DNA of 64,000 bases from Candidatus Bathyarchaeota archaeon (lineage in GTDB: Archaea; Thermoproteota; Bathyarchaeia; Bathyarchaeales; Bathycorpusculaceae). Numbering within the stretch: the first letter of the stretch is position 1; each line of letters begins with the position of its first letter. Both the position numbers and the translations under genes were made by a program. The DNA lies in assembly GCA_963826715.1 (NCBI GenBank), contig CAWGYA010000008.1:128001-192000 (forward strand), read 5' to 3'. This document shows, in pieces, positions 1-64,000 of this stretch. The notes below the pieces were generated by a model. That model saw nothing but the letters and a program-made list of their open reading frames with translations. It had not been told where the DNA came from and made no database searches.

Positions 1-108
1 TATTTCTGCGCCTGCGGGTGCAGCGAATAGCCCCATTGAGATTGCCGTTGATGAGATCAAAATCACAGCGATAATTATAGCCATAGTTTTATTTTTTCGT
101 GTTTGCAT
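1..108 (-). CDS. 5' end of a secreted/surface protein (signal peptide only; gene runs off the window)
   Basis: Manual translation from ATG at 108: MQTRKNKTMAIIIAVILISSTAISMGLFAAPAGAEI. Basic N-region, hydrophobic core and A-x-A site; frame open to the window edge. Confidence 0.75.
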   Translation of the reverse strand, partial: MQTRKNKTMAIIIAVILISSTAISMGLFAAPAGAEI

Positions 109-326
109 TTTTCTTATTTCCTAAATATTTACGGGTAAAAGCAATACTAATTACTAAGATAATTACCCCTACCCAAAACGACTGAGGTTTTGGTTATTAA
201 TAAAGTAGTGTACAATGAAGAACTTCTGACAGACTCTAAGCTTGTCAATTGGAAGATTAAAATCATGAGAAATATTTACAACTTATACAAATTATTGATC
301 TTATAAATCAAATATTTAATAAATTT

Positions 327-1331
327 TTAAGGCGTTAATATCGCTCGTCCAATAATTTTTCCTTGTTTAAGCTTAAGGAGTACTCCTTGAGCATCACTTA
401 GTGGATAACGTGTCCAATCCACCTTTACTTTACCCATCGACGCCAATCTTAAGGTATCATTCATTTCCTGTCGGGTACCTATGACACTGCCCATAATCGA
501 ATGTTCCTCAGGAAAACAAACATTGACATTGCCCAAAACCCCCATGAGAACTATTCCCCCACGCTTAACTACCCTCAGCGCTTGATCAACTGCCTTCTGT
601 GATGGAGCATGAACCATAACTATATCTGGGCGCCCAGTTTCCGCTACAAAATCTTCCAGCTCAATTGTGGTTTTGGTGTAGTCTGCACCGATATCGGAAG
701 CTAACTTTAGCTTTTCCTGTGATGTATCCACTGCGACGGTTTCTGCTCCAGCGAGTTTAGCGAATTGAAGCGACATGTGACCTACTCCTCCTATGCCGAT
801 AACAGCCACTTTTTGACCCTCCCTAATATTCGCCCGCTTTACAGCGTGATAGGCTGTTATGCCAGGACAGAATAGTGATGCGCTTTCCTCAAATCCTAAG
901 TTACTGGGTAATCGGTGAACAAAATTGCTGGGCGCAACCATAAATTCTGCATATCCCCCGTCAACCGCTTCGCCTGTTGTTTGACGTTTGAGGCAAAGGT
1001 TTTCACGGCCCGAAAGACAGAACTCGCAGGTTCCATCTGTGTTCCAGAGTACCTGTACACCGACCCTATCCCCTCGCGTAAATCCTAAGGTTTTTTTGCC
1101 CACAGATTCGATTACACCCGTAACTTCGTGTCCAGGAATTATGGGGAGTTTCGCTGGAACGCCGAATTGTTGAAGTTCACCTTCTATCATGTGGAGATTG
1201 CTATAGCAAACGCCGCATGCTTTAACTTTTATAAGTACTTGGTCTGGCTTAGGCTTTGGATCTTCGACGGTGGTGTAAATTAGGGGGTGGTTCTCTATTT
1301 TGTCTATTCGGGTTAGTAGTTGGGCTTTCAT
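327..1331 (-). CDS. Zn-dependent alcohol dehydrogenase (MDR family)
   Basis: GHE motif, structural Zn cluster CEFC..C, GIGGVG Rossmann motif. Start moved to MKAQLL (ATG at 1331). Confidence 0.92.
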   Translation of the reverse strand: MKAQLLTRIDKIENHPLIYTTVEDPKPKPDQVLIKVKACGVCYSNLHMIEGELQQFGVPAKLPIIPGHEVTGVIESVGKKTLGFTRGDRVGVQVLWNTDGTCEFCLSGRENLCLKRQTTGEAVDGGYAEFMVAPSNFVHRLPSNLGFEESASLFCPGITAYHAVKRANIREGQKVAVIGIGGVGHMSLQFAKLAGAETVAVDTSQEKLKLASDIGADYTKTTIELEDFVAETGRPDIVMVHAPSQKAVDQALRVVKRGGIVLMGVLGNVNVCFPEEHSIMGSVIGTRQEMNDTLRLASMGKVKVDWTRYPLSDAQGVLLKLKQGKIIGRAILTP

Positions 1332-1458
1332 TTTATTCACGCAAGGGATATTTGGGGCGTTTGAGCGCCATGCGACTGAAACATAGCAACAACATCTCAA
1401 ATATGTAGGGCGAAGTGGATAACAATGCTTTTATCTCAAAAAAGGTTTCCCTTTACTT

Positions 1459-1869
1459 ATGCCCAGCGTTAAGGATATTATGACTAAAGAAGTCGTCACA
1501 ATTGAAACAAGTAAAACCGTTATAGATGCATCAAAACTGATGACCGATAAAGGATTAGGTTCGCTAATCGTAGTTATTCAGGCTTTTCCTGTGGGAATTA
1601 TCACTGAACGCGATATTGTACGACGAATCGTTGCAAAGCAGGCTCCTTTTGACCAAAAAGTAACTGAAGTCATGACGAAAACACTCATAACCGTCGAGCC
1701 AGACACCTCACTTAAAGAAGCTGCTAGAATCATGTCGACAAACAAAATAAGAAGATTACCAGTTCTCAAAAACAACAAGTTAGTAGGGATAGTTGCCGCA
1801 TCAGATTTTGTACGTAATGCCGGCAAAAAAACAACTACCGAAGAAATCCTTGATGCATTAGGACGCTAA
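1459..1869 (+). CDS. CBS-domain pair protein
   Basis: VKDIMT..V, GIITERD and IRRLPV...LVGI motifs. Confidence 0.92.
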   Translation: MPSVKDIMTKEVVTIETSKTVIDASKLMTDKGLGSLIVVIQAFPVGIITERDIVRRIVAKQAPFDQKVTEVMTKTLITVEPDTSLKEAARIMSTNKIRRLPVLKNNKLVGIVAASDFVRNAGKKTTTEEILDALGR

Positions 1870-2067
1870 CGGGAAACCGTTGGCATAAAAAATTTTACTA
1901 ACATCGGCAAAAATGGTTTGCTGAAGCTTCTGGCCCTTTAGGAGAAAAGGATGCAAACACAAAATTCACTATGGCTTTAGGTAAATTTTGCCAGAGCCTT
2001 TTCAGCCCATTTTTTCCAATGCTTTATGACTAAAAAAGGAAAGGGGGATTGTTGTTGTTTTATTTTT

Positions 2068-4821
2068 TTATGGGTGTTTTCTGAGGACTAACAGCAGTAC
2101 GAGTGCGATGGCGATGATTATGGCGATGAAGAGTCCGATGAATGCTGGGAGGAAGTATTGATCAGCTATGCTCTGTGCTGGTGGTTCTGTTGGTGCGGTT
2201 GTTGGCATTGCAGGATCAACTGCGAATGCGGTTTCTGCGTATGATGACCAGTAGCCGTTTGTGCCTGCGAATGAGGCGAGAACGGTGTATTTGCCTTCGA
2301 TGTCAGGAACCCATTGGTAGCTGTATGTGCCGCTTGCGTCTGTGGTTGTAGTGCCGATTTCTCGGTAGTTGCCATTTGCGTCGACAACTGCTAAGGTTAC
2401 ATCGACTCCTTTGAAGCTGGTTGCAAGTGGTTTCTGCTGGTAGACGTATGCCATCCATTCAGTCATGCTTTCATCTGAAGCTAGTGGGACTCCGTTGGGG
2501 AATCGTATAGACTGCTCGTTTTGCTGTGTACCTGCTGAGAGGTCTCTAACGTTGCCTGTGATTACTAAAGAGTCGCATAGTTTGATTGATGCTAGAGGTG
2601 CTTGGACCGTTATAGCGCTGCCGCCTTTTCCAACTGTGTAGATGGAGTTGTCATAGCTGTTAAACCAGGTTGCATATCCATCAGCAACTGCAAAGCTTTG
2701 TGTTGTGAATTCAGTGACATAAGATGAAAGTGTCCAGAGTTCTTCACCTGTAGTTGCGTTGACTGCTCGTGTCATTGCGCCTTTGAAGATTGGCATTTCA
2801 ACTGTGTGTTCAGATGTAACTAGGTAAACTACGTCGTTGCCGATTGCGTTAACGAACATTGGGTAGTTTCCTGGTACTTGGAAGCCGCTGTTTGTGTCGT
2901 TTCCTGGAACGCCACCGTTACCGTAGGTAAAGAGGGTCTCTCCAGTGTTTGTGTCATAGCAGTAGAGTACACCTGCATATGCGCTGCTGTATAGTCTGCC
3001 GTATGCAAAGGTGTTTGCTAAGCTGCCTGAAGCTTGGCTGCCGTAGTAGTCAAAGTCTGCTTGTGGGGCGGTGGTCCATAATTTGGAACCATCGTGCATG
3101 CTGTAGCCGACGAATGTTTGGGTTTCTCGTAGGTCTTCTACGAAGACTCGGTTAACTGGGTCAATGCCTGCTAATAGGACCGTGAGGTTACCTGCTGGTG
3201 GATCATAGTTTTTCATCCAAAGAATTTGTCCTCTTGATTCTGGTTTTAAGCTAACTGCGAAGTATGTGTAAGTGTTAAAGCCTAATGTGCCCATGAAGGT
3301 TGCGCCTTGTGAGGGAAGTGTACCGTTTAAGCAAATCATAACATCGTCTGGAATGACACCGACAACTGTTGGTGATCCGCTCATGGTGTTTCTCCATCCA
3401 ACTGGAACACTCCAGTCAAAGCGGTTTTGTGCACTGGTTGCGTCATTGACGCCTCCATTAACAATGAATGTCGAGCCATACTGTGAACTTGTTATTGCTG
3501 GTGGAACGGTTGTCAATAGGTTGTTAGAAGCGTTGATTATTGATGGTGAAAGTAAGCTGCCGCCTGTGAATGGGTTGGTTCCGAAGTTCCAAAGTTTAGT
3601 TGAGTTCCATTCAGCTAAAACATAGTTTGGATTAGTGCTGTTGCCAAGGTTTTGGAAGACAAAGCGTAATTGTTCACCGCTTGGACCTAATGCGACTGAT
3701 GGAGCGGTTGCTGATGGTACACCTGTGACGTTGAAGAGTGGGTTACCTGTATCTGCATCAAATAAGCGACCAAAGTTAGATGTTGCAAGAATTGCTGGGA
3801 AAACACCGTGCTGATTAGGGTCTTCATGATCCCAAATGAGTGCAAATGATATTTGTGGAAGATCTGTACGTGACCAGATGAGTTCACCTGTTCTTAGGTC
3901 AACGCAGTTAAGTGGTCCGTAGTTGTGGCCTGTGAATGAAACTGGTTCGTTGTAATAGATTTTTCCGTTGATTACTATTGGGTTTTGGTAGCGTTGGTTG
4001 TATGCTGAGCCTTCAAAGTATGCATTTCCCTGAATATCAAATTTGTCGCCGCCAACTATACCGCCGCTTTGTAGGGGTTTGGTCCACATTACGTGGCTAG
4101 TGAGAGGTCCAACTGTATCGCCTGCAAAGAACACTGCGCCGTTGCCTCCTAAGTTGTAGGATGCTGTGAAACCGCCATATCCAGGTTGACCTGTACCAAG
4201 CCAGTTAGATGATATTGTAAACCAGCCTGGGTTTTCGCCGTAGATTGGTCGGGTCCAATATTCTGAGGGTAACGGATATGTGTCTGGGTAGGTTGCGATT
4301 GGATCTTCTTGGACTGTAAGGATTGTGCTTGCATGGCTTGGCAGGTAAGTGTCGTTAACCATGACGGAAGTTGGACTACCGTTGCTTGTGGTAACTGTTT
4401 GTCCTGGGAAGTCGAATGTTAGACTGTATGTTCCTGCAATTTCTGGGGTAAAGGAATAGGCTTGTGAGGAGGTTGTATCCTGGATGGTCTCGAAAGTTTG
4501 GGTCGTGTTTACGCCATTGGGGTCAGTTATAGTTAGTTTGTAATTGTGGAATCGATAGTTGTTGTTTACGGCCGCGTAATTGATTGTTCCAGGGGTTTCA
4601 CCAGTGGGGTAGTATCCATATACTCGGTTAAGCCACATGTAGATTAGTGTGGATTGACCGACGCCTACTGGGTTAGGTAAAGCGGCTATGTAAGCGTTTG
4701 TTGTAAGTTCTTCTGAAGGTGTGTGTGCACTTGTGGTTGGGAGAAATAATGTTGTTGCTGCAACTGAAATTGCCAATATTGCGATTAATAGTGTTGTTAA
4801 ATACTTTTTAGAGTTATTCAC
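2068..4821 (-). CDS. Large secreted, membrane-anchored PQQ-like beta-propeller/Ig-domain surface protein
   Basis: Signal peptide, repeated D..TGE..W propeller motifs, Ig-like C-terminal segment, Pro/Thr linker and C-terminal TM helix ending RKHP. Confidence 0.85.
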   Translation of the reverse strand: MNNSKKYLTTLLIAILAISVAATTLFLPTTSAHTPSEELTTNAYIAALPNPVGVGQSTLIYMWLNRVYGYYPTGETPGTINYAAVNNNYRFHNYKLTITDPNGVNTTQTFETIQDTTSSQAYSFTPEIAGTYSLTFDFPGQTVTTSNGSPTSVMVNDTYLPSHASTILTVQEDPIATYPDTYPLPSEYWTRPIYGENPGWFTISSNWLGTGQPGYGGFTASYNLGGNGAVFFAGDTVGPLTSHVMWTKPLQSGGIVGGDKFDIQGNAYFEGSAYNQRYQNPIVINGKIYYNEPVSFTGHNYGPLNCVDLRTGELIWSRTDLPQISFALIWDHEDPNQHGVFPAILATSNFGRLFDADTGNPLFNVTGVPSATAPSVALGPSGEQLRFVFQNLGNSTNPNYVLAEWNSTKLWNFGTNPFTGGSLLSPSIINASNNLLTTVPPAITSSQYGSTFIVNGGVNDATSAQNRFDWSVPVGWRNTMSGSPTVVGVIPDDVMICLNGTLPSQGATFMGTLGFNTYTYFAVSLKPESRGQILWMKNYDPPAGNLTVLLAGIDPVNRVFVEDLRETQTFVGYSMHDGSKLWTTAPQADFDYYGSQASGSLANTFAYGRLYSSAYAGVLYCYDTNTGETLFTYGNGGVPGNDTNSGFQVPGNYPMFVNAIGNDVVYLVTSEHTVEMPIFKGAMTRAVNATTGEELWTLSSYVTEFTTQSFAVADGYATWFNSYDNSIYTVGKGGSAITVQAPLASIKLCDSLVITGNVRDLSAGTQQNEQSIRFPNGVPLASDESMTEWMAYVYQQKPLATSFKGVDVTLAVVDANGNYREIGTTTTDASGTYSYQWVPDIEGKYTVLASFAGTNGYWSSYAETAFAVDPAMPTTAPTEPPAQSIADQYFLPAFIGLFIAIIIAIALVLLLVLRKHP

Positions 4822-4891
4822 TTTTTCTTTTCTCCATTTTTGGTAAGAATGGATTCCGCTGAGCTATATTTAAGATTTTATAAAACGGATT

Positions 4892-4938
4892 TTTTTTTGC
4901 AAATTATTGCCAAAATTCACATCATATTTGCAAAAAAA
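4892..4938. promoter_or_regulatory. Perfect 13-bp inverted repeat, candidate operator between divergent genes
   Basis: TTTTTTTGCAAAT (4892-4904), 21-nt spacer, ATTTGCAAAAAAA (4926-4938). Each arm contains the palindrome TTTGCAAA. Confidence 0.45.
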
Positions 4939-5028
4939 TGAAGTTTTATGAATTTGCTTTTTTGAAGTCAACACCAGTAGAAAATACGATTAATTTAAAA
5001 GGCACTTTTTACGCTTAAAGATAGGGCG

Positions 5029-6018
5029 CTCAAAATAACACAAAAAGTCAATATCACGCAGGCAAAAATTCTAAAACAGCTATTAGCTGATGGACGCTCA
5101 AGCACAAAGGACCTTTCTAAAATAATAAACATCTCTGAGCAAGCAGTTAACGGGAATATAAAAAAATTGGAAAGTAAAGGAATAATCACAGGCGCAACAA
5201 CTCACATTAATTATAGACTTTTCGGCTTCAAAGCAGTTGCACATATGATGTTCACAATTGACCCAGCACAAGAAGAACAACTTTTAGAATTTTTACAACT
5301 AAAACCAGAAATTTATGCTTTCTATAGACGAGGAATCAAAGGACAACTTGACGCCATAATCACTCTTAAAAGACTATCGCAATTAAGCGAAATAAAGGAC
5401 AATATAAAAAAGAAATTCTCAGTCCTTGAAATGAAAACGGCTATATGGACTGATGTTAAAGAAATGAATCACAATATAGCCATAGTTGACGAAATAAGAA
5501 ATAACCCAGTTAACCAAAAAATAAACAAACAACCAATTCCAGCAGATATAAACTTTAAAATCGACGAAATTGACCAAAAAATTGCAGATGAACTTGCCGA
5601 AGACGGCAGAATTTCCATGATTTCACTCGGAGAGACTGTTGGAGTATCAGCTACGGTTGCAAAAAAAAGATATGAAAAACTAAAAGAAAATGGCTTTCTA
5701 AAAGTCACAATTCAAATTAGCCCAGCTAAAATTGGCTATAAAGCGTTATGCATTTTTTTCATTGCAATTTCACAAGAAAAGTTACCGACAGTAATAGGCA
5801 AAATTAGCAACATTCCAGATATAATTAGCATCATGAAAACAACGGGAAACTATGACTTGCAAATTTACGCTATGATTCAAAACCTTGACCAGATGCTGTA
5901 TATAAATGATGAAATCGCAGCAATCGAAGGTATAAGCAAAATTGATTTTGAAATAAACCGCTTTAATAAAAAAATAGAAAAATGGCCCTCACCCAAACAA
6001 TATATATCCACATTCTAA
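5029..6018 (+). CDS. Tandem-domain Lrp/AsnC transcriptional regulator (two HTH-RAM units); start uncertain
   Basis: Frame open from 4999. Upstream of the track's TTG (5167) it encodes the first HTH (KILKQLLADGRSSTKDLSKIINISEQAV), collinear with the downstream paralog. Confidence 0.85.
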   Translation, partial: LKITQKVNITQAKILKQLLADGRSSTKDLSKIINISEQAVNGNIKKLESKGIITGATTHINYRLFGFKAVAHMMFTIDPAQEEQLLEFLQLKPEIYAFYRRGIKGQLDAIITLKRLSQLSEIKDNIKKKFSVLEMKTAIWTDVKEMNHNIAIVDEIRNNPVNQKINKQPIPADINFKIDEIDQKIADELAEDGRISMISLGETVGVSATVAKKRYEKLKENGFLKVTIQISPAKIGYKALCIFFIAISQEKLPTVIGKISNIPDIISIMKTTGNYDLQIYAMIQNLDQMLYINDEIAAIEGISKIDFEINRFNKKIEKWPSPKQYISTF

Positions 6019-6078
6019 ATTCATCAAATTTCAACGTCATCCGAAAAACAAAGTCTTAAGATCGAGGCACGAAAATTC

Positions 6079-7056
6079 TTGAAAGGAACCCCTGTAAAAA
6101 TCGACGAGTTAGACAGTAAGATACTTAAAATTCTATTATGCAATGGGCGGATTCCTTTTGACGAATTAGCGGCAGAATGTGGAACGGACAAAAACCGAGT
6201 TTGGAAACGCTATAATTCTTTGGAGAAAAAAGGCGTTATAACAGGCGCCACTATACAAATGAATTTTGGACTTTTCGGTTTTGACGCACTCGCCACTTTG
6301 ATGCTGCGCGTTGACTTTCAACTATTGGATCAGACGATGCAATACATTAAAGAAATACCTGAGATTCGAGCGTACAAACAGTATAACAGCATATATAACA
6401 TAAGAGCGATTGCAATACTACAAAGCCTTAACGATTTGGATCATATTAAAGAAATTATCAAACATAAGCTACCCACGTTAGGTTTAAAATCTTATGTTTG
6501 GACAAATGTTAGGAACATACCCGAAAACCTCTATGCACTGCGTTTGAGAAACGAAGAAAAGTCGCCACTTAAACCAATATCGCCAACCAATAATTTTGAT
6601 TTTGATGATATCGATCTAAAAATTGTTCAAAAACTTTCCGTTGACGGTCGAGCATCTTTTAGTCAAATCGCCAAAAAAATCGGAGTTTCGCCCCATACTG
6701 TAATTAACAGATATGAAAAAATGCGAAAAGTTTGCGCCATCAAGGTTTCAATTCAAATAAACGCCAATAAACTTGGTTATGTCGCTATCGTAGATTTCAA
6801 TATAGCCTTCACATCACTCGGAGACTTATCCAACACCATTGTGGACAAATTAACAATGATACCGGACATTATTATTATAACTAAAACCACCGGTGATTTC
6901 GATTTGCAAGTGACAGCGATGCTAAGAAATCTCAAAGAACTCTTTGATATCCAAGACAAAATAGCTAAGATAAAAGGCATAACTCATATTGAAGCAAGCG
7001 CCCGGAGAATTCCTGAAAAATGGCCCTCAGCACAACAATTTATTTCCACCATGTAG
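6079..7056 (+). CDS. Tandem-domain Lrp/AsnC transcriptional regulator
   Basis: Two D..D.KI...L..DGR HTH motifs and a TTGDFDL RAM motif; paralog of the upstream gene with shared KWPS..Q.IST end. Confidence 0.92.
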   Translation: MKGTPVKIDELDSKILKILLCNGRIPFDELAAECGTDKNRVWKRYNSLEKKGVITGATIQMNFGLFGFDALATLMLRVDFQLLDQTMQYIKEIPEIRAYKQYNSIYNIRAIAILQSLNDLDHIKEIIKHKLPTLGLKSYVWTNVRNIPENLYALRLRNEEKSPLKPISPTNNFDFDDIDLKIVQKLSVDGRASFSQIAKKIGVSPHTVINRYEKMRKVCAIKVSIQINANKLGYVAIVDFNIAFTSLGDLSNTIVDKLTMIPDIIIITKTTGDFDLQVTAMLRNLKELFDIQDKIAKIKGITHIEASARRIPEKWPSAQQFISTM

Positions 7057-7096
7057 CTTAGAAAAACAATCCATCCAATATGATAACATTAAAAAT

Positions 7097-7858
7097 TTAA
7101 TTCCTGGACGTAGAGGCTTCTTTTTTAGTCATTTTTGAAGCTTCATATTCCCTTTGAAAACTTTGCTGTAGAGGGTTAATCCCACTGTCGTTTTGGGAAT
7201 GTTGTGCAGGATTCATTTCTAGCAACTTGGTTGCACAAAGTTTGGCTTCGTCGGTTCTGCCAAGCTTTGCCAACATAACACCCTTCCCAAGCAATGCACT
7301 GGAAAAATTAGAATTTAACCTCAACGCTTGATCAAAGCATTCAAGGGCATTTTGGTAGTCTCCATTATTTCCAAAGGCAATTCCAAGCAGGTACTGTATT
7401 TGTGGATTGTCAGGTGAGTGGGTTAGGGCTTTGTGATAGCCGTTGAGTGCATCCTGGAACCTTTTGAGTTTCTGCAGAGAAGATGCAAGAGATAAATGAA
7501 TTTCAATATTAGTAGGTTCTATTTCCAATGCTTTCTTGTCGCAATCAACTGCTTGGGCAGGCTGATTTAACATTGAATAGGTAGCGGCTTTAAGATGCCA
7601 TGCATTTGCATAAGCAGCATCTATTTCTATTACGTTGTCAAAGCACTTTAGGGATTCACTACAGCGTCCAAGCTTACCTAAAAGTAATCCTTTAATTATC
7701 CAGGCATCAATGTAAGCGCTGTCAAATTTTAGGGCTTCTTCAATGCAGTTTAATGCACTTTCATATTTCCGTTCATCCTCAAAACCAATGGCGGCTTTTA
7801 GCTGCAGAGTTGCGTTTAGACGCATTGAAGCTTCATTATTTATTTCGGAATTAACCAT
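7097..7858 (-). CDS. Tetratricopeptide-repeat protein
   Basis: About six 34-aa repeats with AW..KG..L and A..CFD.AL patterns. Confidence 0.9.
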   Translation of the reverse strand: MVNSEINNEASMRLNATLQLKAAIGFEDERKYESALNCIEEALKFDSAYIDAWIIKGLLLGKLGRCSESLKCFDNVIEIDAAYANAWHLKAATYSMLNQPAQAVDCDKKALEIEPTNIEIHLSLASSLQKLKRFQDALNGYHKALTHSPDNPQIQYLLGIAFGNNGDYQNALECFDQALRLNSNFSSALLGKGVMLAKLGRTDEAKLCATKLLEMNPAQHSQNDSGINPLQQSFQREYEASKMTKKEASTSRN

Positions 7859-8194
7859 AGAATCAACCCTGTCTAGATTAAATTGACCTGCGCCTTAGAG
7901 AGAGTTAATAAATAAATTTATAATTAATCTATAAAAAAAATACAAAAGGCTAACAGGACAATAGCCATTTTTTTGAAGTTTTGTAGATCCCAACACTATT
8001 ACACGCTAACAGATATCGGAAAAATATTTTTGATCTCCATGAGAGACGTCGACTACCTTAAATAATTAAAAGTTCAAAAAACCGCTCACTAAACGGAACC
8101 TGAAAAATCAAAATATCCACAAATCCCAAGATGACCGTGAGATTAACAATAATTCAATTGTTTACTAAGACACAGAAATCGCAAAATAGCAATC

Positions 8195-9094
8195 TTACCG
8201 CTCAAAGTTAACTTTTTTTGATACACACAGGATAGCGACACCCAAGATTGGAAGAGTTACCATCCAGAAATCAGTCAACGGTAAGAATGCGCGATAAACT
8301 GAGTTCCAAACTGAAACCAAATCATAAATTACAAAATAAACCCCTACCAGAATAAATGCAGTCCCCACTATCCGCATGTTTAGTTTTTTCTTGAGACTAA
8401 AAGTTACCCATATGAATGTCACAATTATGGAAGAAATCAGCAAAGTAAGCAACGAATTGACAGCTCCTACAAAAGTAAGTAGGTCTGACAGTGGAGTTGC
8501 AGAAGGCAAAAGTGCATATACCCAAAGCAGTCCATGCCTAACCCAAAAAGCGAACACATACAAAGTAGCAGCGATTCCACCCCACTCTTGAATAGATTTG
8601 TGATTATTGGGGGTTTTTAGCTTGCGGCTTAAAATGAACAATGGTGGAAAGACAAGAACTGCTTGAACAAGAACTGAAACGCCAGTGTAAAAATTCAGAA
8701 AAGGACTCGTTGATATAGCTGAACCAATAAGGTGGTTTGCTGCGGCTGGAAGGAGTAGCAGGAAATAGAGCGATTCAAAAAACAGAGTTAGCCTGAATTT
8801 ATTGAGATATCGAGGGTCATTTTTAAAATAAAGGATCGCACAGTTTAGAGCAAAAATTGCACCTATCAAACGTAGATAGCTACCGATTGAACCCGCGATT
8901 TCTTGAAAAAGGAAAAGCCCCAGTTGCAGAGTTGGTTGAGTGCTAGTTATTAATGTGGGCAACTTAACCACTACCAGCGGGAAGTGAACCACAAATATTG
9001 TGGTAGTGGCTGCTTGATAGAGGGTATAAAGGAGAAAGGAGACAGCTACAACCAACAGCGCTTTTTGGGTTAACCGGGCATTAAAAGAAGCCAT
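8195..9094 (-). CDS. Hypothetical multi-pass membrane protein
   Basis: 299-aa ORF with about 8 hydrophobic segments. Confidence 0.75.
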   Translation of the reverse strand: MASFNARLTQKALLVVAVSFLLYTLYQAATTTIFVVHFPLVVVKLPTLITSTQPTLQLGLFLFQEIAGSIGSYLRLIGAIFALNCAILYFKNDPRYLNKFRLTLFFESLYFLLLLPAAANHLIGSAISTSPFLNFYTGVSVLVQAVLVFPPLFILSRKLKTPNNHKSIQEWGGIAATLYVFAFWVRHGLLWVYALLPSATPLSDLLTFVGAVNSLLTLLISSIIVTFIWVTFSLKKKLNMRIVGTAFILVGVYFVIYDLVSVWNSVYRAFLPLTDFWMVTLPILGVAILCVSKKVNFER

Positions 9095-9154
9095 AGTTAA
9101 CTCACAAGCTTAGATGTATGCAAGGCAATCATGTTGAAGTGTTTGAGAAAGCTT

Positions 9155-9559
9155 TTAACAGTATTGATTCAGCACATAATTCAAGGAAAAATAAAATGCG
9201 GGTCGTGAGGGATTTGAACCCTCGACTTCCAGCTTAGAAGGCTGGCGCTCTATCCGTGCTGAGCTAACAACCCAACTAGATTCTAAAATAGTGCCTAAAT
9301 CAGCCCCTAAATCAAACCTACCTATTTGACCTAAATGACCCACTATTTGGAGATTAACACTTTTGGGTATTTGATTAAGTTTTCTCTCAACAAAATCTAA
9401 GGATTGTTGATGATACCCAAATTTGGGTTTACTATTCTCTCTTCCCATGTAGTGCCTAGCTCTATCATACTTTACTGCACCACTATTATTATAGAATAAT
9501 TGAATACACGCAAATTTTCCACAAACTTCACACATAAACTTTACACATTTAATCCTCAT
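9155..9559 (-). pseudogene. ORF reading in sense through tRNA-Arg; candidate N-terminal fragment of a split (SSV1/pTN3-type) integrase
   Basis: About 95 protein-like codons (CEVC, RARHY) lie directly upstream of and continue through the tRNA; no catalytic domain nearby. Confidence 0.45.
9199..9273 (-). tRNA. tRNA-Arg (anticodon TCT), intronless
   Basis: GGGTTGTTAGCTCAGCACGGATAGAGCGCCAGCCT-TCT-AAGCTGGAAGTCGAGGGTTCAAATCCCTCACGACCCG. Acceptor stem GGGTTGT/ACGACCC, anticodon stem CCAGC/GCTGG, T-loop TTCAAAT. Confidence 0.95.
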
Positions 9560-9740
9560 ACAATCACTAACTTGGAGCTTGAGAGCATAAAGAGCTATTT
9601 AATGACCATTAAAACAAAAATATGGAGCGTTGGATAGCATTAGGTGTTGATTTCAAATTCTTTATGAAATTTGTGTATTATTTTCTGGACAAAGCGTAAA
9701 GTCACAGTTATCAACACAATGCGGTGCTGATATGCGCCCC

Positions 9741-9984
9741 TCTTTGAGCTATCTCTTTGGTGAGGACAATAAAGTTTTCGTGTCGGCTCAAAAGACCGAA
9801 ATACTTTATGTCCGAGCATTTATCTCAACGCACCAACGAAAAAATATCAATGCGGTTCTTGACTGCGTTGCCCTCACCCAAAAGGGCAACACTGACAACA
9901 AGGCGAGCGGACAAAGGCTTAAACTTTGACCGCGCGACATCAACAAAAGCCCAGATACGACCAACGATGCGGTGGTAGTCGTTG
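9741..9984. other. Structured GC-richer non-coding segment with several hairpins
   Basis: Long imperfect stem 9764-9813, perfect 8-bp stem GTTGCCCT/AGGGCAAC 9867-9890, and stem CAACGA/TCGTTG 9962-9984. Confidence 0.4.
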
Positions 9985-10051
9985 CGGGGAGCGCGTGCTA
10001 AATTACGCATTTAAAAGAACCTTTTAATATTATACTGCCTTTTTGCACCGC

Positions 10052-10363
10052 ATGAACATAATATTCGATTTCAATGCCAACTGGTTCATTCTCTTTTTCG
10101 CTTTTCTATCGGGATGGGCAGTTCTTATGATTGCAAGACGAAAATGGAACACACTAAAAGAAGCAAAAGAACAAGTTTTTCTTGCATCCGCCGGATTGGT
10201 TTCAATGGTCCTAATGGAGTTATTTGCCGTTTCAACCGGTTTGTGGCATTACCCGCCAGACAATTGGCCAATAATTCTATGGCCCAGCTATTTTGTAGCA
10301 ATACTCTTTGGTTATCAAATGCTGAGGTCAATCGAAGGCTTATTTTTACGCGCACGAATTTGA
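10052..10363 (+). CDS. Small three-TM membrane protein
   Basis: Hydrophobic ORF with E.FAV.TGLW.Y motif; TATA-like TTTTAATA/TTATA upstream. Confidence 0.7.
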   Translation: MNIIFDFNANWFILFFAFLSGWAVLMIARRKWNTLKEAKEQVFLASAGLVSMVLMELFAVSTGLWHYPPDNWPIILWPSYFVAILFGYQMLRSIEGLFLRARI

Positions 10364-11019
10364 GTCGCGTCACGCTAATAATCATTTCTTTGCATAGTTT
10401 TCTTTTCAAAAGAAAGCGTTAAAGTGCCTAAAGCATTAGTCGTCGTCGGCGCAGGCGAGCGAAGCGCGCCAAGCACGTTGCTTATCGGTACTTATCTTGA
10501 TAATACTGTCATTTCGTTCCTCATGGATAAGCTGGTTTGTTTCATTTTTACTCATTTTTTTCTTTCGTGTCAAGTTCTTCTAATAATTTGATTCGTTCCG
10601 ATAGTCCTTGATAAATTTCTTTCCAGTCAAAATGATATATTGCCATTTCTTGTTTTTGTTGTAGTTTTTCTTTTTCTTCCTCTGATAGTTTATTGTAAGT
10701 GTCCTTGTGTACACAGCTTAATTTATAAGCTAATTTTAGCGGTTTCTTTTAGTTTGCTTATAATTGCTATTATTGCTAAAACAACTTATTATCTCGCATT
10801 CATTTATTGGGGATTAATAGGCTTTGATTTCACTTTAGGTATACTGCTTGTTGCTATATATGACCAAAATAAACAAAACTAAGGAATCAAATACCTAACT
10901 AATAGTTATGAAACGTTAGGAATTTAGAATATTGTAGAACTAGTAATATCGCTTTTTAACCTCTAAACTAACTTTTGCTAAAATACAAGAAAGCTTAAGA
11001 GAACTTTAAGGTGTCTTTG

Positions 11020-11154
11020 ATGATTTGCGATTGGTGTGGAGAAAAACAGCCAGCTATGTTAAATGACAGAAAAAATTATCACACACTTGTAAACTATGTT
11101 AATAAACCAAATATCTGTAAAGAATGCTATAAACAAATGAAAAAACAAAAATGA
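11020..11154 (+). CDS. Zn-finger microprotein, 44 aa (not in ORF track)
   Basis: MICDWCGEKQPAMLNDRKNYHTLVNYVNKPNICKECYKQMKKQK has two CxxC pairs; AAGGTG SD-like and AAAGCTTAAG promoter-like motifs upstream. Confidence 0.65.
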   Translation: MICDWCGEKQPAMLNDRKNYHTLVNYVNKPNICKECYKQMKKQK

Positions 11155-11221
11155 TACAGCTTGATACCAAACAACCAAACTTAATTAAATTATGAATATT
11201 GGTGACTTAAACTAGTCATCA

Positions 11222-11350
11222 TTAGCTATATATTTTGAATTCGTGATTGCAGTTAGTGCAACAGTACTCTTCAATACAGAAAACATGATTCTTTAGCGTC
11301 TTTCTAGGAATTTTTACTTCATCGTTACATTCAGGGCATTTAGCGAACAC
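11222..11350 (-). CDS. Zn-ribbon microprotein resembling a shortened Cren7-type protein, 42 aa (not in ORF track)
   Basis: (M)FAKCPECNDEVKIPRKTLKNHVFCIEEYCCTNCNHEFKIYS aligns by eye with the protein at 46172-46342; GTG start. Confidence 0.65.
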   Translation of the reverse strand: MFAKCPECNDEVKIPRKTLKNHVFCIEEYCCTNCNHEFKIYS

Positions 11351-11765
11351 AAACACCTTCAAACATCAAAACAAAATAAAGTATACCTTAAGAAATAATG
11401 TTGTCACATTCTGAAACAACTAAATAATTAAATAGTGCTAATTACGCGGTCCAGTTCAAGATATTAAACAAATTGCATTCTTTATAAGCAAAGTTATCAG
11501 AATGAATGTATTGTGTTTATCCATTAGTTTCTCAGAGCATTACTATTAATTGGCAGAATTTAATTTAAAAATTAGTTAATATTACTTATTGGAAACCCTC
11601 TGACTTTTTCTTTCAAACATTACAGAGATCAAACAAAGAATTAGTCATCACCGAACCACAAAAACATCAGTCCACACTGCCACTATGAGTTCACCATTCT
11701 ATTAGTCAACTTTTCTGAAAAAGCTATTACATTGGACTATGAGATAACTCAAGAGAGGAACATCG

Positions 11766-12878
11766 TTAGGTTTTCCAGTTGGGTCCCGCTTTCTTGCCGA
11801 ACAATACCTGAATATGTCCAACCAAGATAATCACCATCCAAATTGAAGAATAAACAAAATAGTAGACGAAAAGCTCCTGAATCTTCAACTCCCTAAAGCC
11901 TAGCTTACGCCCAAATCCATAGAAAACAGCAGCAGTTATGGCAAATCCGGATAAAGAAATCAGCACCACCTTTAGCATGTCAGCTGTAGCCAAGGAAACT
12001 AGAAAAATGGGAAGGGCGATGTTGAATTTAACTGATAAGAATATGGAGAAAAAGAGCAATCCATTATACATCCATAGACTAGGAACTAACGCGCTCAAAA
12101 AAAAGACGGCTACTGAAGGGTAGAGAAAGAAGAGACTTGGTAAAAATACCTGCGGTTTCTTTATGAAGCGCCCAACAAGTTGTTTATACCAGTCCTTGAG
12201 CCAAAGGGCTTGCCCAATCGCCCACCTTCGACGTTGAGTAAACCAGGTACGTAAATCACCATGAACCACGTTTTTGACCTCAACATCCTGAGAATATGCA
12301 AAACGACTATTCTCGAGAAAAGCTCGTGTAGCAATATCTATGTCCTCTGCAACCACTTTGCGAAAACCATGAACTTTCTCGAACATTTCGCGTCGGATAG
12401 CAAACGCGGCACCATTGACAGCCGGGCACTTATGCATAAACCGTGAAGCTATCCATGAACTGATGTTGAATGTTAAATATTCATAATAAGCCATTTTTGA
12501 GAGTAACGATTTTCCTTTGATTACACGTTTTTTGATATCCAACACGTCAACATGCTGCATTTCCATAACAATTTTTCTGAGGTAATCAGGATCGTTAGGG
12601 ATGCCTACATCTGCATCCAGAAAAAGCAAAACTTTCCCAGAAGATAAGCTAACAGTATTGTTTAATGCATTAGCCTTTCCGATGCGCGTCTGATTTACTA
12701 TAAAAGTAACATTTTCTTTTTGAATATGATTAATTTTTTGAGTGAATTCTTCAGTTGGAGCATCAACTGTCACAAAAATTTCTTTAGATACGTTCTGGGA
12801 ACTCAGCTCGTGAAGCATGGCATCTAATTGATCAGATTCTTTATAGACGGGCACGAATATGCTGATATCGATATCCAA
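11766..12878 (-). CDS. GT2-family glycosyltransferase with C-terminal TM helices
   Basis: GKANALN, DAD, AED and QRRRW motifs of processive GT2 enzymes. Confidence 0.9.
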   Translation of the reverse strand: MDIDISIFVPVYKESDQLDAMLHELSSQNVSKEIFVTVDAPTEEFTQKINHIQKENVTFIVNQTRIGKANALNNTVSLSSGKVLLFLDADVGIPNDPDYLRKIVMEMQHVDVLDIKKRVIKGKSLLSKMAYYEYLTFNISSWIASRFMHKCPAVNGAAFAIRREMFEKVHGFRKVVAEDIDIATRAFLENSRFAYSQDVEVKNVVHGDLRTWFTQRRRWAIGQALWLKDWYKQLVGRFIKKPQVFLPSLFFLYPSVAVFFLSALVPSLWMYNGLLFFSIFLSVKFNIALPIFLVSLATADMLKVVLISLSGFAITAAVFYGFGRKLGFRELKIQELFVYYFVYSSIWMVIILVGHIQVLFGKKAGPNWKT

Positions 12879-12999
12879 CTGAAATCCTCAAATGCCTTCT
12901 CATAAGATATTCACAGTTATACACTCGTTGCTTTTTAAATTATTCTACATCCAGCACCTTTCTGGATATAAAAACCAGTAAAATGGGGAAAGATAGCAG

Positions 13000-13530
13000 T
13001 TATTGAGACGACAAAGCTTTTTGTAGAGAATCAGCACAGATAGGTCCGACACGGTAGAGAACTTCAGCTTCATGCCCATCAAATTCGAAATCTGCCTCGC
13101 TAAATAGCACACACATCTCAATTTCTCCATCGAGCAAATGTGATAGTTTCACATAATTATTTTTGGAGACTTCATTCGAAGGGTTAATAGTTGCTTCAAA
13201 ATATTTAGCCCCTGTCAGTTTTAACTGATTAAGCAACAAGGTTTTTTGAAGGCCGTGGCCTCGGTAATCTTTGTCCACTACTACTTCCCAGCTGAAAAAA
13301 GTATCAGGCCGCCGAGGCGGAACATAGCCTGATGCAAAACCAATTATTTTGCCACCATCTTGAGCAACTATGCAAGTATCTTGGAAGTCCCTGGCTAAGA
13401 GAAAATATGTGTAGCGAGAGTTTAAGCCAACGTAGGGTCGGTTGGCAACGAGGAGCTTGTAGACTTCTTTTATATCGTCTACCTTTACTTTTCGTATAGA
13501 AAAAGATGAATGAATGTTTGCTTTGGGCAT
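13000..13530 (-). CDS. EctA-like GNAT acetyltransferase (diaminobutyrate acetyltransferase family)
   Basis: LNS.Y.Y.LL...F..TC.VA, GF.SGY.PP.RPDT.F.W, EATI.PSN..S and GHEAE.L.R.GP are EctA family signatures. ATG lies 10 nt downstream of the aminomutase stop. Confidence 0.8.
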   Translation of the reverse strand: MPKANIHSSFSIRKVKVDDIKEVYKLLVANRPYVGLNSRYTYFLLARDFQDTCIVAQDGGKIIGFASGYVPPRRPDTFFSWEVVVDKDYRGHGLQKTLLLNQLKLTGAKYFEATINPSNEVSKNNYVKLSHLLDGEIEMCVLFSEADFEFDGHEAEVLYRVGPICADSLQKALSSQ

Positions 13531-13540
13531 AAGACCACTT

Positions 13541-14872
13541 TTAAGGGGTGGCTTTTTTTCTGCGCTCCAGCCTCTTATTTCCTTGTGGAACAAGTGAGAT
13601 GGTTTTGTCGTGGTTAGCTAAGAGTTTCTCGATACCAATTGGTGCCTTGCGCTCGTCTTCTTCAAGTTTATGCTGCAGAGGGCATTTTTTGCATTCTCTG
13701 TCACACTGGGCGGGCTTATAATCTTCAGGCTCATTATAAGTTGTAATAACACCTTCATAGTTGCGCAACACGGTCTTGTTGTCGGACCAAGAAATAATAT
13801 AATTTGGCATAACAGGAATTTTGCCTCCACCGCCAGGGGCGTCAATAACAAATGTTGGAACAGCAAAACCGCTAGTGTGCCCAATAAGACTTTCCATGAT
13901 TTCTATCCCTTTACCAACGGAAGTGCGGAAATGTGTAAGTCCTTCTGAGAGGTCGCATTGGAAGAGATAATATGGGCGAACACGGTTTTTGACTAGTTTT
14001 TGGTTGAGTTTCTTCATAATTTGGGGGCAATCGTTAACACCTGCCAGCAAAACTGATTGGTTACCAAGCGGAATGCCTGCATCCGCAAGTTTTCGCAGTG
14101 CCTCTTTGGCTGAGGGAGTGAGTTCTCGTGGGTGGTTAAAATGAGTATTTATCCACAACGGGTGATGCTTTTTTAGCATTGCAACAAGTTCGTCGGTTAT
14201 TCGGTAAGGAAGCACAACAGGAGTTCGGGTGCCGATTCGAATTACTTCCACATGATGTATCTTTTGCAGTTCGGTCAATATCCAGTCAAGATAATCGTCG
14301 GGAAGCATAAGTGCGTCTCCGCCCGAGAGTAATACATCTCTTATGTGGCAATTGTTTTTTATGTAGTCTATACCGCTTTGAATTTGCTCTTTAGAGGGGA
14401 TGTATTCGGAGTCGCCGACTTTCCGTTTACGAGTACAATGTCTGCAGTACATGGCACAACGGTTACTGATTAAAAACAGTACTCGATCGGGGTAGCGATG
14501 CGTTATTCCCTTAACGGGACTGTCTTTGTCTTCATGCAACGGATCCTTCATGTCATATGTACAAACTTTTAGCTCCGCCGGGTTAGGAAAAGCTTGTTTG
14601 AAGATGGGATCGTTGCGGAAATTTTCTTTCTCAATAAGTGAAGCATAATAGGGAGTGATGTTTAAGGGAAATTTCTTAACGGTTTCTTCAAGTTCCCGCC
14701 GCTCTTTACTGGAGAACCTTATTCCCATAAAATTTTCAAAAGCTTCTATAGTTCGTATAGAGTTTTTCAGTTGCCACTGATAGTCCTTCCACTCGACAAC
14801 GGAAATTTTGTCGGTTCGCTTGGAGGTGTAGGTTTGGTAGCTCTTTGGGGTTTCAGTTTTCTCAATAATCAG
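13541..14872 (-). CDS. kamA: Lysine 2,3-aminomutase (radical SAM/PLP), AblA/KamA
   Basis: [31 protein letters not shown] (PLP Lys) and LRNYEG motifs. Probable start is CTG at 14872 after GGAGAG; frame open to 14989. Confidence 0.93.
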
Positions 14873-15021
14873 GGTTGTCTCTCTCCGGATTTGTTTTTGG
14901 GTAGATTTTATAGTTATTATATGTTTTTGACAAACTTTCTTTTTGCAAGAAAGCAAACTAAGGGGTTTCTCTATCCAAGGTAGGGACATTAATAAATTCC
15001 AGATCAGGGTATATCAAAGTT

Positions 15022-16050
15022 ATGACTAAAACCAAAGCAATTGGCTTGTTTTCTGGGGGTTTAGACAGCATGCTTGCCACTGAAATAGTGAGACGACAGG
15101 GCATCGAAGTCATAGCTCTTAACGTGAAAACACCCTTTGGTATCCCCAAAAAAGATGGCAGAAGCGAAGCGGAAGTCTCTGCTGAAGAACTTAAAGTTCC
15201 GCTGGTAGTTATCAAGGTAGACACTGAATACATCAGAATGCTGCGCCATCCCAAACATGGCTACGGCAAAAACCTCAACCCCTGCGTAGACTGCAAAATC
15301 TTCATACTAAAAAAAGCCAAACAATACGCCAAAAAAATTGGTGCAGACTTTCTTTTCACAGGCGAAGTGCTCGGTGAACGCCCAATGTCACAGCATGGAC
15401 CTGCACTCAAAACCATAGAATCAGAAGCAGGATTAAAAGGCAAACTGCTCAGACCGTTATCTGCACAGAGACTTTCGGAGACAGAAGCTGAAAAGACTGG
15501 AAAAATCGACAGAACCCAACTTTTATCAATCACGGGAAGATCACGAAAACCACAATTCGAACTTGCAAAGCAATACGGCATATTAGTATATCCATCACCA
15601 GCAGGCGGCTGTCTCTTAACCTGCGAGGAATACTCTAAGAAACTACGTGATTTATTAGAGCATAAGAAACGCGTTTCCGCGGCTGATGTGAACTTACTAA
15701 GGGTCGGCAGACACTTTCGAGTAAGGAAAAATAAGATAATCGTCGGCAGAAATGAGACGGAGAACAAGTTTTTAGCCAACAACAAAGCCAAAGGAGACTT
15801 CAAATTTGAACTTCCAGAGATAGTCGGTCCAGTTTCGATTTTGCAAGGACCCAAAACCAAAAAAGCTATACAAACCGCAGCTCAATTGGCGGCATGTTAT
15901 TCCGATGCTAAAACAGATACAGCCACAGTAAAGTTTGGCAAAGACACCTTTAACCAGACTATATCAGTAGTTATACCTAAACTTGCTGATGCGGATAAAC
16001 TAAGAGTTGGTTATTCTCAGAGTAAAGCTATAAAATCTGCTAAATGTTAA
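15022..16050 (+). CDS. PP-loop tRNA thiouridylase-like protein (ThiI/MnmA-like, DUF814 C-terminus)
   Basis: SGGLDS, NPCVDCK, TGEVLGERPMSQ, PAGGCLLT and GRHFR motifs. Confidence 0.85.
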   Translation: MTKTKAIGLFSGGLDSMLATEIVRRQGIEVIALNVKTPFGIPKKDGRSEAEVSAEELKVPLVVIKVDTEYIRMLRHPKHGYGKNLNPCVDCKIFILKKAKQYAKKIGADFLFTGEVLGERPMSQHGPALKTIESEAGLKGKLLRPLSAQRLSETEAEKTGKIDRTQLLSITGRSRKPQFELAKQYGILVYPSPAGGCLLTCEEYSKKLRDLLEHKKRVSAADVNLLRVGRHFRVRKNKIIVGRNETENKFLANNKAKGDFKFELPEIVGPVSILQGPKTKKAIQTAAQLAACYSDAKTDTATVKFGKDTFNQTISVVIPKLADADKLRVGYSQSKAIKSAKC

Positions 16051-16103
16051 GAAACAAAAAACCTTATCCCATCAATCCACTCTTTTAATGCTGAGGATCA
16101 ATC

Positions 16104-16937
16104 TTGACTATCGAGAGCAACCGAACTTTGGGCGGTTTAGGTGCCTTATTAACAGTTGTCGGTGTATTCAGCAGCGTATTTTCGATAATCCGATTTGCCT
16201 ATCCCAACAATTTAGCGGCTGACATCGCATTTTCAGGGATTTCGGGAGTTGTTGGAGTAATTTCTTTTGTAGGTTTTATTTTGTTCTTGGTTGCCATGTA
16301 CGGATTTTCTAGAGACTACAAAGAGAACAAAATATTCAACTACATCATTTACGGAATCGTAATCACAATAATCACTACCGTTGTGATAGCGGCAATAGGC
16401 TTTGTGTTTATCTTTGCCAACATGGGTGCTATAATTGCGAGTTGGACCACAAACCCCTCACAATCCGACCTTCTGTCTTCTCTTATACCCTACCTTGCAC
16501 CTTTCATAGCAATATTCGGGTTTATCGGGTTGATTAATGTAGTTTTCAATTTGTTAGCATTCAATTTGCTCTCAAACAAATCAGGTGTACCTTTGTTCAG
16601 AAACGGCGCGAGCGTGCTACTATTGGGGGCTCTGGTAACAATTGTAATTGGCGTAGTGCTGGCCGCTTTTGCTGCGGGCACATTAATATCTTTCGAAAAC
16701 ATCGGCATTATTACCCTCCCAGGAGCCTTATTGCAGGACGTAGGATGGCTGCTTCTGGCGCTGGCTTTCTTTAGGGTGAAACCGGCAACCAATCAAACAT
16801 TGCCCCGTTACATTGAAAATCCACCACCAGCGCCTTTTGAGGCAAAAAATTGCCCAAACTGCGGTGCACAAAACCTTCATGACGCAATATATTGCACCAC
16901 ATGCGGAAAAAAAATCCAATCAGAAAACAGCAACTAA
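16104..16937 (+). CDS. DUF996-like membrane protein with C-terminal zinc ribbon
   Basis: Multiple TM helices, IF.Y...G motif, CPNCG...YCTTCGK. Confidence 0.8.
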   Translation: MTIESNRTLGGLGALLTVVGVFSSVFSIIRFAYPNNLAADIAFSGISGVVGVISFVGFILFLVAMYGFSRDYKENKIFNYIIYGIVITIITTVVIAAIGFVFIFANMGAIIASWTTNPSQSDLLSSLIPYLAPFIAIFGFIGLINVVFNLLAFNLLSNKSGVPLFRNGASVLLLGALVTIVIGVVLAAFAAGTLISFENIGIITLPGALLQDVGWLLLALAFFRVKPATNQTLPRYIENPPPAPFEAKNCPNCGAQNLHDAIYCTTCGKKIQSENSN

Positions 16938-16948
16938 AATGATGCAGC

Positions 16949-17518
16949 ATGCTTGAAACTGTCTATTTGCACTTAGAGTTCAAGTCCAAAACTGACGAAT
17001 GGTCAGTTAACCTACCGTTTCTATGTACTAAATGCGGCATATGTTGCAAGTTGGATGATTTTTTGATGGCTGGAAAAATCAAGGCCAATCCAGAAGAGCA
17101 ACCAAGAATTCACGTTGAACTCAAAGAACTTTATGACAAACTGGCTATATTGCTTGATAAGGGCGAAGAAGAATACGATAACTACGTAATGAACACCGCC
17201 TGTCCTTTTTTAAAAGATAAACTCTGTAGCATCTACCAAATACGCCCAGAAGGCTGTCGCCGATTCCCCGACACTCCTTTTGCCCTACTCTCTGAGGATT
17301 GCGAAGCTCTAAACCGTTTTAAGAAACAACGCACCGCCCTAAAACGAGGCAAAACAACAAAAGAAACTTTTTGGAACACAACCGAACCCATAAAATCTGC
17401 GGGGCTTTCCGAAAAGCAATACCTAAGATGCTTTGATAGATTACTCAAAGCGGGAATAACTGAGAATGAAAAAGAACTCTTTGAGATTCTGAATCAGTAC
17501 GACAAAATAAAAAAATAG
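16949..17518 (+). CDS. YkgJ/CxxCxxCC family putative Fe-S protein
   Basis: CTKCGICC, CPFL....CSIY..RP..CR.FP motifs. Confidence 0.85.
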   Translation: MLETVYLHLEFKSKTDEWSVNLPFLCTKCGICCKLDDFLMAGKIKANPEEQPRIHVELKELYDKLAILLDKGEEEYDNYVMNTACPFLKDKLCSIYQIRPEGCRRFPDTPFALLSEDCEALNRFKKQRTALKRGKTTKETFWNTTEPIKSAGLSEKQYLRCFDRLLKAGITENEKELFEILNQYDKIKK

Positions 17519-17520
17519 AT

Positions 17521-17928
17521 TTATTTGAGGAATTTTCTCAGCATTTTCCCAAAGCTAGCCGAAGAAGCCATAAGCTGCTTGAAGGTTCTCAAATGTACAA
17601 ATGAACAATATTTTTGACACCAAGAAATAGCTTCAGGGGTAAAACCTGCAGTTGAAACAAGCATGCCGCCATCTACAGTCGATTTTTCTTTTGCAAGGGC
17701 AACTCTGGAACAGAACTTTTGAACCTCATAAACACCAATAGGTTGTTCACCGGGGTTTGTGCACTCTATTAACAATTTATGTTTCCCTTTTATGAAATCC
17801 ATTTCGGCAATGATGTGCGCTGTTCGGGTATGCAAAACCGTAGAAAAACGCGTATTGTAACCCATGAACCTAAAAAGAGGTTCAACTGTTTCCTCAAACG
17901 TTCGGCCATTTTGCAGATTATAGCTCAA
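17521..17928 (-). CDS. Stand-alone Mrr-like PD-(D/E)xK restriction endonuclease-fold protein
   Basis: GRTFEE.V..LF..MGY, IEC and VST.GFT.EA motifs; catalytic D and K appear degenerate (H, T). Confidence 0.75.
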   Translation of the reverse strand: MSYNLQNGRTFEETVEPLFRFMGYNTRFSTVLHTRTAHIIAEMDFIKGKHKLLIECTNPGEQPIGVYEVQKFCSRVALAKEKSTVDGGMLVSTAGFTPEAISWCQKYCSFVHLRTFKQLMASSASFGKMLRKFLK

Positions 17929-18085
17929 GCCCGTTCTCCTTTTTAGGAGGGAGAAAAATGACTATATTAGCATTATGGAGGAATACCTAAATTTTTAGGG
18001 CAGCGGATAGTAAAAAAAATGAAGTCATACCTTCACAGTGTTCTTGCTATGGATGGAAAACTAATAAGAGACCCAAGGTTCACAA

Positions 18086-18796
18086 CTATTCTTTCTTCAT
18101 CGCTTCCATCTTAAGCTCCTTGGGCATCAACTCAATCGCGTAACGCAAAGCAGTTCTTGGCATAACTTGTCGGTTAGCAACAACATAATCAAAGATTTCC
18201 TTTTGATGCATACGACTTTCCTCTTTGAGGAGCCACCCAATACCCTTCTGCACCATGTCATCCTCATCAAGCAATAACGCATTACAGATTTCCAAAGCAT
18301 CCGAAAGAAAAAGTCCCTTCTTTGCGGGAACAATAAAAGAAACTGCCGAAGCACGCTTCACCCAGCGATTAGAACTTTTAGTCCAACTTTTTACTGCACT
18401 CGCAATTTGGGGGAATTTTTGGATCAAGTCACCAACTGTATGGTTACAGAAGCCATCACATTTTGCCCAATTGTTGATATAACATTCAATCCACATCTTG
18501 AAAACTGCTATATCTTCGGGTATTAGGTAATTCATGTATTTTGGTAGCCAATTGTTTACAATAAAAGCTTCTTCAGTGTAATCTGATTTGAATAACTCCT
18601 CGCATAACTGAAATATATTTTGCTTGTCGAAGGTTTTTATTTGAGACCAATATTTTTTGGCGATTTTTTCAACAGTTGCAGTTTTTACGCCATAGAAGAT
18701 TGCTGATTCCTTGAAAAAGCGCTGAGAGCTCTGCTTAGTTTTTTCATCAGAGTTTGCTATAAGATCTATTCGGATTTGAGTGAGAAGAGATTCCAT
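18086..18796 (-). CDS. DNA alkylation repair protein (AlkD-like HEAT-repeat glycosylase)
   Basis: NNW..CD, W.KRA, D.DDMVQKG.GW.LKE and TALRYAIE motifs. Confidence 0.9.
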   Translation of the reverse strand: MESLLTQIRIDLIANSDEKTKQSSQRFFKESAIFYGVKTATVEKIAKKYWSQIKTFDKQNIFQLCEELFKSDYTEEAFIVNNWLPKYMNYLIPEDIAVFKMWIECYINNWAKCDGFCNHTVGDLIQKFPQIASAVKSWTKSSNRWVKRASAVSFIVPAKKGLFLSDALEICNALLLDEDDMVQKGIGWLLKEESRMHQKEIFDYVVANRQVMPRTALRYAIELMPKELKMEAMKKE

Positions 18797-18872
18797 GCAT
18801 TACCATTTAAACGATTAAAAATATGAGTCTTTGCAAAAGAGCGAATTATCTAAAATTAGGGAAATTGAGGGC

Positions 18873-19160
18873 TCAGTAGTCTTCCATTTGATAGAGCCCG
18901 AAGTCTATATTGAGACATTTTTCCGGTCCGTGGCTATTTTCTAAGTCGTATAGGTGATCCGTGGCTTTTTCTAAATTACTTTTTTTGGTTACCACTTTGG
19001 CTTTTACCATCCTTACTTTTACTTTGTTGTTTTTGGGTTTAGATACGATTGGGGTTGCAGTTATGACAAGTGAGTTGTCAAGGCAGGTAGGTTCTACTTC
19101 AACTTTGACGTCCTCAATAGATATACTGCATTTTAATTCGTCATTACAGTGTTTAGTCAA
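18873..19160 (-). CDS. Hypothetical protein translationally coupled to the RHH gene
   Basis: TTG start overlaps the end of the upstream RHH gene. Confidence 0.6.
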   Translation of the reverse strand: MTKHCNDELKCSISIEDVKVEVEPTCLDNSLVITATPIVSKPKNNKVKVRMVKAKVVTKKSNLEKATDHLYDLENSHGPEKCLNIDFGLYQMEDY

Positions 19161-19308
19161 CGCCTTTACGCCTCCATACTTCTGCGCTAATTAAATCGCG
19201 AATTGCGACTCTGATGGCTTCGGCGCGGTTTGGATAGAACCGTTCGTCCACCAGCTGATCCAAAGCTTTTATATACGTTTCAGGTAAGTACAGTGTAATT
19301 AGTTTCAA
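19153..19308 (-). CDS. Ribbon-helix-helix (CopG/MetJ, CdrS-like) regulator, 51 aa (not in ORF track)
   Basis: MKLITLYLPETYIKALDQLVDERFYPNRAEAIRVAIRDLISAEVWRRKGVD has the YPNR.EAIR.A.R.L signature; GGGGAG upstream. Confidence 0.88.
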   Translation of the reverse strand: MKLITLYLPETYIKALDQLVDERFYPNRAEAIRVAIRDLISAEVWRRKGVD

Positions 19309-19515
19309 GAGGGTTCGCTCTCCCCGGGTTTTATGAATATACAGCTCTACTCCGCACTTATACTTCTACATATTATGCTTCATATATGTACATAACATGT
19401 TCATGCCATAGCTTATAAAGTAAAAAACAGAGTTTCACCACAAAACTATCAAAACGGCCATACTCAACAGCACGTTTTTATGCCAAGACACAGCAACTAA
19501 CATTACCGACAAACA

Positions 19516-20844
19516 ATGCACCACATCATCTTCATAAAAAACTATGGCTGCTCCTCCAACACCGCAGACGGAGAAACCCTAGCAGGATGTCTAACACAAG
19601 CAGGTTACACTATTGCATCATCCGAAGAGGAAGCCGAACTCATAATCTTCAATACATGTGCAGTCAAAGGACCAACTGAGAACCGTATAGTCAACGACAT
19701 CAAACATGCCCCAAAAACCAAAAAAATCCTAATTGCAGGATGCTTACCTAAAATCAGTTTTGATCGCCTACAGCGAGAAGTGCGATTTAATGGCGCTGTT
19801 GGTCCTGCGGTTGGTGAAGAAATCGTTGAAATTGTTAGACGGGTTTTGGGAGGCGAAAAAGTCATCGATTTATTATCATTTAAAGAAAAGCCGTCACTAA
19901 CCCTACCTAAATTGCGCAAAAACCACACGATCAGCATAATCCCCATCAATTTTGGCTGTTTAGGCAATTGCGCTTACTGTTGTGTGGTACAGGCACGTGG
20001 TCATTTAAGAAGCTACAGCATAAAAGACATAGTTGAGAGAGTACAAGCCGACTACAATGAGGGGGCACGAGAATTCTGGATGACTTCGCAAGATACAGCC
20101 AGTTATGGCAAAGACATAAAAACCGACATTGCCGAGTTGCTACTTGCCCTCAATACGTTGGAAGGTGATTTTCGAGTTCGCATCGGAATGATGACTCCGA
20201 ACTTGATAACTAAAATGGAAGAACGACTGATTTCTGCTTTTGAAAGCGACAAGATCTTCAAGTTTTTACATTTACCGGTACAAAGTGGCGATGATACAGT
20301 GTTAAAGAGCATGCGCAGATTCTACACCGCTGAAGAATTCAAACAAATCGTTAAGGCATTTAGGGCTACTTTTCCCGATTTGACTTTAGCAACTGACATT
20401 ATTGTTGGTTACCCAGGTGAAACAGAAGAAGCTTTCGAGAATACACTGCAACTTTTGAGGGAAGTTGAGCCAGACATAACCAATGTATCCAAATTTTTTG
20501 CTCGACCAAAAACTGCAGCATGGGAAATCCAAAAAGGTATAGTTGCGAAAGAGGAAATCAAGCGCCGAAGCACGGTTACCTCAGAGTTAGCGAAAAAAAT
20601 CTCAGCTGAGCGTAACAAACATTGGGTTGGTTGGATTGGTAATATACTCATAGACGAGAAAGGCAAAGTTGAGGGTTCTTGGATTGGCAGAAATTTCACC
20701 TACAAACCCATAGTTGTTAAAAGTAGTGAGACCCTGCTTGGCAAAAACTTAAAAATCGAAGTCATAGATGCAGCGTTGACTTATCTAAAAGGCAAAATCA
20801 TATCGGCTGAAGATGATAGTGAAATGGGCTACTTAGTTATTTGA
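19516..20844 (+). CDS. tRNA t6A37 methylthiotransferase (MiaB-like radical SAM, archaeal e-MtaB type)
   Basis: YGC..N, NTCAV, CLGNCAYC, HLPVQSG and C-terminal TRAM domain. Confidence 0.9.
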   Translation: MHHIIFIKNYGCSSNTADGETLAGCLTQAGYTIASSEEEAELIIFNTCAVKGPTENRIVNDIKHAPKTKKILIAGCLPKISFDRLQREVRFNGAVGPAVGEEIVEIVRRVLGGEKVIDLLSFKEKPSLTLPKLRKNHTISIIPINFGCLGNCAYCCVVQARGHLRSYSIKDIVERVQADYNEGAREFWMTSQDTASYGKDIKTDIAELLLALNTLEGDFRVRIGMMTPNLITKMEERLISAFESDKIFKFLHLPVQSGDDTVLKSMRRFYTAEEFKQIVKAFRATFPDLTLATDIIVGYPGETEEAFENTLQLLREVEPDITNVSKFFARPKTAAWEIQKGIVAKEEIKRRSTVTSELAKKISAERNKHWVGWIGNILIDEKGKVEGSWIGRNFTYKPIVVKSSETLLGKNLKIEVIDAALTYLKGKIISAEDDSEMGYLVI

Positions 20845-21532
20845 TACAATAGAAACCAGCTTGCATAACCGAGAACCATAATAATTCAACTACTGAAAAA
20901 CCAGTTTTTCTCAGCAAAACTAGATGCTCTTCCACCGTTAGAGGATGGTATTCTACCCCAAATCTTTGCATATGGACTTCAGCGGTTTTTATGTCGCGCC
21001 CACTTTTGATTTGATGTTGTTTCCAGTTTTCTTTTCCAATCTCGGTACCCTTTTCAGTTAAAGGGCGAATATTTTCAAACGTGACGTAGACACCTTCTGT
21101 AGTTAACAAGTTAAAGCAGACTTTTGTTGCCTTGGAATGTTCATTTACTTGAGAGTAATGGTGACTTTGTATTGCAGTTACCACATCAAATACTTCCGCT
21201 CCACAGAGGTCTTGGGTAACGGCAGTATTAAGAAAGTTTACGTTAGAACGATTTTTTAGTTTGGTTTTAGCTTCTCTAAGCATATGTGACGAAGGGTCAA
21301 CTAATACAAATTGGGTACTTGGGAACTGTTTAAGCGCTTTTTCAATCAGGGTTCCTGTTCCACATCCAGTATCCAACCATCTTTTGGGGTCAAGGCGCAT
21401 TGCTTTTAAGAGGTTTAGGGTTTCGTCATGAAATTCGTTGTAGTAAGGCAGAGTTATTTGAACTTGTTTATCGTAAACACTGGCTAAATGAGGTGTGGCG
21501 TTGTCTGAATTGAACATTATATCATCAGGCAT
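20837..21532 (-). CDS. Class I SAM-dependent methyltransferase (CmoA-like)
   Basis: LDTGCGTG motif; YD..V...LPYY N-terminus. Confidence 0.88.
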   Translation of the reverse strand: MPDDIMFNSDNATPHLASVYDKQVQITLPYYNEFHDETLNLLKAMRLDPKRWLDTGCGTGTLIEKALKQFPSTQFVLVDPSSHMLREAKTKLKNRSNVNFLNTAVTQDLCGAEVFDVVTAIQSHHYSQVNEHSKATKVCFNLLTTEGVYVTFENIRPLTEKGTEIGKENWKQHQIKSGRDIKTAEVHMQRFGVEYHPLTVEEHLVLLRKTGFSVVELLWFSVMQAGFYCIK

Positions 21533-21749
21533 TGTTTGTCAACTATGTTTTATAGCATTATAGGCAGAAATTACTAGTTATTTAATTTAATCTGCAAGTG
21601 AAGATATCGGCGAACCAAGTTAATCATTACTGGAATAGGCTAATTCCATATAGAGACATAGAGAATAAACCCATTAAGCATTTGAAAATTATGCAGCTAT
21701 CTGAAGGCTTAAATAATTTCGATTTCTGTACCTTTATCGAGCTGAGACC

Positions 21750-23177
21750 GTGACCATTAATCAACCCTGCATCCACCTTTTTAATACTTTAACCCGCAAA
21801 AAAGAAGTTTTTTACCCCATAGAAGCAGGAAAAATCAAAATCTACACATGTGGACCAACCGTTTACGATTATGCGCATATCGGGAACTTCCGAGCATTCC
21901 TCTTTGAGGATTTATTAAAGCGCTGGTTACTTTACCGCGGCTTCAGGGTAACTCATGTCATGAATCTAACTGATATCGATGACAAAACAATCAGGGGAAG
22001 CCAGAAGCAAAACATTCCTCTGCGGCAGTTCACTGATTTCTATGTTAAAGCCTTCTTTGAGGACATCAAATCTTTGAACATACTGCCTGCTGACGTGTAT
22101 CCCAAAGCCACAGACCACATCCCCGAAATGGTTGCATTAATCCAGGCACTTGTGCTTAAAGGCTTCGCGTATCAAGGCGAAGATGGATCGATCTATTTCT
22201 CGGTCTGTAAATTCCCCGATTACGGCAAGCTTGCTCACATAAAGGTAAAAGAACTCAAAGCGGGTGCGCGGGTCAGCCAAGACGAATACACCAAAGAAGA
22301 AGCCCAAGATTTCGCACTATGGAAAACATGGACCCCTGAGGACGGCGATGTGTACTGGGAGACCGAGTTGGGCAAAGGCAGACCTGGTTGGCATATTGAA
22401 TGCTCGGCTATGAGCATGAAGTACCTGGGCGAAACTTTTGACATTCACTGCGGTGGAATTGATAATATGTTCCCTCATCACGAAAACGAAATAGCCCAAA
22501 GTGAAGCTGCAACGGACAAGCCGTTCGTGAATTACTGGATGCACAACGAACATCTTCAAGTTGAAGGAAAAAAGATGAGCAAAAGTTTCGGCAACTTTTT
22601 CTCACTACGCGATTTGCTATCCAAAGGCTACGACCCTACATTGATCCGTTACCTACTCATATCCACTCATTATCGACAGCAATTCAATTTCACCTTTGAA
22701 GGACTGGAAGCCGCAAAGGCTTCAGTAGAGCGCCTACGCAACTTTGTGAGGCGATTACATGAAGTTGAAGGAAAAACTGGCACAAACAAAGTCGCTACTT
22801 TAACAACTAAACTGGAAGCATGTTTCGGCGGCTCCATGGATGACGATCTTAACATAGGGATCGCACTATCATCGCTATTTGATTTTGTCCGAGAAATCAA
22901 CGGGTTACTTGACGCCAATTTAGTAAGCAAACAAGAAGCCTCAGAAATCGGGGGGTTAATAATGCGAATCGATGACGTTTTAGGCGTCATTGGTAAAGTG
23001 GAAACGGAAGAAGCACTACCAAGTGACATTGATGAATTAGTGCAGAAAAGGGAAACTGCACGGAAAACCAAAAACTGGAAAGAAGCGGACGCCATTCGAG
23101 TACAGCTAAAATCTATGGGTATTTTGCTTGAGGACACTTCACAGGGAGTAAGGTGGCATAAAGAGAAAGCGGCTTAA
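21750..23177 (+). CDS. cysS: Cysteine--tRNA ligase
   Basis: CGPTVY, HIGN, GRPGWHIECSAM, FPHHENE and KMSKS motifs. Confidence 0.98.
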   Translation: MTINQPCIHLFNTLTRKKEVFYPIEAGKIKIYTCGPTVYDYAHIGNFRAFLFEDLLKRWLLYRGFRVTHVMNLTDIDDKTIRGSQKQNIPLRQFTDFYVKAFFEDIKSLNILPADVYPKATDHIPEMVALIQALVLKGFAYQGEDGSIYFSVCKFPDYGKLAHIKVKELKAGARVSQDEYTKEEAQDFALWKTWTPEDGDVYWETELGKGRPGWHIECSAMSMKYLGETFDIHCGGIDNMFPHHENEIAQSEAATDKPFVNYWMHNEHLQVEGKKMSKSFGNFFSLRDLLSKGYDPTLIRYLLISTHYRQQFNFTFEGLEAAKASVERLRNFVRRLHEVEGKTGTNKVATLTTKLEACFGGSMDDDLNIGIALSSLFDFVREINGLLDANLVSKQEASEIGGLIMRIDDVLGVIGKVETEEALPSDIDELVQKRETARKTKNWKEADAIRVQLKSMGILLEDTSQGVRWHKEKAA

Positions 23178-23968
23178 ACAGGTTTTCCGCCTAAATTCCA
23201 TTCAGAGGTAGCGTATTTTTCGCTATATAACTTATTTGACTGTTCCTTTTCGGCGGCGGTAAGTTCACCGTCTTGCAACTGAATTTTGAGGATAGACCTA
23301 AAGCCCTGAGCTAAAGCGTTAGCGATGGTATCAGGGCTAATTTTGTGACCCAGCTCAACTTGAACACTAGTTATTTTTCGTCTTGCTATGTCGGTGGCTT
23401 GGGTGCAACTGGTGTCCTTGAGCTGAAGTAAGTGAAACATTTTGGTCAAGTCCACGCTACGGAGCACTGTACCATGCTGTAACACCACACCACGACTAAT
23501 TGTTTGGCTGCTACCGCTGATTTTTTTACCAGCCACGGTTAAGTTTGGACAGTTTTTGGCATCTCCACTACTGAAGTCCGCGGGTATACCGAGCAAACGC
23601 AATGCGTCAGTTATAGCGCCATATACCTTGTTGTAAACACTAGTTACATCTGAGGTCCCCAAGTCCGCGACTTTGGCGATGACACTGTAGGTAACTTCGC
23701 CTTCAAAATCATGATAGACGGTACCACCGCCGCTGTTTCTGCGCACTACATCCACACCCAACAGCTTGGCTGTGTCGAGATAGATTTCGTTTCGCGGATT
23801 CTGATTTCTGCCCACACTCACTGCAGAGGGCTGCCAGCGATAGAAACGCAGTGTGTTAGGTACTTTGCCAGCTATCCGTGCAGATAAGATTGCTTCATCG
23901 ATAGACATATTCATTGCTGCATTATTAGTTGTAAGAGGAAGATAGCGCCAAGTATCCATATTATTCAC
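23174..23968 (-). CDS. Lipoate-protein ligase/octanoyltransferase (LplA/LipM-like)
   Basis: RRNSGGGTVYHD, KKISGSSQ and LQHGT motifs. Confidence 0.9.
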   Translation of the reverse strand: MNNMDTWRYLPLTTNNAAMNMSIDEAILSARIAGKVPNTLRFYRWQPSAVSVGRNQNPRNEIYLDTAKLLGVDVVRRNSGGGTVYHDFEGEVTYSVIAKVADLGTSDVTSVYNKVYGAITDALRLLGIPADFSSGDAKNCPNLTVAGKKISGSSQTISRGVVLQHGTVLRSVDLTKMFHLLQLKDTSCTQATDIARRKITSVQVELGHKISPDTIANALAQGFRSILKIQLQDGELTAAEKEQSNKLYSEKYATSEWNLGGKPV

Positions 23969-24009
23969 AGGTTCTCTAAATTCTTCTAAGTCAACCCTAA
24001 AAACATAAC

Positions 24010-24504
24010 CTAAGGCTTTTGTTTGGCTAAATGAGCATTTATCGCCGCAATGTTTCCCTCAACTGTTTCAATCCAATTTTTATTCTCGTTGGTACCCATT
24101 CCATTTTTATTAAAAATTTCTTTAGCACGCATAAGCGCATCCATGGCAGCAGCAAAACAGCCCAATGTTGCCAGCGAAGTTCCTTGATTAACTAAAGCCA
24201 TTAACCATTTGCCAGTATCCTCTGGGTATTTTTCGCCGCATTCATCGTAAAAAAGTAATGCCTTGTTGGCAGCGGCAAGGCTCTCAAGGTGTTTACCCAG
24301 TCGCCCCAAAGACGCAGATAGCCTTGCATAACATGAAGCTTCAAATCGTTGGCGATCAAACACCTCATCAGCGGAAAGCAAACAACATAATTTCAAGCAT
24401 TTACGATAACAGTCAACTGCGCCTTCGTAATTACCTTGATGAAATAATTGAACCCCATCTTTATGCGACTTTTGCATGTCCCTGATTACATGCGCCGTTT
24501 TCAT
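24010..24504 (-). CDS. TPR-like protein (DUF3856-like)
   Basis: Helical repeats with F.A.CYA.LS..LG.LG and W..A..N.G..LA.LG. Confidence 0.7.
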   Translation of the reverse strand: MKTAHVIRDMQKSHKDGVQLFHQGNYEGAVDCYRKCLKLCCLLSADEVFDRQRFEASCYARLSASLGRLGKHLESLAAANKALLFYDECGEKYPEDTGKWLMALVNQGTSLATLGCFAAAMDALMRAKEIFNKNGMGTNENKNWIETVEGNIAAINAHLAKQKP

Positions 24505-24646
24505 ATACTCACTAATTGTTTAGTCGCGTACCTTTTTATCAAGTTGTTGGATGCCCCCAAGTTTCAAGTAAGCTTCATCTACCAATTTTTTGAGATAAAA
24601 CCTTAAAACCTGAGTCTGTATTTTCTAACACGCAAGAGGAATAATA

Positions 24647-25528
24647 TTGAAGATTATCTCTGGTCCAGCGTCTAAAGATTTAGCTGAAGCAGTTTCAGCG
24701 CTAACGGGGTACCCAAACGTTTCTGTGATTTCCAAGATTTTTCCCGATGGTGAATCATATGTACGTATTGATGGCGACGTTGCAGGTGAAGAAGTCGCGA
24801 TTATACAAACTACCTGCCCACCAATGCAGGATGGGAAACTATTTCAGCTGGCTTTTATGGCGGATGCAACCAAGCGAGCAGGCGCAAAGAAAGTCACCGC
24901 TGTTGTTCCATATTTAGCTTATGCACGACAGGACAAGATGTTCCTCGAGGGTGAGAACATCAGCATCGAGACCGTCGCTAGGATGCTCGAAAGCGCTGGC
25001 ATTGATGAGTTGCTTACTGCTAACATTCATTCAGAGCATGCACTCGAGCAGTTTGGGTTTCCAGCAAAAACAGTCAGCGCCATCCCGCTTATCGCTGATT
25101 ACTTTGTAAAGAAAAATTACAAAGGCGCATTTGCATTATCTCCTGACAAAGGAGCCATGTACATCGCACAACAAGCACAGACAGTACTGGGCGGCGACGT
25201 AGGACATCTAAACAAGACTCGTGACCGCTACACAGGCCAAACAGTGCAGACTGCAGAGGGCTTAAACGTCAAAGACCAAACAGTCATCATATTAGATGAC
25301 ATCATTAGCACAGGCGGCACCATCGTAGGCGCAGCCAAAATCCTCCGCGAAAACGGTGCCGCACATGTATTCTGCGGCTGCGTACATGCTTTACTTGTAG
25401 GCGATGCAGAAAAACGTATCCTAGACGCAGGCGTGGAAGAAATCGTTGGAACTGACAGTGTCCCCGGCAATGTAAGCAAGGTCTCGCTGGCACCCCTGCT
25501 TAGTCAAGCACTCAAAGGCGCAATTTAG
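24647..25528 (+). CDS. prs: Ribose-phosphate pyrophosphokinase
   Basis: FPDGE, PYLAYARQD, SPDKGA and DDIISTGGT motifs. Confidence 0.97.
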   Translation: MKIISGPASKDLAEAVSALTGYPNVSVISKIFPDGESYVRIDGDVAGEEVAIIQTTCPPMQDGKLFQLAFMADATKRAGAKKVTAVVPYLAYARQDKMFLEGENISIETVARMLESAGIDELLTANIHSEHALEQFGFPAKTVSAIPLIADYFVKKNYKGAFALSPDKGAMYIAQQAQTVLGGDVGHLNKTRDRYTGQTVQTAEGLNVKDQTVIILDDIISTGGTIVGAAKILRENGAAHVFCGCVHALLVGDAEKRILDAGVEEIVGTDSVPGNVSKVSLAPLLSQALKGAI

Positions 25529-26601
25529 TGCCGCACCTCTTCTTTTTGCTCTCAGGCGAGAACCAAACGCTGCCCGCCTCCGAGGTAAAAGCAATTTTAG
25601 AGACTGAAGGTTATACCTACCAGAATCCTCGACAGTTCGACCAAATTCTAAGGCTCGAGGCAGACTTAGAAAGCGTTAAGGTCATCCAAATTCGCTCAGC
25701 CTACACCAGGGTTTGCGCACAAGAAATATTAGTTGCAGAAGCCAACTACGCCGACATTGAAGAAGCTGTAGCACAAACAGATTTCCGATCAGTACTCAAA
25801 CCAGGCGAATCCTTTGTAGTGCGAATTAATCGCATAAAAAATTATGCAGACAACGAAATCAACACCATGACGCTAGAAATCAAGCTAGGAAAACAGATTC
25901 TCAGCCAAACTCCAGGCGTAACTGTCAATCTCAAAAATCCGGACAAAAGCTTTCTAGGCATAATAACAGATAACAAACTCATATTGGGCTTAAAACTAAC
26001 CGAAATAACCACCAAAACCTTCAGCGAACGGCGCCCGCGTAAAAAACCCTTCTTCCACCCTTCCGCTATGCCTTCAAAGATGGCTCGATGCATGGTAAAT
26101 CTGGCGCATGCCAAAACTGAATCGGTACTGCTGGACCCCTTCTGCGGCACAGGCACCTCTCTAATCGAAGCCACCTTTATTGGTTGCCGCGCGATTGGCG
26201 TGGACGCACAAAAAAGGATGATTTTGGGCACAAAAAAGAATCTATCGTTCTTTAACATTTCTGCGGAGGGACTACTACTAGCTGATTCCCGAAAAATCCC
26301 ATTGATAAAAGCGGATGCAATCGTCACTGACCCACCATACGGCCGCTCCTCGAGCACGCTCAAATCAACAACCAAGCAATTAGTGCAAGAAGTTCTAGCT
26401 GCCGCATATGGACTGCTGGGGAAAGGACAACGGATCTGTATAGCCCTACCGATAAGGGTGAATGAAAGTGGAGAAGTGAACCGTATGGCTGAGGATTTGG
26501 CAGAGTTTATTGTATATCTTGGATACAAAAAGATTGAGTCACACTTAGTTTTTATTCATAGATCATTGACCCGAGAAATAATGGTTTACAAAAAAACTTA
26601 G
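25528..26601 (+). CDS. trm11: tRNA (guanine-10-N2)-methyltransferase, THUMP + MTase (Trm11)
   Basis: PFFHP, DPFCGTG and TDPPYG motifs; THUMP-like N-terminus. Confidence 0.88.
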   Translation: MPHLFFLLSGENQTLPASEVKAILETEGYTYQNPRQFDQILRLEADLESVKVIQIRSAYTRVCAQEILVAEANYADIEEAVAQTDFRSVLKPGESFVVRINRIKNYADNEINTMTLEIKLGKQILSQTPGVTVNLKNPDKSFLGIITDNKLILGLKLTEITTKTFSERRPRKKPFFHPSAMPSKMARCMVNLAHAKTESVLLDPFCGTGTSLIEATFIGCRAIGVDAQKRMILGTKKNLSFFNISAEGLLLADSRKIPLIKADAIVTDPPYGRSSSTLKSTTKQLVQEVLAAAYGLLGKGQRICIALPIRVNESGEVNRMAEDLAEFIVYLGYKKIESHLVFIHRSLTREIMVYKKT

Positions 26602-27012
26602 TTTTTCAAAGTTTTTAGTGCTAATCGCTCCGACATTTTTTCAATACTATGAAATGGCCCCATTTTAAATCCAGTCTCCATCTGTGATTAATGTACGCGG
26701 GTACGTCAAACTTTTTTGCTCCATTAGCGAGTATAGTGGAGTTGAAAACATGCAGTCTTGTTAATTTGAATAGAAAAAGTTTTGCCAATATTATTTAGTT
26801 TGCTTTACCAGTGTCTAAGTAAAAAACCAATAAGTTATATTTGAAGCAATTACCTGATTAGCTATAACTGTAAGAAAACAGGTTCAGTATAATTTCCTTA
26901 GCATCAAAGGACTAAAAGGGATTCCGCCTAGCTTCTTTGGAAATTGTATGTTTATTAATTTTTATATTTTAAAATTGTTTAATGTTATAGTGAGGATTAA
27001 GGCGATTGGAAA

Positions 27013-27825
27013 TTGTCCACTTCTGAACGCAAAGCAAAGGGAAAGAAAAGTTTCTTAGAAAGGTTAGAAATATTCTTAGAATTTGAGGGCCCAAAAAGAA
27101 AGAATAATGACGACCCAAAACATGAGCTTAGGCGTCTGTTCTCAGAGATTTTAGGCACATTTTTTCTTGTCTTAGTTGCTGTGGGCGGAAACATAGTCTA
27201 CGTGATGAATGAAGGAGCAATAAGTCCTATCGCAGTAGTTGTAGCGCCTGGTTTAATGGTGATGGTGATTATTTTATTCATGGGAAATGTGTCGGGAGCA
27301 CACTTAAATCCAGTTGTAAGCATCGCTTTTGCTGCTCGAGGCGACTTTCCGTGGCGTAGAGTTCCAGGATACGTAATAGCCCAGTTGATTGGCTCGGTTA
27401 TTGCATGTTCACTTCTACTCTTAATGTTCGGAAAAGTAGGAATGTTTGGGGCAACTCTACCTGGCGTTGGGATAAATGATTTCCAAGCTTTCTTGATGGA
27501 AATTATACTTACGGTTGGCTTAGTGAGCACGATTTTGGGGACCGCGTCGGAAGCTCAGAATGTTGGACCACTCTCAGCTATTGCTGTTGGCGGCTACATA
27601 GCCCTCGCAGGGCTCTGGGCAAGTCCTATAAGCGGTGCATCAATGAATCCTGCACGTTCTTTTGGTCCTCAACTAATATTGTTGAATTTTGACCAATATT
27701 GGTTGTACGTCTTAGGACCAATCATAGGAGGATTAATTGCAGTTGGTTTTGCCTACATTCTACGGGGACAGATTATAGACAAAGCTGCAATCAGAGCTGC
27801 TCAAGGAACTCTTGATCAGACATAA
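27013..27825 (+). CDS. Aquaporin (MIP family)
   Basis: SGAHLNPV and SMNPARS loops; six TM helices. Confidence 0.93.
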   Translation: MSTSERKAKGKKSFLERLEIFLEFEGPKRKNNDDPKHELRRLFSEILGTFFLVLVAVGGNIVYVMNEGAISPIAVVVAPGLMVMVIILFMGNVSGAHLNPVVSIAFAARGDFPWRRVPGYVIAQLIGSVIACSLLLLMFGKVGMFGATLPGVGINDFQAFLMEIILTVGLVSTILGTASEAQNVGPLSAIAVGGYIALAGLWASPISGASMNPARSFGPQLILLNFDQYWLYVLGPIIGGLIAVGFAYILRGQIIDKAAIRAAQGTLDQT

Positions 27826-27962
27826 ATACCAAAAAAGTTTTCCGCCTATAACCACTTTGATGCTTGCAAGAAAAAAAACTGAAAAATTACTTTTCATTAA
27901 GTGCTATTGCGCTCTCCAGCATAATAGCCGCCCTATCCTAACCAGAATGCATTTTGAGGCTA

Positions 27963-28847
27963 TCAATACATCCTAAGTGAGGGAACTTCCATTCCAGTCT
28001 CAACTTTCCTGAAAACCTTCCAAATCTCGCCCTGCAACTTCTCTAAATCATTTAAATCCTTAGAAAGTGCCTTGATGATCAGCCCTCTATTGTTCGCCAT
28101 CTGGGTAGCCCCGCCATAAGTATTTCCAAAATCAATTTCTTTCTTAGCATTAACTGCTTTATCAGAGTACCAATAAGCCTTAAGATAAAACTTATTATCG
28201 CCGAAAATAACATCGAGCACTTCTTTGTCTTTTCTCGTGAAAATAGTGCTTTCATTAAGCAAGAGTTCTCCATCCTTTTCAATATATACCTTGGAAGAAT
28301 AGATTTCAAAATCCCAAAACTCTTCCATAGCAATCCGTCCAGGGCAGAAAATATCACAATAAAGAAATTTTGAACCCTCACTAACATGAAATACTACTCG
28401 TTGATACCAACGCGAATCGACAAAAACAATAGTTTCCCTGGGCAAAAACTCTAAACGACTGTTCTTTCCAAGATAAACATCTATTTCTTTTCTAGCATAA
28501 TTTAAATCCATTTTATAGATTTTTGTAGCCATTGTATCAGTAATAAATGCCTCTGCGCCTTCTTTCAATCTAAATTTGTAATAATAACGGTCACCTTGAA
28601 CTATCCCACCTGTCGGGTTCATGAAAAGAATATAAGGCAACCCAGGCAGACACGGGTCAAAGTAGAGTTCTCTCAGAATTTTCGCAGGAACTTCATTATA
28701 AACATCAGTAAGGTATGTCTTGTCACCAACTTTCGTGAACGTTAATTCTGCAACTGCATTTTTGCCTGGAGAACCAACAGCAAGCCTTGTTTGTTCTACC
28801 TCAAACTCCGAGAAATCGGACGGTAAACCGCTTAACTCTTGAATCAC
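27963..28847 (-). CDS. ureD: Urease accessory protein UreD/UreH
   Basis: NPTGG.VQGD, ATKIY, LEFLP.ETI and PGR.A..E motifs; last gene of the ure operon. Confidence 0.9.
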   Translation of the reverse strand: MIQELSGLPSDFSEFEVEQTRLAVGSPGKNAVAELTFTKVGDKTYLTDVYNEVPAKILRELYFDPCLPGLPYILFMNPTGGIVQGDRYYYKFRLKEGAEAFITDTMATKIYKMDLNYARKEIDVYLGKNSRLEFLPRETIVFVDSRWYQRVVFHVSEGSKFLYCDIFCPGRIAMEEFWDFEIYSSKVYIEKDGELLLNESTIFTRKDKEVLDVIFGDNKFYLKAYWYSDKAVNAKKEIDFGNTYGGATQMANNRGLIIKALSKDLNDLEKLQGEIWKVFRKVETGMEVPSLRMY

Positions 28848-28866
28848 TTCTTGAAAAACTCCCGCG

Positions 28867-29514
28867 TCATTTGAAAAGTGCCTTTTCTTTGATTATTTTC
28901 ATCACATCATCCAATCCGGCGCCATCTTTCAAAGACAACATGACTGTTGGTTTGTCACCTCGTAGTTTCCTTGCATCTTGCATCATAAGATCAAGGTTGG
29001 CAGTCTTAATCCCCGATTCAAGAATGGTAGATTCAACATAAGGGGCTAAGTCTATTTTATTTATAACAAGTAAATCGGATTTTTTGATTCCTAATCCCCC
29101 TTTCCGAATCGTTTTATCTCCACCAGCCACATCAACCATATAAATGAAAAAATCCGCTAATTTTGGACTAAAAGTCAATGTAATATTGTCTCCTCCGGAT
29201 TCTATCAAGAGTACATCTAATCCAGGATTATCTCGCTCAAGTTTCTCAGCAGCATCTATATTCATCGACGGGTCATCGCGCACGGCAGTATGGGGGCAAC
29301 CTCCTGTCTCTATTCCTAAGATTAGATTTGGGTCAATATCCTTGCCAAGTCTTGCTGCTAGTCTTCTTGCATCTTCTTTGGAGTACGCGTCGTTTGATAT
29401 TACTCCAACCTTGAAGCCCTCTTCAACTAGCTTTGGGACCAATTTCTCAATTAATTCAGTTTTTCCACAGCCTATTGCGCCGCCCATTCCAATTCTAACA
29501 GTTCTATTACTCAT
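28867..29514 (-). CDS. ureG: Urease accessory GTPase UreG
   Basis: G..GCGKT, ETGGCPHTAVR, ESGGDN and NKID motifs. Confidence 0.96.
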   Translation of the reverse strand: MSNRTVRIGMGGAIGCGKTELIEKLVPKLVEEGFKVGVISNDAYSKEDARRLAARLGKDIDPNLILGIETGGCPHTAVRDDPSMNIDAAEKLERDNPGLDVLLIESGGDNITLTFSPKLADFFIYMVDVAGGDKTIRKGGLGIKKSDLLVINKIDLAPYVESTILESGIKTANLDLMMQDARKLRGDKPTVMLSLKDGAGLDDVMKIIKEKALFK

Positions 29515-29535
29515 TTTTCATATCAGTCTCCTTTT

Positions 29536-30204
29536 TTAGCTCATGAACATTCTACTTGTGCTTAATTCATGCCTCATCGAGGCAATATCCACTAAGGGAA
29601 AAGTCTGATGCAAGTCAGTTAGTTTTTGAGGTTTTATCTGAATCGATTTTACAGCGTCAATTAAAATTTTTTGCGCTTCAATATAATCAATTATTCCCAT
29701 TCTCACTAATGAAGCAATGACTTCCATGATATTAACATACAAAAGAGATAGAGCCCCTAAATCTTTGAAGTTAAACTGAACAGATACGAGCGCTAAAACT
29801 ACTGGGTAAGTTCCATATGCAGCATCAGATTTTATTAAGCCCTTGTAAGATTTTCCTATCGTATCTTCGTTGAATTCGGTTACATTCATCATGCTTCTGC
29901 CCATTTTGATCATGGCTGACCTATTTTCTTCAGTCACCTTAGAAGAATAACAAACTTCATCTACTTTTTTTAGCAATTCAATATCTTTCTTTTCGATTGC
30001 TTCTAACGCTTGACAGAAGATGCCGAGGTCGAATGCTTTCCATATCTTTTCTAAATAAATTTCTATAATTTTTGCCATTTTTTCCTTTGGCAACAAGTTT
30101 TCATTAATAACTTGTTCCATGCCCTGAGACATGGTGAATGATCCCATGGGAAAAAACGAGTCAGAGGTCCTCAGCAAATTTAGCAGTTTCTCGTTTTCAG
30201 ACAA
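29536..30204 (-). CDS. ureF: Urease accessory protein UreF
   Basis: DSFFP.G.F..S.G.E at the N-terminus; SMRHE....RMFMS at the C-terminus. Confidence 0.92.
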   Translation of the reverse strand: MSENEKLLNLLRTSDSFFPMGSFTMSQGMEQVINENLLPKEKMAKIIEIYLEKIWKAFDLGIFCQALEAIEKKDIELLKKVDEVCYSSKVTEENRSAMIKMGRSMMNVTEFNEDTIGKSYKGLIKSDAAYGTYPVVLALVSVQFNFKDLGALSLLYVNIMEVIASLVRMGIIDYIEAQKILIDAVKSIQIKPQKLTDLHQTFPLVDIASMRHELSTSRMFMS

Positions 30205-30678
30205 TTATTCTTCTTCCCCCGCGTGGTATCCAGCTGAAGAGATAGATATTACTTTTCGAATTGATTCGAACCTAATAGGCAACTTCATAGATTCGAGTAT
30301 TTTCCTGACCTTTTCTTCTCCAATTGTGACTGGAATGAATAAAGCGTTATCTTCGATCAAAACTTCAAGATGTCGATTTCCCAAATTATAACCTAATTTT
30401 GCTGCTTTTTCTAAAAAGTCACTATTTTGGAATTCGTTTAAAGTAACCTTTATTACTAATTCAGGTTCAATGAGAATTTTGTAGTAGTCTCCTTTTTCTG
30501 AAGGTCCGAAAACATCCCCCTGCCCTATGGGTTGGCCTCTAGGTAAATTGATTATCAGGTCTTCTCCATTGCTTAATTTAGCTCTCACTCTACCTCTCAT
30601 TGCGTTCTGCCTGTTAGTTGTAACCTCTTTAATCTTTTCGACACTGACTTGATTTGCTAATTTTTCAAAAACAATCAT
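30205..30678 (-). CDS. ureE: Urease nickel chaperone UreE
   Basis: LPRG..I..GD and LGYNLGNRH motifs; no His-rich tail. Confidence 0.9.
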   Translation of the reverse strand: MIVFEKLANQVSVEKIKEVTTNRQNAMRGRVRAKLSNGEDLIINLPRGQPIGQGDVFGPSEKGDYYKILIEPELVIKVTLNEFQNSDFLEKAAKLGYNLGNRHLEVLIEDNALFIPVTIGEEKVRKILESMKLPIRFESIRKVISISSAGYHAGEEE

Positions 30679-31069
30679 TCAACAACCGCTTCTCTATTTT
30701 TATTTTCTTCCAAAATCGCTTCTCTTAGCTTTTCGGTCCTTTCGGCTTCATCAACAAAGCCAAAATGCCTGTATGATTGGGGATTCACATTGGCGGTCAT
30801 AAGCCGTTGATCATCAAGTATTACTTTTCCGCCTACACTCAAACCATCTGCAACGTAGACTTTTCTAATAGATGTTTTGGAAAATCTATATTTAAATGAG
30901 TTTGTTGGTCAATCCAACCTGAAAGATTTGAAATTTTAAGAGCCGTAATTTCTCCATGCTTAACTTTTTTGGGATCAATAACTTCCCCATTTTTCACGTT
31001 AGAAATAGATGTAAAATGTCTAATCAAATTAATCGTTGCTCCAACAAAAAAGGATGGAAGACTCAGCAT
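30675..31069 (-). pseudogene. Unknown gene inside the ure operon, split across two frames by a -1 shift
   Basis: Frame 1 starts at ATG 31069 directly after the ureC TAG. The -1 frame (FKYRFSKTSIRKVYVADG...EAVVE) ends in a TGA overlapping the ureE ATG (ATGA). Confidence 0.6.
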
Positions 31070-32785
31070 CTACACCAAATGGTAGAGCTGAGTTAATGGT
31101 AGTTCTTTTGCAGGTTCACAAGTTGCCGGCTTGCCATTGAATGTTACTTTGTATGTTTCGGGGTCGATTTTTATTTCGCCAAGGGTGCTGTTCCGTATCA
31201 TGTGTTGTTTGCCCAAGTTTCTTACGTTGTATACTGGTAGAACTTGGCGTTTTATGCCGTATTTTTCTTTGATGCCGTTTTCCATTGCTAGTTTTGAAGT
31301 GAATAGTGCAGATGTTGTTGATCTTGCTAACCCGAATCCGCCAAACATTGGTCTGAAGAAGACTGGTTCAACTGGTGGAACTGAAGCATTGGGGTCGCCC
31401 ATCATTGCGTAGGCTATGAATCCTCCTTTGAAAACTATGTTTGGTTTTGCTCCGAAGAATCTGGGATCCCATAATACTATGTCAGCCATTTTTCCTTTTT
31501 CAAGACTGCCTACATAATCGGAAACGCCGTTTGTTATTGCAGGGTTTATGTTTAGCTTAGCTAAGTATCTCAAAACTCTAAAGTTGTCGTTTCCTGGAGC
31601 GTCTTCAGGCAGTTTGCCAAATTGGGCTTTCATTTTGTGTGCAGTCTGCCAGCATCTGGTTGAAACTTCTCCGGTTCTGCCCATTGCTTGGCTGTCTGCT
31701 GAATACATGCTTAGAATGCCCCAATCGTGGAATACGTCTTCTGCAGCTATTGTTTCAGCTCTGATTCTTGATTCGGCAAATGCTACATCTTCGGGGACTT
31801 TGGGATTGAGATGGTGAGTGACCATGACCATGTCAAGATGTTCATCTAAAGTGTTTACAGTATAAGGTCTTGTTGGATTTGTCGATGAGGGTAATGCATT
31901 GGGTTCTCCAGCAATTTTCATAATATCCGGAGCATGCCCTCCACCTGCGCCTTCCGTGTGGTATGTGTGAACTGTTCTCCCATCTATCGCGTCTATGGAA
32001 TCGTCGACATATGCTCCTTCGTTTAATGAATCCGTGTGTATTGCTAGTTGAACATCATATTCGTCTGCAACACTCAAGCCCGTATCCAAAGATGCCCTGG
32101 TAGCACCCCAGTCTTCATGCATTTTAAGTCCGCCTGCACCTGCTGCAAGCTGTTCAACTATTGTATCTGGTTTACTATCGTTAGCTTTAGCCAAGAAAAG
32201 CCAGTTGATTGGCAAACCTTCACTGGCCTCTATCATTTTTCTTATGTTCCAAGGTCCTGGTGTACAGGTAGTTGCATTTGTTCCATCGGCAGGCCCTGTG
32301 CCTCCACCGATATAGGTTGTTATGCCATTTCCTATTGCATGGTACACTTGCTGCGGAGATATCATGTGAACATGTGTATCGAAGAAGCCTGCAGTGGCAA
32401 TCAGTCCTTCTCCAGCAGTAACTTCAGTTGAGTTACTTGTAACCATGTTTTCAGTTACGTTATCCATCGTACTTGGGTTTCCAGCTTTTCCGATTCCTGC
32501 TATTACCCCGTTTCTAATGCCTATGTCAGCTTTGACTACACCTAGTATTGCATCTAAAACTATAACGTTGGTAATAACATGGTCAAGAGCGCCATTTGCC
32601 TGTGTTGTGCCAGCCGCTAAACCCATTCCTTGTCTAGCAGTTTTTCCACCACCGAAGACCAACTCGTCGCCAAATGAAGTGCAATCTTTTTCCACTTCAA
32701 CGATCAAGTTTGTATCTGCCAATTGAATTTTGTCGCCTTTAGTTGGACCGTACAGATCTAAATATTGTTTTCTTGTGATTTTCAT
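31070..32785 (-). CDS. ureC: Urease alpha (catalytic) subunit
   Basis: [30 protein letters not shown] and DSQAMGR nickel-site motifs. Confidence 0.99.
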
Positions 32786-32789
32786 TTTT

Positions 32790-33167
32790 TCAGGCTCCTT
32801 TGAACTTGAGTTTTTTTGCTTTTGAAAGTGCCAAATCTTTTCGATAAATTGTTCTTACGCTACCGTCAACGAGATTGTTAAATCCGTGGATATATTTTTT
32901 ACCACCGTATTCTACAAGTGTGATTTCTTTTTCTTGCCCCGGTTCAAATCTTACGCTTGTGCCTGCTGGAATTGCGAGTTTCATGCCGTATGCTTTTTCT
33001 CTCTCGAATTCCAATGCTCTATTTGACTCAAAGAAGTGAAAGTGTGAACCCACTTGAATTCCTCTATCGCCAGTATTTTTTACTTTTAATGTAAGTGTTT
33101 TTCTATTTGGGAAAGCTTCTATGTCGCCTTGTCCAAGGGTTATTTTGCCCACCGTATTGGGAGTCAT
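32790..33167 (-). CDS. ureB: Urease beta subunit
   Basis: [19 protein letters not shown] and IPAGT.VRFEPG motifs. Confidence 0.98.
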
Positions 33168-33487
33168 TTTTCGTTTTCCTCCTTTGGCTGGATTGGATTA
33201 TGAACGCTTACTAGTTTGGTTCCATCTGGAAATGTTGCTTCAACCTGAACAAGAGTTATCATGTCAGCCACATTTGGCATCACGTCATCCATGGTCAAAA
33301 CATGCCTAGCTTCTTGAGCTATTTTAGCTACACCGACACCTCTTCTAGCGCCTTCTTGAACAAAATCTGCAATGATTGCTACAGTTTCAGGATAATTCAG
33401 TTTTAGCCCATTTTTCATTCTTCGCTCAGCCATTCTTGCAGCGGTAAAAATCATCATTTTTTCTGTTTCACGTGGAATCAGCTTCAT
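33164..33487 (-). CDS. ureA: Urease gamma subunit
   Basis: [16 protein letters not shown] and [15 protein letters not shown] motifs. Confidence 0.98.
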
Positions 33488-33536
33488 TTTATTCGCCTTC
33501 TAATTAGTCATAGGTTTAAAATAGCTGTTTAAAACT

Positions 33537-33561
33537 ATGCTGTTACAATATGTAACAACAT
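33537..33561. promoter_or_regulatory. Palindromic operator in the divergent ureA/urea-transporter promoter region
   Basis: ATGc-TGTTACA-ATA-TGTAACA-aCAT; core 33541-33557 is TGTNA-N7-TNACA. Confidence 0.65.
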
Positions 33562-33610
33562 AATTTTATATTCATTTCACAAACTAACCCGTTTTATAAG
33601 GTAGGTACTA

Positions 33611-34747
33611 ATGGATCCTATTTCAGGAACTATAAATTTTGTTCTTAACGGTGTTGCCCAAGTTTTCTTCATGGGGTCGCCTTTAGTTGGGATCATCTTT
33701 GTAATTGCTCTTGCCATTAATTCAAAAAGGGCAGCTACCTTTGCTGTCATAGGGTCAATAGCTGGAAGCTTGGTGGGTTTGGCTTTAGGGATAGAGCTTG
33801 TACCAACATCTTTGTCTTCACCGGACAACGCTTTAACTTACGGAATATTTGGATTTAACTCCGTTTTAACCGCTATTGCTTTAGGCGACACATTTCTTGA
33901 AAAAGGACGCTCGGCAACAACCGCAGCAGTTGTAGGCGCTCTTATAACTGGGTTCATTACCGCCTCATTAATTTGGGTCACAAAAATTTTTGGTCTGCCC
34001 GTGGAAACTTCAGCGTTTGTATTAACAACTTGGATTTTCCTATTTGCAGCCAAAAAGTTTTCCGCCGTGAAATTAGCTGGTCCTCCACCTGCACCAAAAC
34101 AAAGAAACACATTACTCAAAAATCCTCAAGACACAGATAAAGAAGAACCCTTGCGATTAAGTGAATTCACTTTGGGTGGATTTGTAAAATTAATCTTTAC
34201 AGGCATCGCGCAAGTATTCTTCCAAGAAAACTGGAAGACAGGAGTTCTAATTTTCATCGGATTAACTGTTGCTACAATTCCATTAAACCCCTATGGGTTC
34301 CCAGTGCAATATCCAATATACTTCGCTGGAATCACCGCATTCATAGGAACTCTTTCTGCAACACTAGCTGCGATTGCATTCAAAGCTGACAGATCCTCTG
34401 TCCTGATTGGTTTATATGGGTTTAACGGAACCTTAACAGCCTTGGCTGTAATGGGGGTTTTTGTTGGGTTCCTCTGGCCAATAAGTCCCTTCAATGGTGC
34501 GCCAATTAACTTCCTAATCATGCTTTTCGCCACGGCGTTCTCAACCATAGTTACTGCTTTCATGGGAACAATAACGGGGCGTTTCAACCTTCCCACTCTA
34601 ACTGGTCCGTTTGTGTTCACTGCTTGGCTTATAGAGTTGGGCGCACACGTTTTTCCTTCAATAGCTCCAGCCCAAATAGTTATATTAACAAACAGCGGAA
34701 TTCCAGCACTTATGCAGTTAATGCATCATTTTGCATTGGTGCTTTAG
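33611..34747 (+). CDS. Urea transporter (UT/Utp family)
   Basis: Internally duplicated G.AQVFF, G.(F/Y)GFN..L and LP..T..FV motifs; divergent from the urease operon. Confidence 0.9.
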   Translation: MDPISGTINFVLNGVAQVFFMGSPLVGIIFVIALAINSKRAATFAVIGSIAGSLVGLALGIELVPTSLSSPDNALTYGIFGFNSVLTAIALGDTFLEKGRSATTAAVVGALITGFITASLIWVTKIFGLPVETSAFVLTTWIFLFAAKKFSAVKLAGPPPAPKQRNTLLKNPQDTDKEEPLRLSEFTLGGFVKLIFTGIAQVFFQENWKTGVLIFIGLTVATIPLNPYGFPVQYPIYFAGITAFIGTLSATLAAIAFKADRSSVLIGLYGFNGTLTALAVMGVFVGFLWPISPFNGAPINFLIMLFATAFSTIVTAFMGTITGRFNLPTLTGPFVFTAWLIELGAHVFPSIAPAQIVILTNSGIPALMQLMHHFALVL

Positions 34748-34776
34748 CGCCCAAGTAGATTTATGGATGGATAAAT

Positions 34777-36090
34777 ATGTCAGCTATTCCTACAGAAAAC
34801 CTATTCAATAATCTTTGGGTCTTGATATGTGGAGTTCTAGTTTTTATAATGACTATTTCAGTAGGAATACTTGAGAGGGGAGAACTTGGCAGAGGCGCCA
34901 ACAGAGCCTTAATGAAAAATATTATGATTTCGTGTTCAGGTTTCTTTTTCATGGCATTTCTCGGCTTTAGCGTTGCTTTTGCACCTACAATAGGCGGGGG
35001 CTTAATGGGTAATCCGCTGTATAACTTTCCGCTCATGGGTAGCTTCCAGGGTAATTCTGCGGATATTTTTACTCAAGTTTGGTGGTCAATGGGTCCACAG
35101 TATTTTAACAATTCAGTTACTCTTCCTTCTTATTTTTTCTTTGAAACAGCCTTCGCTACAGTGACCCTTGCGTTGGTCGGTGTGGTTGTTTTAAGAAAAA
35201 TGAAGTTGGAAGCTTTCTTTCTTTATTCAATTCCTTACTTCATCCTCATTTGGGCTTTGCCGGCTGCCTGGATATGGAATCCACAAGGTTGGCTTTACGT
35301 ATTAGGCGTAAGAGACTTTGCAGGTGGATTAGTTGTTCATGGAGCAGCAGGAGCAGCAGGGTTAGCCATTGTTCTTAGAATTTGGCAGGAAGAGAAAAAG
35401 AAAGGATTCCGAGAAAGCCCGCAAATAAAACCTAAGCCTAACACGCCATGGTTATCTTTGTCAATTCTTCTTCTTTGGCTTGGGTGGTTTGGTTTCAATC
35501 CTGGAAGCACTTTAGCATTAAATATTCAATCATACATTGTAGTTCTGATCACTTTTCTTGCTGCAGCGACCAGCTTTTTGTTTACAATGCTTTTTAAGTA
35601 CCTTGAGATAAAAAAAATGCCCAGCATAATGTATGCGGCAAATGGTATTCTCATAGGCTTAATCGTTATCACCCCAGTTGCTGGATATGTAGGTCCTCAG
35701 AGCGCAGTTATTCTGGGAATATTGGGATCAATTTTATTTATTTTAGGCGAGAAGCTTTTCCAGCGAGCTAAATGGTTTACTGATCCAGTTGGTTTATTTC
35801 CAGGGCACTTTTTAGGCGGCATATTTGGTTTCATTATGGTTGCGTTTTTCACACAGAAGGCATTTGCGGACTTCGGAGGCGGGTTTGGACTTTCGAACGG
35901 ATTATTTTTCGGCGGCGGGATGGCTGCTTTGCATCAACTCGGACTTCAATTACTAGCTATCCCAGTAGTCACTATCACAGTCTTTGTATTATCATATATC
36001 TTTATGTGGATTATAAGCAAAGGTATTCATGGCATAATTAAAGAGTACACTGCTGAAGAGCTTAGAGAACAAAAGACAAAACCAGCATAA
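34777..36090 (+). CDS. amt: Ammonium transporter (Amt family)
   Basis: DFAGG.VVH, LW.GWFGFN.GS, ITP.AG and D.VG.F..H motifs (twin His). Confidence 0.93.
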   Translation: MSAIPTENLFNNLWVLICGVLVFIMTISVGILERGELGRGANRALMKNIMISCSGFFFMAFLGFSVAFAPTIGGGLMGNPLYNFPLMGSFQGNSADIFTQVWWSMGPQYFNNSVTLPSYFFFETAFATVTLALVGVVVLRKMKLEAFFLYSIPYFILIWALPAAWIWNPQGWLYVLGVRDFAGGLVVHGAAGAAGLAIVLRIWQEEKKKGFRESPQIKPKPNTPWLSLSILLLWLGWFGFNPGSTLALNIQSYIVVLITFLAAATSFLFTMLFKYLEIKKMPSIMYAANGILIGLIVITPVAGYVGPQSAVILGILGSILFILGEKLFQRAKWFTDPVGLFPGHFLGGIFGFIMVAFFTQKAFADFGGGFGLSNGLFFGGGMAALHQLGLQLLAIPVVTITVFVLSYIFMWIISKGIHGIIKEYTAEELREQKTKPA

Positions 36091-37199
36091 TAAACTAATT
36101 TTCTTTGCAGCTAGAGGAAGTAAATAGTTGCCACTCATAACAATAATAGCCAAACAATTTTGCTAAGCATTAATTAACACACGCAAATCTACGATGTTAT
36201 TCATAGATGAAAAACACCTCTTAGCTACAAGGTTCTACATTATTTGGTTCATTAAATGTTTATAAGTTTAAAAAAAATTTAAACATATTATGCATCGAAA
36301 AGCGCTGTTTTTTCTTGCAGGACTTTTTCTGGCCACTGCTTTAATGGCGCCATCAATAATTTTAATCGATCAAGCGAACTCGGACTTGAACAACATTTTT
36401 GCACAAGATAATCCTTGAATGGAAACAAGCATCAATAGCTCAACAGCCGATCAGATTAGCCAAGCCACCAGGCAACGTTTATTCTTGTCATAATAATCGA
36501 GGTAATATTTGTAATTCTCTTCGCAATAACGTTGTTTTTTGCCAAAACCAGTAACTCCAACCTTTGATTACTAATAAGCCAAAAAATCATAGAGTCAGTA
36601 AGTTCCAAAAGGTAATTTTTTACTATATGAAGCTGAACATACAATACAGCGGTTCAATGCCCATGCCAATTTCTGAAGGAAAAGCCATTCTCAAGTAGTT
36701 TTCTGAGAAAGAACATAAAAAAGTTGGGAGCAACTTAAAAATTGTCTATGTGAGTTCCCCTCTAGACAACTCCGCTGCCCACAAAAGTTTCCTTAAAGTA
36801 GACGCTCCGAATCAAGAGGTAAGCAAAAATTCTTTGGTTCAATGACAGTTGAAGTGAGACCTGTTAAATCACTAAGTGAAATATCAAAAAATCTGTAGAC
36901 ACAGATGCGATGATGCGCATAACGATATCTGTTAAAGACTAAAAACAACAAATATCCAAGCCCTGGTTTCTTTAGTGATATTTGAATTGAAAAGTATGAA
37001 AAAAAAATCAAATCTCCGATGATATAGCATCATTCTTAAATAACCTGCTATCCGCTTGCAGCGCCAAATCGTATACCGAAAAGTAAGAGATGGGTAGCTA
37101 TATTTTGTCTCCAGTAAGGGTTAAAGAGAGAACGACAATGGCATACTTCAGAAAAGCAAATAAGACACAGAAAAAGTAACCATTACGTGAAAATATCTT

Positions 37200-37424
37200 T
37201 TGAAAGCAAAAATAGGTTTGATCACGGCTTTTATTATAACAGCCGTTGTTGGAGTTTATAGCATAGACATAGGTATTCGTGTGTCAAAAGGCAATGAGCG
37301 CCCCGAAATCCTAGCTGTGGCGTTAATATTACTTGTATTACTGTTTTTTATTAATATCATATTATTGGCTAAACAACAAAAAAATAAACGGGAAAATTTA
37401 TTTGAAGCTCTATTTACCATTTAG
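37200..37424 (+). CDS. Small two-TM hypothetical protein
   Basis: Two hydrophobic helices and a basic tail. Confidence 0.45.
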   Translation: MKAKIGLITAFIITAVVGVYSIDIGIRVSKGNERPEILAVALILLVLLFFINIILLAKQQKNKRENLFEALFTI

Positions 37425-38968
37425 CTCTTTTGATGGGAAACGTACAGTGAACGTTGTTCCTTTACCTTCTTGACTCTCAAAGTCTACACTGTCACCTAAC
37501 GCTTCACTCATACGTTTAACAACAACTAACCCGAACCCTTGACCTTTCGCCTTAGTCGTAAACATTGGAGTAAACAATTTTCCTTTTACGGCTTCAGAAA
37601 TTCCGACACCTGAATCTTTGACTAATATGACAGTGTCATTTACTTCCTTGTAAGTATATATGAATAGTTTTCCGCCATTGGGCATAGCTTGAACCGCGTT
37701 ATTCACTAAATTGTTCAATATACGAGTTATAAAAGTAGAGTCAGAGACAAATCTCCCTGCACCGGCTTCAACTTCAACGCTAACTTCAATATTACCGGGC
37801 AACCTTTTTTCCTTTAATAACTGGTCAATAATAAGTTTCAGCTCAATGTCCCCTAAATCAGGTTTAAGAGGTCTAGCAAAATCCTGCAAATCAGCTACAA
37901 TTTTGTTAATGTAATCAACGTTCTTCTCAATTTCTGATAAGCTCTCTTTTAAATTATTTTTTTCTTCACCATCAGGAATTGAGGCTAAATCTGTTTTAGC
38001 TAAAAATAACTCGCCAGTTATAGACTATAACGGGTTACGAATATCATGCCCCACCATGCCCGCGGTCGCACCGATAGCAGCTAAACGCTCCGCCGCCTTC
38101 AACTGTTGCACTCTTTTGTTTGCAAGCTCCTCCATTTGATTAGCATATTCTTTAACCAAAACCGCGGACTCTTCAAGCTTAGCCTGCATTCGAATCCGTT
38201 CAGTTATATCAACATTTGATTCCAATATTTCCATAATTTCGCCTAGAGCATTAAATTTGCCCAACCAATAACTCTGCACAAAAAACTTTATCTCCATTTT
38301 TGCATTTATGGCTGATTTCACCTGACCACTTACCGTCCAATTTAAGCTCTTTAAGAACTTCCTCTAGTGATTGCGGGAATTCTGTCATTAACAATGTGTG
38401 GATAACTTGTCCAACAGCTTCGTCTTTACTTCAACCATACAGTTTCTCAGCACCCTTACTCCAAAAAGCACTAGTACCGTCCAACCTTCTAACAATTATA
38501 ACATTAGGACTAAGATCAATAAGCTCAGCTTGCCTTGCAGTCGCTTCTTCTGCCTTTCTTGCGTTCTGTAATATCCTCAAATAAAACGACAAAATATCCC
38601 TTTTCAGGACAGTAAGCTGAAACTTTAAACCATTTATCCAAAGGCTCCGCATGATTCTCAAATTTAATGGGCGCCCCAGTTAGCGCAACTTTGCCATAAA
38701 CGTTAATCCAGTCTGTCGGGTCCTTCTCAATACCGATAAGGGCGTCTGTTACTTTCTTGACTATAAGTTGCTCTCTTTTAAGACCGGTCATCTTTTCAAA
38801 AGCATGATTGATTTCAACAAAAATGTAATCAACTGGTTTTCCCGACTTATCGACGACAATTATATGGTATGCAAAGCCATCGAGCATTTTATTAAAAAAC
38901 AAATTGAACTGTGTTCGGTCGCCACTGAAAGCCTTTTCCCATTCACCGGTTAAAACATCAGTTGACAT
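37410..38968 (-). pseudogene. Degraded PAS-PAS-HisKA-HATPase sensor histidine kinase
   Basis: Collinear fragments: PAS (38525-38968), PAS pieces in shifted frames, H-box MVGHDIRNPL followed by an in-frame TAG at 38025, then HATPase (NAVQAM, D.G.GI, G.G.GL). Confidence 0.88.
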
Positions 38969-39528
38969 TCTTAGGCTTCACCGTTAAATTACTAAAGATA
39001 CACAGATCCGCAGTATAAGAACACAACTTAATGCAGCGACAGATATCAGAAAAATTCTTAAACCTGCATTTTGGTTCGACTCATAAGTCGTAAACTACTC
39101 TTTTTAAGCTTCGTTCAATACAACAACAGCAACGTTTGTTAGTACTCAAGCACAAGCTTACACCTAAGGGCTCCGTTTTTGCATAGTCAGCAACGAAAGC
39201 ATAATTTTGTCTGGTCTTCGAAAGTTTTGAACTGCTTCTCTATTTAGAATCAATTACACTCTATCCCTACTTTAGTTTGTTTGATTAAATTGAATTTGAT
39301 ACACATGGCAATTTGCACACAAATTCTGCTTATTTTCGAGACATGATTATCATGGGTCGCTTTGGTATAATGAAGAGTAAACGAGCAAACTTATTTGTAT
39401 AGCCTTTCCCAAAACATTAAACATATCCCGCCTTGGTTCAGAGATGGCTTTAGGCAGGTTAAATCTTACTTTGCCTATGTCCATTCGACACTGACGCGGG
39501 AAATCTTAGTGTTAGAGAAGGTGAGCGC

Positions 39529-40449
39529 ATGAGTATACGAGTGGTGTTTCTTGGAACCAGCGGCAGCGTACCCACAATAAAACGTAGTCTACCAGCCGTG
39601 ATTGTGCAATGTCCACGTAATCAGTGGATGTTTGATTGCGGAGAAGGTGTACAGCGACAGATGATGGGAGCAAAAGTGAGTTTTCACCGGAAAATGAAAA
39701 TTCTAATAACTCATCTGCACGGCGACCACGTTTTGGGTTTACCTGGCCTTCTCCAGACGATGGCATTGATGGATAGAAAAGAATCTGTTGAGATTTATGG
39801 TCCAGTTGGGCTCGCCGCTTTTCTATCATGCGCCAAAGAAACACTGAATTTCAGCTTAAACTACCCTCTTGAAATCAATGAAATCAAATGCGAGGGGTTA
39901 GTCTGCGATGAAACAGAATTCCAAATTAAAGCCATCAAATCCAGCCACGCTATAGATGGCTACTGCTTTGCGCTCATTGAAAAATCACGCCCAGGAAGAT
40001 TCTACCCAAAAAAGGCTTTGACATTAGGGGTTCCTGAAGGTGAACTGTGGTCTAAACTGCAGGGAGGCAAATCAGTCATTCTTCCAAATGGAAAAACTGT
40101 TACGCCGAACGAAATAATGGGTCCGATACGTCCTGGAAGAAAAATAGTATATACAGGAGACACAAAACCCTTCTATGCCTTCGCAGAGTTCGCCAAAAAT
40201 GCGGATTTAGTGATACATGACTGCACCTTCGATAACGATCTTTCGGAGAGGGCAGCAACGGATGGGCATTCAACGCCAACCCAAGCAGCAACAGAGGCAA
40301 AAGCTGCAGGCGCCGAGCGGCTGGTACTCATTCACATCAGTGCACGCTACCCCGACGCCACGGCTCTTCTAGAAGAAGCGAAAAAAGTGTTTCAAAACAG
40401 CATCCTTGCCGAAGACGGCATGGAAATTGAGGTCCCTCTAAAAGAGTAA
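39529..40449 (+). CDS. rnz: Ribonuclease Z
   Basis: FLGTSG..P, DCGEG.Q, THLHGDH, GDT.P and HIS.RY motifs. Confidence 0.97.
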   Translation: MSIRVVFLGTSGSVPTIKRSLPAVIVQCPRNQWMFDCGEGVQRQMMGAKVSFHRKMKILITHLHGDHVLGLPGLLQTMALMDRKESVEIYGPVGLAAFLSCAKETLNFSLNYPLEINEIKCEGLVCDETEFQIKAIKSSHAIDGYCFALIEKSRPGRFYPKKALTLGVPEGELWSKLQGGKSVILPNGKTVTPNEIMGPIRPGRKIVYTGDTKPFYAFAEFAKNADLVIHDCTFDNDLSERAATDGHSTPTQAATEAKAAGAERLVLIHISARYPDATALLEEAKKVFQNSILAEDGMEIEVPLKE

Positions 40450-41220
40450 CTCGTTAAGTTTAGCAATACTTTCTGGAACACCACGCACAGATTCCACCAC
40501 GACAGTTTTGTCGTATCCAATTTTCTTTAGCGACTCTGCAAACCCCACATAATCAATCGTACCATCACATACACCGTTGTGCTGATCGTCGCTACCATCG
40601 TTGTTGCTAGCATGGATATGTACGATCTTGTCAGCGAGCCGGTTAATGAATGGCTCAATTTGTCCTTCCAGATGAGCGTGCCCTAAATCCAAAGTTATAC
40701 CTATGGGCAAATTCGTTTCTTTGTACATCCGCATAAACTCGGCGGGTGTACTCATCAAGAACCAGTATTTATGCGGCAAATTCTCCAGTGCTAAATTTAC
40801 TCCATATTCCTCGCCTAACAAGTAGAGCTGCTTAATACTCTGGCACATAACTTTGAAGTCGGCATCTGGATAGAACTGACCGATCCCGGTACGCTGTGCC
40901 GGATGAAAAACCCACATCTTCGCATTTATAGCGTTGGCGTTTGCAAGAGATTGTTTTAGCCGCTTCATGGTGGCAGATAGCATAGACTTTATTGGTGAGC
41001 CGATATTGATGTCGGCGAAGGGAGCATGTAATGAATAGGTTAAGCCGTAAGATTTAGCGGCTTCTTTGAGCTGAGTCACTCGGACTTTGTTCAGGTCATG
41101 AGTGCCGTCGTCAAGAATTTCGATATATTTGGTGTCCATTCTCTCCAATCGCTTAACCATGCGGTTGAAGGGGTCTCCCAGACAGTAGAGCATTGAAACG
41201 CCAACTTTAGCTTTAGCCAT
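40438..41220 (-). CDS. Sugar phosphate isomerase/epimerase (xylose isomerase-like TIM barrel)
   Basis: HAPF.DIN, LEN, DLGH, HIH.S.N.G..D.H and E motifs. Confidence 0.88.
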   Translation of the reverse strand: MAKAKVGVSMLYCLGDPFNRMVKRLERMDTKYIEILDDGTHDLNKVRVTQLKEAAKSYGLTYSLHAPFADINIGSPIKSMLSATMKRLKQSLANANAINAKMWVFHPAQRTGIGQFYPDADFKVMCQSIKQLYLLGEEYGVNLALENLPHKYWFLMSTPAEFMRMYKETNLPIGITLDLGHAHLEGQIEPFINRLADKIVHIHASNNDGSDDQHNGVCDGTIDYVGFAESLKKIGYDKTVVVESVRGVPESIAKLNELLF

Positions 41221-41605
41221 ATCAGGTTCCCCAAGTAAAGAGATGATTCTGGTTTAAGCCAAACGACCTAAATAACTTAACGCTACTTTGAGAACAATCT
41301 AAATTATTTCTGATTAAAACTATTTTGGCAACTATGGGTCTCATCGCATCGAATCAACGCCGGAAGATAGCTTTACACCGGTTAAACTACCAAAAGAAAC
41401 TCTACAGGAACCTATTGACCCCGAAGACCCTCGTTATAACCTTAAAATGTTATATCTCGTTTTTTGAAGAAAAACTGAAGAACTTTCGCGCGAATTTTTT
41501 TAGCAATAGACATTGTTTATTGCATATAACGCATGAAAAAGAAACAACTAAACGCTCAAATAAGGCAAACGAATTATAATATATGAATAATAAGTCGTGA
41601 AAGGC

Positions 41606-41767
41606 TTGAATACAGTTTTATGGTCAAGCTGCCCTTATTGTGAGAGTACTCACCTGGAAGAAGATTTAGTTTCCGTCAGGTGTCTTGAATGTGGCATGGG
41701 GAAATATAAAAGGGGCAGATATAAAGAATATCGAAAACAATTACATAAAAAAGATACTCTCTCATGA
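41606..41767 (+). CDS. Zn-ribbon microprotein with basic tail, 53 aa (not in ORF track)
   Basis: (M)NTVLWSSCPYCESTHLEEDLVSVRCLECGMGKYKRGRYKEYRKQLHKKDTLS; CPYC...CLECG. Confidence 0.6.
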   Translation: MNTVLWSSCPYCESTHLEEDLVSVRCLECGMGKYKRGRYKEYRKQLHKKDTLS

Positions 41768-42034
41768 TTTATGTAATTGTTTCTAAAAAAAAGAGTGGTC
41801 AATTAATTATTTTAAAACATAAAAGCTTTTAAGAATAAAACTAATGCGTAATCGATCACATTGAAGAGTTGTTATATGAAAGTTCTATGATACCAGGAAA
41901 CTTAAATATTAAATCCTTAGGTGCAAGAGCAAGATTTGGGCTCTTGTGCGCAATTAAAAAAAAGCTGACAAAAAATAACTCAAATATGAATATTGAATAG
42001 TGCACTACAAGAATTAATCTAAAGAGTTTTCCAG

Positions 42035-42526
42035 CTAAGGTTTTCGGTATAGGTAAATCGTGTGCGAAGGATAACCCAGCACGGGGTTTTCACAAAAATT
42101 CGTTACTTTCTCAGGCCGCCACCCCACTATCTCATAATCATGAGACACTATTCGGGCATCTTTTTTTAGATCTAATTCGAGTTTGGGCTTGATTTTCTCG
42201 TTTGCACTTGTGGTTAAGTAAAGATAGACTACGTCTGCAGCGGTTAAGTTCACATTGAACATGTCATCGTTTATGATAGTTACCCGGTCTTCAAGCCCAC
42301 TTTCATAAATATTTCCCAGTGCCTTCTTAGCTAAATCCTCGCGCAGCTCAATACCTACGCCGCGTGCGCCAAAGTTTTTTGCGCCAAAAATCACGGTTCT
42401 TCCATCGCCTGAGCCCATATCAAATAATACCTCGCCTGACTTTAAACCAGCGAGTTTTAGCATGTATTCTACAACGCTACTTGGACTTGGAACAAAGGGC
42501 GCTATAAACATATTTTTTATCCCCAA
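42035..42526 (-). CDS. Protein-lysine methyltransferase (aKMT/FAM173-like)
   Basis: PFVPSP..VV..ML, DMGSGDGR, YLYL and RIVSHD motifs. Confidence 0.82.
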   Translation of the reverse strand: MGIKNMFIAPFVPSPSSVVEYMLKLAGLKSGEVLFDMGSGDGRTVIFGAKNFGARGVGIELREDLAKKALGNIYESGLEDRVTIINDDMFNVNLTAADVVYLYLTTSANEKIKPKLELDLKKDARIVSHDYEIVGWRPEKVTNFCENPVLGYPSHTIYLYRKP

Positions 42527-42543
42527 CCAAGGATATTTTCCTG

Positions 42544-42870
42544 TTATGCTACATAAGCGTCTCTTTTAGGTTGTGGTCTTCTTGCTTCTCCACATTTCGC
42601 GCAGCTCTGAACACACAAATCAAGGTATTTCTCTTCATCTGATGTACCTATCGCATATGCAGCTTTAGAGCAAAGTTCGCTGGGTTCACTGCAGCCTTCC
42701 TTACTGCATAAAGTAGAGATGTATTCGCAAACATCCTTTACGTCTTGTGGCTCCAGAATTGCCCTGTTTGTTCGCACAATTAAGCAGAGTTCCCGTGCCA
42801 TAACGCAGGTCTTCATGAATTTGATCCGTTCCAGTACTTCTTTGCGCAGGTTTTTTCGGCTTATCTCCAA
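42544..42870 (-). CDS. Cys-rich hypothetical protein
   Basis: 108 aa with 9 Cys; ends 17 nt upstream of the methyltransferase. Confidence 0.75.
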   Translation of the reverse strand: MEISRKNLRKEVLERIKFMKTCVMARELCLIVRTNRAILEPQDVKDVCEYISTLCSKEGCSEPSELCSKAAYAIGTSDEEKYLDLCVQSCAKCGEARRPQPKRDAYVA

Positions 42871-42978
42871 AGATGCATTCTCCTAAGAACATAGCAGGCA
42901 AATAACCAGAAATAAATAAGTCTTAACTTAAAAAGATAATGTAAAAACGATTGAGGCAAGAATATCCAATATGCAGGG

Positions 42979-45855
42979 TTAATGGAAGCGTTTACTGAGA
43001 GCTTTCCGTTCTGCTTCCAAAACAAGCTCATAGAAGTGGTCAGAGAGATTTTGTTCCTTTTCTAAAACCCCTGTCGCATCAGAAGCCCAAAGCCTTCGTG
43101 CACTCAACACTACCGCTGCAACTTTACCGTACTGTTCAATAAGATCCGCCGATTTTTTAGCTTGAACACGCATTTTCTCCTCATTTTTAGCCAAATGCTC
43201 ACCCTTCTTATCAAGTAGATTAATTGCCTTCTCTTCCTCTACTTTGAGCATACCAATAGCGTTGGAACCACATCTTGGGCATATAGGTTTATTCGGGAGG
43301 TCTTTTATGCGTATCATCGCCATGTAATCCCAACAGTTAGTGCAGATGAAAGTGCCTGTTTCATTAAGCAACCTTGCCTTTGCAGACTCGACTAAGACAG
43401 CCCGCATCTGTTCAGGCGGGATTAGGTCAGTTTTCATACTCACCCGTTCAATACCAACACGAGCCACAGGAGTCGGGTTCCCGGCTGTATTAACTATCTG
43501 AAGCCGCACCTCACCTTCACGCAATCGCCCCAGAACCTTTACTAAACCGTCGGCATCAAGATCTTTATTAAAAACTTCTTTGAGACCTTCTTCATAGATG
43601 GGTGTGCCTTCGAAACTGGAGATAATTTTTTGAAGGCTTACATTACTAAAGTCCGCCCATTTTTTGAGCGCGCCGAATCTGCGAGCGACTTGGATGACAC
43701 GACGCTTAAATAGCCCAGTTTTCACCGCAGAGTCAATTAAGGTTCTCCGAATAGCTGCTTCAGGTAGGTCCTTGATTTCCTTTAACACATCTACCAGTCG
43801 CTCGGCAGACATTGCACTCATAATTTGAACAAAAATCCGGTATGGATCATGCTGCACCACGATACCGCGTCCCAGCTTATCCGAGAGCACCTGCCCAAGT
43901 AGCTGCGCCAGCGCCCGATTAACTAATGAACCGAAGTTCGAGTGAATAATGATGAATTCACCCCATTCTTCTACGACAATCCGTTCGCGGGTGGGCACTG
44001 GAAAACCACTGTGGACCTGCTCAAGAGTTTCTGATATTGCATGTTGAATGGTTTGAGCATCAGCGGGATACCGCTCCGAGAGTACGGTACTGATTTGTTC
44101 AGCACTGGCGCCTCTATGAGATTGCGCTTCGACAAAACCTCGGATTTCAGCAAGGTCTTGAGCTATCTCATAAGGTACTGGGATTTCTTCGCCTATCCAA
44201 CTCGGTATCGAACCTGTGTGGTCTTCGACGGGGCGCACGTATACTTTGTCCTCGGTAGCGTGAATTATTTGCCATGGGCTTCCGCGAATGATGAATTTGG
44301 TTCCTGGCTTACCATATTCCGCCATAAATGCCTCATCAAGCACTCCTATGGAGGAATCTGCTGTTTCGTCGATGACAAGGAATTGTTTCTCTTCAGGAAT
44401 CATCGATAGATTATCAAAATAATATTCAAACAGCGCCTTACTGCGTTGAGGACGCAAAACCACTTTGTCTTCAAATGATGCCCAAGCCAGTCGTGGAAAA
44501 CGTTGGTGCATATACTTAATGATTTTTTCAATATCATCAATTGTTAGGTTCTGGAAGGGAGCGGCGTTTTTGTATATCCCCAGGATTTCCCCAAAAGTTA
44601 ACCGGCGATTTTTAAGCAGCAACCCGGCTATTTGATGTGTCAAGACATCATAGGGTTTGTCAGGTATCGAGATTGGCTCAAGCTGCTCCTGTAAAGCACG
44701 CTTAGCAATAACCAAGGCTTCAAGGGTGTCGTCGGAGTCCATGCCGATTATTATGCCCTCTGAAAGGTTGCCATAGGTGTGACCTGCTCGACCGACTCGT
44801 TGAATAAGCCGCGATACCTGCCGCGGACTCATATATTGTATGACCAAATCAATGTGGCCCACATCGATACCAAGTTCAAGGCTGCTAGTCGCAATCAGCC
44901 CCTTAAGTACACCACGTTTGAGTCCAGTTTCCGCCGCTATTCGTGAAGGCTTAGCAAGAGAGCCATGATGAATAGAAATAGGGAAGTCCATATCCCAAAC
45001 TTTAAATCGGGAAGCCAAAACCTCGGAAACCGATCGAGTATTCGTAAACAACAACACGGATTTGCGTTTGGTCATGTAGTCGCGGATAATACGTAGTCGT
45101 GCCGCCACCTCGGGATGAGTGTAGATTTTGCCTGCAAAACCAATGTCCTCCTCGGTGGGCTGTGGATAAATAACTGAGAGCTTCACCATTTTTGCCACAG
45201 AGACACGTACGATTTCGACTATACGATTGACTCCGACAAGGAATTGCGCAACTTTTTCAGGGCTACCCACTGTAGCCGATAAGCCGACCATTTGGAAGTC
45301 CTTGCCAATTAGACCACGAACCCGCTCCAGAGCCAGTGAGAGTTGACTGCCCCGTTTGCTATCAGCTAACTCATGCACTTCATCAATCACTACCCATTTA
45401 AGAGCTTGAAGATGCTGACGCAGCAACCAACCTGACAGGATAGCTTGGAGAGTTTCTGGGGTGGTAATTAGGATATCAGGTGGGCATTGACTTTGGCGAG
45501 TACGTTCTTTTTGCTCAGTATCGCCATGCCTAACTGCCAATTTGATATCGAGATTATTACACCACCATTGTAACCGTTCGAGCAAATCGCGGTTTAACGC
45601 ACGAAGCGGAGTAATATAGAGAACTTTTATGCCAGGCGTTTTAGGTTGCTGGAGAAGCATACTAAGAATAGGAAGAAAAGCCGCCTCGGTTTTTCCCGTA
45701 GCTGTCGGGGAAATAAGAAGCACATTTTTGCCTTCAAGGATTTTAGGGATGACTTTCTCTTGAGGCTCAGTAGGTTTAGAGAAGCCCCTTTGCTCAATAA
45801 GCCTCCGTACTGGCTTCACAAGAATTTCAAAAGAGCTCTCAGAAGTTACCTGCAA
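42979..45855 (-). CDS. lhr: Lhr-family SF2 helicase with C-terminal Zn finger
   Basis: PTATGKT, DEVH, SAT, HHGSL, SSLELGID and QRVGRAGH motifs; WIGE.IPV; CTNC...CPRC. Confidence 0.95.
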   Translation of the reverse strand: MQVTSESSFEILVKPVRRLIEQRGFSKPTEPQEKVIPKILEGKNVLLISPTATGKTEAAFLPILSMLLQQPKTPGIKVLYITPLRALNRDLLERLQWWCNNLDIKLAVRHGDTEQKERTRQSQCPPDILITTPETLQAILSGWLLRQHLQALKWVVIDEVHELADSKRGSQLSLALERVRGLIGKDFQMVGLSATVGSPEKVAQFLVGVNRIVEIVRVSVAKMVKLSVIYPQPTEEDIGFAGKIYTHPEVAARLRIIRDYMTKRKSVLLFTNTRSVSEVLASRFKVWDMDFPISIHHGSLAKPSRIAAETGLKRGVLKGLIATSSLELGIDVGHIDLVIQYMSPRQVSRLIQRVGRAGHTYGNLSEGIIIGMDSDDTLEALVIAKRALQEQLEPISIPDKPYDVLTHQIAGLLLKNRRLTFGEILGIYKNAAPFQNLTIDDIEKIIKYMHQRFPRLAWASFEDKVVLRPQRSKALFEYYFDNLSMIPEEKQFLVIDETADSSIGVLDEAFMAEYGKPGTKFIIRGSPWQIIHATEDKVYVRPVEDHTGSIPSWIGEEIPVPYEIAQDLAEIRGFVEAQSHRGASAEQISTVLSERYPADAQTIQHAISETLEQVHSGFPVPTRERIVVEEWGEFIIIHSNFGSLVNRALAQLLGQVLSDKLGRGIVVQHDPYRIFVQIMSAMSAERLVDVLKEIKDLPEAAIRRTLIDSAVKTGLFKRRVIQVARRFGALKKWADFSNVSLQKIISSFEGTPIYEEGLKEVFNKDLDADGLVKVLGRLREGEVRLQIVNTAGNPTPVARVGIERVSMKTDLIPPEQMRAVLVESAKARLLNETGTFICTNCWDYMAMIRIKDLPNKPICPRCGSNAIGMLKVEEEKAINLLDKKGEHLAKNEEKMRVQAKKSADLIEQYGKVAAVVLSARRLWASDATGVLEKEQNLSDHFYELVLEAERKALSKRFH

Positions 45856-46171
45856 TACAAATTATTCCTCGATTGGTTAAAAGAATAGCTTTAGGTAGTG
45901 CTATAAAAATGTTGGATAGAAAAGTTGCAGATGACAAATTAGAGAGGCACTTTTCATTTCTAATTTTTTAGCTGTTTTATTGGTGCTGTTCCTGATGAAT
46001 ACAGAACCTTTCAATGGATAGTTTCCACATTTCCCTAACATTTTTTCGATGATGTTTACATAAAGCTGTTTAATCTCCATGATGAACTAAAAAATATCTA
46101 TCGGAAAAATATGGAAACTTTTTTATGCAATCAGCCGAATGGCATCAAAGCGATATTACGGAGGAAAATAA

Positions 46172-46342
46172 ATGGCTAAATGTCCAAAATGCGGAACCGA
46201 CGTATCGAAGCCAAAAAAGACATGGAAAATGGCAGGCCGCCCAGACAAAGCTGGAAAACGCATGCAACTCGAAATCGGCCTCTATGAATGCCCCAAATGC
46301 GGCAACGTATTCCGCGAAGTGCTAAGCAAACAAAAAATCTAA
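46172..46342 (+). CDS. cren7: Cren7-type chromatin protein, Zn-ribbon form, 56 aa (not in ORF track)
   Basis: MAKCPKCGTDVSKPKKTWKMAGRPDKAGKRMQLEIGLYECPKCGNVFREVLSKQKI has the P.K.W, IGL.-.P..G..FR..L pattern of Cren7; GGAGG SD. Confidence 0.82.
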   Translation: MAKCPKCGTDVSKPKKTWKMAGRPDKAGKRMQLEIGLYECPKCGNVFREVLSKQKI

Positions 46343-46350
46343 AAACGAAC

Positions 46351-46389
46351 AGTGCCTCAGGATTGAGCACTCTCTATTTTTCTTTTTTT
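46351..46389 (+). terminator. Hairpin plus T-tract terminator of cren7
   Basis: AGTGCcTCA-GGAT-TGAGCACT followed by T-rich runs. Confidence 0.6.
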
Positions 46390-46402
46390 AAAATACCCGA
46401 TA

Positions 46403-46416
46403 ATTAAAATCAGTTT
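46403..46416 (+). repeat. Left terminal inverted repeat ATTAAAATCAGTTT
   Basis: Exact reverse complement of 57041-57054. Confidence 0.75.
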
Positions 46417-46511
46417 TTAGTTTTACATAAAGCGCTATTAATTGGCATAATTAACTTAGGGCAAAATCTAAAAGCTAAAACAGTTTAATTGCAACTATCA
46501 AGGTCTTTAAA

Positions 46512-47312
46512 ATGACATTAATCCTCACTGAAGTCTCAAATTTTGGAATAGCAATGGCGGCTGATTCCGCTGTTACAATCCCAGTTATTAATGCTCATGG
46601 TGACCGACAATACAGGGTTTTGATGGGCGTTAACAAACTACAAGTAATTGAGAAATTAAATGCAGGGATAGCCATTTGGGGATTAGCTGAATTGACAATC
46701 GAACACGACCAAAAAATCGATATTGATGTTTGGTTGCGTGACTTCATACAATCTGAAAGGACAAACTACAATTCTCTTTCTGATTTTGCTACATTATTAC
46801 AAAATCGGATAAGAAATTATGTTGACCCAATAGATGCTGTTCAAAGACCATTAGGAAATATTGGTTTTCATCTTGCGGGTTTTGTAGAATACGAAGGTCA
46901 TCAAACCCCAACATTTTATCATATTCATAATGGCAGAAGTCAGGCGTTGGAGGCAAGAGGAACCCATATTGACCCAACCATCATCAATGCAAACCACGAC
47001 CTTCCTCCAAATTTAACCCAACAAGTTTTTGCTCAAGGGCAAGCATATCTAACTCGAAATGGCGACTTTACAATTTACGCTGCGCTTTTTAACCATATTG
47101 GGCAATTCCTGCAAGGTTTATCTCAATATGGTGGACTCACAATACCGCAATCAAGAAACCTAAAAGAAAGAGCCGAATGGTTGCGATTTCAAATTAAAAC
47201 CATGTCTGAACTTTACAGGCTTAGCAACTTGCATCTTCCAACAATCGGAGGAAAGATTGACACGTTACTCATAACTCCGAATAGTGTTGACGATTGCGGA
47301 TTAACCTTTTAG
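46512..47312 (+). CDS. Proteasome-beta-like Ntn-hydrolase (N-terminal Thr)
   Basis: M-T-LI...GIAMAADS, downstream Lys (VNKL) and C-terminal IGG.ID pattern. Confidence 0.72.
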   Translation: MTLILTEVSNFGIAMAADSAVTIPVINAHGDRQYRVLMGVNKLQVIEKLNAGIAIWGLAELTIEHDQKIDIDVWLRDFIQSERTNYNSLSDFATLLQNRIRNYVDPIDAVQRPLGNIGFHLAGFVEYEGHQTPTFYHIHNGRSQALEARGTHIDPTIINANHDLPPNLTQQVFAQGQAYLTRNGDFTIYAALFNHIGQFLQGLSQYGGLTIPQSRNLKERAEWLRFQIKTMSELYRLSNLHLPTIGGKIDTLLITPNSVDDCGLTF

Positions 47313-47330
47313 ATTCCACGGTTCTATGAC

Positions 47331-47606
47331 TCATAAATCACCTAACGGATAGCCTTCACGCTTAATGACCTTAACGCCTTTGGAATTGAACATCATTGTT
47401 TTACTGCTGAAATTTATGTAAAAGCAATCCAAATCTACAAAAACCGAATGATGCTTGTCTGTAACAAACGGAAAGCGTTTCTGTAATCGCTTAACATCTT
47501 CTTGGCTTTCAGGTTCAATAACAAAACCCTCTGCGAAAACTTTGTCGCAAATCGCGCATTTCATGGATTCCTTGATTTCTTTCTTACCGAACCATACAGC
47601 CTTCAA
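47331..47606 (-). CDS. Small hypothetical protein with CxxC motif
   Basis: TTG start after AAGGTG; CAIC and DLDC motifs. Confidence 0.6.
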   Translation of the reverse strand: MKAVWFGKKEIKESMKCAICDKVFAEGFVIEPESQEDVKRLQKRFPFVTDKHHSVFVDLDCFYINFSSKTMMFNSKGVKVIKREGYPLGDL

Positions 47607-47867
47607 TCGTTAACACCTTTATCCATGCTTTTCGGGATGAACGGAACAAGCGGTTTCACGCTGTATTTTGAGGAACACAAACATGAACAACACATGCTCC
47701 GTTCACCTTTCCGCGTCTGAAATATCTATGCAGGGATGCTTGATATAATCGTTATCAAACGAATAAGATGTTAAAAGGCAGATTATTTACACGTTCGAGT
47801 TTTTGTTAGTGCAAAAATTTAAAACCATTATTCCGTATTAACAATTGGGAATCAAGAGGGAAATCAT

Positions 47868-48476
47868 ATGTCTATATCTCCATCTAACGACCAAGTAAGA
47901 GTTATTATTTTAGATTTTCTTCATAAGGAATTGCAAGAACATCCAAGGGATGTCACCAATAAAGAAAATATAGTTCAAGCGTTAGGGGTTCCCCAAAAAC
48001 AACTTGACTTTAACATGTTCTATCTTCAAGAAAAGGGATTAGTTGAACTCATAACTGCAATGGACGGTTGGCATTGCGCAAATATAACAGCCTATGGCAT
48101 TGATGTTATCGAAAACAAGGATTCTTACAAAAGCGAATTTCCTTTTATAAATAATACAACAATTCAAGTGCAAGGTAACAATTACGGCGCTATAATTCAA
48201 GCAAATAATCATTCAACCATTATTTTCCATCAGCAAATATCAGATGCTTTCAAGGAAGCTTATGAAAAAATTGAAAAAGAACAAAGTTTAGCTCCTGAAT
48301 TAAAGGAGCAAATAAAAGTCAAAACAAAAGCATTGGAAGAGGAACTCAATAAAGCTGAACCTGATGCAGGGATAATCCAACAATCATGGAAATGGATTAA
48401 ACAAAACGCAAACTGGTTGATTCCAACATTAACCCAAGTTGTTACCGAAGGAATAAAAATTGCCTGTGGGGTTTAA
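47868..48476 (+). CDS. Hypothetical protein: N-terminal winged helix, helical C-terminal domain
   Basis: IL..L...YL.EKGLV....IT..GID wHTH pattern; own promoter motif and GAGG SD. Confidence 0.75.
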   Translation: MSISPSNDQVRVIILDFLHKELQEHPRDVTNKENIVQALGVPQKQLDFNMFYLQEKGLVELITAMDGWHCANITAYGIDVIENKDSYKSEFPFINNTTIQVQGNNYGAIIQANNHSTIIFHQQISDAFKEAYEKIEKEQSLAPELKEQIKVKTKALEEELNKAEPDAGIIQQSWKWIKQNANWLIPTLTQVVTEGIKIACGV

Positions 48477-48498
48477 AGAAAGGCAAAATTGTTAACGA

Positions 48499-48999
48499 TT
48501 ACTTGTTATTCGATGCGAGAACTAAAACTGATAGACCCAAAAGTCCCATAACTATGAATGCAGCGAGCCTTCCTTTGTCTGCGCCATCTTTTATACAATA
48601 GGCTTTCTCTTGAACTTTATTTGCCAATTCATTTAACTTCTCTTGATTCATGGGGTCAAAAGTAGCATAGACTGTCGTATAACTTATCATTAAAGGAACG
48701 GGAACACCTTCTTCTGCAAAAACATAAATTTCCTTTCGAGGTTTTTTGTGATAAGCGGCTGAAATTTCCCAGTTAACCACATCTCTTGTATCTTGGTTGT
48801 TTGCTACGTTTGCCGTCCAAAATACAAAAACTGCTTCAGAAGCTTCTATTGCGTCATCCAATTTTTTGGGTAAAGGAAACGGTGTGGGGTCTTCTACTTT
48901 TGCAAGATATGGCTCAACTGGAATAAGTTTCAAGTTTGAAACAACAGTGTCGATTAACCATCCATCTTTACTGCTGTGCGCGATAAATATACGAACCAT
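48499..48999 (-). CDS. TIR-domain protein with C-terminal TM helix
   Basis: IFIAHSSKD (beta-A), AI..S..V.V.WT, V.WEI..A (catalytic Glu position) and a hydrophobic C-terminus. Confidence 0.85.
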   Translation of the reverse strand: MVRIFIAHSSKDGWLIDTVVSNLKLIPVEPYLAKVEDPTPFPLPKKLDDAIEASEAVFVFWTANVANNQDTRDVVNWEISAAYHKKPRKEIYVFAEEGVPVPLMISYTTVYATFDPMNQEKLNELANKVQEKAYCIKDGADKGRLAAFIVMGLLGLSVLVLASNNK

Positions 49000-49104
49000 T
49001 ATCTATTCACTCTTGTCCTTGTATGATTAGTTAATGATTTAAGTTTTTACACTACGAAAGCCTGCGATGCAAAAACTTAAAGCCAAATAAACTGAGTATC
49101 AAAT

Positions 49105-49701
49105 ATGGATGAGATTTGGAAAGAAGCGAAAAATGTCAATGATAAAATTGCAATTAGGCTCGCATCCGTTCCTAATTTTGCCCTGAATGTTTATCATCCA
49201 AAACAGGTTGAATATTATTCAAAATTTACTGAGTTAATATACAAAGCATTAAACGTGGACTCGGTTTGTGGCTTCTTGCAAGAGCTTACCAAAAATCTAA
49301 GCAGCGATAAAATTGAGATAAGAGTCATGCGCTTGCCTTCTAACAGAAGCAAGATATTTGGAATTACCACGAAAGGAAGAATCCTTGACCAGCAGTTATA
49401 TGGACGTGCATGGAAAAAGAAACCTTTGGTTGATATTTTTCCCGACTGCATATTTTCTGACAATAAATCTGAGCCTTATCTGAATGTGGGATTGAGAGGA
49501 TACGTTATCAATGGTTCAATTCGAACAGTAATTCATGAACTTCTCCACAAATCAGGTTTACACGAAGAAACAAAGGTTCGCGAATTAACAGAACAACTTT
49601 ACAAGGAGTTTCGAAAGAAACACATTGCAAACTTTGACAGCGAAATTAAGCCGTTGGTTAAAGAATGGAAAAAATTTGAAAAGCAGATTAACTCAGGTTA
49701 A
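49105..49701 (+). CDS. Putative zincin metallopeptidase (HEXXH)
   Basis: TVIHELLH...HEE motif. Confidence 0.6.
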   Translation: MDEIWKEAKNVNDKIAIRLASVPNFALNVYHPKQVEYYSKFTELIYKALNVDSVCGFLQELTKNLSSDKIEIRVMRLPSNRSKIFGITTKGRILDQQLYGRAWKKKPLVDIFPDCIFSDNKSEPYLNVGLRGYVINGSIRTVIHELLHKSGLHEETKVRELTEQLYKEFRKKHIANFDSEIKPLVKEWKKFEKQINSG

Positions 49702-49740
49702 CATGCAAAAACTTAAACGTTAATTAGTTGACTATCAAGC

Positions 49741-50157
49741 ATGGTCTATGAAGAGATTGTGATTTCTGTTCTCGGTGTTGTGGGAACTGCAAGCGTCGTC
49801 ACAGCTTGCTTAACATACGTTTTCGACAAGAGAAAGGAAATAGCGTTTAGAGAACAAGAGTACAAAGAAATGCGGTACAAGGCAATGGTACTCCAAATGA
49901 AAGTATTGCTAAAACCAGACGATTTGAAATACATGCAATTACATAGACCCGATTTGAAGAACATGCAAGACGTAAAAAATGAGGTTGAAACCGAACTTTA
50001 CAACTGCCTTCTATTTGCCTCAGATGATGTAATCAAATCATTAAAACAGTTTATTCTAACACCTAACAACATAACTTATGCCAAAACTGTCTTTGCAATG
50101 AGAAAAGATTGTTGGAACAAGAAAACAAGTTTGAGACCTGAAGAAATCAACATCTAA
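49741..50157 (+). CDS. Membrane-anchored hypothetical protein
   Basis: N-terminal TM helix, then L.AS..V and MRKD motifs. Confidence 0.75.
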   Translation: MVYEEIVISVLGVVGTASVVTACLTYVFDKRKEIAFREQEYKEMRYKAMVLQMKVLLKPDDLKYMQLHRPDLKNMQDVKNEVETELYNCLLFASDDVIKSLKQFILTPNNITYAKTVFAMRKDCWNKKTSLRPEEINI

Positions 50158-50183
50158 GTCGCAAAGTCAACTGAGCGATAACC

Positions 50184-50744
50184 ATGAACAAAATTAAGGA
50201 GCTTAAAAATCTTGCAGAGTTGAATTTTTGCGAAAGATGTTTCCAGTATTACAAAGCATTGATTGAACCAAACATAAAGGAATTTTTAGCTAAACCTCTG
50301 AATGATTGGCTGTGGGTCGAAAACCAAATCACTCAGATGGCTATGAAACAGAAAGGTGTATTCAAAACAAAAGAGATAATCATTCCCAATAAGGGCGAGG
50401 AAGAAAAATTCGCTAATCAAATTGACGCAAAGAAATTTAGAGAAATTAATAGATGGAGTTTCAAAAAGAAAATAGATTATCTTCATGCTGAAGGTATCCT
50501 GCAAGATTTCTCTTACAAAGTATTGGATAAAGCGAGACACGCACGAAACAAGATTCATGGAGAGCCTATTTTAACTGAATTAACTGAACAAGATTATGCT
50601 TTGTTCTCTGTATCAAATGCGATTGTCTCTCAATTATGGAGACCAACATTGTTTGAGGACAAGGTTGAAATCGACTCTTTCCTGAAAAATAATGCTGAAA
50701 AAATTGCTGAGTTGTTTTTGAAACAATCAAATAATATTATTTAG
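50184..50744 (+). CDS. HEPN-like protein (putative RNase)
   Basis: All-helical; F..KI.YL...G.L.......L...RHARNKIH matches the HEPN Rx4-6H context. Confidence 0.55.
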   Translation: MNKIKELKNLAELNFCERCFQYYKALIEPNIKEFLAKPLNDWLWVENQITQMAMKQKGVFKTKEIIIPNKGEEEKFANQIDAKKFREINRWSFKKKIDYLHAEGILQDFSYKVLDKARHARNKIHGEPILTELTEQDYALFSVSNAIVSQLWRPTLFEDKVEIDSFLKNNAEKIAELFLKQSNNII

Positions 50745-51277
50745 CTACAAGTTTTGGTAGAGTTACCTTGAAAGAGGTTAAGCTTGAAAAATTGCGATAG
50801 ATGAAGCACTTTATCGGTTTCTGTTTGCGGTTGCGCCTTAATCCTTCTTTTCTTTTGCGTCGGAAAGCTACGTTAAGAAAAGCATAGAAGCTCACCTTTC
50901 AAAAGCATCAATATCCAGAATTTTCGCACTTTTAACATCCCAAGTCGAAAGAAAACGAGCAAAATTTCTCCGATAAACGCTGAAATGCGGATGATTTGAG
51001 GAGCTTTAGGCATTATGCTATCAATGTATCAACGATTAATGTTAATTGTTGGTCGCTGTCTGCGTTTGAACGGTGCAAAAGACGCTTTATCATGTTGCAC
51101 AATCTGACGCAAAACATCGTTTATGAATCAATAAAACGCATTTTTAATCACTTCAAGCCCTCATTCATAAGCGTAACAGATAACGATGTTATCTTACTTC
51201 GGATTGACCTCGAAAAGTACAACAACCTCAGAAGCGAATCAGATTAGGTTTAAACGATTTCCTGAGCGACTGTTAAA

Positions 51278-51430
51278 CTAATCATCTATTGACTCAATCA
51301 TGGGTTGACTGCAACATTCAGGAGCTTTCTCTCCTTTGCACACAGCGGAATGAGTGCAACATATTTCATAATCAGCTTTCACAATGCGACCGCATTTGGT
51401 ACACATGAATGTTGGCATGTTTTCGCCCAT
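51278..51430 (-). CDS. Desulforedoxin-like Cys-rich microprotein, 50 aa (not in ORF track)
   Basis: MGENMPTFMCTKCGRIVKADYEICCTHSAVCKGEKAPECCSQPMIESIDD; CxxCG..V...CC.QPM. Confidence 0.7.
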   Translation of the reverse strand: MGENMPTFMCTKCGRIVKADYEICCTHSAVCKGEKAPECCSQPMIESIDD

Positions 51431-51553
51431 AATAATTAAGGATTAAAGCCGATTAAAACATTTTCAAAGTTTTCAGGATTTTGCTATCGAAAGCCTGAGT
51501 GATAAAATGAAAACTTTGCGATAATTCGACAAAAAAAAGAAAGAAAAAAAGGT

Positions 51554-51871
51554 TTATTGTGCTGGGGCTTTTATTGCCTCAGAGACGACATTAGCGACCG
51601 CATAAAGGTGATTGCATCGACTTTTTTCGGCTGGTTTAACGTATGCGATTTTGCCCTCCTTTTTCAGCGTTGCCATTTTTGTTCGAATATAGGCGCGTCC
51701 TTGGTCAGCGTCTTTAATGCCTAATTTATCGCTGATTTCGCGCGATGATGCAGGATGCCCAACGTTTTGAACGGCTGTTATAAGCTGTTCAGTTGAGAAA
51801 TTCAGTTTTGCGTTTTGGGTTTTAGTTTTTGAGGTTTTTGTTTTGGGTGTTTTTGACATATGATTCACCAT
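51554..51871 (-). CDS. Small basic winged-helix DNA-binding protein
   Basis: ASSREIS.KLG......R...R..M..L.KEGKI pattern. Confidence 0.75.
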   Translation of the reverse strand: MVNHMSKTPKTKTSKTKTQNAKLNFSTEQLITAVQNVGHPASSREISDKLGIKDADQGRAYIRTKMATLKKEGKIAYVKPAEKSRCNHLYAVANVVSEAIKAPAQ

Positions 51872-52123
51872 ACATGTACAATATTTAGGCGCTGATTTAA
51901 CCCGTCTTGACTGTTTAGGGCTTGCTTTGAGTCTGTTACACTAAAACATCGTTGAAGCTGTCTCGTACAAGAATTAGGGAATCATGGGTTAAGTCTTTTG
52001 AGAATTGATGCTTTAAAACGCGCGAGCGTTTAAGGTCGAATAAGGTGCGAAAACTTTGCCTTACCGTCGCAAGTACCAATGGTGAAATTTCAGATTTCAA
52101 AAATCCAGAATTGCTGGAATAAC

Positions 52124-52453
52124 TTTGGAATTGCGAAATTTCATTTTTACGGAATTCAACGCTACATTATCAAGGGAGTCATATGAAAAAACGTTTATAC
52201 AATTTAACAAAAAGGTTCCTCTTCATACAAGCCAAATTATTCCCTAATATTGTAATTCCGCAATTCCAAAAAACAGTTATGCTGTCACAGCTTCGACACC
52301 ATGATTCCGAAATTGCGGAATTTCACATTTACGGAATTCTTGTCAACTATTGAAAGGGAGGATGTTATTTGTAAAAATGTTTGAACGATATTTCTTCCTA
52401 TATTACAAAACCCTTTGATGAAATGCATAAACCTGTAATTCCGCAATTCCAAA
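52124..52453. repeat. Two tandem ~145-bp units (period ~183 bp), each bounded by ~20-bp inverted repeats
   Basis: TGTAATTCCGCAATTCCAAA is identical at 52251 and 52434. Inverted partners lie at 52124-52143 (18/20) and 52309-52325. Both units contain TTTACGGAATTC and AAGGGAG. Confidence 0.85.
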
Positions 52454-52480
52454 TAAAAAATAAAAAGAAAAAATAAGGAG

Positions 52481-53608
52481 CTATTGTGCCAAAGTTATCA
52501 GCCATTCTGTACCTGAACCGCGTTCTTTATTGATGTAATGATATGCTTCAAGTTTCTTGACTAGTCGAGATGCAGTAGCTTCATCGATGTTGAGATATTC
52601 CGCGATTTCTTTTTGATTCGATTGCTTTTCTCTCAACAGATGCAAAGTTTTAACAGCCATTTCTTTATGCTCTTTATTGTTCTGGAATAAATCTGTCAAT
52701 TCTAAATCCATGTCAGCGACTAATTGCTTTGTGGTTATTTCCTTCTTGATTATCTCTGATGTTATCGGGAAAATGTTATCGCTTAAAGCTGTGGCTTCAA
52801 TGCTTCTTTTTATGTACTTCAAGTAACGTCTGAATATGCCTCTGCTTAACTGTGCAGTTAACAGCAAAGCGTCTTCAGTAAATGGTTCTGTGTTGCCCCA
52901 TTTGCTTTTGTATGCTTCAACCATTTCATAGGGCTTCATCGGTGAAAGTTCAACAGCAATCATTTTTCCGAGAAAGAAATGCCCTGCATACATCTCTTTT
53001 TGTATGCCTAAAACAAAAGTCGGCAAAGTTGCTTTCTTGAACACATCGTATTCGGTTATTATGGTGCCTTCTGTCCTTGTAGCACTTTCCGATGTTCTCG
53101 AATCAGCTATCTGTTTCCATATACTTTCTATGCTTCGCAAGTCCTTGCTCATGGCATCTTTGTTTTTCTTGTTGTAGTCTGGAAGGTCAATGAATATCAT
53201 ATTGAAGCTTGAAAGGAAGGCTATGTTTGAAGCATATGGCAATCTCTCGATTATGGTCTTGCCTTCATTCATGAATTGGGCTTCTTTTTCCCTTAACCTT
53301 GTTTCCCAGTCAGGAAGCCAACGGAAAAACAGCGTCTTGATTCCTTTCGCTTTAAAATGGTTAGCCAGCATTTCTAACGTTCGACTTTTGCCTATGCCTT
53401 GAAGACCTATTACACCTATGAAGCCTTCATTAGAGTGCGATAGCATGAATATCAAGCGTTTAGCGTCGTCAGTCATGTAGAAGTTCTCGCTTGCATCCTT
53501 GATGGCTTCCCCTTGCAGATGGGTCGCCCAGTCGTAAACAATGCCTGCCTTCTGCATTGCTGGGTTTGTTCGTGCTTCACGTAATATTTTCAAACATCGT
53601 CCCATCAT
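52481..53608 (-). CDS. P-loop ATPase with AAA+-like lid and C-terminal MarR-type winged helix
   Basis: Walker A GLQGIGKS, Walker B IFID, lid-like FTEDAL...A..SRG..R, and Q.EIAEYL.I..ATASR.VKKLE HTH. Confidence 0.82.
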   Translation of the reverse strand: MMGRCLKILREARTNPAMQKAGIVYDWATHLQGEAIKDASENFYMTDDAKRLIFMLSHSNEGFIGVIGLQGIGKSRTLEMLANHFKAKGIKTLFFRWLPDWETRLREKEAQFMNEGKTIIERLPYASNIAFLSSFNMIFIDLPDYNKKNKDAMSKDLRSIESIWKQIADSRTSESATRTEGTIITEYDVFKKATLPTFVLGIQKEMYAGHFFLGKMIAVELSPMKPYEMVEAYKSKWGNTEPFTEDALLLTAQLSRGIFRRYLKYIKRSIEATALSDNIFPITSEIIKKEITTKQLVADMDLELTDLFQNNKEHKEMAVKTLHLLREKQSNQKEIAEYLNIDEATASRLVKKLEAYHYINKERGSGTEWLITLAQ

Positions 53609-53916
53609 AATAATTCCTCAATATTTTGTAGCGGAGAAATTACGCAATTCCGTTTTGCTTTTGGGCGTTCATCGTAGATTATGCCTTTCTCGTCAGCAAT
53701 CACCATGATTTCTCGTTTAGAGGGCAACTTCCCTACCATTTCTGTGCAGAGGTCAAAGCAGATTTTATCTATCTCCGATTCACTGCCTTCGAAGATTAGC
53801 TTAACAAAGTTTTCATCTAACAGTTCTTCGGATAACTTTGTGATTGGAAGGTTGAGTTGTTTTGCGAAGTCGTTTTTGGCTATGATTATTAGCGTTTTAT
53901 TTTTTGTGTTTTCCAT
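53605..53916 (-). CDS. Hypothetical protein
   Basis: GAGGT SD; stop overlaps the ATPase start (ATGA). Confidence 0.7.
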   Translation of the reverse strand: MENTKNKTLIIIAKNDFAKQLNLPITKLSEELLDENFVKLIFEGSESEIDKICFDLCTEMVGKLPSKREIMVIADEKGIIYDERPKAKRNCVISPLQNIEELL

Positions 53917-54069
53917 ATTGTATTACCTCATGTTGTTTTGCTTTAGCTTTGTCAAACACTCTTCCCGAAGCAAACGATTGAAGCCAGAACGAAACTGAGG
54001 AGTCGATGAGGAAAAATGACCTCAACCGTTTCCCTTTTCGGGAGTGTTTAGACTTTACTAAAGCTGAAG

Positions 54070-54987
54070 CTAATGCACCTCCTTTCCGTAGCCTGAGCGT
54101 CTTATGGCTTGTTCCACGTAACGTCTCGAAGAGATTTCGTCGGTTGTTAGGGGTGATGGAAATGGAACGTTTGCCGTTTCATTGGTTAGAAATTGAAGCT
54201 GGGAAAGGAGACATTCGTACTGTCGTTGGAGGTCGTGAAATTCTTCCAGATTATCCGAGAATGTTTTTGCCAATTGAATGCTGGGCGCTCCATTTTGAAG
54301 GGTCTTCCATGCTTCACGGTTAGCTTGGACAACGATTGGTCGAATAGTTGTAGCTTTTTTGGTTATCTCTTTCAGCTTGGTTTTTATTTCTTTGATTCGT
54401 GGGCTGTTTTGTCTTTTAGAAATTTCGGCTTCATAGATTGCAATTCGGCGTTTGCGAATAACTATTGCCTTTTCAAGAACAGCGATTTCAGCTTTAGCCA
54501 ACTTTTCTCGGTAAGGATAATCCGATGATGAGATGAGTTCAATGCCGTTGCCATTTTGAATTTCAATTGTTTCGTGTTTTTCAGCTTTCTTCTTTGTTTC
54601 TTCACTAAGTATTGTTGTTAAGCGAAATTGTATGGCTTCGATGTATCCATCGACTTTTGAACGTTCGTTTTCGCTATCTTTTGTTAATTCCCGAAATTTC
54701 AGCGTGTTGGCATATGTTTTGATTATTTCATCGATGTCTTCGGAATTGTTGTAAGTGTGATTGCCTGCAATTTTGTCTCCCAAATTCAAAAATAACTTAA
54801 CTTCTCGTTTCTCATTATCCCGTGTCGCTTCTCCCTGAAGCCTCTTTAGCTCTGCTTCATATTCTTCCTTGGTTGCGTTCCCTGCCTTGTATGCAAGTTG
54901 AACGGCTGATTCGTTATAACGGGAAATGGTTGCTGAGCCTATTCTGTGATGTATTATTACTAATTCAATGTCTTTTTCGTCTGTCGT
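54070..54987 (-). CDS. Coiled-coil-rich hypothetical protein (start uncertain, possibly ACG)
   Basis: Long E/K-rich helical ORF. The track's start overlaps the upstream gene; ACG-ACA-GAC-GAA follows a GGGGGG run and the upstream stop. Confidence 0.7.
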   Translation of the reverse strand, partial: TTDEKDIELVIIHHRIGSATISRYNESAVQLAYKAGNATKEEYEAELKRLQGEATRDNEKREVKLFLNLGDKIAGNHTYNNSEDIDEIIKTYANTLKFRELTKDSENERSKVDGYIEAIQFRLTTILSEETKKKAEKHETIEIQNGNGIELISSSDYPYREKLAKAEIAVLEKAIVIRKRRIAIYEAEISKRQNSPRIKEIKTKLKEITKKATTIRPIVVQANREAWKTLQNGAPSIQLAKTFSDNLEEFHDLQRQYECLLSQLQFLTNETANVPFPSPLTTDEISSRRYVEQAIRRSGYGKEVH

Positions 54988-54988
54988 T

Positions 54989-55189
54989 TTACTTCCCCCC
55001 TTTTTGCTCGAATAAATCAAGGCATTTGTTGAGAAATTCATCATACGTGAGTGCCCGAGAACACAACAATTTAAGCCGTTCAAGGGTTCCCCGTTTGATG
55101 TTTATGCTTGTCAATTCTTCATACAATTTTAATTCCTCATTGTTTTCATTTTTTACATGATATACAATTGAACAACGTTTATATGACAA
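54989..55189 (-). CDS. Small RHH-like DNA-binding protein
   Basis: TSI.I.R.TLERLK......TYDEFL...L pattern. Confidence 0.65.
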   Translation of the reverse strand: MSYKRCSIVYHVKNENNEELKLYEELTSINIKRGTLERLKLLCSRALTYDEFLNKCLDLFEQKGGK

Positions 55190-55224
55190 ATATCGTACAT
55201 TTTATTTCATAAAATGAACAAAAA

Positions 55225-55746
55225 TTGTACATGGTGAAACATTTGTTATCAAAAGGCATGAAGAAATATGTATTAAGCGAGGACAAATCGGGTTACGATA
55301 AAGGCACTCAAAATACGTACAACTATCGCTTAAGAATAGACGTTAGGGAAGCAATTGAAGACCTTACCATGATACTTCAAAAACTGCCTGAGTCAGAATT
55401 GGAAGGTTTGTTTAATGACCGCACAATGGCACCCTTTTTTGAGGCATTGTTTAAAGTGCAAATAAATGCCAAAGACCATGAAGAATGGATACAGAAGAAG
55501 CATTCAAAGGAAATAAGAGTAAAACGGCAACGTTTGTTTAGATTGTCAAAAAGGGTGCTCGACATCGTAAGCAAAGGCTCTTTCGTTTCAACAATTTTAC
55601 CTGAAAGCTCAAAACATCATCTCGGTGATAAGATTGGGGTTCACGAAAAGAACCTGATAGAGATGTTTAAGATAGACAGAAATGCGCTTGAATATGATGA
55701 AAACTTTGCGAATAACGACACAAACAAAAAGAAGAATAACGGTTAA
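55225..55746 (+). CDS. Hypothetical protein, divergent from the element core operon
   Basis: 173-aa ORF converging on the integrase stop. Confidence 0.65.
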   Translation: MYMVKHLLSKGMKKYVLSEDKSGYDKGTQNTYNYRLRIDVREAIEDLTMILQKLPESELEGLFNDRTMAPFFEALFKVQINAKDHEEWIQKKHSKEIRVKRQRLFRLSKRVLDIVSKGSFVSTILPESSKHHLGDKIGVHEKNLIEMFKIDRNALEYDENFANNDTNKKKNNG

Positions 55747-56987
55747 TCGTTACTCACAACGATTTTCCCGCTTGGAAGCGTAGTTACAACCTGATAGCCG
55801 TCAGCTAACAGTTCAGGTAATTCGCTTTCGTTCACAATGCGCTGACAATGTTTGCCGTCAGTACAACCTTTAGCTTTTGGTTTAACCGTTTTAATTTTTT
55901 CCTCTGTTGCTTCTTCCAAAACATCAACTTCATCCTTAATGTTAAGTTCGCGTCCAAGAACAATGGATTTCTGTCGAAAGATTGTTTTCATTTCGCCATC
56001 GCTTAAACCTTGCAGTTTCGCAAGCATCAACAACGCTTGTTTCTTAGCCATCAATTCCATATCACCTTGCTCAAAAGATTTAACGAAAGTTGTTTCGCCC
56101 ATAGCACGTTGATAATCTTCCCTCAATTGGTCGGGGCTAACGTATGCGCTTTCAGGAACAGTTTTACCGACAATTTGTTTCCATTTGCTTTCAGACATAT
56201 AGTTGCTTAAATGGTCAATCAAAAACTTACGCAAACAGTGAAAGCGTATGTTCTTGTTACCGTATTTTATCCCTGCCTTATCAGCTACACGCAGAAGAAT
56301 TCGAGAAAGCTGAATTTCATCACGATATTTCAGAATACGCTCATTAGCATCTGTGCGTCCATCCCTGCTCATTTGCTCAAGAAACATCTTCACAACAGGT
56401 TTAGCGTCTGTGTCTATGAACGGAAAGGCAGTAACGTTTTCCTTTTGAGTGCATAATTCACCTATGCTGATTGGCGATTCACGGTCAATGTATGCTTCCA
56501 AATCACCGCGTCTTAAACCAATGAAGTCGCCAGCTCGCAAGCCGAAAGATTTGCCAACCGTAATGATGTATTTTTCAGTTAAGTCAGCGTGGTCACACAT
56601 TTTCTTTAAATCGTCTTTGCTGAAGCGATAGTCCTCTTGAACTCTTTTATATTCAGTTAATTTCGCCTTTTCGGTGTTTCTGAACTCTAAGCCTAATCGG
56701 TGGTATGCAAAGAAGGAGCGAACAGAAGTTATAGCGACAACGCCTGAACCTGAGCTTTGTTTTTTGTTTTCCATCACCCAAGGTTTGAAAGTTAAAGTTT
56801 TTTTCTCCCAAGAGTATTCTTTGTCTGTTTTGCGGTTTACAAGAATTTGGTCGCCTGTCATACCAACGTATTCAAGAAAATATCTCCACATTGTTTGATA
56901 ACTTGACTTTGTTGATTTCTTTAAACTATTCAACCATTCATTGGTTGCTAAATCGTTTGGAAACCACTCGTTTGTTTTTACGTTCAT
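55743..56987 (-). CDS. Tyrosine recombinase/integrase
   Basis: GLR.GD (R), K, FHCLRKF (HxxR), VGK...SAY (Tyr nucleophile) and a long C-terminal extension. ATG at 56987 follows GAGG; alternative start 57005. Confidence 0.93.
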   Translation of the reverse strand: MNVKTNEWFPNDLATNEWLNSLKKSTKSSYQTMWRYFLEYVGMTGDQILVNRKTDKEYSWEKKTLTFKPWVMENKKQSSGSGVVAITSVRSFFAYHRLGLEFRNTEKAKLTEYKRVQEDYRFSKDDLKKMCDHADLTEKYIITVGKSFGLRAGDFIGLRRGDLEAYIDRESPISIGELCTQKENVTAFPFIDTDAKPVVKMFLEQMSRDGRTDANERILKYRDEIQLSRILLRVADKAGIKYGNKNIRFHCLRKFLIDHLSNYMSESKWKQIVGKTVPESAYVSPDQLREDYQRAMGETTFVKSFEQGDMELMAKKQALLMLAKLQGLSDGEMKTIFRQKSIVLGRELNIKDEVDVLEEATEEKIKTVKPKAKGCTDGKHCQRIVNESELPELLADGYQVVTTLPSGKIVVSND

Positions 56988-57040
56988 ATTTATGTTCCTC
57001 AACATGAACGTATGTCAGTGCCATATTTATACGAGTCCGT

Positions 57041-57054
57041 AAACTGATTTTAAT
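57041..57054 (-). repeat. Right terminal inverted repeat AAACTGATTTTAAT
   Basis: Exact reverse complement of 46403-46416; about 50 nt upstream of the integrase start. Confidence 0.75.
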
Positions 57055-57295
57055 AATAGTTTTTTTTAAAATAAATAGCTCAAAGCTATTTGCAAATTTA
57101 AAGAATATTCGGTCTTTTGAAAGCTAAATATATTCTACAAAATTTTCGAAAACGAAGACCTGCGATGTTAAAGCACCAATGAAAATGGTAATTTAACAAA
57201 AAAGGGGAGCACCAAACCATCATAGATGTATTTATAAAGAAAGGTTCCGATAAAATGATATTTAAAGGCGGGTTAAAAGCAAGGAGTGAAAATAA

Positions 57296-57865
57296 TTGCC
57301 CAAAGTGAAGGCGACAATAAGCATTGAAAACGTGGTCGCTTCTGCAACAATAAACCAAAAAGTCGACTTAAATTCAGTTGTTAAGGGCTATCCGAGTGTG
57401 GAATACCGACCTGAACAATTCCCAGGTCTAGTTTTTAGGCTAAAACGTCCAAAAACTGCAACCTTGATTTTTAGTTCCGGAAAAATGGTTTGCACCGGGG
57501 CTAAATCAGAGAAAGAAGCAAAACGAGCCGTCACGAAAGTGGTTAAGGAACTAAAAAAAGGCGGTATCATCATCATTAGCAAACCTGAAATGAAAATTCA
57601 GAACATCGTAGCTTCAGGTGGACTTGGTGGAATGATAGACCTAGAAAAAGCTGCATATACCCTTGGGCATGCCATGTATGAACCAGAGCAGTTTCCCGGA
57701 TTAATTTACCGAATGGAAGATCCCAAAGTAGTGATCCTACTTTTTGCCAGCGGTAAACTAGTCTGCACAGGCGCGAAACGGGAACCGGACGTATATACAG
57801 CCGTAGAAAAATTGCATTCACTACTGGAAGAAACCGATCTTATTTTTTACGAGCAATCAGTTTAG
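57296..57865 (+). CDS. tbp: TATA-box-binding protein
   Basis: Two repeats of NVVAS/NIVAS, Y.PEQFPGL..R and LIFSSGK.VCTGAK. Confidence 0.99.
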   Translation: MPKVKATISIENVVASATINQKVDLNSVVKGYPSVEYRPEQFPGLVFRLKRPKTATLIFSSGKMVCTGAKSEKEAKRAVTKVVKELKKGGIIIISKPEMKIQNIVASGGLGGMIDLEKAAYTLGHAMYEPEQFPGLIYRMEDPKVVILLFASGKLVCTGAKREPDVYTAVEKLHSLLEETDLIFYEQSV

Positions 57866-58488
57866 TGTTTAACTTGTTTTAAAATTGTTTTGAAACTTTC
57901 TTGTTCAATTGCGCCAACAATATAGAGTATTTTTGCGACCTCACTGATTTTTAGTAACGCATGAACATTCACACCGTTCTGCTCCAGCAGTTCTTTTCCG
58001 CCTTCTTCGCGGTCCAAAAACACAACAGAATCCGTCACAATTCCTCCTTCAGCCTGGATAGCGTCTACGGCGTTTTTAATCGTCAATCCAGTCGTTAATA
58101 AATCATCAATCACAAGTACTTCGTCGCCAGAAATCAGAATTCCTTCAACACGGCGTTTTCTGCCGTGGAGTTTTATGCCTTTGCGGACGTAGAGGAAGGG
58201 TTTTTTGAGATTATAAGCAATTTGAGATGCAAAAGATATGCCAGCAAGAGGGATACCTGAAATACGATCAAAGCTCTTCAGACCAATTTGATCAGAGATG
58301 GTTTGGGAGTATAAATCGCAAATTTCTTTAAAAGCATCTGGAAAACTGGGAATGACCCGCAAATCAACGTAGTATGGACTGGCTTTACCAGAGGATAATG
58401 TAAAGACCCCGAATTTAATTGCACCAATTTTAAAGAGAAGGCTGGCCATCTGGTTCTTTTTGTCTAACCCAATTTTCCCTATTTCCAT
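57862..58488 (-). CDS. pyrE: Orotate phosphoribosyltransferase
   Basis: FG.F.LSSG..SPYY.DLR, RK..K.HG and IDDLLTTG motifs. Confidence 0.95.
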   Translation of the reverse strand: MEIGKIGLDKKNQMASLLFKIGAIKFGVFTLSSGKASPYYVDLRVIPSFPDAFKEICDLYSQTISDQIGLKSFDRISGIPLAGISFASQIAYNLKKPFLYVRKGIKLHGRKRRVEGILISGDEVLVIDDLLTTGLTIKNAVDAIQAEGGIVTDSVVFLDREEGGKELLEQNGVNVHALLKISEVAKILYIVGAIEQESFKTILKQVKH

Positions 58489-58492
58489 TTTT

Positions 58493-59182
58493 TCACGTCA
58501 ATTTAGAAACTTGGTATATTCGGTCTTGCTGAGGTATCAAACACGCAGTTCTGCGTAGATCTCGTTTAAGCAGCTCAGCGAATTCATTTTGGCTCTGGAC
58601 GGAACCGGTGTGGTAAGGAACGGCAAGTGGTGGATTTGTTAAGCGCGCGATTTCAAAACCGGTTTCGGGACTGTGACCTGGTGCGATACCAACACTGCAA
58701 AAGACCACGTCGAACTTTTCCCGCTGCGCCAAAAGCGTCAACTCGGGAAAAGGAAGACTGTCAGCTGTGTGGTACATTTTGACGTTGTCCTCGCTGGTTA
58801 TTATATATGTGACTGGCGCTTGGGCATTGTGGTTACATTTTTCTGCTTTGATTGTGACTCCACCAATTTTAGTAACTTGCCCCGGTTTGATTTCCTGAAG
58901 CTTGTCGGTAGGGATATTGAGTTGAAGTTTTTTAGCGGAGGCTTGGTCCGCGATAACTCTACAACCTGTAGAGTTTTGCAATGCAGCAACAAGCGGGGGG
59001 TCAAGGTGATCGTAGTGTTCATGAGTAACTAGGATGGCGTCGAGCACGGGGAAGTCTTTTGGTCTAATATCTACAGGATCAATAGCTAATGTTTTAGTAG
59101 GGGTTTTAATCAGGATGCCCGCATATTGATTGAACCAAACAAAGAAGAGCGTGTTGGCCTCAGGTATTTTTTGTATGGACAA
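58493..59182 (-). CDS. Metallo-beta-lactamase-fold hydrolase
   Basis: THEHYDH, H, D and PYH motifs; TTG start after GAGG. Confidence 0.88.
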   Translation of the reverse strand: MSIQKIPEANTLFFVWFNQYAGILIKTPTKTLAIDPVDIRPKDFPVLDAILVTHEHYDHLDPPLVAALQNSTGCRVIADQASAKKLQLNIPTDKLQEIKPGQVTKIGGVTIKAEKCNHNAQAPVTYIITSEDNVKMYHTADSLPFPELTLLAQREKFDVVFCSVGIAPGHSPETGFEIARLTNPPLAVPYHTGSVQSQNEFAELLKRDLRRTACLIPQQDRIYQVSKLT

Positions 59183-59265
59183 ACTTGATTCCTCACATCT
59201 ATATACGACTCTGGTTTTAAAGAAGTTACGCATTACTTTAAAGTTGTAAAAGAGGATGAGAAAGT

Positions 59266-59904
59266 ATGTCAGAGAAATCTATCTCTGAACGCGGCAAAGA
59301 AACACTGAAGTGGATACAGAAAGAGCAGAAGCTTAACGGTTTAGGAATGGTTGAATCCAATAAAATCCCGGATCAAGATGCGCTTCGTTTTCTTCTTCGA
59401 AAGAGCGATGTATTTGAGCCACAACAGGGCATGATAAAGTCTCTTGTGGAACCGGAAAGTGAAGAGTCAGTTGAGTTCCCTGATCATAAACCGTGGATTT
59501 GGAGAAAGCCCAAACCTAAGAAAAAGGGCGATGTACCAGAGCCATATGAGTTTCTGGCTTACCCTGATTGGAATATACTCCCAGCAACGGTTGCTGCAGC
59601 TTTAAGGGATATGGGTTTTGGCAGCACCCCTTATTTGTTTGGCAGTTATAGTTACCGAAAGATAGGTGGAGGAGCTCTTCGCCGCAAGATGAAAGGAAAT
59701 TATTCCAAAGAGGTTTTGCTGGAAGAACTTAAGCTGACAAAAACAGAAGCCGAATTGGCAGAGATTAAACAAAAAATCAACGACGTAATTGCAGAAAAGA
59801 CGAACAAAGCAAAGCAGATCTCTGAAGTGCAGGTATGCTCTGGAATAATATATTACCCAAAGGACAGAAGTTTTAGTTTACAAGAAAACAAGAAGCAAGC
59901 GTGA
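59266..59904 (+). CDS. Hypothetical protein
   Basis: 212-aa ORF with GAGG SD; no family recognised. Confidence 0.7.
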   Translation: MSEKSISERGKETLKWIQKEQKLNGLGMVESNKIPDQDALRFLLRKSDVFEPQQGMIKSLVEPESEESVEFPDHKPWIWRKPKPKKKGDVPEPYEFLAYPDWNILPATVAAALRDMGFGSTPYLFGSYSYRKIGGGALRRKMKGNYSKEVLLEELKLTKTEAELAEIKQKINDVIAEKTNKAKQISEVQVCSGIIYYPKDRSFSLQENKKQA

Positions 59905-59986
59905 GCGGATAATTTCCGCAGCCTTGTTTTGATAAGGCTTAATAGTTTCTAACACCGAGTACATCTAAACTGCAACGTGAATCTTT

Positions 59987-61270
59987 ATGGTTGATGTTTG
60001 GCTTCCCTACGGAAAAACTGATGTCTGCGTCCGAGTTCCAGCTCGCAACCTACTTGGAACCATCGAGCCTAAAGAGATACCAGCTGCTCCTGACCAGAAA
60101 GTTGAAGTGGAACGAGCGCTGAGTGAACCCATCGGAAGCAAAAGACTTTTGGAAATAGCTAAACCAGAGTCCAAAGTTGCCATAGTCGTAGATGATGCTA
60201 CCCGCAAAGCTCCAAGTGAAAGAATGCTTCTACCAGTACTCGCGGAGCTTTATTTGGCAGGGGTTAGAGACGAAAACATCTCCGTCATTTTCGGCTGCGG
60301 TACCCACCGCGCTGTGACACCTGAAGAAGCTCAAGCACTCATAGGGGAACAAGCCCTGAAACGTGTCAAAACCCTTAGCCATTGTTGCACAGAAACCGAC
60401 GGCGTCTACTTAGGCACCACTAAAACCTACGGCACTAAGGTCTACGTGAACCGAGTTTTTGCTGATGCCGATGTGAAGGTGTTACTCGGCGACGTAAACT
60501 ACCATTACTATGCGGGGTATGGCGGGGGTAGAAAAAGTCTATTGCCTGCTGTATGTAGCGAAGAAACTATCAAGCAAAACCATGCTCTGCTTCTCACCGC
60601 AAGCGCTAAAACAGGCAACTTAGACGGCAATCCTGTAAATATTGACATGATGGAAGCGGCCAGGCTTGCTAAGGTAGATTTTATCGTTAACGTAGTGGAG
60701 AACAAGAATGGTGAAATCGTAAAGGCGTACGCTGGCGATTTGGAAGCAGCGTTTCTGGAAGCTGTCAAATTGGTAGATGAGATGTACCGAGTCAATGTGG
60801 ACCGCCGGGCAGACATAGTCGTTGTCAGCGCAGGAGGCCACCCATCAGACATTAACCTCTATCAAGCTTACAAGGGGCTCGATAACGCCCTAGACGCAGT
60901 GAAACGGGGCGGAGTCATAATCTTAGTCGCGGAATGCCCTGAAGGGCATGGCAACCAAGTCTTCTACGATTGGATGACAAGATTGGGTGACCTTAAATCC
61001 GTGGAGCGCGAAGTCAAACGCAATTTCGTAATGGGCGGACACAAAGCATACTACCTCCTAAAAGCCCTTCAAAGTCACCCAATAATCTTGGTTTCTTCGC
61101 TGCCCGACTATTATGCCACCAGCATTTTTAAACTCAAAACAGCACGCGCCGTCAACGATGCCCTAAACGAGGCGTTTAAGATTGCAGGCTCTGCTTCACG
61201 AGTCTGGGCGATGCCCCAAGGCAATTACACTCTTCCTGTCTTCACGGCACCAGACGAAAACAAAGCATAA
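59987..61270 (+). CDS. larA: Nickel-pincer-dependent lactate racemase family protein (LarA)
   Basis: LPYG, DATR, GTHR, HYYAGYGGGRKS, NLYQA.K and AECPEG.G motifs. Confidence 0.9.
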   Translation: MVDVWLPYGKTDVCVRVPARNLLGTIEPKEIPAAPDQKVEVERALSEPIGSKRLLEIAKPESKVAIVVDDATRKAPSERMLLPVLAELYLAGVRDENISVIFGCGTHRAVTPEEAQALIGEQALKRVKTLSHCCTETDGVYLGTTKTYGTKVYVNRVFADADVKVLLGDVNYHYYAGYGGGRKSLLPAVCSEETIKQNHALLLTASAKTGNLDGNPVNIDMMEAARLAKVDFIVNVVENKNGEIVKAYAGDLEAAFLEAVKLVDEMYRVNVDRRADIVVVSAGGHPSDINLYQAYKGLDNALDAVKRGGVIILVAECPEGHGNQVFYDWMTRLGDLKSVEREVKRNFVMGGHKAYYLLKALQSHPIILVSSLPDYYATSIFKLKTARAVNDALNEAFKIAGSASRVWAMPQGNYTLPVFTAPDENKA

Positions 61271-61351
61271 GTACCATCAAACCCACGATAAAGATTTGAG
61301 GCGTAACATTTAAGTTTGGACAGATAAATCCTGTTTAGGCAAGGCGAAACG

Positions 61352-61834
61352 ATGCAACAACAAAGCTTTAACATACGCAAATTCATTCCAGAGGACCTGC
61401 AAAGCGTTATGCAAATTAACCGCGTTTGCTTACCTGAAAACTACACAGATTTCTTCTTTGTGGATTTGCATCAACGATTTCCTGAAACCTTCATTGTTTC
61501 AGAGGAAGAAGGAAAAATCAGTGGTTACATAATGTGCCGCATTGAGGTGGGCTTATCTAACTTTGGCTTCGGTGGATTGGTACGCAAAGGACATGTAGTT
61601 TCAATTGCGGTGATGCCTCAGGCAAGACGGAAAGGAGTGGCTCAAGCCATCATCAATAAAGCGCTACAAGGTATGGAATATTACAAAGCTAAACAGGGCT
61701 TCCTCGAAGTCCGCGTAACAAACGATGTCGCGATTACGCTCTATAAGAAGCTAGGCTTCGAAATCACAAGAACAATTAGCGGTTATTATAGCGATGGCGA
61801 AGACGCTTACGTCATGACCAAAAAACTCGCATGA
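61352..61834 (+). CDS. N-terminal acetyltransferase (Ard1/RimI-type GNAT)
   Basis: LPENY, GHVVSIAV...RRKG, LEVRV.N and YY.DGEDAY.M motifs. Confidence 0.93.
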   Translation: MQQQSFNIRKFIPEDLQSVMQINRVCLPENYTDFFFVDLHQRFPETFIVSEEEGKISGYIMCRIEVGLSNFGFGGLVRKGHVVSIAVMPQARRKGVAQAIINKALQGMEYYKAKQGFLEVRVTNDVAITLYKKLGFEITRTISGYYSDGEDAYVMTKKLA

Positions 61835-62032
61835 AATGTTTTTTAGTAAAAAGCTGAAGTCACTAAACGCAAAGCAACTTTTCTGCTCAATCCCTAAAGT
61901 ATAGCTTAGACTTTGTACTGCTCAATAAGCAAATATCCATAATCCCAAACTCTTTATAGATTCATCCAAAACACAACATTATTAAAGTTGCCACAGAGTC
62001 GCTTTAACAAAGAACAGTATTGATGAACAGCT

Positions 62033-62473
62033 ATGATTAAAAGTAGAAAACGGATCGCCTTGATCGCACACGACCACAAAAAAGAAGATATGCTCCAGTG
62101 GGCAAAGTACAACTTATCAACACTGCGCAAACACGACCTATTTGCCACTGGCACAACAGGTAAACTTCTCGAAAAGGAATTAGAATTGCAAATTACGAAT
62201 ATGGAATCTGGACCATTGGGCGGCGACCTACAAATCGGCGCATGTATAGCAAACGGAAACATTGACTGTCTAATCTTTTTCTGGGATCCCCTTGAACCTC
62301 AACCTCATGACCCAGATGTAAAAGCTCTGCTAAGGGTAGCGGTGGTTTGGAACATTCCGGTAGCGTGTAACCGCACCACAGCGGATTTTATTATTTCATC
62401 GCCACTTATGTGTGAAGACTATGTACGCAAACTCCCAGACTACGAATGCTACCGCCAACGCTTAGAAAAATAA
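62033..62473 (+). CDS. mgsA: Methylglyoxal synthase
   Basis: IALIAHD.KK, ATGTTG, SGPLGGD.QIG and FFWDPL..QPHD.DVKAL.R motifs. Confidence 0.96.
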   Translation: MIKSRKRIALIAHDHKKEDMLQWAKYNLSTLRKHDLFATGTTGKLLEKELELQITNMESGPLGGDLQIGACIANGNIDCLIFFWDPLEPQPHDPDVKALLRVAVVWNIPVACNRTTADFIISSPLMCEDYVRKLPDYECYRQRLEK

Positions 62474-62553
62474 AAAGAAAATAACAAGCCACAAGAAAAT
62501 ATTAAAACAAAAAATAGACAAGAGAGAATTTAAAATAAAAGATAAGGAAAAAT

Positions 62554-63417
62554 TTAAGCCGCTGGTTTGGCTTTTTCGACCGCTCCGTTTAGGCTCGTCA
62601 TTTCTGCGTTGGCTTTGCGGATGAGGTCGGCGATGGTTTCTTTTGTAGGTATGGCTGCACCGACTGATAGCGCGACCGCTTTTTGATGAGCGCGCTGTAG
62701 TAACGGTTTAATGGTGTCTTTGCTTGCATAACCTATCTCAAGTGCGAGCGCGAAGGCTTCTTGGTTGCTGGTTTCCACGCTTCTGCGGGTGGCTGCAACG
62801 TCAACTTTGAGTTGGTCACCTGTAATCATCATACCGTTGTCAAAAACTGCGCGCATGGAAATTCCCAGTTCCACTGCTTTTATTCCCAGTTTTGATAGTA
62901 CACCAGCTAATCGTTCGTTGATGGGTTCACCTCGACGAACAACTAATGTGTCTTTGCTAACCCAAACGCTACCGTTTTCAATTCTAGTTGGCAAGCCAAC
63001 TGCATTAAGTTGACTAATAACGGGTCCTGGAGGCTGTCCAGTATTGCTTGCCGGAATAACAACATCTTCTGCAGCTATATCGCCTGATTTTGCGGTTGTT
63101 TTGACTTTACCATGTTCTAGTAGAAGCGCAAGCTTGAAGGGGTTAAGGTCGGTAAAAAGGAAAACATTTGATCCCTCTAAGTATTCCTCAAGTTTCTTTA
63201 GCTCGGCATGATTCATTTCGTCGATGGCAATTTTGATAAGTGTGTTTTTAAGAACACGCAAGTAAACTTTGCCAGCCATGCTTTTCTTGAGTTCCTGTAG
63301 CTGTGAAGCGCGGACCTTACGTAAGCTGGCGATGCCGATTGATTTGTATTCTTTGAGTATATCTTTTATTGCTGCAACTTCGTTTGTTTTTTCATCTAAT
63401 ACTTGTTGGGATGGCAT
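62554..63417 (-). CDS. rpl10: 50S ribosomal protein uL10 (P0)
   Basis: KNTL..IA, L.G.N..LFTD.NPF and T...PGP motifs. Confidence 0.96.
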   Translation of the reverse strand: MPSQQVLDEKTNEVAAIKDILKEYKSIGIASLRKVRASQLQELKKSMAGKVYLRVLKNTLIKIAIDEMNHAELKKLEEYLEGSNVFLFTDLNPFKLALLLEHGKVKTTAKSGDIAAEDVVIPASNTGQPPGPVISQLNAVGLPTRIENGSVWVSKDTLVVRRGEPINERLAGVLSKLGIKAVELGISMRAVFDNGMMITGDQLKVDVAATRRSVETSNQEAFALALEIGYASKDTIKPLLQRAHQKAVALSVGAAIPTKETIADLIRKANAEMTSLNGAVEKAKPAA

Positions 63418-63433
63418 GATACTTCTCTCGTGT

Positions 63434-64000
63434 TTATGGTTTAATTTTTACTGGTTGACCCATGCTGGTTTTGATGAAAACGTATCTTACGTTTTTAAGA
63501 CCCCGTTTGAGTTTTCCATCAAGCATACGCAGAACAACCATAGTGTTATCAACTAGATCTTCATCACTCATCTGCTGAGAACCAACAGGAACCTGAATAA
63601 TGGGCTGGTTTCGCATACGAACAATAACTGTTTTACGGTGCTTTGCAATCAACGCAGAAATGTCTGCATTAGGTGCAACTGGAACAGGCATTTTACCTCT
63701 TGGACCCAGGACTGGGCCTAAAATTCTACCGACAAGCGGCATAAGAGGTGCTTCTGAAATGAAGACATCGTAACTTGTTGCAAGCTTGCGCAGTTCCTTC
63801 TTTTTGCCGGAAAGCTCTTCTAAACCTGCACGTTCCACAACGATATCAGCCTGAGAATTTTTAGCTTTTAAGGCAAACTCGCCCGAAGCAATAACACAAA
63901 CGCGGTTTGGTTTTCCCGTATCATGTGGAAGTTCAACAACCTCTTGGATTTTCCCCTCAGGGGCTTTCATGTCAATTTCCATTATATCAAGTATTAACTC
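63434..64000 (-). CDS. rpl1: 50S ribosomal protein uL1 (5' end outside window)
   Basis: LPH..G, LGP.LGPRGKMP and KTSMG motifs; frame open to the window edge. Confidence 0.96.
   Translation of the reverse strand, partial: ELILDIMEIDMKAPEGKIQEVVELPHDTGKPNRVCVIASGEFALKAKNSQADIVVERAGLEELSGKKKELRKLATSYDVFISEAPLMPLVGRILGPVLGPRGKMPVPVAPNADISALIAKHRKTVIVRMRNQPIIQVPVGSQQMSDEDLVDNTMVVLRMLDGKLKRGLKNVRYVFIKTSMGQPVKIKP

Follow-up and report, generated by a model that had tools for sequence, protein, structure and literature searches.

AblA and AblB together make N-epsilon-acetyl-beta-lysine, with AblB being the usual partner acetyltransferase of the aminomutase. In an uncultured soil archaeon of the class Bathyarchaeia, the gene directly downstream of kamA/ablA encodes not AblB but a small protein of the GNAT superfamily that most closely resembles EctA, the acetyltransferase of 2,4-diaminobutyrate. 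This locus raises the question of whether the GNAT is an EctA that is encoded next to an aminomutase by chance or an EctA homolog that has taken the place of AblB. The analysis described here favors the second answer, according to which the two genes probably represent a second and hitherto undescribed way of producing acetyl-beta-lysine, a stress solute.

Organization of the locus

The two genes are located on the minus strand of the window, that is, the whole stretch of 64,000 nucleotides that was analyzed. The features discussed below are the following:

14873..14989, minus strand: open frame upstream of the kamA start; either an N-terminal extension beginning with the ATG at 14989 or a 5' leader
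13541..14872, minus strand: kamA/ablA, lysine 2,3-aminomutase; 443 codons plus stop; matches TIGR03820; CTG start at 14872 set by homology
13531..13540, minus strand: intergenic spacer of 10 nt, from the stop codon of kamA to the start codon of the GNAT gene; read from the sequence
13000..13530, minus strand: EctA-family GNAT of the 'G/E type', proposed beta-lysine acetyltransferase; 176 aa; assigned from TIGR02406, matches to EctA structures in the PDB and an AlphaFold2 model
13426..13434, minus strand: codons of Tyr33-Val34-Gly35 of the GNAT, an inserted Tyr followed by Val-Gly in place of the canonical Leu-Asp/Glu; alpha1-alpha2 loop
13285..13287, minus strand: codon of Glu82 of the GNAT, directly after the invariant Trp81 in strand beta4; Gln in canonical EctA

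The KamA open reading frame ends with a TAA codon that can be read at 13541-13543, and the GNAT frame extends from an ATG at 13530 to the stop codon at 13000-13002; the 10-nt spacer between the two genes on the same strand indicates a bicistronic unit. The layout given in the preliminary description, namely, kamA/ablA and, 10 nt downstream, a GNAT of 176 aa with EctA signatures, is confirmed by these coordinates together with the TIGR03820 and TIGR02406 matches. Its upstream boundary at 14872 stands in part: homologs indeed start at the aligned position, but the codon found there in the window is a non-canonical CTG, and the frame remains open upstream as far as the ATG at 14989. Across the 12 loci inspected, the aligned start position of the homologs is occupied by ATG in six, TTG in two and CTG in one. 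The predicted KamA start at the CTG at 14872 is accordingly a placement by homology, with the ATG at 14989 as the alternative. The upstream kamA frame is interrupted by stop codons in 9 of 11 other loci with ATG, TTG or CTG starts, and the segment 14873..14989 is more likely a 5' leader of kamA than an N-terminal extension. Upstream of the CTG, there is a Shine-Dalgarno-like sequence, GGAGAGAGA, at 14878-14886 and, farther upstream, an AT-rich, TATA-like stretch at approximately 14905-14925; these elements might function as the ribosome-binding site and the promoter, respectively.

The aminomutase and the acetyltransferase

Judging by its sequence, KamA can be confidently assigned to the AblA-type lysine 2,3-aminomutases. 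The protein scores 771.2 bits against TIGR03820 (lys_2_3_AblA; cut-off 525.4), contains the Radical_SAM and LAM_C domains of Pfam and matches the lysine 2,3-aminomutase of Clostridium subterminale (2a5h) with an E-value of 7.9e-152. In the alignment with 2a5h, the CxxxCxxC motif, the lysine of GGGGK and both aspartates of the QCDLS and VIDAPGG motifs are conserved, as are the counterparts of D293, D330 and K337 of 2a5h. We take the two aspartates (D293 and D330 in 2a5h, within the QCDLS and V(I/V)DAPGG motifs) to hold the epsilon-ammonium group of lysine and the GGGGK lysine to be the one that binds PLP. Only one KamA-family match was detected in G000, and lysA was found in the genome to which the window belongs, so that lysine can be supplied.

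The GNAT is a single-domain protein (PF00583), and its sole meaningful NCBIfam match is to TIGR02406 (ectoine_EctA; EC 2.3.1.178), a marginal one, with a score of 127.6 bits versus a cut-off of 120.6, i.e., a pass by about 7 bits. The AblB model, TIGR03827 (beta-lysine N6-acetyltransferase), gave no match to the GNAT at E<=0.01. Among solved structures, its closest relatives are those of EctA (3d3s, 6sjy and 6sk1; E ~1e-21). The AlphaFold2 model of the GNAT (pLDDT 89.7) includes helices at residues 17-30 and 36-48 and strand beta4 at residues 77-85; its lowest internal confidence is in the loop that carries Gly35 (residues 31-40, mean pLDDT 75). In a Foldseek search with this model, ranks 1-10 were all occupied by EctA chains (TM 0.70-0.88; E from 4e-16 to 2e-13), and the first GNAT other than EctA in the list had an E-value of 6e-9, seven orders of magnitude worse. 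Among the 380 sequence matches of the GNAT, the best 120 are 62-79% identical to it; nearly all of the named relatives are annotated as 'L-2,4-diaminobutyric acid acetyltransferase' and originate from Bathyarchaeota MAGs. A search for longer forms, which is weak evidence, revealed no KamA-GNAT fusion; the only protein that it returned, a 486-aa FtsX-domain protein matching the GNAT in part, is probably a gene-call artifact.

A clade-specific signature

The relationship between the GNAT and EctA was examined in a signature alignment of 103 full-length canonical EctA representatives with the Bathyarchaeia clade (19 rows) and a second group (13 rows). Three long canonical representatives are fused to a MarR domain or a class-III aminotransferase, i.e., to EctR-like or EctB-like partners, which supports the canonical status of those rows. 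In the canonical set, position 33 is a gap in 102 of the 103 rows, position 34 is Leu in 100, position 35 is Asp in 95, Glu in seven and Ile in one, and position 82 is Gln without exception (103/103). The Bathyarchaeia clade and the second, distant group share Tyr33-Val34-Gly35 together with Glu82: the latter residue is present in every row (19/19 and 13/13, respectively), and Gly35 is found in 100% of the rows in both. The complete G/E combination occurs in none of the 103 canonical representatives. The motif changes pointed out in the preliminary description, VGLNS for LDLNS and WEVVV for WQVAV, are both present in the GNAT, as are the residues that it had listed as kept, Tyr40, Trp81 and H153-x-x-E156. 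More generally, the G/E GNATs retain the family-invariant residues Asp19, Tyr40, Tyr42, Phe79, Trp81, Thr114, Asn119, His153 and Glu156.

The Bathyarchaeia GNAT clade is isolated: when 1.84 billion cluster representatives were scanned in full with HMMER, only 3 of the 1174 matches had E-values below 1e-30, and the identity of the next relatives was at most 44%. In a maximum-likelihood tree of the EctA family (135 rows, unrooted), the two G/E groups form a single split that is supported by an SH-aLRT value of 96 and still by 83 after the removal of the signature columns; each of the groups taken alone has a support of 98-100. Thus, the GNAT falls within a separate subclade of EctA that is marked by the very motif changes that had been noticed from the single sequence. 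Because the tree is unrooted, it gives neither the direction of the change nor the ancestral state.

The second G/E subclade (13 rows, 38-42% identical) has one named member, from an Oligoflexia MAG (P0275), and a cluster look-up added only this Oligoflexia name. A metagenome scan for this subclade recovered a single locus, on contig L043, where a KamA-family radical-SAM gene overlaps the start of the GNAT gene and a MarR-family gene is located downstream; the KamA of this locus is partial and scores below every equivalog cut-off. No members of the second subclade were found in viral_contigs.

Conservation of the gene pair

In the species-representative genome collection, kamA is located immediately upstream of the GNAT gene in all 16 loci recovered. 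One of these loci is titled Methanocella sp. (G401), and its genome belongs to the same GTDB phylum as the window, as follows from the fact that the phylum search centered on G401 returned the same genomes as the one centered on G000. In addition, a sample of 301 Bathyarchaeia genomes was surveyed, which may overlap with the named loci, so that the two counts are not additive. KamA scoring above the AblA cut-off is encoded in nine of the 301 genomes (746-792 bits), in each case with the GNAT gene directly downstream. EctA-family matches above the cut-off are present in 10 genomes, namely, the same nine and G1027, in which kamA adjoins the GNAT gene but is cut by the end of the contig; the remaining 291 genomes contain neither gene. 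The preliminary description had made its interpretation dependent on the pairing recurring in other genomes, and the pairing does so in 16 of 16 named loci and in 10 of 10 carriers among the 301 sampled genomes. A shorter KamA paralog (hereinafter tier-2), with scores of 467-517 bits, below the AblA cut-off, is present in about 26 other sampled genomes, and an EctA-like GNAT was found beside it in none of the 21 loci that were fetched.

The immediate surroundings of the pair vary. Genes for a ThiI-like protein and a GT2 protein flank the pair in 11 of 17 loci and are absent from the other six, which share the pair alone; in five of these six, the flanks consist of unrelated housekeeping genes. 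Of the 14 other genomes that were sampled from the genus of the window, only 3 encode the pair. Given that the flanks differ in 6 of 17 loci and that so few genomes of the same genus carry the pair, kamA and the GNAT gene behave as a self-contained accessory module. The ThiI-like and GT2 genes were considered as members of this module and rejected on account of their absence from 6 of 17 loci; their presence elsewhere is read as synteny among close kin.

Absence of ectoine and AblB partners

The preliminary description had noted that ectB, ectC and ablB are missing from the window, leaving room for ectB and ectC elsewhere in the genome. The absence extends to the whole genome (2.64 Mb in 8 contigs, 96% complete), which contains no ectC, no AblB above the cut-off and no ectB above the cut-off, the best EctB-like match scoring 218 bits versus a cut-off of 552. 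The model (PF06339) of ectoine synthase (EctC), the enzyme that marks ectoine producers, gave no match in the window's genome or in the eight other genomes with the pair (0/9). The same ectC model had no match in 14 standard control genomes and detected ectC in both controls from the same phylum; these two genomes are of the Nitrosopumilaceae type and encode canonical ectA-ectB, with ectC next to these genes in both. AblB (TIGR03827) above the cut-off is encoded in none of 12 genomes with the pair (that of the window, the same eight and three reached via the named loci); the control searches detected AblB above the cut-off in B. subtilis and M. acetivorans. As for partners expected in lysine fermentation, neither beta-lysine 5,6-aminomutase (PF09043; a weak blank, since the control was silent) nor Kce/BKACE (PF05853; control positive) was found in the window's genome.

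The canonical EctA proteins of the same phylum score 159-182 bits on TIGR02406, are about 35% identical to the GNAT and are followed by ectB, and ectC is located beside the cluster in the two genomes searched. Despite passing TIGR02406 by 7 bits, the GNAT should not, on the sequence evidence, be filed as an iso-functional EctA, because it lacks both the ectBC context and the pair of Gln and an acidic residue, two features common to the canonical EctA proteins examined.

Proposed pathway

In the pathway proposed here, KamA/AblA would convert L-lysine to (3S)-beta-lysine, and the downstream GNAT, a putative neofunctionalized EctA homolog, would then acetylate beta-lysine with acetyl-CoA. Beta-lysine is the likely substrate of the GNAT, as far as can be predicted from the sequences. 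The broader interpretation, that an EctA homolog has been recruited as a beta-lysine acetyltransferase and replaces AblB in a two-gene operon, is somewhat less secure although, in our judgment, still the probable one. EctA acetylates the distal amine of its diamino acid substrate (PMC5924519, section 5.2.2), and, if the GNAT behaves analogously, its most likely target would be the terminal N-epsilon amine. The product would then be N-epsilon-acetyl-beta-lysine, the same solute that AblA and AblB produce. There are somewhat better than even grounds to expect the N-epsilon isomer as the product and a stress-solute role for it. The GNAT would thus perform the job of AblB while being related to AblB only through the GNAT fold. 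Only 10 of the 301 sampled Bathyarchaeia encode the pair, and they come from habitats that are not obviously saline, so that an osmolyte role is not self-evident.

The residues that distinguish the G/E GNATs can be tentatively accommodated in this scheme. In the general GNAT architecture, the alpha1-alpha2 loop and strand beta4 line the acceptor site; on this basis, positions 35 and 82 are predicted to touch the substrate. EctA anchors the alpha-amino-acid end of 2,4-diaminobutyrate and acetylates the distal amine, and beta-lysine is a molecule of the same kind that is two carbons longer and has the internal amine displaced by one carbon. The putative specificity switch would have three parts: the loss of the acidic loop residue (Gly35), the lengthening of the loop by the inserted Tyr, and the introduction of a carboxylate by the replacement of Gln with Glu82. 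Such a switch would shift the anchor of the internal ammonium group, and a substrate that exceeds 2,4-diaminobutyrate by two carbons could then be accommodated; the residue changes indeed look like a relocation of this anchor. Whether a branch of EctA turned into a beta-lysine acetyltransferase through this three-change switch and subsequently entered Bathyarchaeia, as well as one or more lineages of bacteria, together with KamA in the form of a mobile module of two genes is, in our estimate, an evenly balanced proposition.

Alternative explanations

Several other explanations of the pair can be considered. The GNAT might act on beta-lysine or a close relative but form a different product, such as N-beta-acetyl-beta-lysine, N-epsilon-acetyl-alpha-lysine that is subsequently isomerized by KamA, or an acetylated intermediate that is processed elsewhere. 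Acetylated diamino acids besides N-epsilon-acetyl-beta-lysine are known solutes, the regiochemistry and the order of the steps are not fixed by the sequence evidence, and the active-site loop is remodeled rather than merely enlarged, all of which fits such an outcome. Nevertheless, a different product seems unlikely considering that the residues binding free lysine are conserved in the AblA-type KamA, that no third conserved gene accompanies the pair, and that acetylation of the distal amine is established for the EctA family, as the ectoine review also states (PMC5924519, section 5.2.2). The pair could also be the visible core of a larger pathway for a beta-lysine amide or peptide, with the ligase encoded elsewhere, an idea suggested by the Ddl-like ligases that are encoded beside the tier-2 KamA paralog in two other Bathyarchaeia loci. 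However, neither in the window nor in the five non-syntenic loci inspected is the pair flanked by an ATP-grasp gene, the ligase-bearing tier-2 loci lack an EctA-like GNAT (0/21), and G000 has a single KamA-family match, which makes this possibility rather improbable.

Still less credence can be given to the GNAT being a genuine EctA, with N-gamma-acetyl-2,4-diaminobutyrate formed either as the end product or on the way to ectoine with unrecognized partners, in which case the adjacency of kamA would be meaningless. The GNAT does pass the TIGR02406 equivalog cut-off, retains the fold and most of the family-invariant residues, has EctA proteins as its best structural matches, and the source records name the proteins diaminobutyrate acetyltransferase. 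Against this assignment stand the failure to find ectC in nine of nine genomes with the pair and the lack of ectB above the cut-off in the window's genome, the two-way association with AblA-type KamA in 10 of 10 cases among the 301 genomes, and the replacement of both Gln82 (103/103) and the acidic residue at position 35 (102/103) of the canonical rows; the score, moreover, exceeds the cut-off by only 7 bits, compared with totals of 159-182 bits for the canonical EctA of the same phylum. Finally, given that lysine 2,3-aminomutase catalyzes the first step of clostridial lysine fermentation, KamA could serve in the fermentation or catabolism of lysine, with the GNAT being an unrelated neighbor. 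This explanation is the least plausible of all: it leaves the strict co-occurrence of KamA and the GNAT unexplained, and neither PF09043, for which the silent control makes the blank a weak one, nor PF05853 was detected in the window's genome. Recruitment of an EctA homolog to beta-lysine remains the preferred interpretation.

Comparison with known systems

The proposed system resembles AblA/AblB in the type of the first enzyme (TIGR03820 at 771 bits), in the order of the aminomutase and GNAT genes, which are directly adjacent within one operon, and in the chemistry expected of the two proteins. It differs in the acetyltransferase, which is not AblB but a descendant of the EctA family and consists of 176 aa, compared with the 266 positions of the AblB profile. 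From the EctA proteins of ectABC(D) clusters (3d3s, 6sjy, 6sk1, 6sll), to which the GNAT is about 30-32% identical over the aligned structure with TM 0.78-0.88 and with which it shares Tyr40, Tyr42, Trp81, Thr114, Asn119, His153 and Glu156, it is set apart by the KamA partner in place of ectB/ectC and by the inserted Tyr33 and the substitutions of Leu by Val34, Asp/Glu by Gly35 and Gln by Glu82. Presumably, the GNAT applies the acetyl-CoA chemistry of EctA to the distal amine of a diamino acid. Cassettes that combine kamA with an ATP-grasp ligase and a small GNAT (L053, L058) are likewise present in Bathyarchaeia and likewise join a KamA-family aminomutase to an acetyltransferase. These cassettes, however, contain the shorter KamA paralog (467-517 bits) and Ddl- or PurD-like ligases, whereas the present pair is ligase-free; the GNAT of L058 is RimI/PseH-like, unlike the EctA-type GNAT studied here.

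A literature search identified no paper that links an EctA-like GNAT to kamA or reports such a module in Bathyarchaeia. A divergent ablB homolog that is not of the EctA type is mentioned for Methanothrix_A in one study (PMC9128505). The 2018 review of ectoine states no more than that EctA has close paralogs in pathways unrelated to ectoine (PMC5924519).

Implications

If correct, the proposed scheme would represent a clear case of non-orthologous displacement within a two-enzyme solute pathway, with a simple, testable signature of the substrate change, and Bathyarchaeia, a class of archaea that is abundant but uncultured, would be credited with a pathway for a stress solute. There is also an annotation error to consider: proteins of this type score above the cut-off of the EctA model and are labeled diaminobutyrate acetyltransferase in public records, yet are encoded in genomes without ectC. 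Because of such misnaming, surveys that count ectA would overestimate the number of ectoine producers and miss the producers of acetyl-beta-lysine, and, should the switch be real, some of the 'ectoine potential' attributed to anoxic soils and sediments on the basis of EctA would be erroneous. In that case, the three changes would also provide a minimal recipe for redirecting enzymes of the EctA type toward longer diamino acids, and the two major pathways for amino-acid-derived solutes would share enzyme ancestry.

Start codon and genomic surroundings of the operon

The predicted operon that combines an AblA-type kamA with the EctA-like GNAT gene is flanked in the window by genes that are listed here together with the kamA start codons:

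Window 14870-14872, minus strand: probable kamA start codon, CTG
L018 6666-6668: kamA start codon of a relative, CTG at the same aligned position
Window 15022-18796: five genes upstream of the operon
Window 11766-12878: GT2 glycosyltransferase with a membrane tail, downstream of the operon

The CTG is found in the window and in this one relative, at a position where aligned homologues have ATG or TTG. A stop closes the frame upstream of the CTG in L018, and this suggests that the codon is a genuine non-canonical start of kamA. The upstream neighbours encode a ThiI/NFACT-R_2 protein, in divergent orientation, a DUF996 and zinc-ribbon protein, a CxxCxxCC protein, an Mrr-like restriction endonuclease and a DNA alkylation repair protein.

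In tblastn comparisons, kamA or the GNAT gene is broken over two or three frames in five MAG loci (L003, L006, L015, L017 and L018); the breaks probably reflect indel errors in the assemblies and not pseudogenes. Protein P0287 (486 aa, with FtsX/MacB domains) partially matches the GNAT at 61% identity; it is encoded on a short contig and was probably fused by the gene caller. Phylum-level searches started from the window genome and from G401, the MAG titled Methanocella sp. that carries locus L010, gave identical sets of genomes, and therefore GTDB places G401 in the phylum of the window. The Methanocella label of this MAG looks wrong, and that of protein P0087 is probably wrong as well.

Related KamA and GNAT families

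Related genes were seen in other Bathyarchaeia genomes and in a metagenome locus:

L053:308-4068 (another Bathyarchaeia genome): shorter KamA paralogue with Ddl-like ATP-grasp ligases
L058:347-3164 (another Bathyarchaeia genome): the same, with an additional small RimI/PseH-like GNAT in the cassette
G1016:C148:4379-4735, G953:C56:3809-4186 and further members: low-scoring GNATs from the EctA model search
L043:1468-1938 (metagenome locus): MarR-family regulator directly after a G/E-type GNAT

In L053 and L058 the ligases flank or adjoin the shorter paralogue (~370 aa; 484-517 bits on the AblA model, under the cut-off). This paralogue is present in ~26 of the 301 sampled Bathyarchaeia genomes; none of the 21 such loci fetched combines it with an EctA-like GNAT. 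The low-scoring GNATs, of ~164 aa, come from one Bathyarchaeia family; with 44-55 bits they stay far under the cut-off of the EctA model. MarR is fused to EctA in two canonical EctA representatives, P0153 and P0169, while P0155 joins EctA to an aminotransferase.

What the first reader, a model, noticed from the sequence alone, without database searches (positions are those of the whole stretch)
46383..57073. Non-tRNA tyrosine-recombinase element with inverted-repeat ends and mismatched crossover spacers, inserted at the cren7 terminator
Seen: a perfect 14-bp terminal inverted repeat (ATTAAAATCAGTTT at 46403, AAACTGATTTTAAT at 57041) brackets all the non-housekeeping genes. Both junctions share one geometry, TTTTAAW-N10-WTTAAAA: left TTTTAAA-ATACCCGATA-ATTAAAA, right TTTTAAT-AATAGTTTTT-TTTAAAA, with different spacers. 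There is no tRNA and no long att direct repeat. Known: most described archaeal integrative elements use tRNA att sites with homologous cores, whereas Tn916-type tyrosine recombinases recombine non-homologous coupling sequences into AT-rich targets. Inference: a compact, homology-independent archaeal tyrosine-recombinase transposon or integrative plasmid that targets T-rich terminators. I recognise no capsid, relaxase, T4SS, primase or MCM gene.
Basis: partly seen in the sequence, partly recalled or inferred. Interest (0 to 1): 0.8.

Follow-up and report, generated by a model that had tools for sequence, protein, structure and literature searches.

The report
Small integrative element in a Bathyarchaeia genome
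This is a 10.7-kb mobile DNA element that a tyrosine integrase has inserted at a short T-run/A-run site between two archaeal genes; it is a real, still-polymorphic insertion of a known, fairly ordinary kind, not a new type of transposon.

Summary
The 14-bp perfect inverted repeat (46403-46416 / 57041-57054) is real. It is unlikely to be chance: 1 of 2000 resamples of the two junction windows reached 14 bp. Its 10-bp core is conserved in a sister element in another species.

The arms are subterminal, not the ends.

Contigs from two soil metagenome runs join 46382 directly to 57061. They skip exactly 10,678 bp, and 13 letters fit either side. That is the empty site, with one copy of the core.

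The sister element (integrase 84-85% identical) sits at a different locus, again between T-run/A-run repeats. A third species has the empty site there.

The 420-aa protein has a tyrosine-recombinase fold, with XerA and lambda Int as best matches. R, K, HxxR and Y are invariant.

Classical recombination through a short shared core therefore explains everything. A Tn916-like mechanism with mismatched spacers is not needed.

The backbone includes an Orc1/Cdc6-like protein next to a repeat-rich 609-bp spacer. This suggests an integrative plasmid. It is a new member of the archaeal "cryptic integrated element" kind.

The parts
46172..46342 (+).
   Evidence: Translation. Pfam gives only zinc-ribbon hits, and Cren7 is below its cut-off. 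The gene is conserved in 33 of 41 relatives searched.
46383..46395 (+). attL core: left copy of the 13-bp direct repeat TTTTTTTAAAATA
   Evidence: The joint 46382->57061 has 'both = 13'. The 13-mer occurs 6 times in the genome.
46396..46431 (+). Conserved left-end block of the element (the P' side of attP)
   Evidence: 86% identical to the left end of the G085 element over window 46366-46431. Homology is lost after about 46431.
46403..46416 (+). Left subterminal inverted-repeat arm ATTAAAATCAGTTT
   Evidence: It is 14 of 14 identical in G085.
46512..47312 (+). Cargo ORF, 266 aa, no family assigned
   Evidence: Searches gave no significant hit. No counterpart in the G085 element at E <= 1e-5.
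47331..47606 (-). Backbone ORF, 91 aa, shared with the G085 element
   Evidence: 75% identical to L035 7805-8080.
47868..48476 (+). Cargo ORF, 202 aa, weak phage and defence-library hits only
   Evidence: phrog_436 E 1.8e-6. PADLOC PDC-M14B E 2.7e-5.
48499..48999 (-). Cargo: TIR-domain protein with a hydrophobic C-terminus
   Evidence: Pfam TIR_2 E 1.3e-6, 29.3 bits against a cut-off of 28. PADLOC ThsB E 2e-4.
49105..50744 (+). Three cargo ORFs (198, 138 and 186 aa), no family assigned
   Evidence: The first two have DNA matches at other loci in other species (G059, G020).
51554..51871 (-). Backbone: 105-aa winged-helix-like protein
   Evidence: Pfam LexA_DNA_bind E 0.003. 85% identical to the G085 counterpart.
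51872..52480 (.). 609-bp ORF-free spacer with four ~30-nt repeat units (two direct, two inverted); candidate replication origin
   Evidence: Repeats D1, D10, I2-I4 and I7. Sequence. 78% conserved in G085. The origin role is inferred.
52481..53608 (-). Backbone: 375-aa AAA+ ATPase with a C-terminal winged helix and an Orc1/Cdc6-like predicted fold
   Evidence: Pfam MarR E 1e-5, AAA_22 and nSTAND3 weak. Model pLDDT 78.5. Best PDB folds are ORC/Cdc6, e.g. 7jgr, 2qby, 2v1u and 1fnn, with E 2e-9 to 4e-8 and TM 0.39-0.47. 74% identical in G085.
53605..53916 (-). Backbone ORF, 103 aa
   Evidence: 48% identical to the G085 counterpart.
54070..55083 (-). ORF, 337 aa, no family; a positional analogue in G085 but no detectable similarity
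54989..55189 (-). Small backbone ORF, 66 aa
   Evidence: 72% identical to L035 15886-16077.
55225..55746 (+). ORF, 173 aa, no family
55743..57005 (-). Integrase: divergent tyrosine recombinase, 420 aa, gene intact
   Evidence: No Pfam hit at E <= 0.1. PHROG integrase phrog_216 E 3.2e-9 and phrog_1 E 5.8e-9. NCBIfam XerA_Arch E 1.6e-9, 37.8 bits against a cut-off of 220. R157, K188, H256, R259 and Y288 are invariant in 13 homologues. Fold matches XerA, IntI, lambda Int and Cre.
57041..57054 (-). Right subterminal inverted-repeat arm (reverse complement of the left arm)
   Evidence: The first 10 bases (AAACTGATTT) are identical in G085, 11 of 14 in all.
57061..57073 (+). attR core: right copy of the 13-bp direct repeat
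   Evidence: Homology with the G085 element stops at 57075.
57296..57865 (+). Host flank: TATA-binding protein gene
   Evidence: Pfam TBP E 6.8e-62. Conserved in 39 of 41 relatives searched.

Best explanation
The interval is a 10,678-bp integrative element of a Bathyarchaeia genome. It was inserted by its own tyrosine integrase (55743-57005, minus strand) through ordinary reciprocal site-specific recombination.

The recombination was between an element site (attP) and a chromosomal site (attB) that share a short core, T7A4TA. The core is duplicated as a 13-bp direct repeat at 46383-46395 and 57061-57073.

The chromosomal site is the oligo-T/oligo-A stretch about 40 nt downstream of a small zinc-ribbon gene, which is probably its terminator.

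In the circular form, the right end (57041-57060) would join, through one core copy, to the left end (46396-46416). This places the two 14-bp arms 26 bp apart, with their dyad centre exactly on the T-run/A-run junction. I therefore read the arms as integrase-binding sites of a roughly 54-bp, partly palindromic attP, not as transposon termini.

The integrase gene stays intact, so excision is possible. The natural population holds both occupied and empty sites.

The conserved backbone is: integrase, small ORFs, an Orc1/Cdc6-like AAA+/winged-helix protein next to a repeat-rich 609-bp spacer, and a small winged-helix protein. This points to a plasmid-like replicon, with a variable cargo that includes a TIR-domain protein.

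Shown: the boundaries, the core duplication, the empty site, an independent insertion of a sister element at another locus, and the recombinase fold with its conserved residues.

Inferred: the cleavage positions, the role of the arms, the circular form, self-replication, and the terminator function of the target.
For: 1. Empty site. Logan contigs of runs X1 (depth 4.4, 92 letters on the shorter side) and X3 (depth 2.9, 115 letters) join 46382 to 57061. They skip 10,678 bases, with 13 letters fitting either side. X3 record 20 covers 46268-46382 plus 57061-57217 with 0 other letters. X1 also carries element pieces at 99% or more, so both forms occur in one sample.

2. Sister element in G085. Homology with the window runs 46366-46431, then several backbone blocks, then 55685-57075, and stops there. 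It lies between different genes: a PKD-domain protein and an Asn-synthase-like protein, which converge. Its junctions are T7A3 followed by the same left-end block, and the same right-end block followed by T9A8.

3. Empty site for G085. Species G007 has flanks 87% identical, and its homology ends exactly at the end of the T/A tract. The two G085 flanks are contiguous there.

4. Relatives at the window's own locus. Left homology ends at 46387-46393 in 9 distinct relatives' loci. Right homology resumes at 57219-57224 in most and at 57258 in one. G012 carries T7A6 at the homologous spot.

5. The 13-mer occurs 6 times in 2.64 Mb, and two of those are these junctions.

6. Inverted-repeat arms: 1 of 2000 junction-window resamples reach 14 bp. 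The 10-bp core AAATCAGTTT is conserved in both G085 arms, and its 9-nt distance to the T-run is conserved.

7. Integrase. PHROG integrase E 3e-9. NCBIfam XerA E 1.6e-9, below its cut-off. R157, K188, H256-x-x-R259 and Y288 are invariant in 13 sequences. The AlphaFold model has pLDDT 78.3. Foldseek best hits are XerA 5hxy E 5.7e-8, IntI 2a3v, lambda Int 1z19 and Cre.

8. Replication module.

9. Literature. Short att sites (down to 8 bp) and intergenic targets (15 of 68) are known for thaumarchaeal integrated elements (PMC6563490, passages read). AT-rich intergenic att sites are known for archaeal prophage psiM100 (PMC8371274, passages).
Against: - No circular junction was seen. One search lists no 'goes back' joint, although contigs drop rare forms.
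- A 26-bp spacing between perfect inverted arms is far wider than the 6-8-bp spacers of Cre/loxP or Xer/dif core sites. The arms may therefore be accessory sites or something else, such as promoter or operator elements. The right arm lies 36-49 nt upstream of the integrase ATG.
- The position normally held by His/Trp before the catalytic Tyr seems to be Lys (K281). This assignment is by eye, not by structural superposition.
- A profile of the family finds no PDB sequence at E <= 0.01, and Pfam finds nothing. The recombinase call therefore rests on two weak HMM hits plus a predicted fold.
- Only two members of this exact element type were found among the 120 genomes searched in the genus, so statements about target choice rest on n = 2.
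- The Orc1/Cdc6 likeness is fold-level only, with TM 0.39-0.47. RuvB and RFC also score well.
Confidence: 0.85

Rival explanations
1. A Tn916/Tn1549-type tyrosine-recombinase transposon would excise and insert through staggered cuts in non-homologous coupling sequences. It would target AT-rich sites without needing core identity.
For: - The target is a T-run followed by an A-run, loosely like the AT-rich targets recalled for Tn916 (recalled, not checked here).
- Two related elements sit at two unrelated loci.
- The Tn1549 integrase is among the fold matches (6emy E 2.6e-3, rank 33).
- In G085 the two junction tracts differ in length, T7A3 against T9A8.
Against: - The two junctions of the window element share 13 identical bases, and the empty site keeps exactly one copy. 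The model predicts flanks that may differ.
- The 'different N10 spacers' compare non-equivalent sequence, and the N10 spacing is not conserved in G085.
- XerA, integron and lambda integrases match the fold better than Tn1549 Int.
- The model starts with helices at residue 19 and shows no separate N-terminal arm-binding domain.
- A published review found no direct relationship between archaeal tyrosine recombinases and the Tn916 ones (PMC8371274, passage).
Confidence: 0.05
2. The element is a provirus of a small archaeal virus of an unrecognised type. The integration mechanism is the same, but the element makes particles instead of being a plasmid.
For: - About half of the ORFs have no family.
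- The 10.7-kb size fits small archaeal viruses (recalled).
- One distant integrase relative (25% identity) lies on an IMG/VR contig.
Against: - No capsid, terminase, portal or other structural hit in PHROGs or Pfam among the 23 window ORFs scanned.
- The integrase has no match in 50,697 phage records.
- The proteins shared with G085 are the integrase, an initiator-like ATPase, DNA-binding proteins and tiny ORFs.
Confidence: 0.12
3. This is a cut-and-paste or self-synthesising transposon (DDE transposase or casposon type). The 14-bp repeats would be its terminal inverted repeats and the 13-bp repeat a target-site duplication.
For: Inverted repeats lie near both ends, together with a flanking direct repeat.
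Against: - No transposase, Cas1 or polymerase hit in any ORF.
- The repeats are 6-7 bp inside the junctions.
- The 'duplication' has the same T-run/A-run sequence at an independent insertion in G085. It is therefore specified by the element, not copied from a random target.
Confidence: 0.02
4. The inverted 14-mers are not recombination sites. They would be inward-facing promoter or operator elements (TATA-like ATTAAAA boxes) of the terminal genes, and only the T/A core would matter for integration.
For: - The right arm lies 36-49 nt upstream of the integrase ATG.
- Both arms contain a TTAAAA/ATTAAAA box like archaeal TATA elements (established knowledge).
- Congeners have a CGGTAGTTTTAAAA box at the corresponding host position before the next gene.
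Against: - A better TATA-like box (TATAAATA) lies between the arm and the integrase ATG.
- The left arm is about 96 nt from the first ORF.
- In the inferred attP the arms are symmetric about the T/A junction to the base: 17 nt on each side from the 10-bp cores.
- The non-TATA part, AAATCAGTTT, is the part conserved in G085.
Confidence: 0.15

Closest known systems
Cryptic integrated elements (CIE) of Thaumarchaeota (Krupovic et al. 2019, PMC6563490; passages read)
   Same: Both are small archaeal islands, mostly under 20 kb, defined by an integrase and otherwise unknown genes. Their att repeats are short (as short as 8 bp). Intergenic targets were found for 15 of 68 elements. They are thought to be unknown plasmids or viruses.
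   Different: The host class is different (Bathyarchaeia). No sequence relationship was tested. The window element has a partly palindromic attP with 14-bp arms and an Orc1/Cdc6-like protein.
Type II (lambda-paradigm, pNOB8-like organisation) archaeal integrases (Badel et al. 2021 review, PMC8371274; passages read)
   Same: The integrase gene stays intact after integration. The att core lies outside the gene, 55 nt upstream of its start. Recombination goes through a shared core, as for lambda (15-bp core, 7-bp overlap).
   Different: The active-site motif here is the canonical R...HxxR...Y. It is neither the R...YxxR...Y quoted for the pNOB8 type nor the R...KxxR...Y quoted for the SSV type. 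The target is an intergenic T/A tract, not a tRNA gene.
Archaeal XerA / dif (PDB 5hxy, 4a8e)
   Same: XerA is the best structural match of the integrase model (E 5.7e-8) and its only NCBIfam hit. Both sites have inverted arms around a central region.
   Different: The NCBIfam score of 37.8 bits is far below the XerA cut-off of 220. The gene is carried on a mobile element. The arms are 26 bp apart, against a 6-nt spacer in dif (review passage). There is a C-terminal extension of about 110 residues.
Integrated elements of Atabeyarchaeia, e.g. Yucahu-i (Valentin-Alvarado et al. 2024, PMC11529989; passages read)
   Same: These are small integrated elements (three putative integrative conjugative elements (ICEs) of 7.9-12 kb are listed) from wetland-soil archaea. 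Yucahu-i has a tyrosine recombinase said to act at a short AT-rich motif (11 bp) present in both genome and circle. Ten of them coexist in integrated and circular forms. The paper states that their integrases are closest to those of Bathyarchaeia among others.
   Different: The host phylum is different. No circular form was seen for the window element.
Tn916/Tn1549 conjugative transposons
   Same: Both use a tyrosine recombinase, an AT-rich target and more than one insertion locus.
   Different: The junctions here share an identical core. No conjugation genes were found and no N-terminal arm-binding domain was seen. The fold match is weaker than to Xer, IntI and lambda Int.

Membership tests
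Tyrosine recombinase superfamily | Two-domain fold: an N-terminal helical core-binding domain plus a catalytic domain | tested here: met
   The AlphaFold model has pLDDT 78.3. 27 PDB chains match at E <= 0.001; the listed ones are tyrosine recombinases (XerA, IntI, lambda Int, XerH, a mycobacteriophage integrase and Phi3T SroF), with Cre, Tn1549 Int and XerD just above that threshold.
Tyrosine recombinase superfamily | Catalytic residues R, K, H-x-x-R, H/W and the nucleophile Y | tested here: inconclusive
   R157, K188, H256, R259 and Y288 are invariant in 13 homologues. The H/W position appears to hold K281. Residue equivalence was judged from motif context, not from a superposition, and no sequence alignment to a solved structure could be obtained.
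Tyrosine recombinase superfamily | Match to a curated family model above its threshold | tested here: not met
   No Pfam family at E <= 0.1. NCBIfam XerA_Arch scores 37.8 bits against a cut-off of 220. Only the PHROG integrase families match, at E about 3e-9.
Site-specific integrative element (att-flanked island) | Identical core as a direct repeat at both junctions, and one copy in the empty site | tested here: met
   13-bp repeat at 46383-46395 and 57061-57073. Joint 46382->57061 with 13 ambiguous letters in contigs of 2 runs.
Site-specific integrative element (att-flanked island) | Related elements carry the same end sequences at independent insertions | tested here: met
   G085 element at another locus, with an empty site in G007. 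This is 1 further member among the 120 genomes searched.
Site-specific integrative element (att-flanked island) | Excised circular form carrying attP | tested here: inconclusive
   No back-joint in the contigs of 4 runs. Nothing related among 124 motif hits. Contigs cannot show rare forms.
Tn916-type conjugative/mobilisable transposon | Non-homologous coupling sequences at the two junctions | tested here: not met
   The junctions share 13 identical bases, and the empty site is clean.
Tn916-type conjugative/mobilisable transposon | Integrase with a separate N-terminal arm-binding domain; transfer genes | tested here: not met
   The model begins with helices of the core-binding domain at residue 19. 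No relaxase or T4SS hit.
SSV-type (type I, 'suicidal') archaeal integrase | The att site lies inside the int gene, which is split on integration | tested here: not met
   The 420-aa ORF is intact, and the core lies 55 nt upstream of its ATG.
DDE transposon / casposon | Transposase or Cas1 gene; inverted repeats at the very termini; target duplication of arbitrary sequence | tested here: not met
   No such gene. The repeats are 6-7 bp inside the junctions. The same T/A core is found at two loci.
Orc1/Cdc6 initiators (for the 375-aa protein) | AAA+ module with Walker A, plus a C-terminal winged helix | tested here: met
   G68, G71, G73 and K74 are invariant in 6 homologues. The winged helix is seen by Pfam MarR E 1e-5. 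The best folds are ORC/Cdc6.
Orc1/Cdc6 initiators (for the 375-aa protein) | Family-level sequence membership and origin binding | tested here: not met
   No Cdc6/Orc Pfam or NCBIfam hit. TM-scores are only 0.39-0.47, and RuvB and RFC also match. Binding cannot be tested with these tools.

The most novel reading that the evidence does not exclude
The window element and its G085 sister may represent a family of Bathyarchaeia integrative plasmids. Their Pfam-invisible integrase would read a minimal T-run/A-run terminator motif rather than one fixed chromosomal site. It would do so through an unusually wide, partly palindromic attP: 14-bp arms 26 bp apart, with the dyad on the T|A junction.

If so, the element can hop between the terminators of unrelated genes. 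It would be a natural, still-active integration system in a class of archaea that has no genetic tools.
Probability: 0.25. Interest if true: 0.55.

Novelty: new member of a known kind. Interest (0 to 1): 0.35.

Why it matters
Bathyarchaeia are abundant sediment and soil archaea. In the papers I read, the mobile elements described for them are viruses and proviruses (PMC10848311 and PMC11697101, passages only). Three full-text searches listed no paper whose title or abstract start was about a plasmid-like integrative element of this class; I read passages of only five of the listed papers.

This case is mapped to the base:
- the boundaries are known exactly;
- the core is 13 bp;
- the empty and occupied alleles occur in the same soil sample;
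- a sister copy sits at another locus in another species.

That makes it a clean test case for how a divergent archaeal integrase chooses a short AT-rich target. It could also be a starting point for an integration vector.

As biology it is not surprising. Short intergenic att sites and cryptic integrated elements are already documented in Thaumarchaeota and Asgard archaea.

Tried and rejected
- Distant same-genus species could not give the exact empty site. Identity is 71-75% over the whole 801-nt left-flank query and up to 84-86% over the gene itself. Most carry an extra ~218-aa membrane-protein gene between the zinc-ribbon gene and TBP. That gene has no Pfam hit. My first guess, 'signal peptidase', is unsupported and dropped.
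- I first suspected that the left arm was merely the host promoter box CGGTAGTTTTAAAA seen in relatives. I rejected this after the G085 comparison and the empty-site contigs placed it inside the element.
- G073 has an integrase homologue 5 kb from the same zinc-ribbon gene. However, its zinc-ribbon and TBP genes are adjacent, so that element lies elsewhere and there is no hot spot.
- The upstream 260 nt of 12 more distant integrase homologues (39-51% identity) lack the AAACTGATTT / T-run motif.
- For two of these homologues, G110 and G095 (20 kb each), no convincing direct repeat was found. The far flank of the G110 locus is a multi-copy repeat, so no empty site could be read. None of the 4 related loci holds a tRNA gene.
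None has blastn or tblastx similarity to the element.
- Read laying listed no back-joint. Parts of the element have no cover in X2-X4. X2 and X4 gave no joint contig.
- The integrase has no tblastn match in the phage or plasmid collections, and one 25%-identity hit in IMG/VR. phmmer and a family profile against PDB sequences gave nothing meaningful.
Supplementary files were not requested; the att tables of PMC6563490 (its Tables S1-S3) could bear on how unusual a T/A core is.
- Complex prediction, build_rna_model and the search for homologous proteins were not used.
I sent the same report again with that field added.

Full report
**What is in the sequence**

ATTAAAATCAGTTT lies at 46403-46416 and its reverse complement at 57041-57054. 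The repeat finder extends them to a 34-nt, 82% complementary pair, 46383-46416 / 57041-57074. That is one of the longest inverted pairs listed for 46000-57400; one internal pair is 35 nt.

The interval has GC 0.35-0.42, against about 0.44-0.47 upstream. The only tRNA of the window is far away, at 9198-9273.

An exact 14-mer inverted pair somewhere in 11.4 kb of this composition is not rare: 196 of 300 Markov-1 resamples have one. Between the two 121-nt junction windows, however, it is rare: 1 of 2000.

There is a 13-bp direct repeat, TTTTTTTAAAATA, at 46383-46395 and 57061-57073. This 13-mer occurs only six times on both strands of the 2.64-Mb genome.

**Boundaries from relatives**

The window is G000:C8:128001-192000. 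In same-genus species the left-flank homology ends at window 46387-46393. The right-flank homology resumes at 57219-57224 in most and at 57258 in one.

These species are only 71-75% identical over the whole 801-nt left-flank query (up to 84-86% over the gene itself). Most hold an extra ~218-aa membrane-protein gene in the gap. Three have a short gap of 180-240 bp. They therefore bracket the insertion without resolving it.

A search of all 120 genomes held for the genus with the whole interval found one related element, in G085. Homology covers window 46366-46431, five internal blocks, and 55685-57075, and it stops there.

The G085 copy lies between a PKD-domain gene and an asparagine-synthase-like gene that converge on it. 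Its junctions read as follows:
- left: T7A3 followed by the same left-end block;
- right: the same right-end block followed by T9A8.

A third species, G007, has these two flanks contiguous (87% identity). Its homology breaks exactly at the end of the T/A tract.

**The empty site of the window element itself**

Eighteen public runs hold part of the left junction. I laid the four best on 45000-58500. These are X1-X4, all Logan contigs from one study.

One contig of X1 and one of X3 join 46382 to 57061. They skip 10,678 bases, and 13 letters fit either side. X3 record 20 covers 46268-46382 and 57061-57217 without a single differing letter.

As far as I recall, Logan contigs are built from 31-letter words, the word length that the run index states. 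A 13-bp repeat could not then create such a join by itself.

X1 also holds element pieces at 99% identity or more. Occupied and empty alleles therefore occur in one sample. This fixes the element at 10,678 bp, bounded by the 13-bp repeat, and shows that the empty site keeps one copy.

**The recombinase**

The 420-aa ORF 55743-57005 (minus strand) has no Pfam hit at E <= 0.1. It does match:
- PHROG integrase families, at E about 3e-9;
- NCBIfam XerA_Arch, at E 1.6e-9, which is far below that model's cut-off.

In the genus, 57 of 120 genomes have a homologue at E <= 1e-3. Only G085 is close (84-85%), and about 14 lie at 39-51% identity.

In an alignment of 13 homologues, R157 (in GLRxGD), K188, H256-x-x-R259 and Y288 are invariant. 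The position before the tyrosine that is usually His or Trp seems to be K281 (my reading of the motifs).

An AlphaFold model built on that alignment has pLDDT 78.3. Its best Foldseek matches are archaeal XerA (5hxy, E 5.7e-8), the integron integrase, lambda Int and Cre. Tn1549 Int matches at E 2.6e-3.

A profile of the family finds no PDB sequence at E <= 0.01. The family is divergent in sequence, but its predicted fold and conserved residues are those of a tyrosine recombinase.

**How it most likely works**

Both junctions of both elements have the integrase-side end joined to the T-run and the far end joined to the A-run. Exchange therefore took place within the shared T7A3-4 tract. This is ordinary reciprocal recombination through a short common core, as in lambda (15-bp core, 7-bp overlap; review passage).

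Joining the right end through one core copy to the left end gives the inferred attP. In it, the 14-bp arms are 26 bp apart. The 10-bp conserved cores (AAACTGATTT / AAATCAGTTT) each lie 17 nt from the T|A junction.

In G085 the 9-nt distance from the right arm core to the T-run is kept, although three of the bases between have changed. I therefore read the arms as integrase-binding elements of a partly palindromic attP.

The spacing is N9 and N8 in G085. The two 'spacers' are not equivalent sequence, so their difference says nothing about crossover homology.

The chromosomal targets are an oligo-T/oligo-A tract about 40 nt after a stop codon in G000 and 17 nt after one in G085. Oligo-T tracts are archaeal terminators (established knowledge, not tested here).

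**What kind of element**

Six proteins are shared with the G085 copy:
- the integrase (84%);
- a 375-aa ATPase (74%);
- a 105-aa winged-helix-like protein (85%);
- ORFs of 91, 103 and 66 aa.

The 375-aa protein has a Walker A motif and a C-terminal winged helix. Its predicted fold is closest to ORC/Cdc6 proteins (E 2e-9 to 4e-8, TM 0.39-0.47), although RuvB and RFC also match.

It abuts a 609-bp ORF-free stretch with four ~30-nt repeat units, two direct and two inverted. That stretch is conserved in G085. I infer a plasmid-type replication module.

Nothing resembles a capsid, terminase, relaxase, T4SS, primase, MCM or transposase. The variable part includes a TIR-domain protein. The integrase has no match in the phage or plasmid collections and one distant match in IMG/VR.

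**Comparison with what is known**

- Thaumarchaeal integrated elements include 48 'cryptic integrated elements'. Their att sites are as short as 8 bp, and 15 of 68 lie in intergenic regions (PMC6563490, passages).
- Archaeal prophage psiM100 uses an AT-rich intergenic att site. Type II archaeal integrases keep their gene intact (PMC8371274, passages).
- Atabeyarchaeia carry small integrated elements; three putative integrative conjugative elements (ICEs) of 7.9-12 kb are listed. For one element, Yucahu-i, a tyrosine recombinase is said to act at an 11-bp AT-rich motif. Their integrases are said to be closest to those of Bathyarchaeia among others (PMC11529989, passages).
- The Bathyarchaeia papers I looked at describe viruses and proviruses (PMC10848311 and PMC11697101, passages).

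The element is thus a new member of a known kind. Its particular features are the minimal T/A core, the wide palindromic attP and an integrase outside the curated families.

**Verdict**

- The mobile-element reading is confirmed, with base-pair boundaries and a natural empty allele.
- The homology-independent, Tn916-like mechanism is not supported.
- The circular form, the cleavage sites, the role of the arms and self-replication remain inferences.

Noticed in passing
window 47665-47695 (+) versus 56982-57005: A 24-32-nt copy of the integrase gene's 5' end lies in inverted orientation 1.27 kb inside the left end (inverted repeat I8: 24 nt, 88%). It also matches the G085 integrase start. A 26-aa ORF at 47668-47748 begins MRNTNMN, like the integrase. 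It could be a remnant of a rearrangement or a shared regulatory or start region.
   Followed up: partly
window 51872-52480: A 609-bp ORF-free stretch holds four copies of a ~30-nt unit, two direct and two inverted. It sits next to the Orc1/Cdc6-like gene and is conserved in G085. It is a candidate replication origin.
   Followed up: partly
window 48499-48999 (-): This cargo gene encodes a TIR-domain protein with a hydrophobic C-terminal tail (Pfam TIR_2 E 1.3e-6; PADLOC ThsB E 2e-4). The neighbouring 202-aa ORF weakly matches a candidate defence family, PDC-M14B. Together they may form a small defence module.
   Followed up: no
L008 737-1393, L019 824-1327; G000:C8:537369-538019: Most congeners carry a ~218-aa membrane-protein gene (no Pfam hit) between the zinc-ribbon gene and TBP. 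G000 lacks it there, and G012 has no obvious trace of it. G010 and G023 appear, by eye, to keep only its 3' remnant. G000 has a 61%-identical copy 350 kb away.
   Followed up: partly
G000:C2:301768-302748: A second integrase of the same broad family (30% identity, 423-aa open frame) lies elsewhere in the same genome. It may mark another integrated element.
   Followed up: no
L213 17946-17968 (G110:C6): An integrase 43% identical to the window's has AATAGTTTTTTTT about 115 nt upstream of its start, the same 13-14 bases as the window element's right end. A 48-nt stretch beside it recurs at 91-100% identity in three other species. The far flank is a multi-copy repeat found in many genomes.
   Followed up: partly
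window 46366-46382 versus L035 7470-7486: The host sequences just left of the core at the two independent insertion sites agree at 11 of 18 positions. Both right flanks read A-rich and then AGC. This hints that attB recognition extends beyond the T/A core, but n = 2.
   Followed up: no
integrase residues about 385-420 (window 55743-55850): The model has a confidently predicted small strand-helix-strand-strand module (pLDDT about 80) after a disordered linker. G085 shares it, and it is matched in several more distant homologues in the genus. Its function is unknown; it could be an extra DNA-binding module.
   Followed up: no
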